Translations under genes and position numbers: made by a program | The notes under the pieces: generated by a model | Told to the model about the DNA's origin: nothing | The model's database searches: none | What the model saw: the letters and a program-made list of their open reading frames with translations, nothing else | In this document: positions 1 to 64,000 of the stretch, piece after piece | How positions within the stretch are numbered: position 1 is the first letter of the stretch | Layout of the letters: every line of letters starts with the position of its first letter | Assembly (NCBI GenBank): GCA_963710605.1 | Contig: CAVQBA010000004.1 | Coordinates: 1,216,001-1,280,000, forward strand | Origin: an uncultured cyanobacterium | GTDB taxonomy: Bacteria; Cyanobacteriota; Cyanobacteriia; Cyanobacteriales; Cyanobacteriaceae | Direction: 5' to 3' | DNA: 64,000 nt

Positions 1-88
1 CTGAAATAATTAATGATTTAGTTAATACAGGCAAATGAATAATGAACAATTATTAACTCTTAACTCTTAACTCTTAACTCTTAACTGA

Positions 89-508
89 TTAAGGTAAGCG
101 ATAACTGGCAACTCGTATTTCTAAATTTCCCTGTTTGAAATTGTTATTAAAAACAAATTCTCCAGAGCGTTTTTCTTGAGGGGATAAAAAATCGATTTCT
201 TGTCTGCCGGTTTGAACTTTGTTGTCTGGCAAAGACAGTTGAGCGACAATTTCGACAGATTCAACTGTTTCTCCACCTGAATTAAGCACGGTGAAAGGGA
301 TGTAATATTGTGTATCAATATGTCTAATCTTAGATTCTGTTATTACCGATAAAATCGGTGGCTGATTATCGGCGGTTAATCCTGTATAGCAAACTAAAGC
401 TACAATTAAACTAACGATCGATAAAGATACGGCGAAGCTAACTTTTTCGGCTAAAGTTCGTTGCCCAAGAAAAGAGCTATTTGAGGTTCGATTACTTTTA
501 TTTTTCAT
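89..508 (-). CDS. TIGR02588-family protein (single TM, Ig-like domain)
   Basis: AEKVSFAVS TM segment and 'IDFLSPQEKRSGEFVF' C-terminal motif; overlaps its usual partner TIGR02587 by 4 nt. Confidence 0.75.
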   Translation of the reverse strand: MKNKSNRTSNSSFLGQRTLAEKVSFAVSLSIVSLIVALVCYTGLTADNQPPILSVITESKIRHIDTQYYIPFTVLNSGGETVESVEIVAQLSLPDNKVQTGRQEIDFLSPQEKRSGEFVFNNNFKQGNLEIRVASYRLP

Positions 509-1443
509 ACTGTCAAACGTCCTGCCGCCCCACCAATACTAGCAGGTAAAGCTAAAATTATACCGTAACGTAACCAAACAAGCCAAGGCTCACCTAAAGT
601 TAGTTTTTGGAAAAACCAGAGCATTAAAATACTGGTAAACAATGCAACCAGATAAGAAAAAAAGGTTTCACTTAAAGGTGATTGAAACAAACCTTGTTGT
701 TGACGGCGTTTGTCGTAATTAGTAAATTCAGAAGCAAAAACGATCGCATAGGAAACTAATAATGAGATAAACATGATTGTTAGTAACCACCAAGAAGTAG
801 CAGAAGCCGCCAAAAAATTCACTTCATCTGTCGGGGCAATACTAAAAGCAATAAATAAAACACCGATAACAGTAGCCACAAAATCAGCGAGGGTATCTTT
901 CCAAACAAGATTACGACTATTTTTCTCGTTTTTATGGTTAGTTTTTGGTGAAGAAGATTGTTGCGATTGACGACTACTATCCAAATCAATTTTAGTTTCG
1001 CCACTGAGAATCGATTGAGAAAATGCGACTCCGACTGAAAATGGTACGCCTTCAAAAACTATTTTACCCAATGCTTCAACTAAAGACGTTTGTAAATCAA
1101 TACGTTGGAGAACAACTAACATAAAAGTAGCACAAACAAAGCCAATTGCCATTGTTTCTAAGCTTTCTGCTAATGCCCCTGCTAATGTCTCACTTTCAAT
1201 TGGGCGAAAACCTTCTATCTGATTGATTAAGAAGATAATTAAAAATGTAATAGCTAAAATTTCTAGTAAGACAAAAGATGTCACATAAGAACCAATAAAC
1301 CAGACTTCCATGGTGTATAAAAGAGGCATACCGAAAAGAAAACCTCCAGATGCACCACTTACTACTTCTTGGAATTCTTGTTGCCAATTATCACCCTTTT
1401 TTTGCTTTCGAGGACGATCGTCTTTTTGCTCAGAATTAATCAC
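505..1443 (-). CDS. TIGR02587-family (DUF2391) integral membrane protein
   Basis: 'GGFLFGMPLLYTMEVWFIG', 'IAPTDEV', C-terminal 'PASIGGAAGRL'. Confidence 0.8.
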   Translation of the reverse strand: MINSEQKDDRPRKQKKGDNWQQEFQEVVSGASGGFLFGMPLLYTMEVWFIGSYVTSFVLLEILAITFLIIFLINQIEGFRPIESETLAGALAESLETMAIGFVCATFMLVVLQRIDLQTSLVEALGKIVFEGVPFSVGVAFSQSILSGETKIDLDSSRQSQQSSSPKTNHKNEKNSRNLVWKDTLADFVATVIGVLFIAFSIAPTDEVNFLAASATSWWLLTIMFISLLVSYAIVFASEFTNYDKRRQQQGLFQSPLSETFFSYLVALFTSILMLWFFQKLTLGEPWLVWLRYGIILALPASIGGAAGRLTV

Positions 1444-1838
1444 GGTAAATACTTTCTATCTTGAATAGTAAATAGTGAATAGTAAATTAATCACAATTTC
1501 GTATTTTCATCATTTAGATTCACAAATTAATTGTACTCTAATTCTGTGTGGAAAAGAATTGACCATTATCTATTACCTCTAGCGTACAGATATAGATTAC
1601 TTAATTTTGCGATAATGAGTTAAGATTAATTAAACTCTTGAAAAATAGTCAAACTTTCTTGTTAGCTTAGTTATTATCTTCAAGTCCCTAACTAATAAAT
1701 TAGTCAATCAGAAAAAACATTATGATCAAATTATTAATAATTAACGATCGTAGTTATGATCAATCATTAATTAGGCTAAGATTAAGATATATAACAAAAA
1801 AATAAACAATTGACGGTAATAGTTTAAGAAAAAGTCAT

Positions 1839-3065
1839 ATGAATTTTCCTTTATCTTCTGATCATAACTACGATTTAACGATCGTTGGCGGTGGAATAGT
1901 AGGTGCAACCTTAGCAGTCGCCCTGAAAAATGTAGGTTTAAAAATTGCCATCATCGAAGCCCAAAGTTTAACCGCAACAGCTAAGCGTCAAAGGGCTTAT
2001 GCGTTATCGATTTTGAGCGGTAAGATATTAGAAGGAATCGGAGTCTGGCAAGATATTTTTCCTCATATAGGTAAATTTAAACATATTCGTTTGAGTGACA
2101 ACTTTTTTTCAGGAGTAGTCAAATTTAAAACCGCTGATTTGAATACCGATTATTTAGGTTATGTAGGAGAACATTCTTATATTCAATCGGCATTACAAAA
2201 ATCAAGTTTAGATTCAGCTAATATTACTTATTTTGAAAACGCTGTTATTAAAACGATCGATTCTCAAGCAGATTGTACCAAAATTACGATTGAAACTAAC
2301 GAGCAAAAAACAACTCTACAAACCAAACTCTTAGTCGGTGCCGATGGTGCAAAATCGACAGTCAGGCAATTTGCCCAAATCAAAACCCGTGGTTGGAAGT
2401 ATTCTCAATCTTGTGTAGCGTTTACCATCAAACACACTGCCCCTAATAACGATATTGCCTTTGAACGTTTTTGGCAAACAGGACCGATGGGTATTTTACC
2501 ACTACCAGATAATCGTTGTCAGGTTGTGTGGAGTGCACCTCATACCCTTGCTCAAGAATTAAAATCTTTATCTGATGATGAATTTATTACTCGTTTAGCC
2601 CAACATACTCAAGAGTCGTTAGGAGAAATGAAATTAATAAGCGATCGTATTGTCTTTCCTGTACAATTAATGCAAAGCAATACCTATATCAAACCTAGAT
2701 TGGCTTTAATTGGTGATGCCGCCCATTGTTGTCATCCCGTCGGTGGGCAAGGTTTAAACCTCGGTATTCGTGATGCCGCCGCTTTAGCTCAAGTTTTGAC
2801 TCAAGCATATCAAGCCAAAGAAGATATTGGCTCAATTTCAGTCTTAGAAAAATATAATCAGTGGCGTAAGCAAGAAAACTTGATGATATTAGCTTTTACT
2901 GATTTCCTCGATTGATTTTTCTCGACTAGCTTTATTCCTATCGTCGCTATCCGCCGTTTAGGTTTGTTGATGATGAAATATATCAAACCTTTAAAAATCT
3001 TTTCACTACAATTGATGACGGGTTTTAAAGGAAGAATACCCAATTTAGTTACTAATAGTAAATAA
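1839..3065 (+). CDS. FAD-dependent hydroxylase, UbiH/VisC family; in-frame TGA at 2913-2915 (probably CGA)
   Basis: GGGIVG Rossmann motif, GADG, 'IGDAAHCCHPVGGQGLNLGIRD'. The frame continues past TGA (FFSTSFIPIVAIRRLGL...MTG) to TAA at 3063-3065. Confidence 0.8.
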
Positions 3066-3434
3066 TTAATTATTTATTTGATTAATTTAGATGAGACTAA
3101 TAATTTTCGCCCTGAAAGTTAATTTCATCGTTAATAGATTATCTATTTGATTAATTGTGCTTTCATTTTTTAATTAACATCAGACTTTTAAAGCAAAATG
3201 TATAGTTGTTTAAATTAAGTTTGAAACAGTATAAATAATATTAAAAAGAAAAACAAAAACATAACACCCGCCTGGCAATAAATTGTCAAGGCTAATAGAT
3301 ACCGTTTAATAAATTAAACTCAAAGAAAATATACTCAAATTGTTTCATTCTTATTTTCATTAACTATACTTTGAATTTCTAGTTAAAGTAAATGATAAAA
3401 TTTAGCCAGAAAAAAATAAACATAAAACAAGACT

Positions 3435-4394
3435 ATGGGACTTTTAATCGACGGTGTTTGGCATGATCAATGGTACGATACCGAAAGTAATGATGGTAAA
3501 TTTATTCGTAAAGCATCTGCGTTTCGTAATTGGGTAACTAGTGATGGTAGCAAAGGCGAAACAGGGAATAGTGGTTTTAAAGCCGAAAAAGATCGTTATC
3601 ATCTTTATGTCTCTAATGCTTGCCCTTGGGCTCATCGTACCCTTATTTTCCGTGCCTTAAAAGGTTTAGAAGAGATTATCCCTATTTCGGTTGTCCATTG
3701 GTTTATGGGCGAAAATGGTTGGACTTTTAACTCAGGCGAAGGTGTAATTGCTGATAGTTTATTTGATGTAGATTATCTTTATCAAATTTATACTAAAGCT
3801 GATTCTAATTACACTGGTAGAGTAACTGTACCTATTTTATGGGATAAAAAAACAAATACGATCGTCAATAATGAATCCTCGGAAATTATTCGGATGTTTA
3901 ACACTGCCTTTGATCAAATTGGTGCAACAGAAGGTGATTATTATCCTGAAGAATTAAGAGCAGAAATTGATCAAGTTAACGATCGAGTTTACCATAATGT
4001 TAATAATGGGGTTTATAAATGTGGTTTCGCTACTAGCCAATCGGCATACGAAGAGGCTTTAACACCACTTTTTGCAACTCTAGACTGGATAGAAGAAACA
4101 CTATCGAATCATAAATACTTAGTTGGCGATACACTCACCGAAGCTGATTGGCGACTTTTCACAACATTGTTAAGATTTGATCCAGTTTATGTGGGGCATT
4201 TTAAATGTAATCTTCGTCGTATTTATGATTATCCCAAGATGTGGGAATATCTCAAACACCTTTATAACATACCTAAAGTAAGCGACACTGTCAGTATGTC
4301 ACACATTAAAGGGCATTACTACCAAAGCCATAAAACAATTAATCCTACAGGAATTGTACCAGTAGGACCCGTGCTTGATTTTATTGACAATTAA
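3435..4394 (+). CDS. Glutathionyl-hydroquinone reductase / YqjG-type glutathione S-transferase
   Basis: 'ACPWAHR', 'GRVTVPILWD', 'NNESSEI', 'INPTGIVPVGP'. Confidence 0.9.
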   Translation: MGLLIDGVWHDQWYDTESNDGKFIRKASAFRNWVTSDGSKGETGNSGFKAEKDRYHLYVSNACPWAHRTLIFRALKGLEEIIPISVVHWFMGENGWTFNSGEGVIADSLFDVDYLYQIYTKADSNYTGRVTVPILWDKKTNTIVNNESSEIIRMFNTAFDQIGATEGDYYPEELRAEIDQVNDRVYHNVNNGVYKCGFATSQSAYEEALTPLFATLDWIEETLSNHKYLVGDTLTEADWRLFTTLLRFDPVYVGHFKCNLRRIYDYPKMWEYLKHLYNIPKVSDTVSMSHIKGHYYQSHKTINPTGIVPVGPVLDFIDN

Positions 4395-4478
4395 CCATAA
4401 ATTATAATTATTAGGGGTAATCTTCTTGACACAGTTTCAGTGAAGATTACAAAATATAAATAAGAAATTAATTTGATT

Positions 4479-4724
4479 ATGAAAGAAAAACTCTCATTGT
4501 GGGTAGAACGTTTTTTGATGGCTGATATTTTTTTAGTGATGATTAGCTTTGCTTGGTTTGTCGTTGCTTTAATCGGGCGTTATCTTGGTATTCCTTTAGG
4601 TTGGGATGTTTGGTATAGTTTGTGGATACCTGTGTTTAACCCCGCAATCGGTATCTTATTCACAGGTATCATATTTAGTTGGTTAATCAAAAAAGTTGGT
4701 TTAATGATCAACAAGGAAGGATAA
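4479..4724 (+). CDS. Small two-TM hypothetical membrane protein
   Basis: ATG at 4479, two hydrophobic segments, 'W.PVFNPAIGIL'. Confidence 0.65.
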   Translation: MKEKLSLWVERFLMADIFLVMISFAWFVVALIGRYLGIPLGWDVWYSLWIPVFNPAIGILFTGIIFSWLIKKVGLMINKEG

Positions 4725-4802
4725 GGGATGAGGGATAACACATGAGTAAAGAAGAAGGAAATTGTCAATTGTCAATTGTCAATTAATATCAATTGTTACT
4801 CG

Positions 4803-5249
4803 TTAATCATCGCTAAAATGCTCTTCGTCTTTGTTATCTACTTTCCAATCTTCATTTTCTCCACCAATAATTAGTTGTTTAATCACAACATATTCTTTTG
4901 ATAACTCTCTTAAACTATTAATGAGTATATCGATCGCAATTAGGTCACTTGTACCTAAATCAAACCAACATCGCCCCCAGTTACCTAATACTTCTATATC
5001 ACCCATGTTGTGCATCGGAGACATCATCGCATTTTCAGCAAAATCACGATCGTATCGCATATAACTAATATCGATACCTGTTTCTTGTATTTGTAAATTT
5101 TCGGCATTAAAGCCACCGAGTTTACCGATATAAAACCATGAATCAAATAATTCATCGATATATTGTTTTTCCATTGGCGACAAACCATGATCAAATTCTA
5201 ACCAAACCCACAAATCAAAAGGATTAAATTCTCTAAATTTTACTTCCAC
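4803..5249 (-). CDS. DUF3531-family protein
   Basis: 'FREFNPFDLWVWLEF', 'GKLGGFNAENLQ', 'CWFDLGTSD'. Confidence 0.8.
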   Translation of the reverse strand: MEVKFREFNPFDLWVWLEFDHGLSPMEKQYIDELFDSWFYIGKLGGFNAENLQIQETGIDISYMRYDRDFAENAMMSPMHNMGDIEVLGNWGRCWFDLGTSDLIAIDILINSLRELSKEYVVIKQLIIGGENEDWKVDNKDEEHFSDD

Positions 5250-5293
5250 TATTTCTCCTTGTTAAATTAGCTGTATCACGATTTAAATCTAAG

Positions 5294-5947
5294 TTGATGT
5301 TAAACCGTCTTTTATCTTTATTTCTAAAACCTAACTGCCCTCTTTGTCAACGATCGGCAAATGATGTATTTTGTGATTATTGTGCAACTAAAATCTTGAG
5401 TTGTCAACTGGCTAATCATCAAACGTTTGTTAAGCCTAATTTTTTACTCTTTGCTTGGGGAAAATACGATCGAGAATTAAAACGATCGATCGCGCAGTTA
5501 AAGTATAATCAACAACCAGAAATAGGACACATATTAGGAATTTGGTTAGGCAAAGCATGGTTACAATCAGCTAACAAAGAAAAATATCCTCATCTAACAG
5601 TAATAGCTATCCCCGCATCAGCTCAAAAAATGAAGATAAGAGGTTACAATCAAGCTGAATTAATTGCTCGTGGTTTTTGTCAACTCACAGGATATAATTT
5701 AAAAAATAATCTTTTAATACGACAAAAAGATACCGAAGCGATGTTTGGTTTAAATCCTCTTCAAAGAAAAGAAAATATTCAACAAGCTTTTTCGATCGGT
5801 AAAGATTATGCCAAAATTAAAAAAACGCAACAGATTTTAATTATTGACGATATTTACACGACGGGTACAACTGTTAATGAAGCAAAACAAGTTTTGAATA
5901 AAGCTGGATTAAAAACGATCGGTGTAGCGACTGTCTCTAAGGCTTAA
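5294..5947 (+). CDS. comF: ComF-family phosphoribosyltransferase-like competence protein
   Basis: N-terminal CxxC...CxxC zinc ribbon, 'RGYNQAELIA', 'IIDDIYTTGTT'. Confidence 0.85.
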   Translation: MMLNRLLSLFLKPNCPLCQRSANDVFCDYCATKILSCQLANHQTFVKPNFLLFAWGKYDRELKRSIAQLKYNQQPEIGHILGIWLGKAWLQSANKEKYPHLTVIAIPASAQKMKIRGYNQAELIARGFCQLTGYNLKNNLLIRQKDTEAMFGLNPLQRKENIQQAFSIGKDYAKIKKTQQILIIDDIYTTGTTVNEAKQVLNKAGLKTIGVATVSKA

Positions 5948-6009
5948 AGTCAATTTATTTTTACTTCAGACTTGATTTACATAAATTCAGATGGCTATAC
6001 TTCGTCTTC

Positions 6010-6435
6010 TTAAATTGTTACTAAATCACGAGAAGATTGAATTGGAAAAAACACAGCAGGAGAAACATGAAAAAATTCTGCTAATTCTTGAATATGGCGA
6101 TTAGTTAACTGACGTTTTCCTTTTAATATTTCTGAGATAATAGACTCTGTTTTGAAAATGAAAACAAGGTCTTTTTGTTTCAACTTATGTTCTTCGATTA
6201 ATACCTTTAATAATTCTACGCCATAAATATCTGGAATCAAATCTTCTTGCTGTTGCTCATAGTTATAAATTAAAGTTCCTAAAACATCTAAATAATCTTC
6301 TTCTTCCGAACTTAGCTTGTGTTTATCTAATAATTCATTAATCACTGATTGAGTCGCTTCAAAATCAGCTTCGTTTACTACAGGACGAGGTGGAAATTTT
6401 TGCAGAAGTTGAATGTATTTATCGATTGAAGTCAT
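6010..6435 (-). CDS. higA: HigA-type antitoxin (XRE HTH)
   Basis: 'LKQKDL..IF..ESIISEILKGKRQLT..HI..LAEFFHVSPAVF'; lies downstream of the toxin. Confidence 0.8.
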   Translation of the reverse strand: MTSIDKYIQLLQKFPPRPVVNEADFEATQSVINELLDKHKLSSEEEDYLDVLGTLIYNYEQQQEDLIPDIYGVELLKVLIEEHKLKQKDLVFIFKTESIISEILKGKRQLTNRHIQELAEFFHVSPAVFFPIQSSRDLVTI

Positions 6436-6557
6436 AATTTATCAGAAATTTTACAATTATTAATTCAAAAGTAATTTATATTACCAAAGCAAAAGAAAAC
6501 AGAATGATTTAAAAGTTTTTTAAAATTATAATGTTACTCTGAACTCAGATTTGATTT

Positions 6558-6863
6558 TCATTTTAAAAGCCAGCTATCTTTTTTCCAATTACCCTTATTA
6601 TAATCAGTATGAGTGAGTACATCTCGGATATAGACTCTTTTTTTCAAAAAAGAAATTTTAGTAATTAATCGGTAATTATTACCTCCAATGTTGAACACTG
6701 TTAATTGTTGAACATTATCTGCACTAGGAAAAGTTTTACGCACATCATCAAAATGATTCCATCGACTCTGGGTAGTAATTTTATACCAATACCTTAAAGC
6801 CATTTCAGCATTAGGATGTTTTGTCCAAAAAGATTTCAAGGCAGTTTTACTAATAATGTGCAT
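6558..6863 (-). CDS. higB: HigB-type mRNA interferase toxin
   Basis: 'MHIISKTALKSFW..HP', 'TVFNIGGNNYRLI', 'VLTHTDYNKGNWK'. Confidence 0.85.
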   Translation of the reverse strand: MHIISKTALKSFWTKHPNAEMALRYWYKITTQSRWNHFDDVRKTFPSADNVQQLTVFNIGGNNYRLITKISFLKKRVYIRDVLTHTDYNKGNWKKDSWLLK

Positions 6864-7393
6864 AGAGAGCGTTTATTTCCAGATAAGGTTTACTAACACC
6901 ATCTGTTTTCCTTTGCTTTTAGTAGTTTAAACTACCTTTTTAATCTTAGCGATTTGCGAAGTTTTTGTTAATTGTTTTTTTCAGTAATTGGAAGTACGAT
7001 TAGTTTATGAAAAAAAATCAAACAATAACTTTAACTGAAATTAACGTCAAATAGCTTATCTTCAAAGAAAACAAACTCGCTCGTGAATTATTAGGAAATT
7101 TTTATTTAACAATAATAATTACAATCTTAAATAAGAATATGTATAGATCTTTTAGATAAAATTTAAGTATTATGAATGATTAGACAGTCCAAATTATGTT
7201 TAATAATTGATAATTGATAATTGATAATTGATAATCAACAATACTTCTTACTCCTTACTCTTGAATGTGATGTTGTTGTTGGTTAATATCAAGATTAAAT
7301 AATACTCCAGTTTATTTGTAGAAGAGATTTGATTAACAACCGAAAGTACACCCGATAACTAACCCGTAAGTTACAACAACATCCGATTTTTTT

Positions 7394-7561
7394 TTAAGCA
7401 CCCTTGAGTAACTGTTTCATTAAGTTATCTTTCACCATCATCTGGCGGAAAACTTCCATTAAATATTCTTGAGCTTGTTCTTGGCTTAAATTTTTAACCT
7501 GATCCTTTAATACTTGTAACTTAAATTTCTGTTCTAGGGTAAGATTTGCTGAGATGTCCAT
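7394..7561 (-). CDS. nblA: Phycobilisome degradation protein NblA (55 aa; below the ORF-track cutoff)
   Basis: Hand translation MDISANLTLEQKFKLQVLKDQVKNLSQEQAQEYLMEVFRQMMVKDNLMKQLLKGA fits the NblA pattern (LTLEQxF...LSxEQAQ...QMM.KDN); GAGGAG RBS upstream. Confidence 0.9.
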   Translation of the reverse strand: MDISANLTLEQKFKLQVLKDQVKNLSQEQAQEYLMEVFRQMMVKDNLMKQLLKGA

Positions 7562-7881
7562 TTTTATCACTCCTCAATAAGGTCTAGTTATTTGTTTGTT
7601 TATAACATATGGATATTAAAGCGTACATTTTGTCAACATTTCTGTTGAATTTGTTACATTTATTTAATATTTACTTTATGTTTCCTAAATACATTGATTG
7701 TAAAAACTAATCCATTCTGTTTATATAACTTAATATAACAAAATAAGATCAACAATCTGGGTATCCCAAAGGTAGAGATAATAATTGAGATGAATCCCTG
7801 CTTCGCACGTCTTCGGTGAGAATTGAGAATCAGGAATTGAGAATTAAGAATTAAACTAGCTGTTCACTGTTCACTATTTTT

Positions 7882-8880
7882 CTATTCTTGATTAGCGATG
7901 AGGTAAAGTAAAGCCATCCTTACGGCGACACCACTAGTAACTTGTTGGGCAATTAAGCTAAAACGATCGTCATCCATCAACTCTGAACTAATCTCAACAC
8001 CTCGATTAACAGGACCAGGATGAAGTACCTTAACATGAGGATGGCATAATTGTAATCTATCGTGAGTAAGACCAAATAACTGATGATATTCACGCAGACT
8101 CGGTAAGAGAAAATCGGTCATTCTTTCTTTTTGCAACCTTAAAGTCATGACAATATCCGCATCTTTAAGTGCTGGTGGTAATTGCCAATGAATAAATAAA
8201 CGCTCTCTTTGCTCAATAGATTTAATCGTATCTAAAAATAAGCGAGGTAAAAGAGTGGGTGGTGCGGCTAAATGTACTTCTGCCCCTGCGGTTAATAAAC
8301 TATTAAGATTAGAACGAGCTACACGAGAATGAAGTATATCACCGACGATCGCTATTTTTTTTCCTCCAAGTAAAGATACTTGCGGATTCTCGCTATCGAT
8401 TTGCGAACAAATTGTAAACAAATCTAATAAGCCTTGAGAAGGATGTTGATGTAAACCATCACCTGCATTAAAAATACTTACTCCTGAATTAATTCTATCC
8501 ATCTCTGTGGCTACATTTAGAGGTACGCCAGATTGACTATGACGAATCACCATAATATTTGCACCCATCGCTAGATAAGTTTTAGCAGTATCTAAAATAG
8601 TTTCACCTTTAGTTAAAGAAGAAGTGCTAGGAGAAAAATTTAAAATATCCGCAGAAAGTCTTTTTGCGGCTAATTCAAAACTACTACGAGTACGGGTAGA
8701 AGGCTCAAAAAACATATTCGCTACTACTTGCCCTTGCAAGGCGGGTACTTTTTTTGTTCGGCGAGAAAGTACTGATTTAAAGCTCGAAGCTGTTGTTAAA
8801 ACTGCATTGTATTCATCGATCGAAAAGTCTTCTAAGGAGATAATATGTTTTCTCGTCCAAGTTGTCGTCGTGCTATCCAT
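7882..8880 (-). CDS. pyrB: Aspartate carbamoyltransferase catalytic subunit
   Basis: '[13 protein letters not shown]', 'HPSQGLLD', '[11 protein letters not shown]'. Confidence 0.95.
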
Positions 8881-9068
8881 ATTTATTCAAATCTATTGCT
8901 CATCAAAAAAATATTGATGATTTCTACCTCTTATTGGTTTTACCAGAAAATAAATAATTTTGTTTATGGTTTTAGATTGTTTGCAGATTTCGAGGTAAAT
9001 CTTTACATTTGTTTATTTTTTTCTGTTTTACTTTTAAGTTTCCAGTTAACTTTAGTTAACGTACACGG

Positions 9069-9121
9069 TTAGCCTTGAACTTAAGTTCAAGGATAAGATA
9101 AAATCGTTCAATAAATTGAAC
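9069..9121. repeat. Composite palindromic dispersed repeat, copy 1
   Basis: CCTTGAACTTAAGTTCAAGG + 13 nt + GTTCAATAAATTGAAC; the same composite is inverted at 56785-56837. Confidence 0.75.
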
Positions 9122-9172
9122 CAAAATTATATCATGCTGTTCCCTATTACTCAGATATAGCTTTTTTTATCT

Positions 9173-9580
9173 TTAAGGTGCAATTAAATGTTTTTCTCTT
9201 TCCTGATATTTTTTAATTAATTTACGTCTATGAATCGAAGGATATATTAATAAAGTAGCCAGAGGAATACTTACTGCTACCAAACCACAAATCATTAATG
9301 GTGAAGTAAATCCTAATATCAAACAGCCAATACCTAAACCAGTTAAAACAGTCAAAGAAGGTAAAATAATTGCTTTGCGTTTCGGTGTTTTATTCTGAAT
9401 TAAAGCTTGAAAAGTTTGATAAAAAAGCCAACCTAAAAATACTGGAATAATTGATAACATTATTAATCCTAATAGTAATACCAAAATTATTAATCCTATT
9501 TTAATTGCCCAATACAAGATAAATAATACCATTACTAGAAGAACAATAGCACCACCGCCTTCCTCTTGTCCTTGACTCAT
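9173..9580 (-). CDS. Hypothetical multi-TM membrane protein
   Basis: Four hydrophobic segments; directly downstream of the kinase gene. Confidence 0.6.
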   Translation of the reverse strand: MSQGQEEGGGAIVLLVMVLFILYWAIKIGLIILVLLLGLIMLSIIPVFLGWLFYQTFQALIQNKTPKRKAIILPSLTVLTGLGIGCLILGFTSPLMICGLVAVSIPLATLLIYPSIHRRKLIKKYQEREKHLIAP

Positions 9581-9607
9581 AAATTATAACTCCATAAAAC
9601 TAGTTAA

Positions 9608-10909
9608 TTAATATTTCCAAATACGCTCTATTCTAGATTGTACGTCTTCAACCACCGTAGGAAATAAAACAATTTGAGACGAACTTATTATTGAAACAAT
9701 GAATAAATATAATAACAATCGATAAGGTATTTTATGATTTTCGATCGGTATAGGGGCAGTTTTTATTTTTAGAGGAATTTGATAAATTTCAGTCGAAGCG
9801 TTAGATGTTAATTGTAAACAACGTTCGTAAGTTTTTCCAGCCATTAAATTACTTGTATCCACCATGATTTTACATTTTAAATCATTACTCTTAAATTCCT
9901 TGTATTCAACATCAATCCAATTATGACTATCGTTATTGATAGTATCTGAAGGATGAGACATCACCTCAAATTCTCCTTGTAATACGGTGTCTGGAATTGA
10001 ATTATTAATCTCAATTTGATAACTCAGTTTTTCACCTAATTTCTCCGCCTTCAAATTTAACTCTGTTTCGCTTAATATTATTTCTGGTGTTCTAATTACA
10101 TACAAAGGTTGCAAATTTTTCAGTGCAGTTTCGGCATTTTGATAACGATTAATCGGATTTGGTTCAACCATTTTTTCTAGCCATTTAACAAAATTAGAAT
10201 TGTATTTTGAAGCTAGTTGTTTAAATTTAATTTTATTAGTTGAAAAATCAATTAATTCGCCTATTTTTCCCGATCGAGTTTGAGTTATTAAGCAAATCAA
10301 ACTAGCACCTAAACCATATAAATCTGAAGCTTCACTTAATTTTTGTCCATGTAATTGCTCAGGGGGCATAAAACCTAATGTGCCTCCTTGAATACTACTT
10401 AAGTTCATTGTATTGTTACCGACTCTAGCTAAACCAAAATCGATTAAGTAAGCTTGATTATCATCGTCTATTAAAATATTTTCTGGTTTAATATCTTTAT
10501 GTATCACCGCTGGTATTCTTTGTTGTAGATAAACAAGAATTTCTAACAGTTCAACGGCTATACTTTTTATATCTTCAGGAGTGAAACTACGAGGAATTGA
10601 TAATGGTTGAGCAGAAATATATTCTTGTACTAAACACAAACCATCACCAGAATCAAATTGAGTTAAAAATTTAGGAATACCGTGATGATGTAAACTTTTT
10701 AAAGCATTTATTTCTCTTTCAATTTCTTTGTAGCCATCCCACACTTTATTAGCGAAGGTAAACTGTTTAATAACTACTATTTTTTCTGTTTCAATATCGA
10801 TAGCTTGATAAGTAACTCTACCACCATGAATATTATATTGTAGTTCTTTTACAATCTGATAACCGTAATTGGTAAAGTCAGGTAGTTGTTTTGTATTGTC
10901 TAAATTCAT
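9608..10909 (-). CDS. Hanks-type Ser/Thr protein kinase with C-terminal TM
   Basis: VVIK, HKDIKPEN, DFG, 'GTLGFMPPEQ', 'SDLYGLG'. Confidence 0.9.
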   Translation of the reverse strand: MNLDNTKQLPDFTNYGYQIVKELQYNIHGGRVTYQAIDIETEKIVVIKQFTFANKVWDGYKEIEREINALKSLHHHGIPKFLTQFDSGDGLCLVQEYISAQPLSIPRSFTPEDIKSIAVELLEILVYLQQRIPAVIHKDIKPENILIDDDNQAYLIDFGLARVGNNTMNLSSIQGGTLGFMPPEQLHGQKLSEASDLYGLGASLICLITQTRSGKIGELIDFSTNKIKFKQLASKYNSNFVKWLEKMVEPNPINRYQNAETALKNLQPLYVIRTPEIILSETELNLKAEKLGEKLSYQIEINNSIPDTVLQGEFEVMSHPSDTINNDSHNWIDVEYKEFKSNDLKCKIMVDTSNLMAGKTYERCLQLTSNASTEIYQIPLKIKTAPIPIENHKIPYRLLLYLFIVSIISSSQIVLFPTVVEDVQSRIERIWKY

Positions 10910-10980
10910 AACGATCGATTTTAAACATTTTTAGACTTGAGACTTATTATAACTAAAATTAATTTAGATTAAGATAAATT

Positions 10981-12186
10981 TCAAGCAACACTACATACTA
11001 GCTTTTTTTCGGTGACAAGATATTTATTCACTAAACTGTATAATTCTGGTTGAGAAAAGGGTTTAGTTAGATAATGGGTTGTACCAGCTATTTGCCCTTT
11101 GAGTTTATCGACTAAAGTATCTTTTCCTGTGAGCATAATTATCGGTAATTTTTTGAAGCGTTCCATATTACGGATTGTTTTACACATTTGTAAACCGTCA
11201 ATATTTGGTAAACCGACATCTAATAACACTAAATCTACTTTGGTTTTATTTAAGATTTTTAATCCTTCGATCGCATTAGTGGCAAGTATAATATTATATT
11301 GATTGCCTAAAAATTTTTGAATAAGATTATGCACCGTTGGGCTATCATCTACTGTCAAAATTGTCATTCGACGATCGTTAATAACCTCTTTTTTACTTTG
11401 TAATTGCTCGGTGCGATTTTTGTTATCATCAGTTTTTTGTTGTGGAAATTTAATCCAACCTTTCTTAGCCCAATTAAAATAAAAATTAGCAATTTTTAAA
11501 GCATCTTGATCAATTTCTTGAGCAATATCAACTAAAGAATTTTGATTATTAATCCATTTTTTTATATGTTGTAAAATCTTACTTTGATCAATTTTATCAA
11601 CAATATTTTTATCTTTACTTAAATGCGGTATAGCTTCCATTGAATAAATGTAAGTTTGTAAAGATTTCCATTGTTTTTGCCGACTCTGAAGATTTTTAAT
11701 TAAACTAAGAATATTAAAACCATGATGATCTTCACCAAAGGATAAATCAAAATTAAGTGACTGATTTAAACTTAATTTGCAGAAATAAGGAAAGACTTGT
11801 TCTAATGCTCTAATTGTTTGATCATAAACGTACTCTTCTATCTCTTTCCATTTAAACAGACGCATTTGAACTAAAATATCTAATAGTTCTCGTATAGAAG
11901 ATTGATTAACGGCTTTATTTTTCGCTATTTTTAAAGCTACACTAATCAAATTTGGTTTATATTTTTTCCCAATTTTAGTAATCAAATCATCTTGAGTTGG
12001 TATTTCATCTCCTGCGTAAATTATCTCACCATGACGCAATACCAATACTTTAGTTCGAGTTTTTGTCGCTGATACATTTGCTTCGATCGATAAAGTACCA
12101 CTAATTTTTTGATGCTGTAGTTTTAATAAATACTGACCAAAATTAGTAGTTTTGACATTCTTATCTTCAAAATCGATCGCTTGCAT
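10981..12186 (-). CDS. PatA-type response regulator (PATAN/DUF4388 + receiver)
   Basis: C-terminal REC ('VDDS', 'LLDVGLP.IDG', 'YLTKPF') after a ~270-aa N-terminal domain. Confidence 0.8.
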   Translation of the reverse strand: MQAIDFEDKNVKTTNFGQYLLKLQHQKISGTLSIEANVSATKTRTKVLVLRHGEIIYAGDEIPTQDDLITKIGKKYKPNLISVALKIAKNKAVNQSSIRELLDILVQMRLFKWKEIEEYVYDQTIRALEQVFPYFCKLSLNQSLNFDLSFGEDHHGFNILSLIKNLQSRQKQWKSLQTYIYSMEAIPHLSKDKNIVDKIDQSKILQHIKKWINNQNSLVDIAQEIDQDALKIANFYFNWAKKGWIKFPQQKTDDNKNRTEQLQSKKEVINDRRMTILTVDDSPTVHNLIQKFLGNQYNIILATNAIEGLKILNKTKVDLVLLDVGLPNIDGLQMCKTIRNMERFKKLPIIMLTGKDTLVDKLKGQIAGTTHYLTKPFSQPELYSLVNKYLVTEKKLVCSVA

Positions 12187-12617
12187 TAGCTTTTTCCTTT
12201 TAATTCTACAAGTAAAAACAAAACAAAATTAATTTGAATTCAATTCAATCATTACTTAAAACAAATTAATTAAATTTTAACTAAATACTATTATGAAAAC
12301 CAATTGTGGAGATTTTGTGGAGATTTTTCTTGGCTGTAATATTTATTTAATAAAATTAGATTTAAATTTTAATAAACTATATTTTTCTTTACAATTATTA
12401 ACATTATAATTAACGGTAATTAGCAGATAAAAGCATTTTATTCAGATTATAATAGCATCACCTAAATCATCATTTTTCCTAAAAATATTATAATATAGAC
12501 TCACGATCGTTCAAGGTAAATAGCATAAATATTTTTAAGTTTTTTTTTGGCTTAAAACAATTAATTTATTAACCAAAATTGTTTATTTATTTAATTCGAT
12601 TTAGTTTTATTTTCAAT

Positions 12618-12727
12618 ATATAGCATTTCCCAGATTTATGAGGTACAGTTCATATTTGTAAGTCCCCCTTTACAAGGGGGATTTAGGGGGATCGCTCTGT
12701 ACTTTATAATACTAATAATTGCTATAT
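12618..12727. repeat. MITE-like element with a CCCCCTT...AAGGGGG hairpin core
   Basis: Terminal IR ATATAGCA/TGCTATAT, inner IR TATGAGGTACAG/CTGTACTTTATA (10/12), GC-rich core CCCCCTTTACAAGGGGGATTTAGGGGGA. Confidence 0.65.
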
Positions 12728-13181
12728 TTTTAATCAGTATATTATAAGTTTATCAAAGTTCAAGTCCAGTAATACGAATCTTTTAACAGCCTATATCACA
12801 AAAAGAGTTTATCTTGTTTTGATTAAGTTAACCGTAAATAATTATTATTAATATCCCAATTAAATTTGAACTCTATTTTTGTCAGATAATTGAATTAATA
12901 ATTTTAAACTGATGTCATATAGAAAGAAGATAATGATTAATTAAAGCATTCTATCTCTTTTAAGAAAATAAAATATATCTATATTTTTCCTCAAGCTAAC
13001 TACTCAGTTCTATATAGAAACGTAAATTATAGACTAATGAATGATGATAGTATTAATTTAGAAATATTTCTTAATTAAAGAAAAATCAAATTGAGGAAAC
13101 AGAAGTTAAAACACTAATTAGAGTCGCTAAATATGCTAAAATAATTGCTTGTGAATCTTCATTTTCTTTTGACCCAAATTT

Positions 13182-15518
13182 ATGAATTCGAGTATTGATT
13201 TTCTTAGTCAACTAAATTTGTCTCAACGTAAAGCAGTAGAACATTATTGTGGTCCATTATTAGTTGTTGCAGGGGCAGGTTCGGGAAAAACAAGAGCATT
13301 AACGTCTCGAATAGCTAATTTAATTTTGACTCACAAAGTAGCACCAGAGAATATCTTAGCCGTCACCTTTACCAATAAAGCGGCGAAAGAAATGAAAGAA
13401 AGGATAGAATTAATTTTTGCTCAACAAATAGCGCAAGAAAAGCATGGGCAAAAACTAGAAGTATTAGATCAATTAATTCAAAACAAAATTAAATCTCATG
13501 TTTATCGGCAAATTATCAAGCCGCTTTGGGTAGGTACATTTCATAGTTTGTGTGCCAGAATTCTACGTTACGATATTAATAAATATCAAGATGAAAAAGG
13601 ACGTAGTTGGCAAAAAAACTTTACAATTATGGATGAGTCAGATGTCCAAACTTTGATCAAACAAATTGTCACGAAAAAGCTCAATCTTGATGATAAAAAA
13701 TTTGAACCTCGTAAAATAAGATTCATTATTAGTAATCTCAAAAATATTGGTCTTTCTCCACAACAATATGCTAGAGAAAATGTTGATTATAAAGGTAGAG
13801 TAATTGCCGAGATATATGAAGAATATCAAAATCAATTATGTTCTAATAACTGTCTTGATTTTGATGACTTACTTATTATTCCTGTGCGCTTGTTTCAGGC
13901 GAATGAATCGATTTTGGGTTATTGGTATCAGAAGTTTAATCATATTTTAGTTGATGAATATCAAGATACAAATCAAATTCAATATCAGTTAATTAGACTT
14001 TTATCTACTAATAATGAACCAGAGAAAAAAGATTGGCAATGGCAAAATAGGTCAGTTTTTGTAGTAGGAGATGCTGATCAATCTATCTACTCTTTTCGCA
14101 TGGCTGACTTTACGATATTGTTGAATTTTCAGCAAGATTTTGGTGATGGTTTACCTGATGAAACTACCGAAACGATGATTAAATTAGAAGAAAATTATCG
14201 CTCTAAAGAGAATATTTTAGAGGCGGCAAACTGTTTGATTGAACATAATAGTCAAAGAATAGATAAAGTTTTAAAGGCAACTAGAGGAGAAGGCGAAAAT
14301 ATTTATCTTTATCGAGCAGATAACGAAAGGCAAGAAGCTAGTTTTGTTTGCCGACAAATGAAACAATTAATTAGAGAAAATTCTGAGTTAAATTGGGGTG
14401 GATTTGCTATTTTATATCGGATTAATTCTCAATCAAGAGCGATTGAAGATGAGTTGATTAGTAAAAATATCCCTTACAATATTGTTGGTGGTTTAAAGTT
14501 TTACGATTGAAAAGAAATTAAAGATACTTTAGCTTATCTAAGATTAATTATTAATCCGGCGGATACAGTTAGCTTATTAAGAATTATCAATACTCCGAAA
14601 AGAGGCATCGGTAAAACTACTGTCGATAATTTAATTGATGCCGCTCAACAGTTGAATGTACCTTTATGGGAAATAATTAATGATCAAACATCAGTTAATA
14701 CCTTAGCATCAAGAGCGGCTAAAAGAATCAATCAATTTGCTCAATTAATTAGTGATTGTCAAAGTAAAGTTAAAGAATATTCAGCCGTCGAGATAGCCAA
14801 TTACGTGCTTACGACTTCTGGTTACTCAGAGGATTTAAAATCTCAAGGCACAGACGAAGCTGATAACCGTTTAGCTAACTTAAATGAGTTAATTAATGCT
14901 ATGTCACAGTTTGAGCAAGATGACGAAGATTCAAGTTTAGAAGGTTTTTTAAGTAATGCTTCTTTAGCCTCAGATTTAGATAATCTAGAAGAAGATAATC
15001 AAGCTGTTTCTTTAATGACTTTACACTCAGCTAAGGGTTTAGAGTTTCCTATTGTCTTTTTAGTCGGTTTTGAGCAAGGATTATTACCTCATAATCGTAG
15101 TTTACAAGATGCGATGGAGTTAGAAGAAGAAAGACGCTTGTGTTATGTTGGTATTACTAGAGCCAAAGAACAGTTATTTATTAGTCATGCTAAAGAGAGA
15201 TATTCCTGGGGAAATGTTGATTATGCTTCTCCATCGCAGTTTATCCAAGAGTTACCTGAGCATTTATTAACCACAAGTGTCTCATCTGCTTCTATGATTA
15301 GGAAAAAAACTATTATATCTGATGCCGAGTCAGAAATTGAACCTATATCGAATACTCATGATTGGCAAGAAAACGATCGAGTTTTTCATCCTAATTTTGG
15401 TGTCGGGGTGATTACTCATTTATTAGGAATAGGTAAACGCAATACGATCGTTGTACAATTCGAGGTAGGTAGAAAAATTATTAATCCTAACCATACTAAA
15501 CTTGAGAAAGTGGAATAG
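13182..15518 (+). CDS. pcrA: ATP-dependent DNA helicase PcrA/UvrD; in-frame TGA at 14508-14510 (probably CGA)
   Basis: AGAGSGKT, DEYQD, VGDADQSIY, 'TLHSAKGLEF', 'EERRLCYVGITRA'. The two ORFs are in frame and the stop replaces R of FYD[R]KEIKD. Confidence 0.9.
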
Positions 15519-15571
15519 CTATGAGTAATTAATACTATTTACTCAAAACACACCTTACTTTTTGCTTAGTA

Positions 15572-16036
15572 TTATTCATCGATATAGAAACGATAGAAGA
15601 AATAATCATCTCTAAAATCATGCTCATCAGCGACATGATGAATAATTTTTAAATCGATTAATTCTTGTCCTAATCTAAGGGCTTCAGGTTTAGATAAACT
15701 ATATTTAGCTTCTATCCATTTTACAACCTCGTTTCCTACAAAACACTGAGGATACGATGTGAGTCTGTATCTTCTGTCTTTGATTTCTATACCACCATCA
15801 CTACGCAAATCATTAACTAAAGTCATAATACGTTCATCGTATAAATCGATTAGTTGATTATTTTCTATTCTAACGAGGCTATTTTTCAAATATCCTTCTA
15901 ATTTATCATAACTACTTCCAGAATGTTCACTTAACCAATTTTGAGTTATTTTTAATGATTCTGTGGGTGAGACTTTGAATCTCATCAATAACAGTGCGAG
16001 TATTTTTTCTTGTGTTTTCTTGTTTTCAACCATCAT
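15572..16036 (-). CDS. DEP-domain-containing protein
   Basis: 'IKDRRYRLTSYPQCFVGNEVVKW...EALRLGQEL...IIHHV.DEHDF.D..FFYRF'. Confidence 0.75.
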   Translation of the reverse strand: MMVENKKTQEKILALLLMRFKVSPTESLKITQNWLSEHSGSSYDKLEGYLKNSLVRIENNQLIDLYDERIMTLVNDLRSDGGIEIKDRRYRLTSYPQCFVGNEVVKWIEAKYSLSKPEALRLGQELIDLKIIHHVADEHDFRDDYFFYRFYIDE

Positions 16037-16328
16037 GACGCTGATTTATTGAGTTTTTATTTATCAGTAATAGCCAAAAAAAACTTAGATTATCAGTTCA
16101 AATCATTTAAGGTAGATAAATTAGTTTAACGATTAATAATGTTCAAACTATAATTAAATTTACTATTTTTTAAATGAAAATGACAGTATAATCTTCAAAA
16201 ACTTGACTAATGTTTTTACGAACTATAAATATAATATAATATCGAATAATGAAAATTTTCTGAAAAAAATCTGAAAACCCTATCATAAATACACGATCGA
16301 GAATTGATGATTATTAAATATCGATTAG

Positions 16329-16745
16329 TTATTGGTCGATCGCTTTAGTGTAAAATTGTCGAATAGTTTGAATCATTTGTTCAATTACAGACTTACCACC
16401 TTGAGATTCAGGATCAAAATCTTGTAAACGACTAAGTAGCTTAGCTTCTTGGATATCAATATCACCATCACTATAAACTAAAGCACTAATCGATTCTAAT
16501 AATTCTTGATAATCTTCAAGAGTAGGATTTTTACCCAGATAATCTTCTAACCATTCATAACATTGGTTAGAAGTAACGGGTTTTATTCCTGAAAATAAAG
16601 ACTTAATATCAGGATCATCTTGTAGATTATATTCACTAACTTTAGTTGTTAAATATTCTCTTTCTTCTGATTGGATAATACCATCAATCCATGCTGTACC
16701 AATTAAGATTTTGATTAATTGTTTTGTTTTTTCTTTGTTCGACAT
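16329..16745 (-). CDS. TerB-like (tellurite resistance fold) protein
   Basis: 'ILIGTAWIDGIIQSEEREYL', 'LVYSDGDIDIQEAKLL'. Confidence 0.7.
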   Translation of the reverse strand: MSNKEKTKQLIKILIGTAWIDGIIQSEEREYLTTKVSEYNLQDDPDIKSLFSGIKPVTSNQCYEWLEDYLGKNPTLEDYQELLESISALVYSDGDIDIQEAKLLSRLQDFDPESQGGKSVIEQMIQTIRQFYTKAIDQ

Positions 16746-16747
16746 AA

Positions 16748-18088
16748 TTAATTTCCTTTGACTAATTTGACCATAAAAAATCCATCCATATTATCTGTAG
16801 GTGGAAAAATTTTTACTATTCCTTTTGATATTATCGAAAAATCCTCTTCTCGTTCATTACTTTTTATATCTAACTGCCATTGAGGATGGTTTTTTAAAAA
16901 TTGTTCCACGATATCCTCATTTTCAGCTTGATTTAATGTACAAGTAGAATACACCAAAACACCACCGGGGCGTACCCATCCAGACGCATTTTCTAAAATC
17001 TGCATTTGTAATTTGGTTAGATTATCTATTTGTGTTGGTTTTTTTTGCCAACGAATATCAGGATTTTTGTGTAGTGTCCCCAAACCAGAACATGGTACAT
17101 CAACTAAAACTCGATCGGCAAAACCTTTACCTAAGTCTAAACTGGTACTATCACCTTCGTGTATTTTAATCGAACTTAACTTTAATCGATCGTAATTTTG
17201 TTTTATTTTTTCTAACCGTTTCGGGTAACAATCAACAGCAATGATATTACCCTTATCACTCATTAATTCAGCTAGATGAGTTGTTTTACTTCCGGGGGCG
17301 GCACAGGCATCGACAATAGTTTCACCTGATTGTGGATTAAGTATCAAGCTTGTAAGTTGAGCACTAGCAGATTGAATACTAAATAAACCCTGTTCAAATT
17401 CAGGTAAATTCGTTATGTTTCCTCGTGATTGTGTCATCCTTAATAGTTGAGGAAAATTAGTAACTGTACTAGTGGTAATACCTTTATCTAATAATTGAGA
17501 TTGTAATTCCTCGGTAGTTATTTTAAGGGTATTAACTCTTAAATCTAAATGAGGAGATTGGTTAAACCACTGCAATAATTTTTCAGTTTCCTCACGAGAA
17601 AATTGCTCAGCGAACAAAGTAACTATCCAATCAGGAAAACTATATTTAACTCCTAATTGAGGTATATAAGTATTCGGTAAAACCAAACAATCATGATTAT
17701 CTGCCGATTTACGTAAATACGATCGTAAAATACCATTAACTACCCCCGCAATTTTAGTCATCCCGTTTTGTTTAGCCAAATCAACACTAGTGTTAACCGC
17801 CGCTGAAACAGGAATTTTATCAAGATAACGTAGTTGATATAAACCTAGCTGAAGAATAATCCTTAACTTTAAAGGTTGTGCTGAGGCTTTTTTAGTTGCT
17901 AACTGATTAATTAAGCTATCAAGAGTGCGTTTTCTCCTAACTACACCATAAACTAATTCTGAAACTAAATTACGCTCAACAGCACTAATAGAAGTTTGAG
18001 TTAGGTGCTTTTGTAAAGCAATATCTGTATAAGCTTTTTTTTGATATATATCTTGTAAGATTAAATACGCTAACTGACGAGAAGCCAT
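16748..18088 (-). CDS. rsmB: 16S rRNA m5C967 methyltransferase RsmB/Sun
   Basis: NusB-like N-domain, 'DACAAPGSKT', 'DVPCSGLG', 'YSTCT'. Real start is MASRQLA at 18088; the longer ORF is read through heptamer repeats. Confidence 0.9.
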   Translation of the reverse strand: MASRQLAYLILQDIYQKKAYTDIALQKHLTQTSISAVERNLVSELVYGVVRRKRTLDSLINQLATKKASAQPLKLRIILQLGLYQLRYLDKIPVSAAVNTSVDLAKQNGMTKIAGVVNGILRSYLRKSADNHDCLVLPNTYIPQLGVKYSFPDWIVTLFAEQFSREETEKLLQWFNQSPHLDLRVNTLKITTEELQSQLLDKGITTSTVTNFPQLLRMTQSRGNITNLPEFEQGLFSIQSASAQLTSLILNPQSGETIVDACAAPGSKTTHLAELMSDKGNIIAVDCYPKRLEKIKQNYDRLKLSSIKIHEGDSTSLDLGKGFADRVLVDVPCSGLGTLHKNPDIRWQKKPTQIDNLTKLQMQILENASGWVRPGGVLVYSTCTLNQAENEDIVEQFLKNHPQWQLDIKSNEREEDFSIISKGIVKIFPPTDNMDGFFMVKLVKGN

Positions 18089-18094
18089 GGATAA

Positions 18095-18169
18095 TAAGTA
18101 ATGAGTAAGAAGTAATAAGTAAGAAGTAACAAGTAAGAAGTAACAAGTAAGAAGTAACAAGTAAGAAGT
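18095..18169. repeat. Heptamer short tandem repeats (AGTAAGA/AGTAACA)
   Basis: About 10 imperfect 7-nt units. Similar heptamer tracts occur near 54-87, 4760-4785, 7200-7262, 19500-19550, 35220-35248, 38760-38840 and 49118-49158. Confidence 0.85.
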
Positions 18170-18185
18170 GTTAATTGCTAATTTC

Positions 18186-19490
18186 CTAACAATCGAGGGT
18201 ATTTTCTAATTCCCAATTGGTAATATAGTTACTATATTGATCCCATTGTTGATACTTCAATTTAAGATAAGAATTGACAAAAGATTCCCCAAACATTTTG
18301 TTGAAGACAGAACTTTTTTCTAAACAACGTAAAGCATCTAATAAATTAGCAGGAAGACTATCGGCTTTTGGCAAATCATCAGTTTGAGTATAACTATTAT
18401 AATCCGATCGTTCACCCGGATCAGTTTGATTTATAATACCATCTAAACCAGCGGCAATAATTGAAGCAGGAAGTAAATAAGGATTAGCCGCCCCATCAGC
18501 CAAACGAAATTCAAATCGACCTAAATCAGGAATACGAATCATATGGGTACGATTGTTACCAGCATAACTAATTGTATTCGGAGACCATGTAGCACCAGAT
18601 ACTGTCACAGGTGCATTAATCCTTTTATAAGAATTAATCGTCGGGTTAGTAAAAGCACAGATTGCCTTCGCCGATTCTAAGACACCACCAATGAAATGAT
18701 AACCTAAGCTTGAAAGTTCTGTTTCTCCCGTCATATCTTCAAATAAATTAGTTTTACCTGTGCTATCCCAGACAGAAACATGAGTATGACAACCGTTACC
18801 CGTCAGATTAGCAAACGGTTTGGGCATAAAACTGGCTCTAAAACCATGTTTACTAGCGATCGATTTCACCATATACTTAAAAAAAGCATGACGATCAGCA
18901 GTAACTAAAGCTAGGTCATACGTCCAATTCATCTCAAACTGTCCATTAGCATCTTCATGATCATTTTGATACGGTTTCCAACCAAAAGATAACATCGCAT
19001 CACAAATCTCACTGATAACGTCATAACGACGCATCAAAGCTTGCTGATCATAACAGGGTTTACTACTACGATCACGTGAATCAGAAACTTCATGCTCATC
19101 ACCAGACAGTAAAAAATATTCGCATTCTACCCCTGTTTTGATGGTATAGCCCATCTCTTGGGCTTGCTTGAGTATTTTTTTGAGTAATAGTCGTGGAGTC
19201 TGCATTACAGGCTCTCCATCCATACCATACAAATCCGCTGGCATCCAAGCTACATCAGGTTGCCAAGGTAATTGAAACAGACTATTTCGATCGGGTATAG
19301 CTAATACATCAGCATCCGCCGGAGTTAAATCTAACCATGCCGCAAAACCAGCAAAACCTGCCCCTTCATCCGCCATTTCATCGATACTTCGGGCTGGAAC
19401 TAATTTTGCTCTTTGCACACCAAACAAATCGGTAAAAGAAATTAAAAAGTAACGAATTCCACGATCTCTTGCAATATCAGATAAAAGCAT
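18186..19490 (-). CDS. glnT: GlnT/GmaS-like glutamate--amine ligase (TIGR03105 type)
   Basis: 'YFLISFTDLFGVQRAKLVP', 'GAGFAGFA', 'YQNDHEDANGQFEMN', 'FMPKPF', 'GNNRTHMIR'. Confidence 0.8.
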   Translation of the reverse strand: MLLSDIARDRGIRYFLISFTDLFGVQRAKLVPARSIDEMADEGAGFAGFAAWLDLTPADADVLAIPDRNSLFQLPWQPDVAWMPADLYGMDGEPVMQTPRLLLKKILKQAQEMGYTIKTGVECEYFLLSGDEHEVSDSRDRSSKPCYDQQALMRRYDVISEICDAMLSFGWKPYQNDHEDANGQFEMNWTYDLALVTADRHAFFKYMVKSIASKHGFRASFMPKPFANLTGNGCHTHVSVWDSTGKTNLFEDMTGETELSSLGYHFIGGVLESAKAICAFTNPTINSYKRINAPVTVSGATWSPNTISYAGNNRTHMIRIPDLGRFEFRLADGAANPYLLPASIIAAGLDGIINQTDPGERSDYNSYTQTDDLPKADSLPANLLDALRCLEKSSVFNKMFGESFVNSYLKLKYQQWDQYSNYITNWELENTLDC

Positions 19491-19738
19491 TTTATTTTTA
19501 GGTGTTAAGTGTTAAATGTTAGGTGTTAGATGTTAGGTGTTAGGTGTCAGGTTTTAGCTTACCAAAATCCTACGTCGGATATGAGCAAAACATACACTCT
19601 ATTAAATGATTCAATTATTGAATACGAGTAACTCATGACTTATTACTCACTATACTTTGAGAACTTATCTATACTAGAAGACAAGTTTAATCCCAATTTG
19701 TCATTACAATTACTTTTAAGTTGAAGATTGATTAAGTT

Positions 19739-22069
19739 ATGGAAAAATTAGCACCGACAAATAACTTTAAAAGTTTGCTAGCGAAAATCAAAGCCTTACC
19801 GCAACCTAAAACCGAAGAATCGATTCTCTTAAGAATTCTTGTCCAATTAATGGTTATTGTCGCTATCGTAGCTACAGATGTAGCGGCTCTGAACATTTTC
19901 TGGATGAGTACTTGGGCAATACCTTTAAGTATCGTTGGTGCGGTAGTGAGTTGGCGTAGAAGAAAGCAAAAAAATATTGGCATAAAATTTATGTTAGCGA
20001 TCGCTATGGTTGCTACATTAGTCATTTTCTTTGGTAATCTGCTTAGTAATATCAACGATACCCGACTTGTTTTAGCTGAATTTTTAATCCAATTACAAGT
20101 TTTGCATAGCTTTGATTTACCCAGACGTAAGGATTTAGGTTATTCAATGGTTATTGCTTTAATCTTGATTGGTGTATCGGCTACTTTATCGCAAACCCTC
20201 GCTTTTGCCCCTTGGCTATTACTGCTACTAGTTTTAGCTATTCCTACCTTAATTTTAGATTATCGATTGCAAATGGGCTTGACTAGTTGGGAAAAACAAT
20301 GGTCAAAAAAATCATCTATTTCTCAATCAACCTCAACAAAAACTAGCTCATTATCTCTTAAAAAAGTCGGTTTTTATATTGCTATCATTATTACCCTAGG
20401 TTTAGCTATCTTTGCGATTATGCCTCGTTATCCAGGGTATCAAATTCAAAGTTTCCCTGTTAGTGCGCCCGATGGCTTTGAAAATCGTGATTTTACCGGG
20501 GCTGATAGAAGTGTTGTTAATCCGGGTTATAACCCTGATGGTACGCCTAATGGCGATTTGATTGGTGAAGGAGAAAATGGTGCAGGGCAACAAGACGACA
20601 CTTCTTATTATGGTTTTAATACTAAAATCAATCAAAACTTTAGTAATACAATTGGAACTAAAGAATTACTGTTTAGAATTCGATCGCAATATCCGGGTTA
20701 CTGGCGAGTTTTAGGATTTGATCATTATACAGGACAAGGATGGGAAATTCTTAGAGAAGAACAAACGGCTGAGATTAAAAGAAATCCTTGGAATTATCAG
20801 TTTCGTCTAAATGTACCTCCAATTAAGGGAGAAACTAAAAAGGTAATTCAAACTTATACGACAGTTGTTAATTTACCAAATATTATACCTAGTCTGCGTT
20901 ATGCTCAAACTATCTATTTTCCTGCTACTGAAATTGCCGTAGATTCTGAAGGCAGTTTACGCTCTCCTTCGGGTTTAATTGATGGTTTGACTTATACCAC
21001 TATTTCTCGTGTACCTTATCGTAATCAGACTCAATTACAACAAGCAGGAGATAATTATCCTGATTTAATTGAAAAATATTATTTAAGTTTGCCCCCAGAG
21101 GTTAAAGTCAGAGTAAAAGTAAAAGCAGAAGAATTATTAGCACTTGCCGATCGTGAATTAACCTCTAATTATGATAGAGCTTTGTATTTAGCTCAAGCAA
21201 TTAAACAAAATTATAGTTTACAAACCGATATTCCTCGTTTAGCTGAAGGGGAAGATTTAGCCGAGGCTTTTTTAGAGCAAAACCAAGGTGGTTATCCTGA
21301 TCATTTTGCGACGGTTTATACTTTGATGTTACGATCGTTAGATATTCCTAGTCGTTTAGTCGTCGGTTTTGCACCCGGAAGATTTAACCCTTTTACTGGT
21401 TATTATTTGGTACATAACACCGATGCTTATGCTATGACTGAGGTTTATTTTCCTGATTATGGTTGGTTTTATTTCGATCCTTTACCCGGACATGATATTA
21501 TCCCTGTATCGTTTCAAGATGATAATCTTTTTGGTGTTTTAGGGTTGTTATGGAAATGGGTTGCTAGTTGGTTGCCTTCACCGATTACTGCTTTTATTAC
21601 GGCTGTTTTCAGTCGAATATCTCAAGCAATTTTAAGTATATTTCAAGCACCTTGGTTAGCTAAATTATGGCAATTTATAACTGGTAGTTTTATTGGTGTT
21701 TTATTAGGTTTTTTGGGTTTAATTATTCTTAGTTTTATCGCTTGGTTACTTTTTAAATATTTCCAGAAAGTCTGGGAAACACGTCGTTTAAATAAACTTC
21801 ATCCGATGGCTAAAATATATCAACAAATGCTAAATCTACTACAAGAAAAAGGTCATCTTAAAAATAAAGCTCAAACTCCTTATCAATATAGTCATAGTTT
21901 AAGTAATGTAGTCGAAAGCGAACAGTTAGAAATTATCAATTTGATTACTGACAATTATGTCCAATGGCGTTATGGTAAACTAACTCCGAATACAGAGCGT
22001 TTACGATCGCAATTTGCTTTATTACAAAAAAGTTTTGATCGCAATCGCCAGTTGACTATTAGTAATTAG
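19739..22069 (+). CDS. TgpA-like membrane transglutaminase-domain protein (DUF3488/DUF4129)
   Basis: N-terminal TM bundle, 'DHYTGQGW', 'IPSRLVVGF', 'EVYFPDYGW..FDP'. The usual G-x-C triad Cys and the HAW His appear replaced (GGYPDHF, YAMTE). Confidence 0.8.
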   Translation: MEKLAPTNNFKSLLAKIKALPQPKTEESILLRILVQLMVIVAIVATDVAALNIFWMSTWAIPLSIVGAVVSWRRRKQKNIGIKFMLAIAMVATLVIFFGNLLSNINDTRLVLAEFLIQLQVLHSFDLPRRKDLGYSMVIALILIGVSATLSQTLAFAPWLLLLLVLAIPTLILDYRLQMGLTSWEKQWSKKSSISQSTSTKTSSLSLKKVGFYIAIIITLGLAIFAIMPRYPGYQIQSFPVSAPDGFENRDFTGADRSVVNPGYNPDGTPNGDLIGEGENGAGQQDDTSYYGFNTKINQNFSNTIGTKELLFRIRSQYPGYWRVLGFDHYTGQGWEILREEQTAEIKRNPWNYQFRLNVPPIKGETKKVIQTYTTVVNLPNIIPSLRYAQTIYFPATEIAVDSEGSLRSPSGLIDGLTYTTISRVPYRNQTQLQQAGDNYPDLIEKYYLSLPPEVKVRVKVKAEELLALADRELTSNYDRALYLAQAIKQNYSLQTDIPRLAEGEDLAEAFLEQNQGGYPDHFATVYTLMLRSLDIPSRLVVGFAPGRFNPFTGYYLVHNTDAYAMTEVYFPDYGWFYFDPLPGHDIIPVSFQDDNLFGVLGLLWKWVASWLPSPITAFITAVFSRISQAILSIFQAPWLAKLWQFITGSFIGVLLGFLGLIILSFIAWLLFKYFQKVWETRRLNKLHPMAKIYQQMLNLLQEKGHLKNKAQTPYQYSHSLSNVVESEQLEIINLITDNYVQWRYGKLTPNTERLRSQFALLQKSFDRNRQLTISN

Positions 22070-22670
22070 TTTTATCGATCGTTTATCTGATTGAATTAAG
22101 AAAAATTATTAACAATAAATTATTTATTAATTATTATTAAAATTTAATCTTCACCGATAAACTAAGTTATAATTGATACTACTAAAAATTTATTTTCTTA
22201 AAGTAAAAATTATAGATAGAATCAGAACAAAAAAAAGAAAAGATTCAGTAGAAAGTGAATTAATACGGTCTTTTGTCGAAAACGACGATCGTTTTAACGA
22301 AACACATAAGATAAATAAATCAAACTGAAATTGGCAAAAATAAACCTTGGTTACAATTTGATTTAATAATCTATTATCTATTATTAATTGTTATTCATTC
22401 TTGATAATTTATCGAAAAATCACCTTTGCCTTTTGCACGAGTGCACGAGTGCCCTTTTGACGCTCAGTATAAACACTTAAAGTAATCAAGGAAAAGCTCT
22501 TATAATTAAAAGATTAGACAAAAAATCAGTAATTAAGCTGATCTAAAAAACCATATTTTCCAGTAAAATCATATTATCCGACAAAAAATAACCACTGAGG
22601 TTGTCCAAATAACTTTATGTATTTATTTGCGAAAATTTAAATTATCGTTTGTACACTATTGTAGATAGCC

Positions 22671-23996
22671 GTGAATATAATTAATCTGCCCAACCATCAT
22701 CAATATCATATTACTGTCGGAGAGCAGGATATATACGATCATTTGTTGGATTGTGTGCAAACACAACATCCTCAACAAGTACTGGGAAGATTTCATCGTC
22801 TGTTTATCGAAACTAAAAGTTATGACAATCAAGAAGTACTAAATATACTCGCCACAATTATTAGTAGCCCTCTGGCAGAGCAAACTTTTTCATCTATTTT
22901 GAATCGTTGTTGTCATATTTTAATTAATCCTTGGCAGTTACAAGTTAATACCCAAAATTATATTACCAAGTTAGTAGATTTATTTGAGTCTATACCTGAG
23001 ATAGTCAATACACGTAAAAGTAAAACTTATTCAGGTAGAATGATTCAGTTAGTCAGAAAATTTTTGGAAACTGATTATTATGTACAATTAAAACGTTTAT
23101 CCACTATTGTCGTTCAAAATCAAGAGCGGAAAATTAATGTCGGTAAAAAACAAGAAACTTTAGGTAATTTAATTATCCGTTATCCTTATTTATATGACCA
23201 TTGCCTCTTAACTCATGATAGTGGTAATGAGCAAAAACAAACTGTTTATGAGGTTAAAAATAAGATTGAGCGTAAATTTGAGTCTCAATTATCAAAGTTT
23301 GTCACTTATCAAATCAGAGTAGCACAAGTAGGAAAAGAAAAGATTATTATACCTACCACTGATTATAGAGAATCAAAAATTATCCAACCTGTGAAAAATC
23401 CTACCTTATTAAGCGATCGAGATTTAGGTAAAACTTTAAAGCATTTTGTCGGACCAATAAAAAACGGTAATTCTTATCAAGACTTATCCCGTAGTTTTGT
23501 TCATCATAGCAACGATATTCGCAATTATCAATTATTTAAAGATGATTTGTATGAATATGTCATGCAATCGATCGATGGAAAATATGCAAACAATACATTT
23601 AATAAGCGTTTATATCAAAAAATGCAACAAATGTATCCAGGGCGTAACAATAGTAAACCAGATGAGTTTTTAAGAATGCGTACTTATAGTCAATTATTTA
23701 ATTATTTGATTGTAGATAGCCATAGTAATCCTAATCATTTAGTTTTCATGGATATGATTAGTAATATGGGTACAACGAAAACGATCGGTGTAATGCTTAA
23801 ATTAGCCTTACTTTGTGGTAAAGCTAAACCGTATATTGAGAAAAAGTTTTCAATTCTTTTTAATCATTATGAATCTTTTAACAAAGATGGTGCAGGCTGG
23901 CTAGTTAGAAGTTTAGAAAAACTCAATGTTGCTTTTAGTTCTAATTTTGGTAAATTAGATACGTCTTATTTAAGAAGAATTTATCGTCAAAGTTAA
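22671..23996 (+). CDS. Hypothetical soluble protein (441 aa)
   Basis: Long ORF with host-like codon usage; no motif I can assign. Confidence 0.7.
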   Translation: MNIINLPNHHQYHITVGEQDIYDHLLDCVQTQHPQQVLGRFHRLFIETKSYDNQEVLNILATIISSPLAEQTFSSILNRCCHILINPWQLQVNTQNYITKLVDLFESIPEIVNTRKSKTYSGRMIQLVRKFLETDYYVQLKRLSTIVVQNQERKINVGKKQETLGNLIIRYPYLYDHCLLTHDSGNEQKQTVYEVKNKIERKFESQLSKFVTYQIRVAQVGKEKIIIPTTDYRESKIIQPVKNPTLLSDRDLGKTLKHFVGPIKNGNSYQDLSRSFVHHSNDIRNYQLFKDDLYEYVMQSIDGKYANNTFNKRLYQKMQQMYPGRNNSKPDEFLRMRTYSQLFNYLIVDSHSNPNHLVFMDMISNMGTTKTIGVMLKLALLCGKAKPYIEKKFSILFNHYESFNKDGAGWLVRSLEKLNVAFSSNFGKLDTSYLRRIYRQS

Positions 23997-24105
23997 AAAA
24001 AAAATCGACAACTATAGTTATTTTAACTCCGACTGAGACAGCCAAAATCAACAATAAAAAAAATGAGTTGTTTAACCACCACTTTAATTTAAACTCTTGA
24101 ATCTA

Positions 24106-26160
24106 TTAACTAACTTTAAAGGTTTCCACAGAAGACTGTAATTGACGTGCTTTATCAACAGTATCAATTAGAGAGTTAGCCACCTCAGTTGAAGAATTAG
24201 AACTAATTTGAGCAATTTGAGCAATTTCTTTCATCAAATTAGCTACCTCAGTTGAAGTTTTCGTTTGAGAAACAGTAGCCCCACTAATCGATTTTAATAA
24301 CTGATTTATTTCCCCCGAAACTAAAGTAATTTCACCAAAACCTTTTTTCGCTTCTTCTACTAGTTTTGTACTTTTAACGACTTGTGTTGTACCATCTTCC
24401 ATTGCTTGTACGACACTACTGGTTTCTTTTTGAATTGCTTCAACAATTTGTTCAATTTCTTTAGTTGCTACCGCCGATTGTGCCGCTAATTGCCCGACTT
24501 CTTCAGCTACTACAGCAAATCCTCTACCTTCTTCTCCTGCCCGTGCGGCTTCAATTGAAGCATTAATTGCTAATAGGTTGGTTTGTAAAGCAATTTGATT
24601 GATTAAAGAAATAACCTTAGAAATCTGTTGAGAAGACTCTCCTAAACGTTTAACTTTTTTCGCTGTTTCCCCTACTGTTTCTCTTAATTCGACAATACTT
24701 TGTACTGTTTTATCGATCGTTACTTCCCCGGTTTTAGCTGTATTTGAAGCTAATTGAGCAACCTTAGCCGCCGATTGAGTATTTTGAGCAACTTGGCGAA
24801 TTGAGCGAGTCATTGTTTCCACAGATTCAAGCATTTGCTGAATTTTTTGGGATTGATTAATTGACTCTCTAGCTAATTGAGCAATTTCTTCTTCATCATT
24901 AATCAATGATTTATTTACCTTAATTGTTGTCTGTTTTACTTGGGTTACTAACTCTCGTAAACTTTCGACAATCGAATTAAAAAAGTCGGCAACAATCCCA
25001 ATTTCTCCATCACTAATTTTAGCCCTAACTGTCAAATCTCCACCAGAGACACCTTCAACATCACTAAGTAAAGAAAGTAAATCATTTTGAATCACTTCTC
25101 TTTGTTTTGTTTGCTCAGTTGCTAAGTTTTCTGCCTCTTGTTTAGCTATTTCTACTTGTTGTAAGGTACTTTTTTGCTCTTCTAACAACAACCTTACTTG
25201 ACTAACTAGATTATTAAAATTGTTATTTAAAGTAACTGCTTCTAAATTTCCTCCTACCTCAGATACCTTATCTAAATTACCTGCTGAAACTTCTCGGGCA
25301 TTATTTGCTAATTGAGTAAACGGTTTTGATAATTGATTAGAAAGATAAAAAATAGTAGTTGTAATTAGTAATGCCAAAATAGTCGTAATAACTAAAAGAA
25401 TACTTATTAATTCACCACCTTGTGTTTGTAGTTGTGCTTCATCAATCGATGAAATCGAAACAAAAGGTGTATTAGGATTAGTGGCGATATAATAACGCTT
25501 ATCTAAATAAGCAAATTCGGCGATTAAACCATTATCATTTTGATTAGCTTGATTAGCTGAGGAATTAATAGATGATAAATCTAATTCATTTATGCCATCA
25601 TATTTTTCGGCTATTATTTGGGCATCAACTGCATTGTTTTCATCTGAAGTATTATTTAATCTATTTTGTTGAGATGTAACTAAATCTCGAGCTAGATTCA
25701 AAACTGTTTCGCCACCAACAATCGTTTGATTAGTCGTATTATCATCTTTAGTAATATTTCGAGTAACAGTACCGTTTTCAAGATTGACAATTTGAATAGT
25801 TTGTGTATCAGTAATACCGCTTTGTTGCAAATAATTTATTACAGATTCATTATCATTATTACGGGCTAAAACAGCTTGATTTTCTATTTTGTCTTCTAAC
25901 TCATGCTCTAACTCTTCATGCACTATCCAATAACTAATACCACTAATAATAACTAAAGGCGTTAATACAGTTGGTAAAACCGTCATTAATAGTTGAGTGC
26001 GGATTTTTCGATCGGCTTGAAAAGGACTTATTTTTTGCCAAAAATTTCTTTTTTGAGGAGGAATAGCTTGATTTGGCTGATTGTCATCCAGATTATTTTC
26101 AACTAAAAAGCCAGTTTCTGAAGATTGATTGTTAGTAGATTCGGAGTTAGTACTTAACAT
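24106..26160 (-). CDS. Methyl-accepting chemotaxis protein (PilJ-like)
   Basis: Two TM, HAMP, MA domain '[33 protein letters not shown]'. Confidence 0.92.
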
Positions 26161-26504
26161 TAATTACTATGGATAAAATTTGATGTAAACGGGTTTTCCA
26201 ATTAATATAATTGATTACAAATACATGACAAATAGCTGAAACAATTGTTTGCTTTATCTATTCATAATTTATTAACTATTATAAATTTCAGGAATAATTT
26301 GAGCCAACAATTAACAATTATACAATTAATTCTTCATTATAATAAATAATACGATAAACAAATATTTAATTTAAATAAAAACAATTACTGATAGCTTAAA
26401 TATTAATTTTTTTATAAATCTTAATTAATATTATATTTATATCATAAGAAAGAAGAAACTAATAATTTTAAGACTAAAACAAATATTAATAATTACTAGT
26501 TTCA

Positions 26505-26981
26505 TTAATATACCGATTGATATTCGGTAATAGCAATAGCGTCCAAGATATAAATTAGTTTACCCTCATCTACAACCCAACCATTCAGATAGGGAATAAT
26601 AGATTCAGAAATATCATCCCACGAAGATTGTATTTGATTAGACGTAATACGAGTTACACCCTTTATCTGTTTTACTACCAAACCAACAAAAATATTATTT
26701 ATCTCCATAAAAGCAATGTTATATTCTCTCGCACCTTTGCAATTAAAATCTAAACTTAACAATAAAGGTAAATCAATCAACCAATAAATACCATTACGCT
26801 GATTAATAAGCCCCATAACACATGGGGGCATATTGGGAATACGGCTTACTTGTTCACTATTAATAACTAAAACTTCTTGAGCATATTTCATCGGCAACAA
26901 ACCTTGAGTCTGATTATCTAGTTGTAGCCTTAGATAAGACTCTCCTAAATTTTGAGGTGTTTGAGTTGAGGAGAAAGTCAT
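26505..26981 (-). CDS. cheW: CheW-like coupling protein
   Basis: 'IPNMPPCVMGLINQRNGIYWLIDL', 'GLVV.QIKGV'. Confidence 0.85.
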   Translation of the reverse strand: MTFSSTQTPQNLGESYLRLQLDNQTQGLLPMKYAQEVLVINSEQVSRIPNMPPCVMGLINQRNGIYWLIDLPLLLSLDFNCKGAREYNIAFMEINNIFVGLVVKQIKGVTRITSNQIQSSWDDISESIIPYLNGWVVDEGKLIYILDAIAITEYQSVY

Positions 26982-27011
26982 AGTAAATAGCTTTAGTATT
27001 TGTGTTTTGAT

Positions 27012-27371
27012 TTAGATGACTGATTTAACAGCAGTAAGAATTTCGTCTTGAGTATAAGGTTTTGTAATATATATATCAACTCCTTGTCTCATTGCCCACA
27101 TTTTATCAATGTCTAAACTTTTAGATGAGCAAGCGATGATGGGTAAATTTTTGGTATTCGGATTTTTTTTCAAACTACGGCATAATTCTAAACCGCTCAT
27201 TTCTTCCATTACTAAGTCGGTAATTAATAAATTAGGTTTTTGTGCCAAAACTTTTCTTAAACCTTCTTTTCCTGTGTTAGCTGTAATTACTTTATAACCT
27301 CCTTCGGTTAAATAATTTTTCATTAATTCCATTTGTGATACCGTATCTTCTACAACCAAAATAGTAATCAT
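27012..27371 (-). CDS. CheY/PilH-like single-domain response regulator
   Basis: 'ILVVED', 'TDLVM..MSGLELCR', 'WAMRQG', 'KPY'. Confidence 0.85.
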   Translation of the reverse strand: MITILVVEDTVSQMELMKNYLTEGGYKVITANTGKEGLRKVLAQKPNLLITDLVMEEMSGLELCRSLKKNPNTKNLPIIACSSKSLDIDKMWAMRQGVDIYITKPYTQDEILTAVKSVI

Positions 27372-28069
27372 AATATTTTTTGGTGATTAATTGTTATTGA
27401 GTAATTTATTGAAGAATATTAAAGACTTTAATTTTCTATTTTTTCTTATTTAGACAAAATATTAGATAGTTTTTCCAGTTTAAGAATAAAAGCGAAAAAT
27501 TATTTTTGTTCGACATAAAAACGTTGTTTACATTTAATTACCACTTAAATATCGAAAAGCAATTTCTAATAAATCGTCTTGAGTAAAAGGTTTATTCATA
27601 TAATCTGTCGCACCAGACATTTTTGCCTTCGCTCGGTTAATAATACCAGTGTTACTAGTAAGCATGATTATCGGTATATTTTTAAAAATTGCATTTTTTC
27701 TTAGTAAAGAGCAAAGCTGATAACCATCAATTAATGGCATACTTATATCCATAAAAATCAAATCAGGCTTGATTCGATTCATTAACATCATCGCTTTAGG
27801 GGCATTATTAATCGGATAGACAAAAATATTATCTTGATTTAAAAATTCTTTAATCGAATCAAGTACCGTTGGGCTATCATCAATACAAGCGATTTTATAT
27901 GTTTTTAAAGTTTGTTCTATTTTACTCACGGGTAAAATACTTTCAGGTATTTTTTCTTCTTGTTTTTTCGGCAGGGCGATCGCTTTTTTGGCACTATTTT
28001 CGGTTAGTTTTATTAATTTTTCTAACGGGCTTTTCGGTTCTCTTAAAATGATCAGTTTTTTCTGGATTA

Positions 28070-28905
28070 GATAGTGTCGTCAAATTAAAATAATTCTGCT
28101 ATAGTTAATTTATATTGACCTAAAAGGAGAATCAATGAAAGCGCATCGACGGCATGATATTTCAGATAGATTATGGAAATTATTAGAACCACACTTACCA
28201 GGAAGTAAAGGTAGTGTAGGTCGTCCCGCATCAAATAACCGATTGTTCATTAATGCGGTCTTCTGGATATTACGCACAGGTGCTCCTTGGCGAGACTTAC
28301 CGCCAGATCTTGGAGATTGGAAAAATACGCAACGTCGTTTCTGTCGTTGGCGCGATCGAGGTGTGTGGGAAGCGTTACTAGAAATTTTTATCGATCAGCC
28401 TGATTATGAATGGCTGATGATCGATGCCTCTCATTGTAAAGTGCATCCTCATGCGGCAGGAGCTAAAGGCGGAAACCAAGACATGGAACGTACAAAAGGG
28501 GGCTCAACACAAAGATACATCTGGCCGTGGATGCGCATGGTATGCCGGTCAGAGCGATTGTTACGTCAGGTACCGTTGCAGATTGCACACAGGCTTTCGC
28601 TTTAATCGATCAAATCAGTGCCGAACATCTGTTAGCGGATAAAGGATATGACTCAAATGCGATCGTAGAGCAGGCGCTTAAACAAGGAATCAAAGCAGAA
28701 ATTCCACCCAAAAAGAACCGAATAGAGCAGCGCAAATATGATAAAGAACTCTATAAATTACGACATTTAGTCGAAAATGCTTTTTTACATCTCAAGCGGT
28801 GGCGAGGTATTGCAACCCGTTATGCGAAACACACCAGCTCATTCTTAGCTGCCGTACAAATAAAATGTATTGAGTTATGGAGTAAAATAATTTGACGACA
28901 CTATC
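28070..28905 (+). mobile_element. IS5-family (IS427-group-like) insertion sequence, 836 bp, TA target duplication
   Basis: Perfect terminal IRs GATAGTGTCGTCAAATT / AATTTGACGACACTATC; TA at 28068-69 and 28906-07. Confidence 0.9.
28135..28895 (+). CDS. IS5-family DDE transposase in two ORFs joined by a probable -1 frameshift
   Basis: ORFA 'WILRTGAPWRDLP', ORFB 'LADKGYDS...RHLVENAF.HLKRWRGIATRY'; slippery AAAAGGGGG at 28494-28502. Confidence 0.85.
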
Positions 28906-29940
28906 TAAGGGATATAATCTTTGTACTACTGTTAATTCATCTATATTTAATAAAGCGGCTAATTCTCGAAAGTTAAATCCTTTTAAAATTTTACCTAATT
29001 TATCTCGATCGAAAGTAGATAATTGTATTTGAGAAGAATTATCGGTATTAGTTAAACCAGTAGTCAGATATGGGCGTTGATAAGTTGAGTTTATTTCAGG
29101 CACAAATTCTTGCCATTTAGTTAAATTTACCTGTGAATCTTTGATTACTTCTTGAAGACTATGCTCACAAATATTAGGGATTTTGCATTCGTAAATTTTG
29201 ACTTGAGTTCGAGAAATTTTTTTAATTAATAATAACGATTCAATAATTTCTTGGCTAATTTTTTTCCCTAATAAGCTTAATTGCTCGCTATTTAAATATT
29301 TATTTTTAGCTAACCAAATAATTTTATTAAATTCTTCTTTTAGTTTTTGCTTACTTGAATTAGTATCTTCTTGATCTATTTTTAAGTTTAATTTATTCCA
29401 AATACTTTTAATGTTAGGTACTTGATGACTTATCTGTTTCAAATGTCTTTCTAAAATACTGTTACTTAAAATAGAATTTGTTGCATACAGTAACTGATTT
29501 CCTTTTAAATAAAAACTATATTTACTAGAATTATGCACAAACTCCACTGCCAAGTTTGTTTGTGATAATGCCGCTTTTTGTAAATATTGGATTGGATTAA
29601 CTGTATTATTACCTGCTATAACCATACTCTCTAATTAATAGCGATTATTTTTCAAAAATAGTTGTGTTTGTTGTTTTTTCATCTCATAATTTATGATAGT
29701 AGCTCAATATTAGTAACTAAATAGTATTAATTTTATCGATCGTAAATTAGACGATCGTTTTGAGATAGTGTTGTTAAAGTCCTCGCAGTAAATAAGAACA
29801 TTATATTATCTATCTTAAATTTAATTTTTTTAGCTTGAAATCAAAGTATAAACCACTTCATCATATTAGAATAGATTTCCTCTTCACTAACAAAATCTAT
29901 CAACGATTAAAATTATTAATTAGTTTGATTGATTAAAATA

Positions 29941-31107
29941 TTATTGGCATAAAGATAAATCTAATTTATCGAGACAATTATTTTTTTCTTCTTTTGTCAA
30001 GTCTTCAATTTTAATATCTCTTCTTAAAACCATACCGTTATGCCCGATTAATAAGCGAGGTAGTTTTTCAGAGGCAACTATTTCAAATTTAGGTAAACTA
30101 TAAGTGGTATAACGAGTCAAGTCACGATCGTCAAAATTAACATCAACTACTGTAATTGTCTTCATAGGAGCAGTTGAGTCTTCGATTAACAAACGTGAAC
30201 CGCCTCCTAATGCCCCAGTATGTAATAACTGTAACTCTCCTTTATGGGCAGGATAATAGGCGTGATGATGACCGCTAATATAAGTATGTACGTTATGTTT
30301 TTCGAGCATGGTACGCAACCCTTCGGCATTATTTAAAACTTCACCCGGTGTATTTCTACCTTCAGCGACGGCATATAAAGGTAAATGCCCAATCAAAATT
30401 TTCATTTTAGCGTTATTTGCTTCACTACTATCAAGGCTTTTTTCTACCCATGCTAAGTTGTCATCACTGATACGACTAGACGAACCATCCCAAACTAGAA
30501 AGAAAATATCGTCTTGCTTGAAAGTATAATAAAAAGGAAACTGATCACGATCGATAAAATCAAGTTGAGGATCATTTTTCGGGTTTTGCCAATATTCAAC
30601 TGCTAAATCTCTTTCTTGCTGAAATAAAAATTTACTTTTATCAAAAGCAATAGCACTAGAAGCATCATGGTTACCCACAGTAAAACCAAACGGTATCTTT
30701 AAGTCTCTAATTGGTTGAGCAACATAACGATCGAAACTTTGCCACATAGCTCGTATTTGAGTTGGTGTCAATGAAGGTTTTTGCCCTGCAATCATATCAC
30801 CACTACACAAAACCAAATCAGGTTGCCAAAACGGAATCATTTTGATGGCTAAATGTACTTCATCATCATATTCAGTTGAACCATAAGCACTATTAAGATC
30901 ACTAATTACTAATAATCTTACATCACCTTTGTTTTCAGGTTGCTTAATGTTATGTTGCTCAACAATTTTTTGTATTTCCAAAGGCAACTTTGTTTGAGTT
31001 TGAAAGTTGTTGGCTTGTGATTTTCCAGAATCAAATTGAGTAAATATTATCAGCATAAAACTAATCAAGCTAATAATAATAAATATCAACAATTGTGTTT
31101 TTTTCAT
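29941..31107 (-). CDS. Secreted calcineurin-like metallophosphoesterase
   Basis: Signal/TM, then 'ISDLN', 'GD', 'GNHD', 'GHLP', 'SGHHH'. Confidence 0.85.
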   Translation of the reverse strand: MKKTQLLIFIIISLISFMLIIFTQFDSGKSQANNFQTQTKLPLEIQKIVEQHNIKQPENKGDVRLLVISDLNSAYGSTEYDDEVHLAIKMIPFWQPDLVLCSGDMIAGQKPSLTPTQIRAMWQSFDRYVAQPIRDLKIPFGFTVGNHDASSAIAFDKSKFLFQQERDLAVEYWQNPKNDPQLDFIDRDQFPFYYTFKQDDIFFLVWDGSSSRISDDNLAWVEKSLDSSEANNAKMKILIGHLPLYAVAEGRNTPGEVLNNAEGLRTMLEKHNVHTYISGHHHAYYPAHKGELQLLHTGALGGGSRLLIEDSTAPMKTITVVDVNFDDRDLTRYTTYSLPKFEIVASEKLPRLLIGHNGMVLRRDIKIEDLTKEEKNNCLDKLDLSLCQ

Positions 31108-31322
31108 TTGTGACTAATAGAGTATCAATTGTCAACTAACAGTTAAACACATAATCAAGTATAAAGTAATAACTCAATCAACAATTCTGACAATATTATT
31201 AGGATTATCTTCTGCTAAATCATTAAATTTCATGTACTTAGATTAAACAAATTAAATTAGGTCATAAAAATGCTGTTAATATTAAAATCATCAAAATATT
31301 TATCATTTAAATTAAGAGTGGA

Positions 31323-33936
31323 ATGTCAGTTATATCTCCCCCTGTTGCTCTAAATTATCCTTTAAGACTGGTTAACGATCGTTTATCTTCTTTTACCACT
31401 AACGTATTTGTTGACGATCGATTAACTTTAACATTTGGTAATACGATCGATACACAATTTTACCGAGAGTTATGGAATAGTCCAGATTTTGCTTTAGAGT
31501 CAGTAATAGAAATTCGATCGTCACCGGAATTAAACGGTGCTAACGGGGCTTTTTCTCGTGATACAGGTAAAATTTACATAGCTGAAGAATATTTAGAACA
31601 ACAATTCTTCCCCCCTTTCAAAGGGGGGTTAGGGGGGATAGAGCCTTCACAAGGAGCGATCGATAACATCGTCTCTCTCATTCTCGAAGAATACGGACAT
31701 CTAATTGATGCACAAGTAAATTCTGTTGAAACTGTTGGAGATGAAGGAGCGATTTTTGCACTTTTAGTAAAAGGCGAAACAATAACCACACAGCAATTAG
31801 AAACTCTACAAAGTGAAGATGATACCGCAAGTATTGTTTTAGATGGAGAAACTATTCTCATCGAGCAAATTACCCTGACACAAGATCCAGGTAATAGACC
31901 TGGTGATGCTTATGATGTTGGTCTTCTTAATACAGAACAAAGTTTTAGCCAGACAGTTACTCAAGTTGACGCAACTGATTATTATCGATTTAGCTTAAAT
32001 AATTTTAGTCAAGTAAGTATCTCTTTAACTGAATCAACAGGAAATGGTGTAGTCTCTATTGTGCAAGATGTTAATAATAATGGCATCACAGATTCAGGAG
32101 AATCAATTTACAATGTGAGTTCTTTTTCCGATCAAGGAGTGGTCAATTTAAATAGTGGTATTTATTTTGCCAGAGTTGCGATAGTTGGTAATAGTGATGC
32201 AACTAACTATGACTTGAATTTAAGCGGTACAGCTCTCGATAATCCTAATCCTCCCGTCAATCCAGGTAATAGACCGAGCGATGCTTATGATGTTGGTATT
32301 CTCAATGCACCACAAAGTTTTAGCCAGACGGTTTCTCAAGTTGATACAGATGATTATTACCGCTTCAGCTTAAATGATTTTAGTCAAGTAAGTATCTCTT
32401 TAACTGAATCAACAGGAAATGGTGTAGTCTCTATTGTGCAAGATGTTAATAATAATGGCATCACAGATTCAGGAGAATCAATTTACAATGTGAGTTCTTT
32501 TTCCGATCAAGGAGTGGTCAATTTAAATAGCGGTACTTATTTTGCCAGAGTTGCGATAGTTGGTAATAGTGATGCAACTAGCTATGACTTGAATTTAAGC
32601 GGTACAGCTCTCGATAATCCCAATCCTCCCGTCAATCCAGGTAATTCACCAAGGGAAGCTTACAATCTTGGTCTTTTGAATACACCACAAAGTTTTAGCC
32701 AAACAGTTACTCAAGTTGACGCAACTGATTATTATCGATTTAGCTTAGATGATTTTAGCCAAGTAAGTATCTCTTTAACCGAATCAACGGGAAATGGTGT
32801 AGTCTCTATTGTACAAGATGCTAATAATAATGGCATCAGGGATTCAGGAGAATCAATTTATAATGTTGAGTTCTTTTTCCGATCAAGGGATGGTCAATTT
32901 AAATAGCGGTACTTATTTTGCCGAGTTGCGTATTGGTAATAGTGATGCAACTAGCTATGACTTGAATTTAAGCGGTACAGCTATCAATAATCTTAATCCT
33001 CCCGTCAATCCGGGTAATTCACCAAGGGAAGCTTACAATCTTGGTATTCTCAACACACCACAGAATATTAGCCAGACAGTTACTCTAATTGATAGAACTG
33101 ATTATTACCGATTTACTTTATATTATAGTAGTCAAGTAAGTTTATCTTTATCTGAATCAACTGGAAATGGTGCAGTCTTTATTGTGCAGGATGTCAATAA
33201 TAATGGCATTAGTGATTCAGGAGAATCAATTTATAATGTTGGTTCTTTTAGCGATCAAGGGGTAGTCAATTTAGATAGTGGTACTTATTTGCCTAAGTGC
33301 TTAGTTGGTAATAGTGATGCAACTAGCTATGACTTGAATTTAAGTGGTATAGCTCTCAATAATAATTTAACTTTAGTACAGGGAACGGCACAAATTGCTT
33401 ATGTAGCCTATTACGGTCGTCCTGCTGACCCCGGTGGTTTGGATTATTGGAACGGACGTTTAGGTGATGAAAGAATCAACTATTCTCCTCGTAGCGGAGA
33501 CACTCTCACCGATTCTGAGCGAAGTGTTTATAACGAGTTGGTTTCAGGTTTCGGTAATGTCGAGGAAGCTAATCGAATTTTTGATAGTTTAAATAATCGT
33601 CAAAAAGTAAATCAGGTTTATCAGTTTGCTTTTAATCGTGATGGAGATTCAGGTGGTTTGGATTATTGGACTAACCAAATCGATCGAGGTTTTGTCAACC
33701 TAACTACTTTCGCCTTAGAAGTGGCATTGGGTGCACAAAACCAAGATTTTGAAGTCTTGGCAAATAAAATTGAGAGTGCCGATTTATTTTCTCGAGGAGT
33801 TGAGACTAATCCAGATGGCAGTGCTTATTCTGGCTCTAGAGGCGAAATTTTTGGTCGTGATTGGTTAGCAGGTTATGGCAATACAGTTGCTACCATAGCT
33901 AATGTTGATACTGCTTTAAGCGAATTAAACAGTTAA
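31323..33936 (+). CDS. Cell-surface protein with four ~125-aa PPC-like repeats and a C-terminal DUF4214-like domain; frameshift near 32866
   Basis: Repeats 'PGN.P..AY..G.L...DYYRFSL'; C-terminal 'AYVAYYGRPADPGGLDYW' and 'FNRDGDSGGLDYW'; one extra T versus the sister repeats splits the ORF. Confidence 0.75.
31887..33357 (+). repeat. Four tandem ~375-bp intragenic repeats
   Basis: Units start CC(A/G)GGTAAT at 31887, 32262, 32637 and 33010; long identical stretches. Confidence 0.9.
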
Positions 33937-34030
33937 ACATATTCGATCGTAAGGTGATTTCTAAATCATAAAAATACTAGTAGCCATTACCATAACTTTT
34001 TTTAATTCTAACTCCCCTCTCCTCGCAGGA

Positions 34031-34133
34031 GCGGTCAGACCCCGCTCAGGAGCGTAAGACGCAAGCGGTGAGACCCCGCGACGACTATAAGTCGCAAGGG
34101 AATGCTCACCAAGACGGGAACGCTGACCAAGAC
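34031..34133. repeat. Nested structured mini-repeat (one unit inside another), locus 1
   Basis: Outer GCGGTCAG..CCC...GGG..CTGACCAAGAC contains inner GCGGTGAG..CCC GCGAC..GTCGC AA GGG..CTCACCAAGAC (34065-34115). Confidence 0.8.
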
Positions 34134-34297
34134 AGAGGGGCTGGGGGTGAGGTAGGAGCAAAAATGATTTTTTTCTTCGATCGTTAATTATTGATTATCG
34201 TTTGTGATCGTGTTACATTCGATCGGGTAAATTAAGCCATAATAGTGTTAATATTTTGTAACAAATAGTTATCACACCTTTTTATTTTTTTTTAAGT

Positions 34298-34675
34298 ATG
34301 TCTTATTATTTACCAGAGCCACCGATCGGGTTATTATTTTTTGGTTTTTTTATCGGGATTACCTGTGGTTTCGCTTTTGATGCAGCTTTAAAACAACAAG
34401 TTAGATCGTGGCAAAATGAAGTTCAAACAGGTCAAAATACCGATTTAGCTAAGATGTCGCAATTTTTACTTCCATTTGCTGGAGTTTGTATTGGTATTTG
34501 TATTTTTCTCACCGCTGGTTTAGAGATTTTTATTTATAACCGAGCGATTTCCTTTGCTGTAGCCGCACCTTTAACTCTTCTAACTGCGGGATTAGTTTGG
34601 ACACAGTTAAGAAAATTAATCACCCAACTACTAGAAGGTGGCTCTAAAGCTCTTGATTTGGACGCTTTCTTTTAA
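34298..34675 (+). CDS. Hypothetical three-TM membrane protein
   Basis: Hydrophobic segments, C-terminal 'GGSKALDLD'. Confidence 0.7.
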   Translation: MSYYLPEPPIGLLFFGFFIGITCGFAFDAALKQQVRSWQNEVQTGQNTDLAKMSQFLLPFAGVCIGICIFLTAGLEIFIYNRAISFAVAAPLTLLTAGLVWTQLRKLITQLLEGGSKALDLDAFF

Positions 34676-34690
34676 TTAGTAATTTATAAT

Positions 34691-34939
34691 TTAGGTGGGA
34701 ATTGCTTCTCCTGGACGTAATCTCGCCCATTTACCCATATCTTTGGTAAAGCTGTTGCATCCCACTACATCCCATTCCATTTCGATGTATTCTCCTTGGG
34801 GGCTAATATTAACGTTAATCGAAGGTTTGTCTGGTTCAAAACTTGGTGTTTGGGTAAGATGTTCTTGTTGATGTTGTGCTTCTACGGCATGATAAGTATT
34901 ACAACGATCGACATATTCACAATTTATACAAATACACAT
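34691..34939 (-). CDS. ycf34: Ycf34 Fe-S protein
   Basis: 'MCICINCEYVDRCNTYHAVE.QH', 'EMEWDVVGC.SF'. Confidence 0.9.
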   Translation of the reverse strand: MCICINCEYVDRCNTYHAVEAQHQQEHLTQTPSFEPDKPSINVNISPQGEYIEMEWDVVGCNSFTKDMGKWARLRPGEAIPT

Positions 34940-35249
34940 AATCAGTTAAAAGTTAAAAGTTAAGAGTTAAGAGTTGATAATTATTTCATTCTTCATTGCT
35001 GATTGTTCTATCTGTAATGTAACTCAATTTTTCTTAAATTAGCACGATTAACTGTTAAGATTTTATACCTAACTAAATTGATGATTAACAATCACAGACC
35101 AAATAAATAGTAAATGTGAGTGAAAAGAAAAACGTAATTACTACTTCACGACAGCTATCTGACTAGATGTAATGTTTATTTTGATGCACAGAAAAAGAAC
35201 GAGGTAGGTAAAACAATTATTTATTATTCATTATTCATTATTCATTATC

Positions 35250-36474
35250 ATGTTTTCTTTACCTGAATTTGTTACAGCTAACCTTCCTTTCGATTTAGAT
35301 TTGCTACCTGATGATAGTTATTTAGTTGGTGGTGCTGTTAGAGATGTTTTGTTGCAACGCAATAGAGATTATTTAGATTTAGATTTTGTAGTGCCTAAAA
35401 ATGCGATTACACGGCTAAAAAAATTGCTAACAAATATAATGCAGGTTTTGTAATTTTAGACGAACAAAGAAATATTGCTCGTGTCGTTTTCCCTACAGCA
35501 ACAATTGATATTGCCCAGCAAGAAGGAAAGTCTTTACTTAATGATTTAGCTCGTCGTGATTACACCATTAATGCGATCGCTTATGATTGCCTAAAACAAA
35601 AAATAATTGACCCATTGCAAGGACAAAAAGACTTAAGAGAAGGGATAATCAGGATGATATCTAAAAATAACTTGAAAGAAGATTCTTTAAGATTATTAAG
35701 AGGTTATCGTCAAGGATGTCAACTTAATTTTACGATCGAAAATCAGACTCGCATAGCAATAAAAGAATTAGCACCACTTTTAGCTAATGTTGCCGAAGAA
35801 AGAATCAATCGTGAATTAGAATATATCTTGAGTAATATTCGTGGTAGTAAATGGTTAAAGGATGCTTTTGAATCTGGCTTGTTATCGGTTAACTTTCCTC
35901 ATCTTAACTCCAATAATCTCGATCGACTTGTCAAAATTGATAATGCCATTGAATGGCTTGAAAAAAATCACAAAGCAAATTAACACCAATAGAATCACAA
36001 TGGCGTAGTTTAGCTAAATTAGCTTGTCTGACGGAGACTAACCCCGAAATTGTCGCCGTGCAATTAAATCATCTCAAATATTCTCGTCAACAAGTTAAAA
36101 CAATTATTACAATACATCAACAAATACCAAAGTTAAAAGAAGAAGATTTTGCCAACAATTTAACTAGTCAATATTTTTTCTTTCAATCCGTGGGTGATAT
36201 TTTTCCAGTATTAGCTATTTTCGCCCTTACTGATGATATATCTCCAGATTTACTATCAATGTTAATCAAACGATATTGTAACCCTGAAGATAAAGTCGCT
36301 CATCCACAACCATTATTAACAGGAAACGACTTAATGCAAGAGTTGCAACTACCTCCTAGTAAATTAATTGGTGAATTGTTGACTGAAGTACAGATTGCTT
36401 ATATTAACGATGAAATTGACGATCGAAATCAAGCCATTATTTGGGCAAGACAACAATTGACAATTAGTAATTAA
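35250..36474 (+). CDS. CCA-adding tRNA nucleotidyltransferase / poly(A) polymerase family; two apparent -1 frameshifts
   Basis: 'YLVGGAVRD', 'DLDFVV', 'DLARRDYTINAIA' (shifted frame), 'DSLRLLRGYR', 'PLLTGNDL'; breaks near 35408 and in the A-run at 35961-35967. Confidence 0.8.
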
Positions 36475-36496
36475 TACTCCTTACTCCTTACTCCTT

Positions 36497-36597
36497 GCGG
36501 TGGAAGCCCGCGTCGGCGTAAGACGCAAGCGGTCAGAACCCGCGACGACGGCAAGTCGCAAGGGAAGGCTGACCAAGACGGGAATGTCCACCAAGAC
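36497..36597. repeat. Nested structured mini-repeat, locus 2
   Basis: Outer GCGGTGGA..CCC...GGG..TCCACCAAGAC contains inner GCGGTCAG..CTGACCAAGAC (36529-36579); sits inside a TTACTCC heptamer (TT|ACTCC). Confidence 0.8.
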
Positions 36598-36602
36598 ACT
36601 CC

Positions 36603-38240
36603 TTACTTAAGTTTTCCCGATCGTAATATACTGACAATCAACCATAAACCAAGAAAACTAGCAGTAGCAAAAAGAATACCACTGAGAATGAGCAAATTTT
36701 TGCTTGTAGCGGTACTAGAAATAATCGCCGCACCGATGGTTAACGAGCCAACTACGATACTAAAAGAGAGTCGGTTAGCTGAATAATCCAAACTTCTTCT
36801 TAAACCGTCTATTTCAGCGATTCTTAAATTCCAACGTAACTTTTCAGAACTAATACGCTCTAGAATAACATCAAGCTGACGGGGCGATCGTAAACTAATT
36901 GATTTTAAATCCAAAACCGTCCTAAATAAAGTTTGAAAAGGAGTATCACCCACTAACTGACGACGAAATAAATCAGTCATTAAAGGTTTGATTTCTTCAA
37001 GCAAATTGATTTGCGGATTCAAATTACGGGCAACACCTTCTAAATTAGCCAAACTTTTAGCATACAATCCCATATTTCCGGGCAGACGGATTTTGTTTTT
37101 ACGGGCAACTCCCAAAATGTTATAAAAAACTTCACTAAAATTTAACTGCGAAAGTGATAGATTATAATACTTCCTTAACATCCGTTGATAATCATTTTCT
37201 AATTGAGCTAGATTAGTTTTACTCGGATTACCTTCAGATAACTCTAAAGTAAGTTGAGCACATCTTTGAGCATCAATATCAACAATAGCCAGTAACATCT
37301 CAGTTAACAATTGCTGTGTATGGACATCTAATTTACCCACCATGCCACAATCGATAATTCCCACCTTACCATTATCAAGATAGAATATATTACCAGGGTG
37401 AGGATCAGCATGAAAAAAACCATCAACAAATATCTGCTGAAAAAATGCCCGAAACAACAAGGTACTAATTTCTTGACGTTTAAGAGTATCATCTACAGCG
37501 ATATTCGCTTCTAAAAGTGGCTTACCGTATAACCATTCTAAAACTAATATTTTTTTACTCGTAAATTCCCAATAGACATGAGGTACAATCAATTTTTCGG
37601 AATCTACCCAACTACTATTAGCCAAGTTAAGACATAATTTATCTGTATAAGCACCTTCTTGACAAAAATCTAATTCGGCTTTGACTGCTTCTGTGAATTC
37701 CTCGGCTAGTGCAACAATATCATAGTCACTACCTATATCTGTCATCGCCATAATATCCGCAATCCCTCGTATTAATTTAATATCTTGGGTTACTATCTGC
37801 TCAATATAAGGGCGTTGAATTTTGATGGCTACTTCTTCCCCTGTGATTAATGTAGCACGATGTATCTGAGCGATCGAACCTGCGGCGACAGGTTGAGGAT
37901 TAATTTTGCTAAAAACGTTTTCTAAAGGTAAAGGTAATTGCTCCCTTAAAGTTGCTTCCATCAACTCCCATTCTACAGTAGGCACTTGGGCTTGAAGTGC
38001 AGTTAAGGCTTCGATATATCGAGGAGGTAATAAATCTGGACGAGTACTTAATAGTTGCCCAAATTTGACATAAAATGGTCCTAATTCAATTAATATTTTG
38101 CGAAATACTTCTGGTTGTGGTAGTCTTGGTTCATTAGATTTACCACGAGTTAGTATTCCTCGCATATAATCCCAACCATTACTAAATACAACTTCGATAA
38201 TTTCTCTTTGTCTGGTACTAGTTTTAGTTAATGAAAACAT
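36603..38240 (-). CDS. ABC1/AarF/UbiB-family atypical kinase
   Basis: 'ELGPFYVKFGQLLSTRPDL', 'AAGSIAQIH', 'VAIKIQRP', 'FFHADPHPGN', two C-terminal TMs; start MFSLTK. Confidence 0.9.
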   Translation of the reverse strand: MFSLTKTSTRQREIIEVVFSNGWDYMRGILTRGKSNEPRLPQPEVFRKILIELGPFYVKFGQLLSTRPDLLPPRYIEALTALQAQVPTVEWELMEATLREQLPLPLENVFSKINPQPVAAGSIAQIHRATLITGEEVAIKIQRPYIEQIVTQDIKLIRGIADIMAMTDIGSDYDIVALAEEFTEAVKAELDFCQEGAYTDKLCLNLANSSWVDSEKLIVPHVYWEFTSKKILVLEWLYGKPLLEANIAVDDTLKRQEISTLLFRAFFQQIFVDGFFHADPHPGNIFYLDNGKVGIIDCGMVGKLDVHTQQLLTEMLLAIVDIDAQRCAQLTLELSEGNPSKTNLAQLENDYQRMLRKYYNLSLSQLNFSEVFYNILGVARKNKIRLPGNMGLYAKSLANLEGVARNLNPQINLLEEIKPLMTDLFRRQLVGDTPFQTLFRTVLDLKSISLRSPRQLDVILERISSEKLRWNLRIAEIDGLRRSLDYSANRLSFSIVVGSLTIGAAIISSTATSKNLLILSGILFATASFLGLWLIVSILRSGKLK

Positions 38241-38846
38241 AAGTAAATAATTGACAATTAACAATTACCTTCACCAGTTAAAGTGAGGCTTTTATCCTTT
38301 GCTTTTTGGTAATAATTTAGAGACTCTTTGTTTAATATCTTACTCTAACCTTGAATTCACATTTTTTTTTATGGTAGTCATTCTAACCCTATTTTCCAAC
38401 AACAAAGAATTGTTATCAAAATCCTAAGTAAGTCAACAAAGGGCAAAGGTAAGTAATGAGTAAGGAGTAAGAAGTAATAAGAAAAAATAACACCGTTACT
38501 ACCATTAAAATCCAATACGCCTATCAAAGAAGTATCCCCCCCATCCCTACGCAGGGCTGTTTCATTCAAAGGAAGAAGAAAATAGCTATCTGCTCAAAAC
38601 AAATAGCTAGAAGCTATTACTACATACTCGATCGAGCGATTTGGTCATCTTATCTTTTTATTTTTAGAAAAAAACGGCTAAATTTACTGGTATTTCTTAG
38701 TTGTAGAAAATAGAAGAAACATAATTAATTGTTAAATCCGAATAATTTGTATGGTAAAAGTATTACTTATTACTTCTTACTTATTATTTCTTACTTATTA
38801 TTTCTTACTTGTTACTTTTTACTTCTTACTCGTTACTCACAATAAT

Positions 38847-39743
38847 CTAACATCCCGCATCTCCTACTACATCAAATTGCTGAGTTTTATCTTCTATTAT
38901 CACAGTTATTGTACCATTAGGAATATTAACCGATTCAATTTCACCTTTAGCACCCAAAGTCACATCGACTTCCACCAATATTCGATCGTCTTCTGTAGTA
39001 AAAACTTGATTTGTTTTTTGTCCGTAAAATTCTTCTCCTTGAGATGATTTTCTGATCAGTTTAGTTAACTTACCATCAAAAGACATAAATGCGTCAGTAT
39101 CTCCTTGAGTATCTTCTATTCCATTAAAGAATAAAAATCCTCTTTGATTAGTTTGGGCTTTTTTATCTAAACTCATACCACAACCGCCTCCACCCGCATC
39201 GAATAATTCATCGGTGGTGAATCTCGTAATTTCGATCGATGAAGAAGTTGTTTTATCTTCAAGAGTAACATTAGGTATTTCGGTTAGTAGTGTGTCACCA
39301 CAATAAATCATGACGGAGCGATATTCATTGATTGTGGTGGGCATGGTGTAATTCACTTTTGTCGGCGTAATTACTTGAATAGCAACGCCTTCTGGGGGAA
39401 TAGGTGAAAAAGAAATACGTTGTGCTGGTGGTTGTCGTCGATCGAGTATTCCGGGTTTCCATTCAACTTGATAGTTAGGAGTCGGCATATCCACTTCTCC
39501 TGATATATTTAAACGCAATTCACCATCCCCAACATTATCTATCCAAGCTTGCCAGTTACGACTTTGGGTTACTGTACAAGAAGAATTATTATTGATAGTT
39601 TGCACAATTTCGTTATTAGAAGATGTTAAGTTTTCCTCTGTTTTAGCACCTGTTATTTGTGAATTAGGATTATCACATCCAGCCATTACCAAAGAGAGAA
39701 AAATTAGGCAAGTTAAAAAGTAAGAATTAATTTTTTTAAACAC
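38847..39743 (-). CDS. Hypothetical lipoprotein
   Basis: Signal peptide with lipobox 'VMAG-C'. Confidence 0.7.
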   Translation of the reverse strand: MFKKINSYFLTCLIFLSLVMAGCDNPNSQITGAKTEENLTSSNNEIVQTINNNSSCTVTQSRNWQAWIDNVGDGELRLNISGEVDMPTPNYQVEWKPGILDRRQPPAQRISFSPIPPEGVAIQVITPTKVNYTMPTTINEYRSVMIYCGDTLLTEIPNVTLEDKTTSSSIEITRFTTDELFDAGGGGCGMSLDKKAQTNQRGFLFFNGIEDTQGDTDAFMSFDGKLTKLIRKSSQGEEFYGQKTNQVFTTEDDRILVEVDVTLGAKGEIESVNIPNGTITVIIEDKTQQFDVVGDAGC

Positions 39744-39956
39744 GATCGACTCTTAAGATTGATATTTCTTTTGTTTAGATAACTTTTTATCATGATGTCG
39801 GCAGAATACCCTTATGTCCTTGACTTAGGGATGAATGCCGACAAATCAATTGAGGGCGATTAGCCCATCCCCTCATTAAAAAAAATAAGTGAGAAAATTC
39901 AATTTTGTCACTTATAATTAAAATGATTAAAAAATACTGAATAATCAGTAATTCTC

Positions 39957-42900
39957 ATGATATTAGCTTTTTGCTACAAATTAAAACCTAGTTTGTCCCA
40001 ACAAAGGACGATCGCTCATTGGATGGCAATGTTGAGGTCGCACTACAACTATTGCCTAGCCGATCGAATTGGTAGTTATGAAGAAGTTCGATCGCCTAAA
40101 CTAGGAGAATATTGCGACTTGCGAACTAAGGCAGTTTGTTCTCCCTTAAGCTGTGCCATCTCTAAAAATTCTAATATGGGCGAACCATTTAAAGGTAATG
40201 GTAAAAGACGTAATGCCTATGAAATGCAATCTTCAGAACTACCTATTCTTAAAAAGTCTCGCCCGTGGTATGCCACCATTAGCTCAACTGTCCTTCAACA
40301 AAATCTTCGACGATTGAATGATGCCTTTGAGGGGTTTTTCAATGGTAAAGGCTATCCTGCTTTTAAAAGGCGTAATAAGTTTAAAAGTTTTTCCTATGCC
40401 CCAAACCAAGTTCAGTTTAATCCGCAAAAAGTCTATTTGCCCAAAATAGGATGGATGCGGTTTTTCAAGTCTAGGGCTTTTCCTAATGGGTTCACTCCCA
40501 AGACTGTTACCGTTAGGCAAAAAGCCGACGGGTACTATATATCTGTACGCTTGGAAGACAAAACTGTCCCTGACTTTGAACCAATGGAAATCGATCGAGT
40601 AAAATCGATTGTCGGAATTGACTTAGGAGCAAGACCTCATAAGTTATGTTGTTTGTCCACAGGAGAAAATATCCCTAATCCCATGTTTGCCAAACAATCT
40701 AGTAAACGTCGAACATTACTACACCGTAGGGCTAGTCGTAAAGTGAAAGGCTCAAAAAATCAAAAAAAAGCCTACCAAAAATTAAGCAAATTTGAACTTG
40801 GAGTTATAAATCAAAGAAATGATTACCAGTGGAAAGTGGGACACCAGCTAGTACGCAAGTTTGATGCGATCGTCATGGAAGCCTTGCAAATTCAAAATAT
40901 GACTCGTCGATGCAAACCAAAACTAGATGAGCAAGGGAAATACCTTAAAAATGGACAATCGGCTAAACGGGCATTAAGCCGCTTAATCCAAGATTGTAGT
41001 TGGGAAAAACTAAAGGGCAAAATACGTCAAGTCGCTGAAAAGTGTGGGCGTATTTTTCTAGAAGTAGAACCTAAATTTTCCTCTCAAACCTGTTCGTCTT
41101 GTGGGTTCAAAAGTAAAGAAAACAGAAAGAAAGAATCATTTTTGTGCCTAAACTGTGGAATGTCTCATGATGCGGATACCAATGCGTCGCTCGTATTAGC
41201 AACTCGTGGAATTGAAAAACTTGGTATTAGTGAAAATACCCTATGGGGGGTCACCCCAAAAGTTACGGCTACCTCTGAAACCTCAGAGGTGACTAGAAAT
41301 AGTCAGGAGATCAAATCAGTGGCGTTGGCGACTGAGCCTAGCAACCCTCTACAACGTGCGATTCGTTCTTACGAAACCTTTATCTAAAGGTGGATGTGAG
41401 GCTTTCAGTTAAGTAACTCCCCCTGAGTTGTGCTCGCACTTTAATCCTTAACTGAATTAATAACTTGTAATTCATGGAGGTGAATCAGTATCCTAGAACA
41501 TAAGTCCTCCCGACCTTGTGCGGGTTGAAAAGCATACAGCGTCCCCACTCGTGAGGGTGGTGAGAAGTTTCCCCAATTTCTGAGGTGACAACTCAGAGGT
41601 TGAAGCGGGAGTAAAAGCGGATAGTAGCGATAATTGCTGAAAACGCCTCACCGCAAGCAAGTGTTTTATAAGCGACCCAGGACTGAGATAATCTCAGGGA
41701 AATGGACATCGTGGGGTAGATAATCAAAGTATCTATTGAAGCGTCTCAAAGGGTTAGCAAGGGATATAAGCTAGTGGATAATGCCACACCTTGCATTCCG
41801 AAATAACGGAAGAATAATAATATGTGGTTCTGTTGTAAAGTCACATCGCACAATTAATTCAAATAGGCGTAAAGGTACACCCTAAAGAACACAAATCAAC
41901 TGGTTGCACCGTCGCAACCAGCAATGGAATACAGGAACGAAGTAAACCAATATAAGCCCCAGAATAACTGGTAGGTCGTCAAACCGTATGCTTAAGTTGG
42001 GAAAGGATGGGTCAAGAAGCTAATGCCTAGCTCGAAAACACGAGCATTGCTGGAAAAGAGAAGGGGTAACGCCCAGGATACGCAGACGTGACTCGCAATA
42101 TATCAAATGCTAAAGGTGTCAGTAGTAGTAAATATGTCTAATACAGAATCGAATCAGAATACTGTGGAATGGGAAAATATCGATTGGCGTAAAGTCGAAA
42201 GATATGTCTTTAAGCTACAAAAACGCATTTACGCTGCTTCACGTCGTGGTGAAGTTAAGAAAGTACGCAAACTCCAAAGAACCCTTATGAGGTCTTGGTC
42301 TAATAAGGTACTTTCGGTCAGAAAGGTAACACAGGATAACAGAGGTAAGAAGACGGCAGGAGTGGATGGAGCAAAAGCACTTTCCCCAGAAGAACGTATG
42401 AACCTCGTAGGTCAACTAAAAATCACAGGAAAAAGTAAACCAACTCGGAGAGTATGGATACCGAAACAAAATAGTGGTGAAAGAAGACCATTGGGAATAC
42501 CAACTATATATGACCGAGCCTTACAAAACACTGTTAAATCAGCGATTGAGCCAGAATGGGAAGCTCGTTTTGAGTCAAACAGCTATGGTTTTAGACCAGG
42601 ACGGTCAGTCCACGATGCTATCAAGCAAATTAAAAATGCAATTCAAAAGAAACCAAAATACGTTTTGGATGCCGATATTGCAAAATGTTTTGATAAAATC
42701 AACCACTTATCCTTACTTAAGAAGCTCGGATACACGGGTAAAATCAGGCAACAAATTAAAGCCTGGTTAAAATCTGGGGTCATTGACCAAAAGGTTTTTA
42801 CTACTACGTCTGAGGGTACACCGCAAGGTGGGGTTATTAGCCCTTTACTCGCTAATATTGCCCTCCACGGGATAGAAATTATGTTAAAGGAGTTTGTCAA

Positions 42901-44130
42901 AACATTAGACTTGCGAAGAAAAGACTATCCAAGCAGTCAAATAAGTTGGCAGAAGAAAGTTCGTTCGCTGTCTTTTATAAGATACGCAGATGACTTTTTA
43001 CTAATACATGAGGACTTAAAAGTGGTCCACAGATGCAAAGAATTAATCTCTGAATGGTTATATGACATTGGACTAGAACTAAAACCATCAAAAACCAGAA
43101 TCACTCATATACTCAAACCAGAATTGAGCGAGGATAGAAAAGCTGGGTTTGATTTCCTCGGACATCATATACAGCAATATCCAATAAGTAAGTACCAAAG
43201 TGCGAAGCTAAATGGAAAACCACTAGGCTTTAGGACTCTCATAACACCAAGTAAGGAAGCACGTTTAAAGCATCAGAAAGATATGAGGGACATTGTGAGA
43301 AAACATAAAAACTCTCACCAAGCAAAATTAATCAAGAAGTTAAATGAGTGTATAAGAGGTTGGTGTAATTACTATGTCAACTCAGACGCTCAAACTGTTG
43401 GTGAATTTTCCAGACAAGACCACCTTGTATATCAAAAACTTAGAACTTGGGGCAAACGGAGGTGTAAAGGAAGCCTCAATAAAGCACATAAGAAATACTG
43501 GTGCAAAGTAGGTAATAATAACTGGGTATTTGCAGTCAATCAAGAGACGAAGAATCCCTTGAGGTTACTAACACATAGTGAATATAAATGTAGTAGTACA
43601 AACTATGTGAAAGTTAAAGATGACGTAAGCCCCTTCAACGGTGACTTGGTTTACTGGAGTACACGGATGGGCAAAAGCCCAGAGATGCCAAATCGAAAAG
43701 CGAAATTGCTTAAGATTCAAAAAGGGGTCTGCCCTTGGTGTCAACTTAGATTTCGTGAAGAAGATGTATTAGAAGTTGACCACATTCAAGCTCGTGCCTT
43801 GGGAGGAAAGGACACATACAAAAATCTTCAACTACTTCACGGTCATTGCCACGATGAAAAAACTGCCTTGGATATGAAGGAAATTTGGAAGCACAAGACT
43901 CTCAGTGATTTTTTAAAATCTAATAATATATTGGAAAATTACAATTGGTACTGGGATGAAAACGATATTCTAATAACCTTCAAGAAAATAAAGTGAAGTT
44001 CAATAACAAGATAGATATGTTGAGTAGCCGTGTGAAGCGAAAGTTTCACGCACGGTTTCGGAGGAGAGGAGTAGAGTGGAAACACTCACTTCGACTCTAA
44101 CTATCGTTGTTTGAGTGGATGGACGGCTGA
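39957..44130 (+). CDS. tnpB: RNA-guided endonuclease TnpB, join(39957..41355,44102..44130), 475 aa after splicing
   Basis: HTH N-terminus, RuvC D (GIDLG), E (VMEAL), D (DADTNAS), Zn finger CSSC/CLNC; spliced C-terminus EPSNPLQLSLFEWMDG*. Confidence 0.88.
41356..44101 (+). mobile_element. Group IIB self-splicing intron (2746 nt)
   Basis: 5' GTGCG; DV AGCCGTGTGAAGCGAAAGTTTCACGCACGGTT (44026-44057); DVI with bulged A at -8 and 3' AAC; EBS1 GTTGTA (41832-37) pairs IBS1 TACAAC; EBS2 AGGGTT (41750-55) pairs IBS2 AACCCT. Confidence 0.92.
42107..43996 (+). CDS. ltrA: Group II intron-encoded reverse transcriptase/maturase with HNH endonuclease
   Basis: RT N-domain 'WRKVERYVFKLQKRIY', 'RPLGIPT', 'GTPQGGVISPLLANIAL', YADD, X domain 'RGWCNYY', HNH 'CPWC...EVDHI...NLQLLHGHCH'. 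Confidence 0.93.
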   Translation: MLKVSVVVNMSNTESNQNTVEWENIDWRKVERYVFKLQKRIYAASRRGEVKKVRKLQRTLMRSWSNKVLSVRKVTQDNRGKKTAGVDGAKALSPEERMNLVGQLKITGKSKPTRRVWIPKQNSGERRPLGIPTIYDRALQNTVKSAIEPEWEARFESNSYGFRPGRSVHDAIKQIKNAIQKKPKYVLDADIAKCFDKINHLSLLKKLGYTGKIRQQIKAWLKSGVIDQKVFTTTSEGTPQGGVISPLLANIALHGIEIMLKEFVKTLDLRRKDYPSSQISWQKKVRSLSFIRYADDFLLIHEDLKVVHRCKELISEWLYDIGLELKPSKTRITHILKPELSEDRKAGFDFLGHHIQQYPISKYQSAKLNGKPLGFRTLITPSKEARLKHQKDMRDIVRKHKNSHQAKLIKKLNECIRGWCNYYVNSDAQTVGEFSRQDHLVYQKLRTWGKRRCKGSLNKAHKKYWCKVGNNNWVFAVNQETKNPLRLLTHSEYKCSSTNYVKVKDDVSPFNGDLVYWSTRMGKSPEMPNRKAKLLKIQKGVCPWCQLRFREEDVLEVDHIQARALGGKDTYKNLQLLHGHCHDEKTALDMKEIWKHKTLSDFLKSNNILENYNWYWDENDILITFKKIK

Positions 44131-44349
44131 GGTAATTGGCTGTCAGAATTCCCATTGTCTAAGGCGATAGCCGTACGGTGGGGTTCTTCAACTAATCATA
44201 ATATTTACAAGACACGATCGATTTAATAATTGTTCCGAAAGCTTAATTAATTCTCTTTTTCTCATCGTATTACTTTTATTGATTACATTAAATTGTTCTG
44301 TAATCTTTCTTTAAGAGATGGTAGTATTTTTAGAATATCGATCGTTTTA

Positions 44350-45084
44350 CTATTTTGCTCTTACTAAACTTGGTTTTTGTGTCCAAAAATGTAACAAGTT
44401 TTCGCTAATTAACTCAGGTTGAAAATAATGAAAAAAGTGATCTCCAGTTGGGCATTGCCACAACCTATCTTCTGGTTTGAGTTTTGATTGCCATTTTTGC
44501 ATTTCACTCCAAGGTACAATTTTATCTTCAATACATCCTGCAATCATTAAGGGGCATTGAATAAAATCGATCGCACTTTTGGAATTACTTTGGTATAGTG
44601 AATGATTAGATAAAGAATAAGGGATTGCTTTTTCTAAAATTTTGATAAATGCAAGACGATAATGATGGCTATGACAACCAAATAAATATTTAGCTACATG
44701 GGCTAAAACTATCTCTTGACTACAATGCCAATTGTTTCGCCAAAAATAATAATAACTAAGCCAATCTACGGCTAAATTTGTACCTACTCCTAAAAGAGTT
44801 AGCGACTTTACTTTTTCGGGATATTTTTGGGCATAAAGTAAGCCTAGCAAACCACAAGTACTATGACCGACTAAATGAATTGGTTTATTTAATAAACTCA
44901 AATAATCATTTAATAAATAAACCGCTTGCTCAATTGATGTGCCTTCGTCTTCTGTTTGTTCATATTCCCAATGAGCAATATCGACAGATTTTGATAAATA
45001 TTGAATTGCCGGTAAATTAAAGCGACGCAAGTAAGGATTTGTGTTTAACCAAAGAACTTCTGGATTTTTGAACATCTTTCTCAA
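44350..45084 (-). CDS. Alpha/beta hydrolase resembling iron-stress protein IsiC
   Basis: 'HLVGHSTCG' nucleophile motif, 'GDHFFHYF'; N-terminus 'VLWLNT.P..RRFN' recalls the cyanobacterial IsiC family (from memory). Confidence 0.7.
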   Translation of the reverse strand: MRKMFKNPEVLWLNTNPYLRRFNLPAIQYLSKSVDIAHWEYEQTEDEGTSIEQAVYLLNDYLSLLNKPIHLVGHSTCGLLGLLYAQKYPEKVKSLTLLGVGTNLAVDWLSYYYFWRNNWHCSQEIVLAHVAKYLFGCHSHHYRLAFIKILEKAIPYSLSNHSLYQSNSKSAIDFIQCPLMIAGCIEDKIVPWSEMQKWQSKLKPEDRLWQCPTGDHFFHYFQPELISENLLHFWTQKPSLVRAK

Positions 45085-45175
45085 TTAGAAAATAAAAATA
45101 CAGCGATCGCAATGATAACTTTTTAAAACAAAGGGCAATTACGAATTTATTTTAAACTTAATTACCGCTTCTTAT

Positions 45176-45190
45176 TGATAAATATTATCA
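45176..45190. promoter_or_regulatory. Candidate Fur box
   Basis: TGATAAATATTATCA, a 7-1-7 inverted repeat one mismatch from TGATAATnATTATCA, about 90 bp upstream of the IsiC-like gene. Confidence 0.5.
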
Positions 45191-45362
45191 TCAACGATTT
45201 TAATAGGATAACTATTTTTAGATTTTATTGCAAGTTATTATCATTAATCTTGATTACAATCATTAAAATAATTGCAACGATCGATATTAGGTTGATTTCA
45301 AATCAAAATGCCATGAAAATGGTTAAGGATGATCACAAAATATTTATGTTTAGATTGTTTTA

Positions 45363-46169
45363 CTATTGCTTAAACTCAGTCACCAAAGTAACATTAACCC
45401 ATCTACCTTGCTCATCGTATTGTCTAATCATGCGTAATCTTTTATTCGGTTCGACTAACCAAGCAAACTCAACAAAGAAAGAATTTCGAGGTTTAATTGT
45501 GATAGGTGTGACTGAAGATGCACCATCAGGAAGTAATAAGACACGGATATCTAACTCTCCTTGACTAAAAGTGATCGCATTGCCATCTATTTGCCCTTTT
45601 GTTGTAACATTCATTTGGGGAGTGACTAATGTTTGAGACAAAGTATCACCTTGTTTTTTGATCGTTAAAGTAGTCTCATAATCATCTGTATTACGCCAAT
45701 CAGGATATAGGGTTTGGGCTTTTCCTCGCCATTCTCCTTCTAATTGTTCGATCGATAATTGTGGGCGTTCGACAGCATTGCTATTTTGTCTAAATTCCCT
45801 GATTAAAGTAACAGTTTCTAGATTACCTTTAGTATCAAATAGTTGTACTAACCGACAACGTCGATCGTTAATAATAAAACCATATTCAGCCGCAAAGATA
45901 GCATAAAGGCTAAATTGTTGCGAACCTTTAGCAAAATGACCTTCTTCAAATAAAAAGATGTTACGATTGAGATAAGTAAATTCACTAACAACAGGTTGAT
46001 TATTTTCACGAGTTAGAGTTAGTCTGAGAGTTTTATTTTCGTTAAGAGATTCAAGTCTCAATTCAGAAGGAGTATTTTTAATTTGCTCTGCTGTCGGTGA
46101 AAACTGAGTAAACGAACCGTTCCAAATACCTGTATTACTAACTAATCGTTCCCATTGAGAAATATACAT
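45363..46169 (-). CDS. DUF3598-family protein
   Basis: 'SQWERL..N.G.W.GSFT', 'LLLPDGASS', 'R.RMIRQYD..G.W...TLV.E'. Confidence 0.75.
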   Translation of the reverse strand: MYISQWERLVSNTGIWNGSFTQFSPTAEQIKNTPSELRLESLNENKTLRLTLTRENNQPVVSEFTYLNRNIFLFEEGHFAKGSQQFSLYAIFAAEYGFIINDRRCRLVQLFDTKGNLETVTLIREFRQNSNAVERPQLSIEQLEGEWRGKAQTLYPDWRNTDDYETTLTIKKQGDTLSQTLVTPQMNVTTKGQIDGNAITFSQGELDIRVLLLPDGASSVTPITIKPRNSFFVEFAWLVEPNKRLRMIRQYDEQGRWVNVTLVTEFKQ

Positions 46170-46718
46170 AATAATTGCTAAATATAATAATCTTATATGT
46201 AATTAATTTTACAATTTTTATCCACTTTAAATTAAGCAACTATTTACGATCGATTTTAAAGCACTTCCAATTAAAAATACTCATCACCATAAAATAAATA
46301 GTAAAGACAAGAGTAAAAACTATCATTCTTTAGATAGATATTGTTGCTTTGAGGCGATGTTATATTTGATACTTATAGCTTACTATTGAAAAAAATTTAA
46401 GCATTTTTAACAGAAGATAATTGCTTACTATATTTTAGTATGTATTACATTTTATTTATTACAAAAATCTTTTTATCTAATAATAATTAGTGAAATTAGA
46501 AAAATAAGCAAATAAAATTAATAATTCATAGATTAAAAAAAGCTAAATAATTTAAAAAAATAAATAAATACTTTGATATTGAGGTTTTAAACCCGTAATA
46601 AAAGGTAAAGATTAGTTACTGATTATCTATTATTTAGTTACGCATCAAAAATATTTTTAATTGTCATCGATAATTTTTTAATCATAACAGCTTGAAACAT
46701 AATAACCTTAAATAACTA

Positions 46719-48944
46719 ATGTTAAATTCGCCAAACAGTAAATCAATCGAATGGAAAAAAATTAGCGATGAAGAGGCTAAACTTGCTTCTTTATATAGTA
46801 ATAGAATTAATACTTTAAAAAAACAAAGACAAGAGTTACTAAATTCTTATAGTTTGTTAGAAGAAGAAATTAAAAGAAAACAAAAAACACAACAGGTTTT
46901 ATTGGCAACTAAAACTAATTTAAAAAAATTACTTAATTATTCTCCCTCTGTGGTTTATAGTCGACAAGCCGATCATAATTTCGGGATTACTTTTGTTAGT
47001 GATAGTATCAAACAATTTGGTTATCAACCTAATGATTTTTTACAAAACGAAGAATCATGGAAAGAATATATTCATCCTACGGACTTAGAAAACATAACTC
47101 AAAAATTATCTTTACTTAATTCGGGACAAAAAATTGTTACCGAATATCGTTTTGTGTTACCAGATGCTAGTTGTTGTTGGATTCAAGATCAATTTAACTT
47201 GGTTTATGATAGTAATGGAAAAGCGATCGAAATAATCGGTTCGTGGCATAATATTAGCGATCGTAAAAAATTTGAAGAACAACTATTTCAAGAAAAAGAA
47301 TTAGCTCAAACAACATTAGAATCGATTGGTGAGGCTGTCATCACTACAGACAGTCAAGGAAATATCCAATATCTCAATCCTGTGGCTCAAAAAATTACAG
47401 GATGGACAATTGAAGAGGCAAAAAATCTCTACTTCACTACAGTTTTCAAGACTCATGTTCAATCTTCAACCCAAATAGTCTCAGAAGTAATCGAAGATGC
47501 ATTAAAAGAAGGAAAAACAATTAGCGGCGAATGTGTTTTAACCAATCGTGATGGACAAAAATACTGCATTCATAAATCCATCGCCCCAATTCGAGATAAA
47601 GAGCAAAAAAATATTGGGATGGTCATTATTTTTCAAGACATGAGTCAAAAACATCAGTTATCAGAACAATTATTTTGGCAAGCGAATTATGATTCCTTAA
47701 CAGGATTGATGAATCGTTACTATTTTGAAGATAATCTCCAAAAAGCAGTGGTTAGTTGTCAAGCCAAAAATATCTGTCATAGTTTGTTATATTTAGACCT
47801 CGATCGTTTTAAAATTGTCAATGATACTTGTGGTCATCACGCAGGAGATGAATTGTTAAAACAATTAGGGGAAGTGCTTCAAAGCAAAATTCGTCCGCAA
47901 GATATGATTGCTCGTTTAGGGGGAGATGAGTTTGGTATTTTATTAAAACGAGCAGATTCAGTCTTTGCTCAAACCTTTGCCGAACAAATTCGTTGTGCTG
48001 TGGAAAAATTTGTCTTCTTATGGAATGATAATAGTTTTCATGTTGGTGTTAGTATTGGTTTAATAACAATCAATCGTACTTTTACACCCGCTCAAAACAT
48101 TTTAAGTTTGGTTGATAATGCTTGTTATGTTGCCAAAAACAACGGACGTAATCGAGTTTATGCTTGTCAGTTAAACGATCGACAATTACTTCAAGAAAGA
48201 AAACAAACCGAATGGATAATAAAAATTGAGCGAGCATTAAAAGAAAATCGTTTTTGTTTGTATAAACAAGCTATCGTCTCTCTTAACTCAAAAAATGGTC
48301 AAGCTGAAAAGCATTATGAAATATTATTACGAATGGTTGACAATGACCAACAAGTAATAGCACCGATGGCGTTTATTCCTTCAGCCGAACGTTATGGTTT
48401 GATGCCTAAAATCGATCGTTGGGTGATTGAGTATTTTTGTTCTGTGTATAAAAATTTATATATTTCTGATAGTCGTTTTTTTGCAATCAATCTTTCGGGT
48501 GCAAGTATCAACGATGAATTTTTGTTCGATTTTATTCAAAAGCAAATTAATACCTATCAAATTCCTGCGAATAAATTATGTTTTGAAATAACTGAAACTG
48601 TGACTATTGCTAACTTGACTAAAGCAAGTAAACTCATCAGTCAACTTAAACAACTAGGTTGTTTCATTGCTTTAGATGACTTTGGCAGTGGTATGAGTTC
48701 GTTTGGATATTTGAAAAACTTTCCTTGTGATTATCTTAAAATTGACGGTAATTTTGTTAAAGATATAGTTACTGATGCCACAGATGAAGTGATGGTAGAT
48801 TGTATCAATCGTATGGCAAAAGTAATGGGTATTAAAACTATTGCTGAATATGTAGAAAATAATGCCATCAAAAATAAACTAATAGATTTAGGTATCAATT
48901 ACGGACAAGGTTACGGTATTGATATCCCTGAAATACTTTGCTAA
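46719..48944 (+). CDS. PAS-PAS-GGDEF-EAL c-di-GMP signalling protein
   Basis: Two PAS/PAC domains, 'RLGGDEF', 'YEILLR', 'ALDDFGSG', 'AEYVE'. Confidence 0.92.
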   Translation: MLNSPNSKSIEWKKISDEEAKLASLYSNRINTLKKQRQELLNSYSLLEEEIKRKQKTQQVLLATKTNLKKLLNYSPSVVYSRQADHNFGITFVSDSIKQFGYQPNDFLQNEESWKEYIHPTDLENITQKLSLLNSGQKIVTEYRFVLPDASCCWIQDQFNLVYDSNGKAIEIIGSWHNISDRKKFEEQLFQEKELAQTTLESIGEAVITTDSQGNIQYLNPVAQKITGWTIEEAKNLYFTTVFKTHVQSSTQIVSEVIEDALKEGKTISGECVLTNRDGQKYCIHKSIAPIRDKEQKNIGMVIIFQDMSQKHQLSEQLFWQANYDSLTGLMNRYYFEDNLQKAVVSCQAKNICHSLLYLDLDRFKIVNDTCGHHAGDELLKQLGEVLQSKIRPQDMIARLGGDEFGILLKRADSVFAQTFAEQIRCAVEKFVFLWNDNSFHVGVSIGLITINRTFTPAQNILSLVDNACYVAKNNGRNRVYACQLNDRQLLQERKQTEWIIKIERALKENRFCLYKQAIVSLNSKNGQAEKHYEILLRMVDNDQQVIAPMAFIPSAERYGLMPKIDRWVIEYFCSVYKNLYISDSRFFAINLSGASINDEFLFDFIQKQINTYQIPANKLCFEITETVTIANLTKASKLISQLKQLGCFIALDDFGSGMSSFGYLKNFPCDYLKIDGNFVKDIVTDATDEVMVDCINRMAKVMGIKTIAEYVENNAIKNKLIDLGINYGQGYGIDIPEILC

Positions 48945-49159
48945 TTTATTCGTTAACTGACATTTTTTCAACCATAAATCTTTGTACCTTATCAAAGGTT
49001 ACTAGTTAGATAACCAAGGCTTTAGGCTTGAGAAAAAATATTTAAAAACATAATTCATTTATTAAATACTCTACCTTAAACAGCAGTAACAATTAAAATG
49101 ATTAATAGTTAATACTTCTTACTCATTACTCATTACTCATTACTCATTACTCATTACTT

Positions 49160-49921
49160 ATGGATTGGTTATTATATATTTGTACGGGTTTAGTTTCTGG
49201 TAGTTTGGCGGGTTTATTTGGTATTGGTGGCGGAATGGTGTTAGTAAGTAGTTTGCAAGCATTAGGTTTTAGTTACCCTCAAGCGATCGCTACTAGTAGT
49301 TTAGCCATTGTCATTACCTCCTTTGCTGGTAGTTATCAGAATATGGCGATGGGTTATCTGAAATTAAATAAAGTAATTGCCTTAGCCATTCCTGCGATGA
49401 TAACAAGTTTGATGGCGACTTACTTAGTAAATATTATTAATGAAAATATTTTACAGTTTTTATTTGCTTTATTATTGTTAACTAATATTTATCTCACTTC
49501 TTTAAAGAAAAAATTAGCTAAAAAAGAGCAAACTCCTCAACCAAAGAGTCAATTAAAACAAACTTTAGCTTTATTGTTTACAGGTGCGATCGCAGGAGTT
49601 TTAGCAGGAGTATTTGGTGTTGGCGGTGGGGTTATTTTAGTCCCCTTTCAAATGATTTTTCTCAACGAAAAAATTAAACAAGCGATACAGACTAGTTTAG
49701 GCACGATCGTTTTTACTTCCATTGCCGCTACGATCGGTCATTATTATAACGGTAATATATTATTCTCCGCAGGTATTCTCATCGGAATAGGTGGCTTAGT
49801 GGGAGCTCAATTAAGTACCCGATTTTTACCTAAAATACCCGATGATAAAGTTCGTCTAATGTTTAGTTGTTTGTTAGTTGTACTCGCTTGTTATTCATTC
49901 TATTTGTCTTTTAATAATTGA
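49160..49921 (+). CDS. Sulfite exporter TauE/SafE family
   Basis: Duplicated 'G.FG(I/V)GGG...V' and 'A..TSL' motifs; about eight TMs. Confidence 0.85.
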   Translation: MDWLLYICTGLVSGSLAGLFGIGGGMVLVSSLQALGFSYPQAIATSSLAIVITSFAGSYQNMAMGYLKLNKVIALAIPAMITSLMATYLVNIINENILQFLFALLLLTNIYLTSLKKKLAKKEQTPQPKSQLKQTLALLFTGAIAGVLAGVFGVGGGVILVPFQMIFLNEKIKQAIQTSLGTIVFTSIAATIGHYYNGNILFSAGILIGIGGLVGAQLSTRFLPKIPDDKVRLMFSCLLVVLACYSFYLSFNN

Positions 49922-49959
49922 GACATCAATAATTACCCACATTAACAATTATCCACATT

Positions 49960-49987
49960 GTAGAGACAAGGCATGCCTTGTCTCTAC
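49960..49987. repeat. Perfect 28-bp REP-like palindrome / possible bidirectional terminator
   Basis: GTAGAGACAAGGCATGCCTTGTCTCTAC between convergent genes. Confidence 0.75.
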
Positions 49988-50016
49988 GGAAAAAATAAAA
50001 AACAAAAAATAAATTA

Positions 50017-52182
50017 TCAATTATCCTTAATAATCACAACTAAAGAAGGTTTAGGAAATTGATTTGCTTTTCTAGATGGCCAATTTGAGCCTTGGGGAAT
50101 CGATCGTTTTTGGCTAAATTGTTCATTACCATCAAGAGTCAAAACAGTCATATCTTGTTGCTTGAGTGCCATATCTTTTCTCGTACCCGTTACCTCCCCT
50201 GGATGTTGTACAGCTACAAATAAACTAGTTTGGTCATTACTAAAACAAATACCACAAGGCTCAGATTCCATCGGCATAGTTGCAAAAGGATAAGCATTAC
50301 CCGCATTTTCTCCAGACAAAGGTAAATACCATAAAGCATTATTACCTAACACACCGATCGAATTACGTTGCCCATTCGCAGAAGGTTGATTAAGCATACC
50401 CCCCGGCATATCTGTCACCATCCACAAATTGCCCTGCTTGTCAAACTCCAAATTATCAGGCATCGCAAAACCTAAACCACCATTAGCAGGTTCGCCTCCT
50501 GTGGCTATTATCTGCCAATCAAAAGTCATCGATGCAGGATTATTATCAGTTTCAGTTAAACGCATGATGCAACCTAAGTCATACATATTACCATTACGAT
50601 CGCTAAAAACACGTTTGTCTGGACTACCACTACTTCCAGAAATAGCAGAAGTAAAAGCAATCACCAAAGAGCGATCAATTGGGTGCAAAGCCACATCTTC
50701 AGGGCGAGCAGTATTTGTACCACCAATTACGTTACCTGCATAATGAGCATCAATTAAAATCGCCCCTTGTATTTCTTCTGAGGTATCGCCTTGATATAAA
50801 TCTCCTAATTGACGATACTGCTGAGCAAATTGCTCTAAATCTTTTTGTTGTTTAACATTAACAAACCCTCCTTCTGTGCGATTTGGGTTCGGTATCGGTA
50901 ACATTTCCCCTGCCAAATTTTCGATCGTAATTGGTTGAATCAAAGTATCAGCTTTTAAAGGTATCCATTTACCTGTGCCGTCTGCTTCCATTCTGGCTAC
51001 ATATAACATTCCTGCTTGTAATAGTTGCGAATTAGCTTTATCCTTGGGATCAACGACTTTAGCTTGAGAAACAAACTTATATAAATGTCCGCCAGTGCGA
51101 TCGCATCCTGAATAAAAAACAGCAGGTTGATTAGTTTCAGCACTAATCGCCACCGCTTCATGACGAAAACGCCCTAACCATGTATGTTTAGTGCCGTAAT
51201 CATTCGGGTTAGCAGGATCAACTTCTACCATCCAACCATATTTATTTCCTGCCAAACCAAAAGGATTTCCTTGCCCTGTAAAATTAGATACGGGTACAAA
51301 TTCAGGAGGAAATGATGTCCCATCTGCTTTTACTGCTTCGGGTACATAATTCTGATAATTTTCTTCAGCACTAAATACTGTACCCCAAGGGGATATACCC
51401 CCCGCACAATTACCAAACGTACCGATGATTTTATCGCCTAGATTGTCGATGTAACCGATGCCTGTTTGCTTTTTAAATATTGCGGTTGCAGGACCAGTTG
51501 AGGCTAAATAACGATCGTCTTGCCAACCAGATATTCCTGTAATTCTTCGATCTTGCTCGTTATAAGTACGTTCCCATTTTCCTTTTTCGTTACGACGTAC
51601 ACTAATCACGCCAATACCTTGATCGGTTAAAATATCACCATAAAACTCTTGAAATTTGGTTTTAATTGGTTCACCATCTGCGATCGCAAAAATGTTTAAT
51701 GCTTGTTTATTTCTTCTAGCATCTTCTAACAAATTAATCACATCTCGATCGATTTGTTTACCGACAACAGTAGTGTAGCCTTCTAACCAAGGTATAGGAC
51801 TAACATACTCAAAATTGACAACTAAATAACCTTCATTCGGAGTAGTTTCAATTAAGGCTGTATAGTCGTTGTTATAACCAAAACGAGAATCACCTACTTT
51901 GTCTCCCCAACTGGCAATTAATTGATAGTTAAAACCTTCTGGTAAAACAAGATCATCTTCTACCTGAAACGATCGATAAACTTGTTTTTGTTCTTGATTA
52001 TTAAGCTGATTAAAATCTAAAGGAATCGGGTATTTAATTGGTTTAAAATTAGTAAAAGGAAGATTACCTGTTACAGTAGGTGAATTTTGGGCTTGTAAAC
52101 CACTTTTCCACATCGAACTACAAGCACTACTCGCTATTCCTAAACCTAAAAAAGTGATAAATTCTCGACGTTTGATAGCCAT
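50017..52182 (-). CDS. phoX: PhoX-family (DUF839) Tat-exported alkaline phosphatase
   Basis: Tat motif 'KRREFI', 'FGYNND', 'NCAGG.SPWGT..SAEEN', 'LGRFRHE', 'PDN', 'VQHPGE'; real start MAIKRR. Confidence 0.88.
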   Translation of the reverse strand: MAIKRREFITFLGLGIASSACSSMWKSGLQAQNSPTVTGNLPFTNFKPIKYPIPLDFNQLNNQEQKQVYRSFQVEDDLVLPEGFNYQLIASWGDKVGDSRFGYNNDYTALIETTPNEGYLVVNFEYVSPIPWLEGYTTVVGKQIDRDVINLLEDARRNKQALNIFAIADGEPIKTKFQEFYGDILTDQGIGVISVRRNEKGKWERTYNEQDRRITGISGWQDDRYLASTGPATAIFKKQTGIGYIDNLGDKIIGTFGNCAGGISPWGTVFSAEENYQNYVPEAVKADGTSFPPEFVPVSNFTGQGNPFGLAGNKYGWMVEVDPANPNDYGTKHTWLGRFRHEAVAISAETNQPAVFYSGCDRTGGHLYKFVSQAKVVDPKDKANSQLLQAGMLYVARMEADGTGKWIPLKADTLIQPITIENLAGEMLPIPNPNRTEGGFVNVKQQKDLEQFAQQYRQLGDLYQGDTSEEIQGAILIDAHYAGNVIGGTNTARPEDVALHPIDRSLVIAFTSAISGSSGSPDKRVFSDRNGNMYDLGCIMRLTETDNNPASMTFDWQIIATGGEPANGGLGFAMPDNLEFDKQGNLWMVTDMPGGMLNQPSANGQRNSIGVLGNNALWYLPLSGENAGNAYPFATMPMESEPCGICFSNDQTSLFVAVQHPGEVTGTRKDMALKQQDMTVLTLDGNEQFSQKRSIPQGSNWPSRKANQFPKPSLVVIIKDN

Positions 52183-52196
52183 AAAAATAATTGTCA

Positions 52197-52256
52197 AAAG
52201 GGCAAAGGGCAAAGGGCAAAGGGCAAAGGGCAAAGGGCAAAGGGCAAGGGGCAAAG
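52197..52256. repeat. Heptamer tandem repeat (AAAGGGC)n
   Basis: About eight units directly upstream of the phoX start. Confidence 0.9.
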
Positions 52257-52273
52257 GTAATTTTAAAAATAGC

Positions 52274-52384
52274 TTGAACTACCATTAAAATCCAATACGC
52301 CTATCAAAGGAGTATCCCCCCCATCCCCCCTTATCGAAGGGGGGAGATTCGGGGCTTTAAACCCTTGATTTTTTGGTAATTCAA
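52274..52384. repeat. MITE-like element; truncated second copy at 38498-38547
   Basis: Terminal IR TTGAACTACCA/TGGTAATTCAA, core CCCCCCTT..AAGGGGGG; 52278-52327 matches 38498-38547 with one mismatch. Confidence 0.65.
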
Positions 52385-52863
52385 AAGTAAGGTAATTATA
52401 GATTATTAAATAATTATAATAATTTCTATCCAAAATTTGAAATATTTATTTAATATTTGAAGTTCTCAGTTATTTCTTGATAAAAATAAGATATATTATT
52501 TATTTTTTAGTATAAATATTTATGAACTTTAATCTACTATTTAAACGATCGTATTACGGTCAAATAATAATATTTGCATAATTGATTTAATCTCTATCAA
52601 TAACTAGCTTAGAGAGCCAAATAAATTGATTTGATATCTTACATTATATAACGAATATTTAGTTTAGTAATCATTATATTTTCTTTACTTTAAATTAATC
52701 TAATGTTAACTTTTAGTTAAAGTAAAATGGATAGATAATTATCATAATATTAGAGCAAAAAAACTTAAATATTTGTTGGCAAAATAATTCTAATCAATAA
52801 TTAGGTAAAGATAATTTTTAAATTCAGACAAAAACTTTAATTTTACTTGATAAAGTTCGCTTA

Positions 52864-52892
52864 GTAAGGGTTTAGCAGTGCCAAACCCTTAC
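52864..52892. terminator. REP-like hairpin downstream of dnaN
   Basis: GTAAGGGTTT...AAACCCTTAC inverted repeat. Confidence 0.55.
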
Positions 52893-52928
52893 GCAATTAA
52901 TGATTAACGCTTAATTTACTAATAACGA

Positions 52929-54119
52929 CTAATCCCGAATCTGTACAGGCATAATCAAGTAAGTCATTTGTAAACCACTTAGGGGAGTGATAATAACGGG
53001 TTGAGTTGGATTATTAAAATTAAATTTAATCTCATTAGCCGATATTGCTTTCAAGCCATCCATCAAATAGCGAATATTAAAACCAATCTCAAAATCATCA
53101 CCAATAATTTCTGCTTCAATTGATTCGGTTGCATTACCTAATTCTTTGGCTTCTACAGAAACAACCACTTGTTTATCTTCGGTATTTAAGTTAAATTTAA
53201 CTAAGTTATTTTTTTGATCAGTTAAAACCGAAACTCTCTCTAAACTATCAATTAAAGTTCTACGCTCTATAACCATCGATCGTTCAAACTCTTGAGGAAT
53301 TAATTGATTATAATTAGGATAAGCACCATCTAACTTACGACTAGTCAAATGCTGAGTGCCTAACTCAAAAACAACTTGCCCTTCATCTACATATAAAGCA
53401 ATCTCATTTTCTTCCTTACTCATTGTCATCATTTTTTCTAATTCCCTCAAAGCACGTGCGGGAATCGTGATGGTAAAATTTTGCTCGGTAGTAGCAGTTG
53501 GTTTCTGGTTTTGCTCATCATCATCACCATCACCATCATCCTCATTTTGCTCACTAGTTTTTACCACCGCTAAACGATGCCCGTCGGTGGCGGCAAATTC
53601 CAAATCATCCATATCACGGGTTAGGTGTATTCCTGTTAATATTTGCTTCGTCTCATCACTACTTGCAGCAAATAAAGAACTTTTTAAACCTTCAGATAAA
53701 GCAGGGATACTTAATAATAATGCTTCATCTTTTTCGACGATAGGTAACTCGGGATATTCATCAGCAATTACTCCTCTTAACTGAAATTTGCCTGATAATG
53801 AATTTAAAGTTACGATCGGGTTATCTGCTAATTTTTCTTCATCATAATCTAAAGCGACTTGCCCTTCAGGTAAACGAGTGACAATATCATTAAAAAGTTT
53901 GGCAGGTAAAGTTATCACTCCTCCTTCTTCAACCTCAGCACTGAAAGTTGTCCGCATACCCAAACTTAAATCGAATCCGGTAAGGGTAACTAAGTTTTTG
54001 TCTTCGTCGGCTATCAATAATACGTTGGCTAAAATTGGATGTGTAGGGCGAGAAGGTACAGCACGAATTATTAATGATAAGTTATTGTTAAGATCTATTT
54101 GCGAACAAACTATTTTCAC
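52929..54119 (-). CDS. dnaN: DNA polymerase III beta sliding clamp
   Basis: 'PSRPTHPILANVL', 'ATDGHRL', 'YPNY..LIP', 'YLIMPVQIR'. Confidence 0.95.
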   Translation of the reverse strand: MKIVCSQIDLNNNLSLIIRAVPSRPTHPILANVLLIADEDKNLVTLTGFDLSLGMRTTFSAEVEEGGVITLPAKLFNDIVTRLPEGQVALDYDEEKLADNPIVTLNSLSGKFQLRGVIADEYPELPIVEKDEALLLSIPALSEGLKSSLFAASSDETKQILTGIHLTRDMDDLEFAATDGHRLAVVKTSEQNEDDGDGDDDEQNQKPTATTEQNFTITIPARALRELEKMMTMSKEENEIALYVDEGQVVFELGTQHLTSRKLDGAYPNYNQLIPQEFERSMVIERRTLIDSLERVSVLTDQKNNLVKFNLNTEDKQVVVSVEAKELGNATESIEAEIIGDDFEIGFNIRYLMDGLKAISANEIKFNFNNPTQPVIITPLSGLQMTYLIMPVQIRD

Positions 54120-54404
54120 GGTTTTTCAATTCCTTTGGTTAATATTCTTAGTTCTATTGTACTAAAAAATAAGCTATTTTAATAGGCGATAGACAGTATG
54201 ATAACCGATTTGAAAATTAAAAGTCAAAATTTCACCTCCTCAGCAGTGACCTTTAGTTTAATCTGTTAAGAATAGGTAATTTAGTTGATAATGAACAATT
54301 GACAATTGACAGTTGACGGTTGAAAATTAAAAAGACTTCTTCTTCTGTCTTACTTTTTATCTAATTTATTCTTCATCCTTCATTTTTGATTCTTAACTTT
54401 TTTT

Positions 54405-56672
54405 ATGTCTCATCCTTTATATGTTGCTTTTATTTGGCATCAGCATCAACCTTTATACAAATCTAATGTTTCTACTAATGATTTTGGTGGTCAATATCGC
54501 TTACCATGGGTGAGATTACATGGTACTAAAGATTATCTCGATTTAATTTTAACTTTAGCAAAATATCCTAGTTTACACCAGACAGTAAATCTTGTTCCCT
54601 CATTGATGTTACAATTAGAAGACTACGCCAATGGTAAAGCGATCGATCCTTATTTAGCTCTAACTATCTCTTCTTTAGCAGATGCTAATTTTACGCAAAA
54701 ACAATACATTTTAGAGCATTTTTTTGATGCTAATTATGAATACCTAATTCGTCCTCATCCTCGTTATGACGAACTGTACCAACAAAAGCAAACAAAAGGG
54801 TTACAATGGTGTTTAGAAAATTGGCAAGATAATGATTACAGTGATTTATTAGCATGGCATAATCTAGCATGGTTCGATCCTTTATTTTGGTCTGATTCAC
54901 AGATTGCTAATTGGCTAGAAAGAGATAAAGATTTTACATTAAGCGATCGACACAACATCTATCGTAAACAACAAGAAATTATTCGTCGCATCATTCCCGA
55001 ACATAAAAAGATGCAGGATAAAGGGCAGTTAGAAATAACCACGACTCCTTACACTCACCCGATTTTGCCTTTATTAGCTGATACCGATGCGGCAAGAGTG
55101 GCTGTACCTAAAATGACTTTACCTCAACAAAGGTACCAATGGTCAGAAGATATTCCTCGTCATCTAGACAAAGCATGGCATATTTATACAGAAAGATTTG
55201 GTCAAGCACCCCGTGGATTATGGCCAAGTGAAGAATCTGTTAGCCCTTCTATTTTGCCTTATGTTGCCCAAAGAGGTTTTAAATGGTTATGTTCAGATGA
55301 AGCTGTTTTAGGTTGGAGTTTAGGATATTTTTTCGATCGTGATGATGCAGGTAATATTAATCAGCCAGAGTATCTTTATCGCCCTTACAGATTACCTACC
55401 CCTGATGGTGACTTGAGTATTGTGTTTCGAGACCATACTTTATCGGATTTAATTGGGTTTAATTATAGCTCAATGAATCATGATCAAGCCGCTGAAGATT
55501 TGATTGGGCGTTTAGAGCATATTGCTAGTAATCTTAAAGATAAACAAGAAGACAACAAGCAAGTTTTAGGACAACCAAACCTAGTAACGATCGCCCTTGA
55601 TGGTGAAAACTGTTGGGAATTTTATGAAAAAGATGGTCAGTTATTTTTAGATTCATTATACAAGCGTTTAGCTGATCATTCACAAATTGAATTAGTAACT
55701 GTCTCCGAATTTATTGAAAAATTTCCCCCCACAGAAACGATCGATCCTGCTAAACTTCATAGTGGCTCTTGGATTGATGGTAATTTTACGACTTGGATTG
55801 GCGACAAAGTTAAAAACAAAGCCTGGGATTATTTATATCAAGCCCGTTTAATGCTGGATAAGCACTCAGAAGCAACCGAAGACGTGAATCCTCAAGCGTG
55901 GGAAGCATTATACGCTGCTCAAGGCTCAGACTGGTTTTGGTGGTTCGGTGAGCCTCATAATTCTACCCATGATGATATGTTTGATCAATTATTTAGAGAA
56001 CATTTAATCACACTATATCAAGCTTTAAATGAACCTGTACCCGATTACCTTTATCAACCTGTTGCCGAGGCTGTAATTAAATCTGAAGAGAAAAAGGCAT
56101 CAACTGAAGAATATATTCACCCGACTATAAATGGTCAAACAGATGAGGATGAATGGCAAAAGGCGAACAAAATCATTAATGGTGGTTCAAGGGGAACAAT
56201 GCACCGTGCGAGTATAATTCCGACAATTTTTTATGGTCAGGATAAGAGTAATTTTTACCTCCGTTTAGATTTAAAATCAGGAGCAAAAATAGGTCAAGAT
56301 TTAGCCTCTGAGTTACATTTAGTTTGGTTTTATGAAGATAAACAGGGTGCTAATAATCCGATTCCTTTAACTAATTTACCCGATCGTCAACCGCTTAATT
56401 ATTTTTATCATCACCATTTAGGAATTAATTTATTAGAAAAAACTAGTTATTTAGAAGAAGCACAAGCTGATCTAGTTTGGCATACTCGTGAGTTTCATGG
56501 GCAAGTAGCGATCGATAGTTGTATTGAAATAGCAATACCTTGGAATGATTTAAAGATTGATGATCACGATCGACTTTGTTTACTAGTTGTTCTCGCTGAT
56601 GATAATCAATTTAGAGAGTATTTCCCCAAAGAGCAATTAATTCGGTTGGAAAAAAGAACAATTAATAATTAG
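54405..56672 (+). CDS. Glycoside hydrolase family 57 protein
   Basis: 'WHQHQP', 'HPILPLL', 'GLWPSE', 'IALDGENCWE', 'GSDWFWW'. Confidence 0.9.
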   Translation: MSHPLYVAFIWHQHQPLYKSNVSTNDFGGQYRLPWVRLHGTKDYLDLILTLAKYPSLHQTVNLVPSLMLQLEDYANGKAIDPYLALTISSLADANFTQKQYILEHFFDANYEYLIRPHPRYDELYQQKQTKGLQWCLENWQDNDYSDLLAWHNLAWFDPLFWSDSQIANWLERDKDFTLSDRHNIYRKQQEIIRRIIPEHKKMQDKGQLEITTTPYTHPILPLLADTDAARVAVPKMTLPQQRYQWSEDIPRHLDKAWHIYTERFGQAPRGLWPSEESVSPSILPYVAQRGFKWLCSDEAVLGWSLGYFFDRDDAGNINQPEYLYRPYRLPTPDGDLSIVFRDHTLSDLIGFNYSSMNHDQAAEDLIGRLEHIASNLKDKQEDNKQVLGQPNLVTIALDGENCWEFYEKDGQLFLDSLYKRLADHSQIELVTVSEFIEKFPPTETIDPAKLHSGSWIDGNFTTWIGDKVKNKAWDYLYQARLMLDKHSEATEDVNPQAWEALYAAQGSDWFWWFGEPHNSTHDDMFDQLFREHLITLYQALNEPVPDYLYQPVAEAVIKSEEKKASTEEYIHPTINGQTDEDEWQKANKIINGGSRGTMHRASIIPTIFYGQDKSNFYLRLDLKSGAKIGQDLASELHLVWFYEDKQGANNPIPLTNLPDRQPLNYFYHHHLGINLLEKTSYLEEAQADLVWHTREFHGQVAIDSCIEIAIPWNDLKIDDHDRLCLLVVLADDNQFREYFPKEQLIRLEKRTINN

Positions 56673-56784
56673 TAGTTATAGCCAAATTCAACAAGACAGA
56701 GCAAGCCCCCGCGCATCCCCCAAGTTTGGGGGACTTTCTGTGAAAAACGGTTGCAAATTTTATTTGAATTGGTATTAGATTTGA

Positions 56785-56837
56785 GTTCAATTTATTGAAC
56801 GGTTTTATTTTAGCCTTGAACTTAAGTTCAAGGATAA
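56785..56837. repeat. Composite palindromic dispersed repeat, copy 2 (inverted)
   Basis: GTTCAATTTATTGAAC + 13 nt + CCTTGAACTTAAGTTCAAGG. Confidence 0.75.
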
Positions 56838-56894
56838 TCTTTTAAGCTAAAACAAGAGAGTTTACACCCTTATTAACAAAATATTACCCCCAGT

Positions 56895-58019
56895 TTAATA
56901 AAGATCGTATCTAAGTAAAGTACAACTAATACCACCATTATCGATCGGTACACGACGAGAAGTACGTAAACCAATCTTTTTAGTCAACTCCTTATTACCA
57001 CTAAAAATATAAGCTGTCCAACCTGTAAATCTTTGCTTTAAAATGTCTCCGAGTAATTTATATAAAGGAAATAAACTTTCAGTATCAGATATTCTTTTCC
57101 CATAAGGTGGATTACAAATCAAAATACCCGATTCTGCTGGAGGTTGAATATCAATTAAATGTTTTTGGTATATTTTTACTTCTTGATGTAATTGGCAAAT
57201 ATGGGCATTTGTTTGAGCTTGTCTAACAATGTCTCGATCGGCATCACTACCGATAATCGGGGCTACTTGATTTTTTTGTGCAGTTTCGGCTTCGTTTAAT
57301 ACTTCTTCCCACAATTGCTCGTCATAGTCTGCCCAGTTTTGAAAATAAAAATAATCACGAGATAAACCGGGAGCAATATTTAAACCAATTAAAGCCGCTT
57401 CTAAAATAATTGTACCTGAGCCACAAAAAGGATCATATAAAACTTGTTCACCTTCCCATTCAGTTAGATAAAGTAGAGCGGCGGCTAAGGTTTCTTTTAG
57501 AGGTGCTAAACCAACTGCAGGGCGATAACCACGACGATGAAGACTTTCACCTGTACTATCTAAACTTAAGACACAGTCATCGTTATAGATATGTGCGTTA
57601 AGATAAAGATCAGGATCTTTTGGATCTACACTTGAGCGAGAACCAGTTTGCTTCATTTGTTGATCAACGATCGCATCTTTGATCTGTAAAGCGGTAAAAT
57701 GAGTATGATTAAGCTCATCGTTTTTACCTGTAGAACGAACAGCTAATGTTTGATTTGGTTGTATATATTCTGACCAATCAATCTTTTGTATTTCTTCGTA
57801 GAGTTGTTTTCTATTTTTACTTTTAACAGTTTTAATTACTTTTAAAACCCGAAAAATCGTTCTTCCCCAAAGATTGACTTTATATAATAAACGTTTGTCT
57901 CCTTGAAAATGTACTCCTGTGAAATCTGTTTCAACTTCTTTTGCTCCTAATTTAATCAATTCTTGAGCCGTTATCTCTTCTAATCCTCTAGCGGTAGTTG
58001 CAAAATAAGATTCTGTCAC
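56895..58019 (-). CDS. THUMP-domain SAM-dependent RNA methyltransferase (RlmL-like)
   Basis: 'SLHRRGYR..APLKETLAAA', 'DPFCGSGT', 'NPPYG'. Confidence 0.88.
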   Translation of the reverse strand: MTESYFATTARGLEEITAQELIKLGAKEVETDFTGVHFQGDKRLLYKVNLWGRTIFRVLKVIKTVKSKNRKQLYEEIQKIDWSEYIQPNQTLAVRSTGKNDELNHTHFTALQIKDAIVDQQMKQTGSRSSVDPKDPDLYLNAHIYNDDCVLSLDSTGESLHRRGYRPAVGLAPLKETLAAALLYLTEWEGEQVLYDPFCGSGTIILEAALIGLNIAPGLSRDYFYFQNWADYDEQLWEEVLNEAETAQKNQVAPIIGSDADRDIVRQAQTNAHICQLHQEVKIYQKHLIDIQPPAESGILICNPPYGKRISDTESLFPLYKLLGDILKQRFTGWTAYIFSGNKELTKKIGLRTSRRVPIDNGGISCTLLRYDLY

Positions 58020-58377
58020 GTTATTTCTTCTTCCTTTTATAATTCTAATCTCAAACTAACTTGTTCTTAGCTTAATAAATTCAACAAACTTTATCTAAAA
58101 AAGCTTTTAATTATTTTTTATTGTCAACTAAAAATTTATTTGAATTTCACTTTATTATAAAGCCAACTAGTTATACGAGAAGCTAGATTTTTTTTTACCA
58201 ATCGCCAAGCAATTATTTTGACGATCGGTTTAGGAGTATTCATGATAAATTTCAAGTTTCAGGAAATAAGTGTAGAGGCAATTATCAATTATCAATTATG
58301 TAAACAGTACTTAATAACTATCAAAAACGTTAATATATTAAACTAATAAATAAATTATCACTAATTAATATACGATC

Positions 58378-59049
58378 GTGCGTTTACCCTTACCCAAAGT
58401 TAACAATGAAGGTAGAAATTCAGATCATATTGGAGAAGTAATCGAAACTTCCACGATCGAATTTTTAGCACAATGTCTTGAGCCTGAAGAATTAAATTTC
58501 CCTGCTATGCCACCATTTGGTAGTTGGGTAAAATCATTTGATGAAGAATCAGGTAATAAAATTTTTTCTTTAGTCACGAATGTTACCACAGCCCCGATAG
58601 ATTCGGTACACAGAGCAAGGGCGTTAGGTTTAACTCTAGCAGAATTAAAAGAGCAACAACCGCAAATTTTTGCAATGCTTAAAACTGAATTTAGAGCAAT
58701 TATCATTGGTTTTGAAACTCCTCCTACTAACGAAGAAAATGGTTATAGCCCTAGCGATGGTAGTATTTTTCAGTATTTACCACCTCGCCCACCTCAAATT
58801 CACCAAGCAGTTTTTCGTGCCGAACCCGTGGAAATAATCAAGTTTACTAATAATCCCGATTTTTTAAGAGTATTATTACAATTACCTAATGCCCCAGTAG
58901 AATCACTAATTGCGGCTACTTTAAGAGAAAGTTATAGTCTGCGAGGAGGTGACAGACAATGGTTAGTTAGTGCCGGTAGAACTTTGAGTGTTTTACTGAA
59001 AAATGACTATGATTGTCTCAAATATATCTTAAGTCAAGTTCATTGGTAA
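58378..59049 (+). CDS. Conserved hypothetical protein (HAS-barrel-like)
   Basis: 'IGEVIET', 'PPFGSWV', 'YLPPRPPQIHQAV'. Confidence 0.6.
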   Translation: MRLPLPKVNNEGRNSDHIGEVIETSTIEFLAQCLEPEELNFPAMPPFGSWVKSFDEESGNKIFSLVTNVTTAPIDSVHRARALGLTLAELKEQQPQIFAMLKTEFRAIIIGFETPPTNEENGYSPSDGSIFQYLPPRPPQIHQAVFRAEPVEIIKFTNNPDFLRVLLQLPNAPVESLIAATLRESYSLRGGDRQWLVSAGRTLSVLLKNDYDCLKYILSQVHW

Positions 59050-59286
59050 TAAATAATAAATAATTGAGGTTGAATTTAGGTATTAATCGTTTTGTTCAAT
59101 TTACTTGAGTGTACGATCGCTTTTTGCTAATACTCTTATCTAATTTGAACCAATAAACGATCGTGTCTTGATTATGACAAACAAATTACTAATCCTCAGA
59201 GATAATTCATTAATCAAAAAAGTTTTTTGTTTGATTACGTTGAAATATTATAGTATATACTTATTAAGTACATATATATTAAAAAG

Positions 59287-62130
59287 GTGATGATGGAGCA
59301 GTTAATATCGATCGCTAAACAAGACTTACAATCATTTATTGATTATCCAGAGTCTTTAATTGAACAAGACAAAGTAATACAAATAGCCGTTGCGACTCAT
59401 GCCGATACACCCCGTGAATTTTTAGCTATTTTAGTTAATAGTGGTATAGATGAAGTAGCAGACACCGCTCAACTCCATGTTAATTATGCAGGAGAAATTG
59501 AAGAAAATTGGCAAGATATTGTTGATCAAAAGTTAAAGTCTCGTTATCTGGGGCAAAACGACAAATTAGCAGTAGAATTATTGAAGTTTGCTCCTGTGCC
59601 TGATTATTTTTTAAGCGAATGGGTACCAGGTAATTATTTAAGTCAAGCATTAAAAAATCCCTATTTACCTTCTCGTTACAAAGCTAATTTATTAAATAGG
59701 TTAGTTCACGATGAATCTTTAGAAGCTCGTTTACAAATAGCAGAATCTTTAGAAACACCTGTAGCAATCTTAAAAAGTTTAATTGGTGACTTGAAATTTG
59801 CAGTACGCTTAGCAGTAAAACATCATCCGAATTGCCCTTTGGAATTAGTTAAGTTGGTTAAGGAGCAACAAAAAATAGCTAGTGATTGGGATACTGATAA
59901 AAAACAATTAGATAGTTTAAGTAATAGTGATTGGGATTGGATTAGACAAACAGTAGCCCAAAATACTTCTACTTCAGAGGAAACTTTATTAAAGTTAGCA
60001 GAAGATAAAGTATATCCGATTCGATTAGCTGTAGCGAAAAATCCTGCAACATCAGCTATCGTTTTAGCAAAATTAGCCGAGGATTCTAGTTACGAAATAC
60101 TTTCTAAGGTGATAAAACATTCTAATACTCCATCTAAAATACTAATTAAACTAGGTCAAAAACCTAAGACAAAGACTGAAAACAGTCTTAGCTCAGATAT
60201 ATTCAAAAGCTATCGCTCATCGATTTCAATAGAAGAAATAAAAGAGTATGAACAGGCTCGTCAAATATTAAATAGAAGAGTTAATACTCCTTACATTTTA
60301 AATAAGGTAGTCGAAACAGGAAACCAAAATGCTAAAATTTCCGTCATTAGAAATCCTCAAACCCCAATTCAAGTAATTGAAAAACTCGCTAAGGATGAAG
60401 ATGAAACTGTACGTAAAGTTGTTGCAGAAAATAAAAATCTACCTTTAAATATTTTACTAAAATTAGCAGAAGATTCTAGTTTTGGCGTTCGATCGGCTCT
60501 AGCGTACAAAAATACTTACAGTAAAATACAAACTCCCGTTGAATTACTAGAAAAATTAGCCCAAGATGAATCAGAACAAATCAGACAAGAAGTAGCTAAC
60601 CATCCTGATACACCAGAAGAGTTATTAATCAAGTTAGCTAATGATTCGAGCATCAACGTTAAAAAAGTACTAATAAGAAATCTGAATACTCCTGTAACCG
60701 TTCTTAATCGTTTAGGATTAGAGGAAAACTTAGTTGATGCAAGTAACCCCAATACACCAGCAGAAGTATTAGCCAGTCAAGTTAATAGTATTTTACGATC
60801 GCAAAGTAATTCCCGTCAGAGTAATTCCGAATCAGCAAACAAACCTTTAGTAGAATTAATTAAGCATCCTGTTAAAGGGACAAAGATGCCAATAGAAATT
60901 TTAGATAAGTTAGCTAGTCATCATTATTCTTCTGTGCGTTATCGTGTAGCTTCTCACCCCAATACTTCGACTAGTACATTAGAAAAACTCGCTCGTGATT
61001 CTTATGTGCCGACAGTTAGAGCCGTCGTTGATAACCCAAAGACACCACCAAATATATTAGAATATTTCGCTAAATATACCGATCTTACTACTCGTTTGAG
61101 TCTTGTAAGTCATCCCAACACTCCTGCTAGAGTTTTGAGACAATTTGTAGAGGATGCTCAAAAATCAATTAATGCACCCAACAATACTAAAGATGCTCTT
61201 AAAAGTGGTATATTTGGTGATGCTTATAGTTTGTTAATTGCGATCGCATCTAGCCCAAAAACTCCGATCGATGCTTTGGAAATTATTGCTAGAAGAGAGT
61301 TTGTCACTCCTATACTCGATCCTGATTCACTATTTCCCACTAGAACAGATGATGATGTAATACGATCGCTAGTTTATTATAATCCTAATTTGACTCCAGA
61401 GTTACTTAATATACTGATTCACGATCGTTGTGTTGATGTTCGCATTGCCTTAACTCGTCATTCTAATTTAACCGATGCCTTATCTTTGAAACTAGCAAAA
61501 GATGAAGATGTATCGGTCAGAAAGGCGATCGTATCTCAAACGGCTATCCCTGAGATTTTAGAAACTTTAGCAGAAGATGAGATGTCAGATGTTCGCTCAC
61601 AAGTAGCGGAGAATACGAATACTTCTAAAGAGCTTTTAAGACAATTGTCACAAGATACAGAAGCGATCGTATTAACTAAAGTAGCAGGAAACCCTAATAC
61701 TCCTAATGCTGTGTTAGAAAATCTAGCTCAAGACAAATCAGTAGAAGTACGCCGTGCGGTAGCTAATAATTCTAATACTCCCAAAATGATTAAGGATTCT
61801 CTCAAAGATTTGTTACCAACAAGGGAAAAAAGTACTCAAACTCGATCGTCTAGTTCTACTTTAAAAGGATTAAGTCGTATTTATAACCCCAAAACTGATG
61901 ATTTACCTACTGTCTTATCAGAATATAGTAATTCAGAAGTTGCTTTTGTGCGTTTTGTCTCTTTACTGCATCCAAATACACCAGTTGAAATATTAGAAAA
62001 TGGGGCAAATTCGGCTTCTTGGATAGAGCGTTATGCGGTAGCGGATAACCCAAATACACCCACAGAAATTAAACAAAAATTGGCTCAAGATGCGAATCAA
62101 ATTGTCCGTGCCGTGGCGAGAAATACCTAA
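59287..62130 (+). CDS. Leucine-rich-repeat-variant (LRV)/HEAT repeat protein
   Basis: Many ~24-aa units 'VR..VA.NPNTP..(L/I)L..LA.D'. Confidence 0.85.
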   Translation: MMMEQLISIAKQDLQSFIDYPESLIEQDKVIQIAVATHADTPREFLAILVNSGIDEVADTAQLHVNYAGEIEENWQDIVDQKLKSRYLGQNDKLAVELLKFAPVPDYFLSEWVPGNYLSQALKNPYLPSRYKANLLNRLVHDESLEARLQIAESLETPVAILKSLIGDLKFAVRLAVKHHPNCPLELVKLVKEQQKIASDWDTDKKQLDSLSNSDWDWIRQTVAQNTSTSEETLLKLAEDKVYPIRLAVAKNPATSAIVLAKLAEDSSYEILSKVIKHSNTPSKILIKLGQKPKTKTENSLSSDIFKSYRSSISIEEIKEYEQARQILNRRVNTPYILNKVVETGNQNAKISVIRNPQTPIQVIEKLAKDEDETVRKVVAENKNLPLNILLKLAEDSSFGVRSALAYKNTYSKIQTPVELLEKLAQDESEQIRQEVANHPDTPEELLIKLANDSSINVKKVLIRNLNTPVTVLNRLGLEENLVDASNPNTPAEVLASQVNSILRSQSNSRQSNSESANKPLVELIKHPVKGTKMPIEILDKLASHHYSSVRYRVASHPNTSTSTLEKLARDSYVPTVRAVVDNPKTPPNILEYFAKYTDLTTRLSLVSHPNTPARVLRQFVEDAQKSINAPNNTKDALKSGIFGDAYSLLIAIASSPKTPIDALEIIARREFVTPILDPDSLFPTRTDDDVIRSLVYYNPNLTPELLNILIHDRCVDVRIALTRHSNLTDALSLKLAKDEDVSVRKAIVSQTAIPEILETLAEDEMSDVRSQVAENTNTSKELLRQLSQDTEAIVLTKVAGNPNTPNAVLENLAQDKSVEVRRAVANNSNTPKMIKDSLKDLLPTREKSTQTRSSSSTLKGLSRIYNPKTDDLPTVLSEYSNSEVAFVRFVSLLHPNTPVEILENGANSASWIERYAVADNPNTPTEIKQKLAQDANQIVRAVARNT

Positions 62131-62134
62131 TTAA

Positions 62135-62173
62135 ACTCCCCTCTCCTTTGAAGGAGAGGGGCTGGGGGTGAGG
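62135..62173. repeat. CCCCTCTCC...GGAGAGGGG dispersed palindrome (uninterrupted form of the repeat at about 34011-34152)
   Basis: ACTCCCCTCTCCTTTGAAGGAGAGGGGCTGGGGGTGAGG. Confidence 0.75.
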
Positions 62174-62279
62174 TTGATTTGAGCCTTGTTTAACCCCTCA
62201 CTCATCTTCCCTTCAGAAGGGGAGACTTCATAAATACTTTTGCTTTTTTTTTAACTATATATAATTAATCGAAAAAATC

Positions 62280-63272
62280 ATGAAACCTGAAACAGAACAA
62301 ACATTAGCAACAATAGAACTAATTTTAGAGCAAAAAATTGATTGCAATATACCTTGTCATTGGGGGGATACTTTAAAACCTTATGTTTGGAATAGTCAAC
62401 AGCAAGGTATATTTAGCCCATTATCTTTTCTTAAATCGCAAGGATGGATACAAGAAACTGATCTCGAAAAAGCGATCGAAAATTGGCAATGGTCAGAAAA
62501 CACAGGTTTAGCGGCAAAAAGAATATTAGAAGATGACCCCTGTTGCATAGAAGAAGATGAAGATGAAGCAGAAATATTACTGGATGAAAAAACAAAAATA
62601 ACTAGAGCAAAAAACTATCAAAATATATTGCAACTTTTATCAAGTAAAACCACTAACTTACAAGCATTTGAGTTAAATTGTAATCAAGATTATTCTTTAT
62701 CGGTTGCTGTTGCAGAAGTTGCACCTCAACAATGGATTGCTTTAAGCCCTACTGTACCTCAAGAAACCTCATCTTATATTGGATGTAATCAAGCAGTAAA
62801 CACGACTGATGACAATTGTTCAATTATATGCTCACCCCACAATAAGGAAAAAAATGATTGTCAATTTACTGACGATGTAATTTTAGAAATCAAAAAACAA
62901 ATCGATCGATTATCGAAGATAGAAGTTTATGGTTGGTATGACGGAGGTTATGAAACCACTCATGAATATCAGATTCTTATGGCGACAGGGGATAGTAAAG
63001 AAGTAGCGTTGCAAAATATTCTGCTCAAATCTAAGTTTTTGGAAATATATAAATTCGATCGTTTTAATATTGATTATCAGCTTGATAATGATCACGAATG
63101 TGAAGCCGACAACTATCATTTACTTCACCGCTTCTTACAGCAAAGTTTTTCTGAGTTATTACTTTATCGTTTTTGTTTTTGGGATTACGAACATATTTAC
63201 ATCTTAGGAGAAAAGGGAGAGAACGATCGAGTTGGCGTGTATTTTAACAGTCAATTTACTTATAATCCTTAA
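62280..63272 (+). CDS. Acidic hypothetical protein, possibly with NuiA-like domains
   Basis: 330-aa ORF; segments recall nuclease-A-inhibitor patterns (weak, by eye). Confidence 0.6.
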   Translation: MKPETEQTLATIELILEQKIDCNIPCHWGDTLKPYVWNSQQQGIFSPLSFLKSQGWIQETDLEKAIENWQWSENTGLAAKRILEDDPCCIEEDEDEAEILLDEKTKITRAKNYQNILQLLSSKTTNLQAFELNCNQDYSLSVAVAEVAPQQWIALSPTVPQETSSYIGCNQAVNTTDDNCSIICSPHNKEKNDCQFTDDVILEIKKQIDRLSKIEVYGWYDGGYETTHEYQILMATGDSKEVALQNILLKSKFLEIYKFDRFNIDYQLDNDHECEADNYHLLHRFLQQSFSELLLYRFCFWDYEHIYILGEKGENDRVGVYFNSQFTYNP

Positions 63273-63328
63273 TTTTAAATCTAAATAAATACATTTAAAC
63301 CTTTTCTCACAGTCATTTTTTATAGCTT

Positions 63329-64000
63329 ATGAAACCTGAAACAGAACAATTACTCGGTACATTAGAAATTCTTGGTAGTTATAATGATTTCCTCTGGGAA
63401 ACAGAAAAACAAGGAGAATTTAACCCTTGGAATTTAATGAAATCTCAAGGATTTGTCAAGCAAACAGATTTAGAATTAGTATTTGAACATTGGCAAAATA
63501 TCGAAAACTGGGGTACTCCCACCGACCAAAAAAGCGATGGCTATGAATATGCACCATCTCGCACTCATGATGAATATAACGATCGAAATGATGAAGATTG
63601 GAATGATGAGATAGCCCAACAACGTCAACAATACTATCAGCAATTACAAAAGATATGCCAAGAAAATCTAGAAATTATCGAAGCATATTCTTTAGAAGTT
63701 ACTAACTCTGAATGGGAATGGGAGCGCCCCTATTTTTATGTTTCAATCATTGTTGGTAAAACTACTAACCATAATTGGATTTGTTTAGCACCAATCGTCG
63801 AAGATTTATGCCTTTACGATCGAAATACAAGTAGTTACGATCAATCTTCAGATAACATTCAAGATGATACATTGTCTAATATAGAATCAATTGTCGATCG
63901 TCTTACACCAATTACTCTTTATGATTATTGGTATGGTGGCTACAATCAAACTCATCAGCATCAAATAGTTACAGGAAGAGGGGAAACAAAAGAAGAAGCA
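63329..64000 (+). CDS. Tandem paralog of the preceding gene, runs off the window end
   Basis: Starts MKPETEQLLGTLEIL; shares 'KSQG...TDLE', 'WI.L.P.V' and 'WY.GGY..TH..QI..G..KE.A' with 62280-63272; no stop before 64000. Confidence 0.8.
   Translation, partial: MKPETEQLLGTLEILGSYNDFLWETEKQGEFNPWNLMKSQGFVKQTDLELVFEHWQNIENWGTPTDQKSDGYEYAPSRTHDEYNDRNDEDWNDEIAQQRQQYYQQLQKICQENLEIIEAYSLEVTNSEWEWERPYFYVSIIVGKTTNHNWICLAPIVEDLCLYDRNTSSYDQSSDNIQDDTLSNIESIVDRLTPITLYDYWYGGYNQTHQHQIVTGRGETKEEA

Follow-up and report, generated by a model that had tools for sequence, protein, structure and literature searches.

A group II intron within the putative guide-RNA scaffold of a tnpB-only IS200/IS605 element from an uncultured cyanobacterium

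The genome of an uncultured cyanobacterium (GCA_963710605.1) carries, in the 64,000-nucleotide stretch analysed here (CAVQBA010000004.1:1216001-1280000; hereafter the window), a composite of a tnpB-only (IS1341-type) IS200/IS605 element and a group II intron (Table 1). The intron interrupts both tnpB, close to its 3' end, and a covarying RNA that is a candidate guide-RNA (omega-RNA) scaffold. The composite is probably one selfish element nested in another, in which case the dependence on splicing would be a side effect of the nesting. The arrangement looks like an isolated event; it does not look like a device for regulation.

Table 1 Features of the composite element, with positions counted from the first nucleotide of the window.
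Feature	Position	Strand	Description and basis
Whole composite	39790-44191	+	Left boundary uncertain by about 7 nt
Left-end subterminal hairpins	39793-39848 and 39851-39875	+	DNA fold; homologous hairpin in L082, L083, L093 and L099
Promoter-like site upstream of tnpB	39889-39918	+	Consensus match only; 10/12 hexamer matches, TATAAT box
tnpB exon 1	39957-41355	+	Codons 1-466 and first base of codon 467; Pfam, ISDra2 alignment
Scaffold 5' part (putative omega-RNA)	41244-41355	+	Helices 1-4 and helix 5 5' strand (41345-41354); covariation model
IBS2 (41344-41349) and IBS1 (41350-41355)	41344-41355	+	Exon recognition sites matching intron domain I; overlap helix 5 5' strand
tnpB-frame read-through into intron, unspliced RNA	41356-41387	+	10 foreign codons and TAA; ORF list, translation
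Group II intron	41356-44101	+	2746 nt; GTGCG start, RF00029 at 3' end, exons adjacent in relatives
EBS2	41553-41558	+	6 nt, intron nt 198; exact complement of 41344-41349
EBS1	41832-41837	+	6 nt, intron nt 477; exact complement of 41350-41355
Intron-encoded protein (IEP)	42107-43996	+	629 aa, open; Pfam RVT_N, RVT_1, GIIM, HNH
Intron domains V and VI	44023-44101	+	Rfam RF00029, 53 bits against gathering score 40, E 1.4e-07, full model 1-77
tnpB exon 2	44102-44130	+	Last 9 codons and TGA stop (44128-44130)
Scaffold 3' part (putative omega-RNA)	44102-44191	+	Helix 5 3' strand 44107-44118, helix 6 44122-44144, right-end hairpin 44145-44187, TCAA
Predicted guide segment	44192-44211	+	Flank after right end; from general TnpB/omega-RNA architecture and right-end boundary

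The ends of the element were placed by comparison with relatives. TTATCA is present just 5' of the left end in all five copies compared (the element and four close relatives), and upstream of it the five sequences part ways. The right end is TCAA (44188-44191), where conservation among relatives stops, 90 nt from the splice junction. IS200/IS605 elements insert beside a short conserved motif and do not duplicate their target. A search of five related genomes for an empty site returned nothing for the upstream flank and, for the downstream flank, only matches in distant coding sequence (66-70% identity); without an empty site, target and element are not separable at TTATCA and the left boundary is approximate. 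Subterminal hairpins, which IS200/IS605 elements have in place of inverted repeats, are present at both ends. The left-end fold is strong (-17 kcal/mol, z -3.95, none of 200 shuffles equally good), and that of the right end (44145-44187) is weak taken alone in this copy (z -1.44, 21 of 200 shuffles) and occupies the position of a clearly paired hairpin in relatives, in agreement with an initial reading of the sequence alone that had described an IS200/IS605 element with end hairpins. Relatives carry a similar ...ACTATAAT... stretch at the place of the promoter-like site upstream of tnpB. A profile search for Y1_Tnp gave no match inside the element and 12 matches elsewhere in the genome, seven of them strong; the closest Y1 transposase gene among those listed (C4:1208292) is about 47 kb away. 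The element is non-autonomous, since no TnpA (Y1 transposase) is encoded within it.

The tnpB ORF (39957-41387, + strand; 476 aa) is open and reads into the intron. Its product matched the Pfam families HTH_OrfB_IS605, OrfB_IS605 and the Cas12f1-like TNB domain, and aligned to the TnpB of ISDra2 (chain 8bf8_A, E 1.1e-32). In this alignment, D222, E308 and D405 are the acidic residues of three aligned motifs, at what we take to be the RuvC catalytic positions of ISDra2, and a CxxC...CxxC motif spans residues 379-400. The acidic triad suggests that all RuvC residues are retained, as initially proposed. Exon 1 shows 64% identity to its best intron-free homologues. Splicing would join codon 467 to the nine codons and stop of exon 2, that is, ten codons counting the stop; this agrees with the proposed placement of the intron 10 codons before the tnpB stop and about 90 nt before the right end. 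The joined frame recreates a tail motif found in 35 of 39 intron-free homologues. An unspliced transcript would instead give TnpB ten foreign residues, and to this extent the wrong protein tail that had been predicted stands. However, the importance attached to it does not: because the junction comes after all folded TnpB domains and the catalytic residues, and because some homologues (P0017, P0020 and P0031) terminate before the junction motif, the foreign tail probably matters little. The tail motif looks constrained by RNA, not by protein, and conservation of the insertion site could be partly at the protein level.

The inserted sequence has the features of a group II intron. Its termini (5' GTGCG, 3' ...AC) fit the GUGYG and AY ends, domain V with the catalytic AGC is followed by domain VI, and the last 12 nt of exon 1 are exactly complemented by two 6-nt exon-binding sites (EBS). 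In an alignment with the nearest intron relative (L001), EBS2 falls within a variable patch that has conserved flanks. The IEP carries the RVT_1 motif YADD at residue 293. The class IIB named initially is hinted at only by a sub-threshold match to a plastid ndhA/ndhB domain V model (44.4 bits against a cut-off of 53). The Rfam D1-D4 families had no match to the intron, and EBS3 was not located. No group I intron was matched in the window at the gathering threshold, nor in 39700-44300 at E values up to 5. The ends, domains V and VI, the EBS/IBS pairs and the reverse transcriptase-maturase-HNH ORF bear out the presence of a complete 2.75-kb group II intron in tnpB; judged by its sequence, it looks fully functional in both ribozyme and protein. 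An assembly artefact was ruled out by the exact EBS/IBS complementarity and by the in-frame restoration of the conserved motif.

It is known that the RNA partner of TnpB overlaps the 3' end of tnpB and the right end of the element and is followed by a guide derived from the flank. In this region, an alignment of 18 intron-free relatives revealed a covarying RNA of six helices with 41 pairs, 19 of which show compensatory changes. Paired cells amounted to 98.4%, against 87.4 +/- 0.7 in shuffles (none of 500 reached the observed value), and fell to 25.7-43.5% when partners were slid. After in silico joining of the exons, 39 of the 41 pairs can form in the present element. From the covariation, and by analogy with known TnpB systems, we infer that this RNA is the omega-RNA scaffold, and as such it would bind TnpB. 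No Rfam family matched the scaffold in the window or in five intron-free relatives. In the alignment, the intron separates columns 128 and 129, which belong to the apical loop of helix 5, and it divides the scaffold into an upstream part of 112 nt and a downstream part of 90 nt. Exon 1 contains helices 1-4 together with the 5' strand of helix 5, and exon 2 contains the rest, so that the scaffold is split in unspliced RNA, as the sequence-only reading had claimed. Because the two halves lie on either side of the intron, a contiguous scaffold needs splicing; under the covariation model, only exon ligation would yield one, and the core of that reading holds.

The position in a loop raises the alternative that the unspliced precursor, or halves held together by the intron, assemble with TnpB, in which case activity would be independent of splicing. 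Scaffolds of this family do tolerate extra RNA in the same hairpin: in copies L100, L107, L108 and L110 of genome G041, the 3' strand of helix 5 is naturally lengthened by an insert of about 24 nt. However, a 2.7-kb ribozyme with its bound protein is far larger than any insert tolerated in relatives, and the 5' strand of helix 5, being the IBS2-IBS1 sequence, should be taken up in the precursor by pairing with EBS2 and EBS1 instead. We therefore regard such tolerance as highly improbable.

It is also conceivable that the locus is an inert relic, in which the intron splices poorly or the IS is no longer expressed or mobilised, with the guide RNA knocked out and the locus decaying. The element has no tnpA of its own, the Y1 transposase genes being elsewhere, and its right-end hairpin is weak. 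One copy of the IS and one of the intron are present in the 3.93-Mb assembly, which is 84.9% complete by marker genes, so that further copies could be missing; blastn of exon 1, the intron and exon 2 against this genome returned the locus itself and weak partial matches, with no intron-free or additional copies. Moreover, an IS605-associated intron on C5 has a frameshifted IEP, showing that such composites do decay in this genome. Against decay at the present locus, the 476-aa and 629-aa ORFs are uninterrupted, no damage is seen in the catalytic motifs of TnpB, reverse transcriptase and HNH, in domain V or in the EBS/IBS pairs, and all but two of the scaffold pairs are retained. A relic is thus unlikely.

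The reading that we favour, a nested pair of selfish elements, would proceed as follows. A mobile group II intron probably entered the non-autonomous, tnpB-only element by retrohoming, at a 12-nt site close to the 3' end of that element. This site (IBS2 plus IBS1) forms the 5' strand of helix 5, a conserved hairpin of the structured RNA that runs across the tnpB 3' end and the right end; the intron-free copies L083 and L093 have all 12 nt unchanged. Constraint at the RNA level would keep the site nearly invariant across the IS family, and it sits in dispensable mobile DNA; for these two reasons it would be a good and harmless site for homing. The unspliced transcript would encode a TnpB with every domain and the foreign tail, and would hold the scaffold halves 2.7 kb apart. 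With splicing assisted by the maturase, TnpB would regain its native tail, and the scaffold would become one contiguous stretch of about 200 nt with the flank-derived guide behind it. Therefore, from the anatomy of the locus, a normal TnpB-RNA complex is expected to need splicing.

The distribution of the insertion bears on whether this dependence has been selected. Intron-free copies, for which a search had been suggested, were found as relatives in other genomes: the intron is absent at this point in all 28 related IS loci examined, and in nine of them BLAST placed exon 2 immediately after exon 1. A degenerate 27-nt junction pattern, searched by exact match, was found in the own genome only among 401 genomes of the phylum, a sample mostly of its non-photosynthetic lineages, and had no match in metagenome_contigs. 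The nearest intron relative (L001; IEP identity 75%) lies outside tnpB and gave no match for domain V, and its exon-binding sites could not be paired with its exon. The sequence-only reading had described a splicing-gated element that combines two homing systems. As an evolved gate, the composite would be under selection as a unit, with the two homing systems coupled and with splicing, and through it the maturase level or conditions, determining when the TnpB-guide complex forms. In favour of a gate, the scaffold is split and rejoined only by splicing, and both ORFs are open with intact motifs in a genome of 33% GC. In another IS605 element of the same genome, a second intron separates scaffold from guide, 1 base short of the right end, which hints at recurrent targeting of guide-RNA regions. 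However, the junction was found once in the sequences searched, the related IS loci examined are all without the intron, and the nearest intron relative sits elsewhere; the varied tnpB positions of related introns (below) fit opportunistic colonisation and not a designed gate. This claim was consequently not borne out, and we consider such a gate very unlikely. The nested-element reading has its own difficulty in these data: a perfect 12-nt match is odd for a unique insertion, since a cognate homing site predicts other occupied copies, and none were found in the genomes and metagenome contigs searched.

Introns in tnpB are common among cyanobacteria. Matches to tnpB occurred at 17 of 80 loci of related cyanobacterial introns, and at about 14 of the 80, tnpB adjoins the intron boundary on the same strand, in some cases within 2-7 nt. 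The introns enter tnpB at scattered positions (about residues 106-110, 325-337, 373 and 412). The genome studied here has two further IS605-associated introns. Cyanobacterial RT-HNH introns may have specialised repeatedly, for homing, on the RNA-constrained and nearly invariant sequences of the guide-RNA scaffolds and right ends of IS200/IS605 elements, as in the scaffold loop here and next to the right end of the second IS605 element, making maturation of the host guide RNA dependent on the maturase, but we think this unlikely. If true, it would represent a three-way conflict or partnership of a retroelement, an RNA-guided nuclease and a Y1 transposon, analogous to IStrons and mechanistically distinct from them. 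A one-off insertion would be a curiosity, in keeping with the way bacterial group II introns are known to reside in other mobile DNA.

Cas12 descends from TnpB and its guide RNA, which also serve as compact genome editors, and the natural control of guide-RNA production is an open topic. The locus is in effect a construct made by nature, with a 2.7-kb group II intron and its matching exon-binding sites placed in a hairpin loop of a putative guide-RNA scaffold. It lets one ask whether a guide RNA can be assembled by splicing, whether a large cargo is tolerated in that loop, and how two selfish elements that home by different mechanisms live together. It also suggests that RNA-constrained transposon ends can be conserved, harmless landing sites for retroelements.

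Among known systems, the lactococcal intron Ll.LtrB lies in the relaxase gene of a conjugative element, whose function depends on its splicing. Ll.LtrB interrupts a protein product, whereas the functionally important product interrupted here would be a structured guide RNA. In ISDra2, the RNA likewise overlaps the tnpB 3' end and the right end, with the flank-derived guide next to it. The ISDra2 TnpB (PDB 8bf8, 8exa, 8h1j) is homologous to the present protein (E about 1e-32), at only remote sequence similarity; its scaffold is uninterrupted, whereas the scaffold of the present element is split by an intron and its RNA has no Rfam model.

The arrangement had initially been thought uncharacterised, which is only partly so. 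RT-HNH group II introns in IS200/IS605-family transposons were noted in 2016 in PCC 7107 (Kapitonov, Makarova and Koonin, PMC4810608), with the same two kinds of element in the same phylum as here. The insertions are given one sentence in the Discussion passage, as a possible source of the IscB HNH domain; the paper predates the discovery of omega-RNA, and that passage places no intron relative to a guide-RNA scaffold. In another case (PMC7923331), an IS605 adjoins an intron and is not interrupted by one. In the literature on group II introns with TnpB or IS605, an intron position inside the guide-RNA scaffold was not found in print, and this part of the claim stands. New here are the covarying six-helix RNA and the intron in the loop of its helix 5. 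A further parallel is with IStrons (Tourasse et al. 2014, PMC4227781; Zedaveinyte et al. 2023 preprint, PMC10690162). In IStrons, as here, a self-splicing intron and a TnpB guide element share one transcript, and splicing and guide-RNA formation interact at the transposon 3' end; for the group I introns of IStrons, published work showed that the two processes compete. There, a group I intron encloses the IS, and splicing removes the entire unit from host genes. The present locus, in which no group I intron was matched, has the opposite nesting, as the sequence-only reading had noted: the IS is host to a group II retroelement, and it is the putative guide RNA itself that is interrupted.

Joining position 41355 to 44102 in silico, across the group II intron that begins at 41356 with the 5′ end GTGCG, kept the tnpB frame and added nine codons before a stop at 44128-44130. 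The joined-frame tail contained the motif Q-L-x-L-F-(E/Q)-W, which was also found in 35 of the 39 best aligned TnpB homologues. Exceptions in the tail were homologues P0017, P0020 and P0031, which end earlier, P0027, which diverges, and P0034, which has one additional residue. In the unspliced form, the tnpB frame reads 10 codons into the intron. Intron-free copies, which the sequence-only reading had suggested seeking, were found among related genomes. The final 456 nt of exon 1 matched 11 of 60 such genomes, and in all 28 fetched loci with this exon 1 tail the conserved sequence ran uninterrupted through the junction; exon 2 directly abutted exon 1 by BLAST in nine of them.

The intron also showed complementarity to its exon. 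Two 6-nt stretches of domain I (41553-41558 and 41832-41837) were exact complements of the final 12 exon bases (41344-41355), which by sequence is the EBS2/EBS1-IBS2/IBS1 arrangement of exon- and intron-binding sites. An alignment to L001, the closest related intron, placed both stretches in variable patches flanked by conserved sequence, as expected for exon-binding loops. Sequence conservation among relatives of the element stopped at TCAA, which places the right end 90 nt past the junction, at 44191. On the left side, TTATCA followed by a homologous hairpin was common to this element and four close relatives, with divergent sequence upstream. The left-end hairpins folded strongly (z = -3.95); the right-end hairpin was weak in this copy (z = -1.44), but relatives have clear hairpins at the homologous position. 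The original description of the locus, an IS200/IS605 element with end hairpins and an intron near the end of tnpB, was thus borne out by the intron features, the exact junction, the intron-free relatives and the end hairpins.

Features of the intron-bearing tnpB element (window positions) and of two further IS605-associated introns in the same genome (contig positions, outside the window)
Feature	Location	Strand	Details
tnpB ORF	39957-41387		476 aa; HTH_OrfB_IS605, OrfB_IS605, Cas12f1-like TNB domain
Putative scaffold, exon 1 part: helices 1-4, helix 5 (5′ strand)	41244-41355
Intron-encoded protein (IEP) ORF	42107-43996		629 aa; RVT_N, RVT_1 (with YADD), GIIM, HNH
Intron domains V/VI	44023-44101		Rfam RF00029, full model, 53 bits
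Putative scaffold, exon 2 part: helix 5 (3′ strand), helix 6, right-end hairpin	44102-44191
Full IS605 element	G000:C5:124879-128967		tnpA 128605-128967 (+), tnpB 128564-127257 (-)
Group II intron of that element	G000:C5:127216-124879	minus	2338 nt; IEP frameshifted
Region of the third IS605-associated intron	G000:C6:936000-946439	minus	domain V 937362-937439

The TnpB sequence aligned with ISDra2 TnpB (8bf8_A) at an E-value of 1.1e-32, and D222, E308, D405 and two CxxC pairs (379-400) fell within the aligned motifs. The columns of D222, E308 and D405 are presumably the RuvC catalytic residues in ISDra2. The top PDB score for 39957-41355 was that of 9yyg_A, an “AI-designed RNA-guided nuclease” (E = 5.9e-35), with ISDra2 TnpB slightly behind. 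The nearest homologues were cyanobacterial, such as that of Cyanobacterium aponinum (62-63% identity). No tnpA was present within the element, though the genome assembly (3.93 Mb, 33% GC, seven contigs) has 12 Y1-transposase matches, seven of them strong.

For structural analysis of the tnpB 3′ end, 18 of 26 distinct sequences were aligned. The other eight, all from genome G041 (L095, L100, L103, L105 and L107-L110), were left out as near-duplicates, as cut by contig ends or for a 24-nt insertion. RNAalifold predicted six helices with 41 pairs, of which 19 showed compensatory changes. Standard pairs filled 98.4% of cells against 87.4 ± 0.7% in column shuffles, and on each of five measures 0 of 500 shuffles reached the observed value, a test in which related sequences can outscore such shuffles. 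When the partners were slid by 1-3 columns, standard pairs fell to 25.7-43.5%. Given this drop with slid partners and the variety of pair types, the alignment is clearly to be read as a conserved RNA structure. The predicted structure overlaps the tnpB coding sequence over its final ~110 nt and extends to the right end. TnpB guide (omega) RNAs run from the tnpB 3′ end through the right end of the element. By analogy with this layout, we infer that the covarying RNA is the omega-RNA scaffold, for which Rfam has no model.

With the exons joined in silico, 39 of the 41 pairs could form in this element. Helix 5 carries the intron in its apical loop, and IBS2 and IBS1 together constitute the 5′ strand of that helix. 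Their 12-nt sequence was identical in the intron-free loci L083 and L093, and most of the other loci showed one or two base differences. Four members of this IS family in G041 (L100, L107, L108 and L110) had an extra hairpin-like insertion of ~24 nt in the region of the helix 5 3′ strand. It adjoins the position equivalent to the intron, and the helix 5 region of the scaffold therefore tolerates inserts.

The intron probably retrohomed into a site that is nearly invariant through RNA constraint yet lies within dispensable DNA. The TnpB encoded by unspliced RNA would keep all its domains but end in 10 foreign residues; this tail is probably harmless because some homologues lack the native one. 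In the same RNA, the scaffold halves would be 2.7 kb apart, and the 5′ strand of helix 5 would be held by the exon-binding sites of the intron. Splicing, which would restore a contiguous scaffold followed by a flank-derived guide from 44192 onward, should therefore be required for this locus to yield a normal TnpB-RNA complex. The excision of IS608-type elements drops as element length rises, and thus the 2.7-kb insert may lower the mobility of the IS as well.

The sequence-only reading had proposed a splicing-gated TnpB complex. Its premise that a contiguous guide RNA needs splicing follows from the anatomy, but we found no support for a selected, adaptive gate. Both the IS and the intron occur once in their genome, and the closest related intron (75% IEP identity) occupies an unrelated site. 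A search of 401 genomes of the phylum, mostly from non-photosynthetic lineages, found the junction pattern in this genome alone, and metagenome_contigs gave no match.

Introns of this kind were also found frequently at tnpB genes elsewhere. The intron protein as query yielded 80 loci, 17 of which contained tnpB-like segments; in about 14, as judged by how far the segment lay from the IEP or a domain V match, it adjoined a same-strand intron boundary. The tnpB sequence resumed 2-7 nt past domain VI in L067, L015 and L046, and L004 and L055 each had two introns within one tnpB. In L004, L055 and L046 (Microseira and Symploca contigs), a single tnpB appeared to be split by two or more introns, with a domain V match immediately preceding the first tnpB segment and a further intron following a later one. 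In L002, the intron directly follows the third RuvC motif, ~205 nt before the right end.

The genome carrying the element had 12 domain V matches. The intron on contig C5 is inserted one base before the IS605 right end, where it separates the guide-RNA scaffold from the would-be guide, and an 8-nt stretch in its domain I, at intron nt 231, is the complement of exon positions -13 to -6. Sister copies of this IS605 on C1, C4 and C6 lack the intron and have an uninterrupted end. The C6 intron, at about 937-940 kb, adjoins tnpB-like sequence and a tnpA (940190-940546); ~3.6 kb is repeated there in inverted orientation with 89% identity at 943019-946439, reaching the contig end. Clusters of group II intron remnants were also observed at C5:11000-30000 and C2:4400-9600, outside the window; ~20 kb of C5 contains five of the 12 domain V matches together with numerous IEP fragments. 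These clusters suggest nested or tandem intron insertions.

Group II introns in IS605 elements are already known: a 2016 paper (PMC4810608) notes RT-HNH group II introns within IS200/IS605-family elements, including in PCC 7107. The consulted portions of the literature on group II introns with TnpB or IS605 describe no intron inside the guide-RNA scaffold; Fig. S9 of PMC4810608 may show positions. The present locus is readily open to an experimental test of whether the guide RNA depends on splicing. It also differs from IStrons, which in the consulted part of their description (PMC10690162) involve group I introns only, whereas the intron here belongs to group II.

Follow-up and report, generated by a model that had tools for sequence, protein, structure and literature searches.

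A group II intron within the putative guide-RNA scaffold of a tnpB-only IS200/IS605-family element from an uncultured cyanobacterium

The stretch of DNA analyzed here (the window: 64,000 nt, positions 1,216,001 to 1,280,000 of contig CAVQBA010000004.1, from an uncultured cyanobacterium) contains a group II intron lodged inside a tnpB-only element of the IS200/IS605 family. Very probably, this is a mobile chloroplast-like (IIB-type) intron that retrohomed into a resident element, at a point within its putative guide-RNA scaffold. All coordinates given below are those of the window, and all features lie on its plus strand.

The host element, which is of the IS1341-like type, occupies positions 39793–44192, measuring 4,400 bp with the intron and 1,651 bp without it, and no tnpA is present between these limits. 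Its left end was placed where the similarity among homologues begins, and its right end (...GGGGTTCTTCAAC) was derived from comparison with the homologues. The left end adjoins TTATCA (39787–39792), a candidate target-adjacent motif that occupies this position in the window element and in three homologues (L065, L066, and L076), the similarity among them starting directly after it. At the opposite end, the homologues share a conserved, covarying hairpin and terminus, as expected for this family, whose ends are marked by subterminal hairpins and not by inverted repeats. Exon 1 of tnpB (39957–41355) comprises codons 1–466 plus one base, and its open reading frame (39957–41387) runs on into the intron. 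The exon matches the Pfam domains HTH_OrfB_IS605, OrfB_IS605, and Cas12f1-like TNB, thus providing the RuvC-like core and zinc-ribbon/TNB domain of a TnpB, and it contains the motifs IDLG, MEAL, CSSCG, CLNCG, and HDADTNAS, which are candidate catalytic and zinc motifs. Exon 2 (44105–44130) encodes the final ...P LFEWMDG and the stop codon, in a frame that agrees with the homologues. Joining 41355 to 44105 in silico yields an in-frame TnpB of 474 amino acids.

The region extending from the tnpB tail to the right end of the element has a conserved RNA structure, which we read as a putative omega/guide-RNA scaffold. The insertion divides it into a 5′ part that overlaps the tnpB tail and contains covarying hairpins (41226–41355, start approximate) and a 3′ part, defined by homologue comparison, that includes the terminal hairpin and reaches the right end (44105–44192). 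Across 11 homologues, 26 of the 46 predicted pairs show compensatory changes. The intron is inserted in the apical loop of one hairpin of this structure. This hairpin is mostly invariant, and because just three of its nine pairs vary, the helix is supported mainly by conservation; the loop in the window element is 3 nt shorter than those of the homologues. No Rfam family matched the tnpB tail/right-end RNA, whether the gathering threshold or E ≤ 1 was applied. The target (GAGCCTAGCAACCCT..CAA) hardly varies at the nucleotide level among the 11 homologues, which come from several genera, although these tnpB homologues are only 44–70% identical in protein sequence over their final 120 residues. 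The insertion left the right-end hairpin and terminus, both downstream of the intron, untouched. We infer that the conserved structure corresponds to an expressed omega-RNA.

The intron itself, 2,749 nt in length (41356–44104), is apparently intact. It opens with GTGCG, in agreement with the GUGYG 5′ end of group II introns, and its relatives start in the same way. The 3′ boundary (...CTAACTAT, followed by C) was set by the empty sites of the homologues and the reading frame, and it also agrees with the AY rule. Catalytic domain V, followed by domain VI, is located at 44023–44101, where RF00029 matches over model positions 1–77 of 77 with 53 bits against a cut-off of 40; the 5′ ribozyme domains had no Rfam match, by gathering threshold or with E ≤ 1. 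The intron-encoded protein (IEP) is a 629-residue product of an uninterrupted reading frame (42107–43996) with RVT_N, RVT_1, GIIM, and HNH domains, all above their cut-offs, and therefore combines reverse transcriptase (RT), maturase (X), and endonuclease domains, the set expected of a protein encoded in domain IV of such an intron; a YADD motif can be read in it. The nearest solved protein is chain C of 6ME0, the group II maturase/RT of T. elongatus (E = 2.9e-88 over residues 11–586). The IIB label of the window intron follows from this similarity and from the class of the 6ME0 intron, which we take to be IIB. The pairing EBS3–IBS3, which involves the first base of the 3′ exon, separates IIB from IIA introns.

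The earlier note on this sequence had claimed a perfect fit between the exon-binding sites of the intron and the tnpB tail, and this reading is borne out. The 5′ exon ends in 13 nt made up of IBS2 (AACCCT, 41343–41348), a spacer C at 41349, and IBS1 (TACAAC, 41350–41355). EBS2 (AGGGTT, 41750–41755) is located in unpaired sequence on the 5′ side of a conserved stem, and EBS1 (GTTGTA, 41832–41837) is presented in the loop of a hairpin (41821–41846) with the stem ATGTG (41821–41825)/CACAT (41842–41846). All 12 of the 12 pairs are Watson–Crick. By our own arithmetic, the chance expectation for a given 6-mer in the 751-nt 5′ ribozyme part is about 0.18, and that for both 6-mers in the correct order is about 0.02. 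The stem presenting EBS1 shows compensatory changes at all eight of its pairs across 15 sequences.

The covariation check suggested in the earlier note was carried out on close relatives, since a global EBS alignment including distant relatives was positionally unreliable and was dropped. Among 10 close relatives, the EBS1 columns match their own exon with six of six Watson–Crick pairs in four cases, whereas none of the 88 non-cognate combinations does so; for EBS2, the corresponding values are four of 10 and none of 90. The same alignment columns thus covary with each relative's own exon, and the tail of the element is therefore the predicted cognate homing site of the window intron. The nearest ribozyme, that of L232, is 87% identical, with most of the differences falling in the EBS2 stretch and EBS1 hairpin. 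EBS1 of L232 pairs with its present exon at about four of six positions (read by eye), and that of L084 forms three of six Watson–Crick pairs, or five of six if G–U pairs are counted, so not all copies of the clade occupy a cognate site. An exact 6-mer scan for EBS1 in 73 introns gave 32 matches against about 16 expected; such a scan is too coarse to locate EBS1 by itself.

We propose that the intron entered the sense strand of tnpB in the resident element by retrohoming. The intron ribonucleoprotein would have recognized the DNA through pairing of EBS2 and EBS1 with AACCCT-C-TACAAC, the intron RNA would have reverse spliced after the C at 41355, and integration would have been completed by the HNH and RT activities of the IEP, as is known for such introns. 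Because it lies on the sense strand, the intron should be cotranscribed with tnpB. Its splicing would restore both the in-frame 474-residue TnpB and the hairpin; hence, the TnpB C-terminus and the guide RNA would both depend on splicing. We infer from the sequence that the intron still splices and moves.

The insertion sites of related introns place this event in a broader context. At genome loci, 21 of 79 introns reside in tnpB elements on the same strand (17 recognized by blastx and four by motif only), and the same flanks contain only three TnpB matches that are non-abutting or antisense. The metagenome loci give a similar picture, with 25 of 71 introns in tnpB elements (16 by blastx and nine by motif only), the two sets sharing near-duplicates (L116/L242, L110/L235, L138/L246, L106/L234, and L084/L193). 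These target labels were assigned by us from the exon sequence and blastx. The blastx comparison used 15 TnpB paralogues of the genome, and short or divergent exons that escaped it (those of L090, L092, L102, L106, and several metagenome loci) were classed by motif only. On the IEP tree, the sites are recurrent and clade-specific: YRIYP is found in nine rows with two changes, TSQxC defines a six-row clade with support of 100, and GLGxF accounts for five of five rows with one change. The clade of the window intron itself comprises 16 rows (support 99), six of them in the right-end region, two possibly so, and one in tnpB coding sequence. The 3′ exons of L189, L192, and L198 read as right-end termini resembling AGGATGTCAAT. 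The earlier note had regarded the case as a chance insertion if homologous copies sat mostly in unrelated genes; the relatives' sites do differ from one another, but with many of them in tnpB or right-end sequence of IS200/IS605 elements, this is not the prevailing pattern.

This distribution suggests that, in this lineage, the EBS sequences have been redirected repeatedly toward conserved tnpB and right-end motifs of IS200/IS605 elements, as well as toward RT genes that other introns carry; the window intron would represent one of these shifts, onto a new site within that module. We regard this as evenly poised between right and wrong. The recurrence of the sites, their clade specificity, and the composition of the window intron's own clade speak for it. 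Against it stand the author-assigned labels and the near-duplicates common to both sets, and only L171 and L189 have a confirmed tnpB upstream of their right-end-like hairpin; no tnpB was found for L192 and L198, which both lie near housekeeping genes. Survivorship could also yield the same picture, with insertions lasting where they are harmless.

A more far-reaching version, which we consider somewhat less likely and put forward tentatively, holds that the RT-HNH group II introns of cyanobacteria include a radiation whose principal home is the IS200/IS605 tnpB/guide-RNA module. Each sub-lineage would have settled on a conserved motif of its own: YRIYP, TSQxC, DxNAAxN, GLGxF, a right-end hairpin located 11 nt ahead of the terminus, or, as in the window, an internal scaffold hairpin. 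If so, production of the TnpB guide RNA would come to depend on splicing wherever an intron lies in the scaffold or separates the right-end hairpin from the cleavage site, and right-end introns could also block excision by TnpA. The resulting three-way conflict between parasites would parallel that of the group I IStrons but would have been reached independently by a retroelement.

The earlier note had proposed that the intron is specialized on the conserved 3′ region of a multicopy transposon, which would supply renewable targets and transport between genomes. The part of this proposal concerning the site holds, given the cognate pairing and the nearly invariant target, but its multicopy premise does not. 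At the DNA level, the element is single-copy in the genome, its other matches being only two 84-nt pieces at 73–74% identity, and the best tnpB paralogue shares 36% protein identity. The genome contains exactly one perfect target, which the window intron occupies; the 15 one-mismatch sites compare with 17 expected by chance. The intron thus has one target in this genome, and it is already filled. Counting occupied and empty tnpB copies, as the note had advised, showed that the homologous tails of related genomes are empty in all 11 cases, reading AACCCTCTACAA-CTTTCG-TTGTTTGAGTGG. In favor of the proposal, one of these empty tails, that of L066, has a perfect target (13 of 13), the right-end hairpin and terminus downstream of the intron are intact, and the genome encodes at least seven strong Y1 TnpA matches that might act in trans. 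However, no related intron was found at this exact site among 80 genome loci, 12 close ribozyme relatives from 400 genomes of the order, or 80 metagenome loci. Specialization on the tnpB tail is therefore unlikely. The intron is also single-copy at the DNA level, and with no second copy in the genome there is no sign of recent mobility. A plasmid search returned 55 records with related introns, none covering 80% of the query and most being 60–80% identical; such partial and diverged matches offer no lead on the donor.

A chance or ectopic insertion, in which non-specific retrotransposition hit the tail and the EBS/IBS match is coincidental, could draw on the varied sites of the nearest relatives (L165 antisense in an ISL3 transposase gene, L170 downstream of a dinB-like gene, and L232 and L194 in unknown sequence), but the complete Watson–Crick pairing at structurally homologous EBS positions, the absence of non-cognate six-of-six matches, and the sense orientation with a restored reading frame make it highly improbable.

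The earlier note had also suggested, from sequence composition, that the intron may be the later arrival. The underlying count was correct: CGATCG is absent from the intron, where 5.9 copies would be expected at the genome rate of 2.15 per kb, and occurs five times in the 1,399-nt 5′ exon of tnpB. We nevertheless reject this depletion as a mark of an intron younger than its element, since the 21 other IEP-like segments of the genome also lack the motif (0 in 15.7 kb). Together with its absence from 62 of 629 GC-matched random windows, this means that the absence alone says little about this copy. The intron was also thought to be richer in GC than its host, which is true with respect to the genome (40.1% versus 33.4%) but not with respect to the tnpB exon (40.5%); therefore, the intron is not GC-richer than the element that it interrupts. 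The later arrival of the intron was counted as supported.

Cas12 descends from TnpB and its guide RNA, and the ways in which other selfish elements disturb this pair are a topical question; the conflict involving group I IStrons has been described only recently. The locus in the window is a clean natural construct in this respect, with a seemingly intact group II intron in a putative scaffold hairpin loop and uninterrupted homologues for comparison, and it is well suited to asking whether group II splicing gates guide-RNA and TnpB function. The family pattern, with about a quarter to a third of the relatives in tnpB and clade-specific motifs, offers natural examples of EBS retargeting.

The closest solved IEP, that of the Thermosynechococcus group II intron ribonucleoprotein (6ME0), is likewise cyanobacterial; in this comparison of protein sequences only, the 6ME0 chain has 562 residues and the window IEP 629. 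Group II introns in IS605 elements have been known since a passing mention in 2016, and the window element is ordinary in mechanism. That mention, by Kapitonov, Makarova, and Koonin (2016, PMC4810608), concerns introns inserted in IS200/IS605-family elements and names PCC 7107; these cases resemble the window intron in the cyanobacterial host, the IEP with RT and HNH, and the insertion in this family. The mention consists of one sentence and supplementary Figure S9, and the passages of that paper on the subject specify neither a site nor EBS/IBS pairing, guide-RNA context, or numbers. Apart from this sentence, a literature search of full main texts turned up nothing that treats group II introns in tnpB or guide-RNA regions systematically. 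As a general rule, bacterial group II introns are described as homing to intergenic regions or other mobile elements (PMC4181065). RmInt1 of Sinorhizobium meliloti is similar to the window intron in that its natural homing site, according to the descriptions available, lies within another mobile element, an insertion sequence (PMC4181065, PMC4615759); the window intron differs in its IEP with an HNH domain and in the family of the host IS, and the RmInt1 case involves no guide RNA.

IStrons, described as chimeras of a group I intron with an IS200/IS605 or IS607 element (bioRxiv 10.1101/2023.11.20.567912; PMC13565253), share with the window locus a self-splicing intron joined to a tnpB element, with splicing and guide-RNA production on the same transcript. 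An IStron identity was rejected for the window element, in which Rfam shows only the group II signal between 41300 and 44250 and the intron has its own RT. As these sources present them, IStrons contain a group I ribozyme and are mobilized as a single unit by TnpA, whereas the window intron is a guest in the IS, a retroelement of the group II type that encodes an RT of its own. Its splice site, unlike that of the IStrons they describe, lies within the putative scaffold, about 88 nt before the right end.

On the evidence of its sequence, the group II intron at 41356–44104 carries, uninterrupted, every part that the standard retrohoming mechanism would need. On the forward strand, the 5' exon ends in IBS2 (AACCCT, 41343–41348), a spacer C (41349) and IBS1 (TACAAC, 41350–41355), followed by the intron 5' end GTGCG from 41356. 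EBS2 (AGGGTT) lies at 41750–41755 and EBS1 (GTTGTA) at 41832–41837, between ATGTG (41821–41825) and CACAT (41842–41846); all the pairing features described in the earlier note were found in the window sequence at these positions. The intron-encoded protein (IEP) is a 629-aa ORF (42107–43996, forward strand) with RVT_N, RVT_1, GIIM and HNH domains, whose nearest solved relative is a cyanobacterial maturase/RT (PDB ID: 6ME0, E 2.9e-88). Domains V and VI follow on the same strand at 44023–44101 (Rfam, 53 bits against a cut-off of 40). In endonuclease-bearing group II introns, the RNP pairs with the target and reverse-splices into the top strand, and bottom-strand cleavage and target-primed reverse transcription follow.

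In a TnpB protein search of 40 relatives and the own genome, 12 of the 41 genomes had a match at E ≤ 1e-80. The tnpB tails extracted from 11 homologous loci all lack the intron and read ...GAGCCTA(G/C)CAACCCTCTACAA-CTTTCG-TTGTTTGAGTGGATG... across the empty site. These uninterrupted tails fix the intron limits, with CTAACTAT as the 3' end at 44104. Joining the exons in silico yields an in-frame 474-aa TnpB with the C-terminus PLQPLFEWMDG, one codon shorter than its homologues.

The interrupted TnpB ORF (39957–41387, forward strand; HTH_OrfB_IS605, OrfB_IS605 and a Cas12f1-like TNB) runs on into the intron. Comparison with homologues located the ends of the IS: the right end (...GGGGTTCTTCAAC) finishes at 44192, and the left-end similarity begins after TTATCA (39787–39792), which the homologues also have. 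Therefore, the whole IS spans 39793–44192 on the forward strand; removal of the intron leaves 1,651 bp. No tnpA was found inside it. On the opposite strand it is flanked by a 298-aa ORF without a Pfam match (38847–39743) and an alpha/beta-hydrolase ORF (44350–45084). The intron could conceivably travel as cargo of a mobilised IS, because the right-end hairpin and terminus downstream of the intron are intact and the own genome holds 12 Y1 TnpA matches, 7 of them strong.

The site occupies a structured region. Starting some 130 nt before it and continuing to the right end, a conserved fold of 46 predicted pairs, with compensatory changes at 26, is shared by the 11 homologues. Within this fold, the intron has entered the apical loop of one hairpin, CCCTC.ACAA[C...CG]TTGT..GAG.GG, the 5' strand of which is made of IBS2 and IBS1; this helix is largely invariant, varying in 3 of its 9 pairs. 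IS200/IS605 TnpB systems have an omega/guide-RNA scaffold, and by analogy we read the conserved structure as a putative scaffold of this kind, presumably expressed. The intron would then split the putative scaffold at a point 88 nt from the right end. The tail-to-right-end structure has no match in Rfam.

The specificity of the pairing was examined among ribozyme relatives. A blastn search with the 751-nt 5' ribozyme part matched 19 of 401 genomes (the own genome, itself among the 19, and 400 others of its order) at E ≤ 1e-20. Twelve loci from the same-order genomes align from intron position 1 at 71–76% identity, and a metagenome search added six further relatives, including L232 at 87%. The pairing test covered 10 of the 13 introns then known, the window's own and 9 of the 12 relatives; L169 (1 nt of exon only), L185 (at the site of L084) and L171 (ribozyme diverging after position 419) were left out. 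Watson–Crick pairing at all six EBS1 loop columns was seen with 4/10 cognate exons vs 0/88 non-cognate combinations, and at all six EBS2 columns with 4/10 vs 0/90. When G–U pairs are counted, the values become 6/10 vs 7/88 for EBS1 and 6/10 vs 9/90 for EBS2. A consensus fold of the EBS region from 15 of 16 sequences (L189, identical to L196 in that stretch, was omitted) has compensatory changes at all 8 EBS1 stem pairs and at 15 of 22 predicted pairs overall. Most differences between L232 and the window's intron fall in the EBS1 hairpin and the EBS2 stretch. As counter-evidence, EBS1 of L084 pairs at only 3/6 positions (5/6 with G–U) and, on our reading, that of L232 at about 4/6.

The earlier note had suggested that the intron is specialised on the tnpB 3' region. 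The genome collection contains 80 IEP loci, the closest being L084 at 75% and the others at ≤58%. With profile searches, 83 intron 5' ends could be located, of which 79 belong to these loci. A same-strand TnpB match abuts the intron (≤200 nt, E ≤ 1e-3) in 17/79, four more (L090, L092, L102 and L106) are tnpB-like by exon motif alone, and only 3 TnpB matches in these flanks are distant or antisense. In the metagenome collection, 66 of 80 loci contained intron 5' ends, 71 in total; 16 of the 71 are assigned to tnpB by blastx and 9 more on exon motif alone. Near-duplicates common to both sets are L116/L242, L110/L235, L138/L246, L106/L234 and L084/L193. Recurrent tnpB sites are the YRIYP (N-terminal), TSQxC (zinc-finger) and DxNAAxN (RuvC-III) codons and the C-terminal GLGxF; LAAKLG and a point 11 nt short of the right-end terminus (...hairpin-GGG/AGGATGTCAAT) also recur. 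In other clades the targets are RT motifs within introns, which gives twintrons, and two further motifs.

These target classes, which we labelled ourselves, are strongly clustered on an IEP N-terminal tree (FastTree), with 30 changes vs 68.9 in shuffles. The tree has 140 rows from 163 introns, 10 without an IEP match and 13 without exon sequence having been left out. Of the 16 rows in the clade of the window's intron (99*), 6 have a site in the right-end region and 2 possibly have one; 1 sits in tnpB coding sequence, and the remaining 7 lie elsewhere. Only for L171 and L189 could a tnpB be confirmed upstream of the right-end-like hairpin. The intergenic DNA that holds L192 and L198 is close to housekeeping genes, and L183 is located downstream of a DUF309 gene; these three sites may be solo or miniature IS derivatives.

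Several individual loci deserve mention. In L138 (near-identical to L246), a single tnpB element is interrupted twice, by different introns: at the TSQVC codons and, with ...GGAGTATGTCAA as the 3' exon, in the right-end hairpin. L102, on a 2.6-kb contig assigned to a Planctomycetia MAG, has a cyanobacterial-type intron in a tnpB N-terminus; the assignment may be a binning error. The 5' exons of L094, L105, L115, L117, L119, L121, L125, L238 and L264 end in a repeated ...ATTGCAGGTCGCTA motif, and the introns that follow it form a tight clade (8/8 rows, 100*). Another clade (L099, L220, L226, L227, L229 and L230) interrupts coding sequence at ...DKGFSPAMVGQ. L199, L254, L258, L261 and L263, as well as L094_2412 and L120, target the RT motifs RPLGIPTM/YDR and YGFRPG of other group II introns, and these clades are dedicated twintron formers.

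The proposal of a multicopy, renewable target is not supported at the window's site: intron, tnpB and target are each single in the own genome (assembly 84.9% complete, 7 contigs). Other intron matches there reach 66–91% over at most about 630 nt, with no close copy among them; tnpB DNA is matched only by two 84-nt pieces (73–74%), again without a close copy, and the best paralogue of the TnpB protein has 36% identity. A single copy of the 12-base target exists, at the occupied site, and one-mismatch sites number 15 vs about 17 expected.

Other introns are present in the own genome. A second, degenerate group II intron on contig C5 (124870–127216, minus strand), with an IEP fragment containing 4 stops, starts directly after ...GACGGGAGTATGTCA, which leaves 1–2 nt to the right-end terminus of an IS605 element (tnpB C5:127314–128519, tnpA C5:128605–128967). 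It has a 7-nt EBS2-like ACTCCCG matching the exon; an exact EBS1 was not found in it. Nested or decayed intron clusters lie at C2:3818–9598 and C5:11000–30000. At C2:3818 an intron cuts tnpB at TSQTC codons, with another intron start within it (C2:7219), and at C5:26622 an intron within the DIAKCFD RT motif of another IEP forms a twintron.

Composition had been taken as a possible sign of later arrival. The intron is indeed more GC-rich (40.1%) than the genome (33.4%), yet the tnpB exon has 40.5%. CGATCG occurs at 2.15 per kb genome-wide, 0 times in the intron and 5 times in the window's tnpB exon (3.57 per kb); the earlier note had counted none in the intron and at least five in tnpB by eye. 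However, 21 other IEP-like segments of the own genome also lack it (0 in 15,669 nt); therefore, the depletion is a trait of all intron sequence there and not peculiar to this intron. Random 2,749-nt windows without CGATCG number 353/20,000, or 62/629 when GC-matched. The 24 other TnpB segments contain 14 in 22,386 nt (0.63 per kb), and the unusually CGATCG-rich tnpB copy of the window fits an old resident IS that was invaded later.

Bacterial group II introns generally lodge in other mobile elements, according to PMC4181065. A full-text literature search for group II introns in tnpB gave one relevant statement, in the text of Kapitonov et al. 2016 (PMC4810608; their Fig. S9 aside), where RT-HNH group II introns are placed in IS605 transposons of two cyanobacteria. 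Broad intron surveys do not treat tnpB sites in the passages matched by our search terms. IStrons involve group I introns, unlike the group II intron of the window. The window's feature belongs to a known type, a group II intron in an IS605 element; the family-wide, motif-specific link to tnpB and the guide RNA proposed for it, retained here as a bolder reading, appears to be under-described.

Follow-up and report, generated by a model that had tools for sequence, protein, structure and literature searches.

Here we report a tnpB gene of the IS200/IS605 family that is interrupted by a group II intron within the codons of a QLSLF motif, which at the same time form the tip of a hairpin in an omegaRNA-like structured RNA. 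The gene lies in the window, the whole 64,000-nucleotide stretch of DNA from an uncultured cyanobacterium that was analysed here. In the reading that we favor, with a probability of about 0.6, splicing restores both the peptide motif and the RNA hairpin, and the motif binds the beta sliding clamp DnaN. The sequences show the anatomy of the gene and the intron, the points where the intron begins and ends, the conserved motif and the covarying RNA structure; from these we infer that splicing takes place, that the RNA is the omegaRNA, that the peptide binds DnaN and how clamp binding would serve the transposon. A mobile intron encoding a reverse transcriptase, maturase and HNH endonuclease would have entered a tnpB-only element in the sense orientation, at the second codon of a pre-existing QLSLF, which is also the apical loop of helix 3 of the RNA. 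Splicing between positions 41355 and 44102 would rejoin the open reading frame (ending in NPLQLSLFEWMDG and a stop codon) together with the hairpin, while unspliced transcripts would yield a motif-free TnpB and a scaffold in two pieces. As for the motif, it is most likely a DnaN-binding peptide in a flexible tail, through which the RNA-guided nuclease would stay attached to DNA that has just been replicated.

The IS200/IS605-family element occupies approximately positions 39790-44191 of the plus strand and contains tnpB only, without tnpA; counting the intron it measures about 4.4 kb, and about 1.66 kb when the intron is left out. The left boundary, placed approximately, is marked by the block ATGTCGGCAGAATACCC starting at 39795, which is common to seven homologous loci and is preceded by a conserved TTATC and then by unrelated flanks. 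The right end, GGGGTTCTTCAA, stops at 44191; L039, L040, L049 and other loci have it too, and beyond it the flanks diverge. Exon 1 of tnpB (39957-41355, plus strand) comprises 466 codons and the first base of the next one, ending in EPSNPLQ plus C, and exon 2 (44102-44130, plus strand) supplies TA, the codons for SLFEWMDG and a TGA stop, matching homolog DNA without an indel. The exon 1 product contains the Pfam domains HTH_OrfB_IS605 (PF12323), OrfB_IS605 (PF01385) and Cas12f1-like_TNB (PF07282), and scores 213 bits against the NCBIfam model guided_TnpB (NF040570, cutoff 100). Residues D222, E308, C379, C382, C397, C400, D405 and D407 are retained in columns that are invariant across 42 aligned homologs, and we take the acidic ones (D222, E308, D405 and D407) to belong to the catalytic triad. 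The predicted protein has the OrfB/RuvC core, the zinc finger and the conserved acidic residues of a TnpB.

The intron spans 2746 nt (41356-44101, plus strand) in the sense orientation inside tnpB, at 90 nt from the right end of the transposon. It begins with GTGCG (41356-41360), in agreement with the GUGYG consensus, and ends with CTAAC at 44101, in agreement with the AY rule. Domains V and VI (44023-44101, plus strand) match the Rfam family Intron_gpII (RF00029) with 53 bits (gathering score 40), over model positions 1-77 of 77 and ending exactly at 44101. Group II introns are expected to have their branch-point adenosine 7-8 nt from the 3' splice site. In the domain VI fold, GA is bulged at 44093-44094, so that the branch A (44094) lies 7 nt before the last intron base, 44101. 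The domain V/VI fold has a z-score of -4.5, and none of 200 shuffled sequences folds equally well. Both exon-binding sites, neither of which recurs within the intron's first 800 nt, pair perfectly over 6 nt with exon 1: EBS1 GTTGTA (41832-41837, plus strand) with IBS1 TACAAC (41350-41355), and EBS2 AGGGTT (41750-41755, plus strand), located 82 nt upstream of EBS1, with IBS2 AACCCT (41343-41348). In domain IV, the intron also carries an intact open reading frame for a 629-aa protein counted from the first ATG (42107-43996, plus strand), with RVT_N, RVT_1, GIIM and HNH domains and a score of 317.8 bits against TIGR04416 (cutoff 300). By its boundaries, domains V and VI, EBS/IBS pairings and encoded protein, the insertion has the features of a group II intron. 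The exon join, AACCCTCTACAAC followed by TA and TCGTTGTTTGAGTGG, aligns without an indel to the intron-free homolog L040, which has AACCCTCTACAAC, TT and TCGTTGTTTGAGTGG. Boundary nucleotides, both pairings, domains V and VI, branch site and gap-free homolog DNA agree on the junction 41355/44102 of the original prediction. A rival 3' splice site at 44104 (join 44104/44105), giving a protein that ends in NPLQPLFEWMDG, would delete one codon, while the homolog DNA is gap-free at 44102.

Translation and the computed join reproduce both protein tails that had been proposed. The unspliced open reading frame (39957-41387) encodes 476 aa ending in EPSNPLQRAIRSYETFI (PLQ-RAIRSYETFI), where the last ten residues are encoded by the intron and QLSLF is missing. 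Joining 41355 to 44102 gives 475 aa ending in EPSNPLQLSLFEWMDG, with the stop codon at 44128-44130 and QLSLF at five residues from the C-terminus. The codons of the motif map to 41352-41354, 41355 plus 44102-44103, and 44104-44112, and the junction indeed separates the first base of the second codon from the other two (CAA C/TA TCG TTG TTT). The tail predicted for the spliced form corresponds to the consensus pentapeptide of the QL[SD]LF clamp-binding type. The proposal that splicing creates the motif needs correction: intron-free homologs carry the motif already and the intron came to interrupt it, so that splicing would only restore it.

The same nucleotides belong to a structured RNA that overlaps the 3' end of tnpB. 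In TnpB systems of the ISDra2 type, the guide RNA and the 3' end of the gene share sequence, and the element in the window is most likely an omegaRNA guide scaffold. Its 5' half (41301-41355, plus strand) covers helix 2 and the 5' arms of helices 1 and 3 and overlaps the last codons of exon 1; its 3' half (44102-44191, plus strand) contains the 3' arm of helix 3, helix 4, the closing arm of helix 1 and the right-end hairpin, ending in TCAA. Positions 1-48 of our covariance model R1 align to 41301-41350 with high posterior probability. A second match covers 44059-44191 (44.6 bits, E-value 6.8e-10), of which the true 3' part, approximately 44108-44191, has high posterior probability and the part located in the intron is spurious. 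Because the intron sits in the apical loop of helix 3, with the two R1-matching halves on either side, the omegaRNA-like element is split as well. Among homologs, the structure has 32 base pairs, 18 of them with compensatory changes; 97.7% of the alignment cells are paired compared with 85.4% in shuffles (none of 500 shuffles was as high), and a control in which the partners were slid gave at most 52.8%. No Rfam family matched this element.

Alignment of the C-termini of homologs placed the motif at the same position, as the original prediction required. The pattern QLx[LI]F occurs in 89 of 116 homolog tails and is absent from the other 27; it is found in none of the 116 protein bodies and 0.195 times per 116 shuffled tails, so its frequency in the tails is far above chance. 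Among the complete tails from 108 loci in other genomes, 47 of 67 have the motif and 20 do not. In the focal clade, however, this conservation is not purely protein-level, since helix 3 is formed by the codons of N-P-x-Q-L-x-L-F-E-W. At 19 anchored sites, base 3 of the Gln codon pairs with base 1 of the second Leu codon as A-T in 13 cases and as G-C in six, with no mismatch, and the synonymous positions within GAGCCT and AACCCT are invariant across 22 sequences. The Gln codons CAR and Leu codons YTG are reverse complements of each other, and thus a hairpin AACAR-N6-YTGTT spells QxxLF.

The proposed partner is encoded within the window by dnaN (52929-54119, 396 aa, TIGR00663 360 bits); the gene and its coordinates had been given correctly, with the detail to be added that it lies on the minus strand. 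Its product is homologous to solved beta clamps (best E-value 4.5e-51). In the predicted complex, the window DnaN was combined with a 45-aa tail of a homolog in place of the spliced tail of the window, to which 12 of the 13 residues of NPLQLSLFEWMNG are identical. The median score was 0.68 and that of the best control 0.00; the 0.68 mark is reached by 116 of 157 solved complexes and by two of 215 mismatched pairs. The runs agreed in at least 46% of contacts, with a partner pLDDT of at least 45 (46-50). On the tail side, the modelled contacts involve residues 461-468, 470 and 475, that is, the N-P-x-Q-L-S-L-F run and W470. On the DnaN side, they include residues 178, 180-183, 388 and 390-395 among others, which presumably form the canonical hydrophobic cleft; an alignment of 45 DnaN sequences shows no variation at T178, G180, H181, R182, M390, P391 and V392. 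The modelling suggested for this complex puts the motif into the conserved cleft of DnaN, and the low pLDDT together with the occurrence in 89 tails locates it in a flexible terminal region that is conserved among homologs. The high score may, however, reflect the model's memory of solved clamp-peptide structures or the likeness to them.

The main question is whether the peptide is selected for clamp binding or is a by-product of the RNA, its codons being kept as helix 3 without any role at the clamp, which we regard as rather unlikely. RNA constraints alone could explain much of the peptide conservation in the focal clade, because helix 3 encodes NPxQLxLFEW with perfect covariation. Consistent with this, several homologs have the QLSLF codons swapped for GC-rich palindromes, in some cases in frame, so that a hairpin remains but the peptide is gone (L109 and the proteins P0027, P0047, P0055 and P0086), and in a clade with tandem motifs the first motif, KQL(T/S)LF, is encoded as a 6-bp stem, AAACAA-N6-TTGTTT. 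However, the RNA leaves unexplained why the second motif codon, in the loop, encodes Leu throughout and not once Phe: at the 19 anchored sites, TTN codons end in a purine in 10 of 10 cases and CTN codons end in T or C in six of nine. Moreover, the peptide recurs where the pairing is not kept and in unrelated flanking contexts, including the very C-terminus. In the tandem clade, FQLSLFNQEN is encoded with CAG or CAA and CTA; L060 and L066 both have QLSLF with four of five codons changed; the homologs L143, L149, L150 and L164, with an identity of about 30% to the query, terminate in GVQL[AS]LF, which reads GVQLALF in L143 and L164; and a paralog in the same genome, L006, terminates in YTQLSLF. 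Retention of QLSLF without base pairing in other TnpB lineages argues for selection on the peptide, to which are added the third residue, mostly Ser (45 of the 89 motif-bearing tails) as in the published consensus, and the modelled docking in the DnaN cleft. A broader proposal, which we put forward tentatively, is that in a large cyanobacterial TnpB clade one 30-nt stretch is read twice, as the apical stem-loop of the omegaRNA and as a DnaN-binding QLxLF, both depending on splicing in the present element. If so, clamp tethering would bring the nuclease to fresh DNA, where the sister copy is at hand for repair of the emptied donor site.

Two other explanations concern the intron. The original prediction envisaged two TnpB isoforms, only the spliced one being tethered to the replication fork. 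The predicted tails do differ exactly at the motif, and splicing of bacterial group II introns is generally incomplete, so both products may exist. An evolved switch nevertheless appears very improbable, because the arrangement has no second copy in its own genome and did not turn up in the set of homologous loci that we inspected. All 67 complete homolog tails end without running into an intron, and an Rfam scan of 12 homolog loci, with flanks of only about 1.5 kb, detected no group II intron. Related introns of 71-77% identity occupy unrelated sites: none of the seven copies with a 5' match and upstream flank follows an NPxQ exon (in L073 the flank is only 1 nt), and an eighth locus, L083, starts inside the intron and has no flank. 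The EBS/IBS match is expected from any retrohoming or retrotransposition event, and we see no sign of selection for the interrupted state. The insertion appears to have happened once and to be confined to this genome, and an unspliced product lacking the motif would likely be a by-product of incomplete splicing, not a demonstrated design. It is also improbable, though less so than a switch, that the element is decaying, with an intron that does not splice or an element that is not expressed, a tnpB truncated in effect and a motif irrelevant here. The element is single-copy in its genome, frameshifted remnants are numerous among the homologs (L045, L050 and L056 are examples), and exon 2 stops early, at a TGA that in the nearest homologs is CGA or CAA, so that it ends in EWMDG instead of EWMNGRAIGC. 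Against decay stand the intact TnpB frame with its homolog-invariant residues, an intron-encoded protein and domains V and VI that exceed their respective thresholds, the canonical branch site, two perfect EBS/IBS pairings and two RNA halves that still match R1.

Cas12 descends from TnpB, which is itself a compact nuclease for genome editing, and we know of no characterised TnpB for which a long tail bearing QLxLF has been described. A conserved clamp-binding tail, present twice in some proteins, would link the maintenance of an RNA-guided transposon to the replisome, a concrete and cheaply testable proposition; the literature that we found does not address coupling of TnpB to host replication and contains no binding experiment for any TnpB. 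A peptide motif that overlaps a covarying guide-RNA hairpin would be a clear example of dual coding, and cautions that conservation at the TnpB C-terminus should not be read as protein-level unless the RNA is checked.

A clamp motif in cyanobacterial OrfB was already noted in 2014, when Gomez et al. (Genome Biol Evol, PMC3971601) described a putative beta-binding motif at the C-terminus of IS200/IS605 OrfB. The consensus is quoted there as Q-L-S-L-F/L after Dalrymple 2001, and a QL[SD]LF-type consensus is quoted in the same paper and in PMC6006769. The motif described there has in common with that of the window TnpB the pentapeptide consensus in a C-terminal tail. The relevant passages of PMC3971601 assign beta-binding peptides to nine families (IS5a, IS30, IS66a, IS91, IS200, IS1380, ISL3, ISNCYa and Tn7), whereas OrfB of IS200/IS605 stands outside the nine and is called only putative. 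That work predates the discovery of OrfB/TnpB as an RNA-guided nuclease, and those passages mention neither tandem motifs nor overlap with an RNA hairpin nor an intron.

The element resembles the TnpB/omegaRNA systems of IS200/IS605 elements, with ISDra2-type features such as the RuvC and zinc-finger protein, a predicted structured RNA running from the 3' end of the frame to the right end and the terminal TCAA, and differs from them by the lack of an Rfam match for its RNA and of tnpA. A parallel to the interrupted gene is provided by IStrons (Zedaveinyte et al., preprint PMC10690162), which combine a group I intron with an IS605/IS607 element that has TnpB and omegaRNA, and in which a self-splicing intron and the TnpB guide-RNA region likewise share one transcript, so that splicing and guide production are coupled or in conflict. 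As described there, however, the IStron transposon is itself the intron, whereas in the window an independent group II retroelement sits inside the tnpB/omegaRNA overlap as a single-copy event. Compared with other bacterial mobile group II introns that encode a reverse transcriptase-maturase-HNH protein, the window intron has all the sequence hallmarks and is unlike them only in location, inside another mobile element, where the loop of an RNA hairpin doubles as a peptide motif. Ordinary as a mobile element and unusual in where it sits, it is of use chiefly because it naturally disrupts hairpin and motif alike.

The tnpB-only element of the IS200/IS605 family at 39790..44191 (plus strand) contains a single group II intron (41356-44101), apparently intact and in the sense orientation, which lies within a motif codon of tnpB and in a hairpin loop, and the element has both a conserved C-terminal peptide and a covarying RNA. 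The unspliced tnpB ORF (39957-41387, 476 aa) matches the Pfam families HTH_OrfB_IS605, OrfB_IS605, and Cas12f1-like_TNB, as well as the NCBIfam guided_TnpB profile (213 bits, cutoff 100), and it keeps every column without variation among the 42 homologs aligned from the 120 listed, including D222, E308, D405/D407, and the four cysteines of the zinc finger. The unspliced protein ends in ...EPSNPLQRAIRSYETFI, and the join of 41355 to 44102 yields a 475-aa TnpB with the tail ...NPLQLSLFEWMDG. No second copy of either this TnpB or its intron was found in the same genome, where the next best TnpB paralog is 36% identical.

The intron begins with GTGCG at 41356 and encodes a 629-aa protein (42107-43996) with RVT_N, RVT_1, GIIM, and HNH domains, whose TIGR04416 score of 317.8 bits exceeds the cutoff of 300. 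The final 13 bases of exon 1, AACCCT-C-TACAAC, have exact complements in GTTGTA at 41832-41837 (EBS1) and AGGGTT at 41750-41755 (EBS2), both of them unique within the intron's first 800 nt, with EBS2 preceding EBS1 as expected. At the other end, the Rfam model Intron_gpII covers domains V-VI at 44023-44101 with 53 bits (gathering score 40) and stops at 44101; domain VI folds with a z-score of -4.5 (none of 200 shuffles folds equally well) and a bulged GA at 44093-44094 that places the predicted branch A 7 nt from 44101. Intron-free homologous DNA (locus L040) reads AACCCTCTACAAC-TT-TCGTTGTTTGAGTGG, and the window join reads AACCCTCTACAAC followed by TA-TCGTTGTTTGAGTGG, without an indel. Five lines of sequence evidence thus agree on the boundaries 41355/44102 of the original prediction. 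An alternative 3' splice site at 44104 was rejected, as the 44104/44105 join gives NPLQPLFEWMDG before the stop, one codon short of all intron-free homologs compared, and would leave the branch A 10 nt off; the Rfam model also stops short of this site.

The original prediction held that splicing creates a QLSLF motif for binding DnaN, the beta sliding clamp. A homologous-protein search returned 1403 proteins at E<=0.001, and the best 120 of these were listed (50-64% identity); tails could be located by the zinc-finger pattern in 116 of the 119 non-self proteins. Among these best-ranking homologs, QLx[LI]F occurs in 89 of 116 tails and in none of the 116 bodies, compared with 0.195 per 116 in shuffled tails, and the variable residue in the 89 motif-bearing tails is most often S (45), N (14), or T (9). 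DNA loci from other genomes (29 from the genome search and 79 from genome contigs) gave 72 TnpB tails, of which 67 are complete, and 47 of the 67 carry the motif. Since the motif is present in homologs that lack the intron, splicing would restore an interrupted motif and not create one. The window protein stops 5 residues past the motif (EWMDG) vs 10 in its closest homologs (EWMNGRAIGC), which have CGA or CAA in place of the exon 2 TGA (44125-44135); the nucleotides downstream of this early stop remain conserved as RNA. Two QLxLF motifs separated by about 35-55 residues (PKQLTLFQTP ... FQLSLFNQEN) occur in a clade of TnpBs with 44-50% identity to the query (L061, L062, L064, L113, L115, L117, L118, L120, L121, L125, L127, L130, and L131); a perfect AAACAA-N6-TTGTTT stem encodes the first motif but not the second.

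The original prediction missed an RNA layer that overlaps the motif codons. Guide RNAs overlap the 3' end of tnpB, and we aligned 22 intron-free 3' regions of the 39 extracted, namely those whose architecture is standard, whose motif region is intact, and whose right end is complete (left out were L050, L052, L054, L055, L057, L058, L059, L097, L100, L109, L123, L128, L139, L140, L154, L158, and L159). RNAalifold predicts 32 pairs in this alignment, 18 of them with compensatory changes. On this structure 97.7% of cells pair, vs 85.4 +/- 0.8% in shuffles (0 of 500 as high), the covariation score is 0.428 vs 0.187, and sliding the 3' partners by 1-3 columns lowers pairing to at most 52.8%. Abundant G-U pairing suggests a sense-strand RNA. 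A covariance model built from the 22 sequences matches the window twice, with its 5' part at 41301-41350 and its 3' part at about 44108-44191, the intron lying between them. The right end of the element is a conserved ...TCAA at 44191, 90 nt away from the insertion site. This 3' RNA is probably the omegaRNA scaffold; Rfam gave no family for it at gathering score in 12 loci, none in the window region, and at E<=1 in 4 loci nothing besides one unrelated weak match.

One hairpin of this RNA, helix 3, reads CCCTC-N-ACAR, then a 6-nt loop and YTGT-TT-GAG-T-GG, and the same nucleotides encode N-P-x-Q-L-x-L-F-E-W. The intron is inserted in its apical loop (window ACAAC/TATC GTTGT), so that the RNA is interrupted along with the ORF. 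By these comparisons, the motif codons double as a covarying guide-RNA-like hairpin that the intron disrupts together with the peptide, which is the new and more interesting point of this analysis. GC-rich palindromes (a C-run, a loop, and a G-run) take the place of the QLSLF codons in L109 (2563-2640), L097 (1585-1665), L140, and L158, and likewise in the homologous proteins P0027, P0047, P0055, P0070, P0086, and P0091; they sit exactly between AACCC and GAGTGG, and their translation gives IPPAPLSKGGARGD-like peptides, in some cases with the frame preserved. Insertions seem to be tolerated by, or drawn to, the apical part of helix 3.

In the focal clade, the constraints on peptide and hairpin cannot be fully separated. 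Conservation of the hairpin would suffice for part of the pattern: synonymous sites within GAGCCT and AACCCT are invariant in the 22-sequence alignment, and the GC-rich palindromes of L097, L109, L140, and L158 lose the peptide and retain the hairpin. Because a count of the five motif codons is conditioned on the expression QL.[LI]F, its unbiased version was anchored on the flanks, giving 22 sites, or 19 after three spurious matches elsewhere (L055, L141, and L147) were set aside. At these 19 sites, base 3 of the Gln codon and base 1 of the second Leu codon form A-T in 13 and G-C in 6, with no mismatch. Synonymous variation in the five motif codons is thus partly compensatory RNA pairing and not clean evidence of selection on the protein; the case for peptide selection rests on lineages in which pairing is not kept. 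Within the clade, the second motif codon, which lies in the loop, always encodes Leu at the 19 anchored sites, with a purine at the third base of all 10 TTN codons and T or C at that of 6 of the 9 CTN codons, which in related sequences is suggestive only. Beyond it, QLxLF recurs in other TnpB lineages with unrelated flanks and without the pairing: the tandem-motif clade has PKQL(T/S)LFQTP and FQLSLFNQEN, the second motif using CAG or CAA with CTA; L060 and L066 both encode VAIQLSLFDLMG with four of five motif codons differing; homologs about 30% identical to the query terminate in GVQLSLF or GVQLALF; and the 34% identical paralog L006 from the same genome terminates in YTQLSLF.

The loop Leu codon, this recurrence without pairing, and a structural model of the complex with DnaN argue for selection on the peptide. 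The dnaN gene, identified by ORF and profile match, lies at 52929-54119 as originally predicted, on the minus strand. Window DnaN (using an alignment of 45 clamps out of the 120 listed) was modeled with residues 434-478 of homolog P0004, whose tail NPLQLSLFEWMNG is identical to the spliced window tail in 12 of 13 residues and stands in for it. The median score was 0.68 and the best control 0.00; 116 of 157 solved complexes score this well, as do 2 of 215 mismatched pairs. At least 46% of contacts are shared between runs, with partner pLDDT of at least 45, and confident contacts join tail residues 461-468, 470, and 475 to DnaN residues 178, 180-183, 388, and 390-395 among others, which we take to be the canonical clamp cleft; several of the contacted residues are invariant in the 45 clamps. 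The high score shows likeness and may come from the predictor's memory of solved clamp-peptide complexes.

Gomez et al. 2014 (PMC3971601), who searched IS proteins for QLSLF-type motifs, had already published a putative clamp motif for cyanobacterial TnpB; in the accessible portion of that paper, the beta-binding peptides given came from nine families other than that of OrfB. Our literature search found no later work tying TnpB to the sliding clamp, and Lavatine 2016 deals with TnpA.

Under the proposed mechanism, the pre-mRNA would be transcribed from the tnpB promoter. The spliced transcript would provide full TnpB with the putative clamp-binding tail and a continuous guide-RNA scaffold, and the unspliced transcript would give the 476-aa TnpB without the motif, its last 10 residues intron-encoded, and a scaffold split by 2.7 kb. 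Speculatively, clamp binding could bring this RNA-guided nuclease to DNA that has just been replicated, and a sister copy there could repair the emptied donor site.

These two products had been originally interpreted as isoforms of which only the spliced one is tethered to the replication fork. The isoforms are best seen as a by-product of accidental insertion: introns related to this one (71-77% identical across the 5' 400 nt) are located at unrelated sites, and the intron is absent from the focal position in every homolog examined. Homing specific to tnpB was likewise rejected, as none of the seven related copies with a match from the intron 5' end and a readable upstream flank (only 1 nt in L073) follows the NPxQ exon; an eighth locus, L083, starts within the intron with no flank to read. 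As a mobile element the intron is ordinary; its position is unusual. The original observation was confirmed and its interpretation partly supported: the splice boundaries and the motif in homologs stood, and neither motif creation nor the two-isoform system did.

Several further group II intron RT segments, 66-70% identical, cluster on contigs C2 (about 4500-8600) and C5 (about 12500-27900), so the genome hosts a family of such introns. A related intron with 71% identity over the first 400 nt adjoins the downstream side of another tnpB zinc-finger region, with its junction at position 1501 of locus L075 (minus strand) and within right-end-like sequence (GGCTGTTGAGAATCCCCCG...), so that this intron lineage occurs a second time in the 3' region of a TnpB element. 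The paralog L006, which lies outside the window on contig C4 (TnpB match 1129623-1130627), is intact, with an open frame of about 405 codons, and its tail ...TTQQYTQLSLF directly precedes its right-end hairpin and GTCAA. At the left end, the pentanucleotide TTATC precedes the block ATGTCG..AGAA.ACC in the window (39785-39811) and in L048, L049, L092, L093, L094, L099, and L108, with unrelated flanks beyond, and is a candidate target or TAM-like sequence. In three more distant homologous elements, tRNA genes lie on the opposite strand, no more than about 100-150 nt from the right end (L054:1303-1389, L055:3013-3097, and L059:3013-3099).
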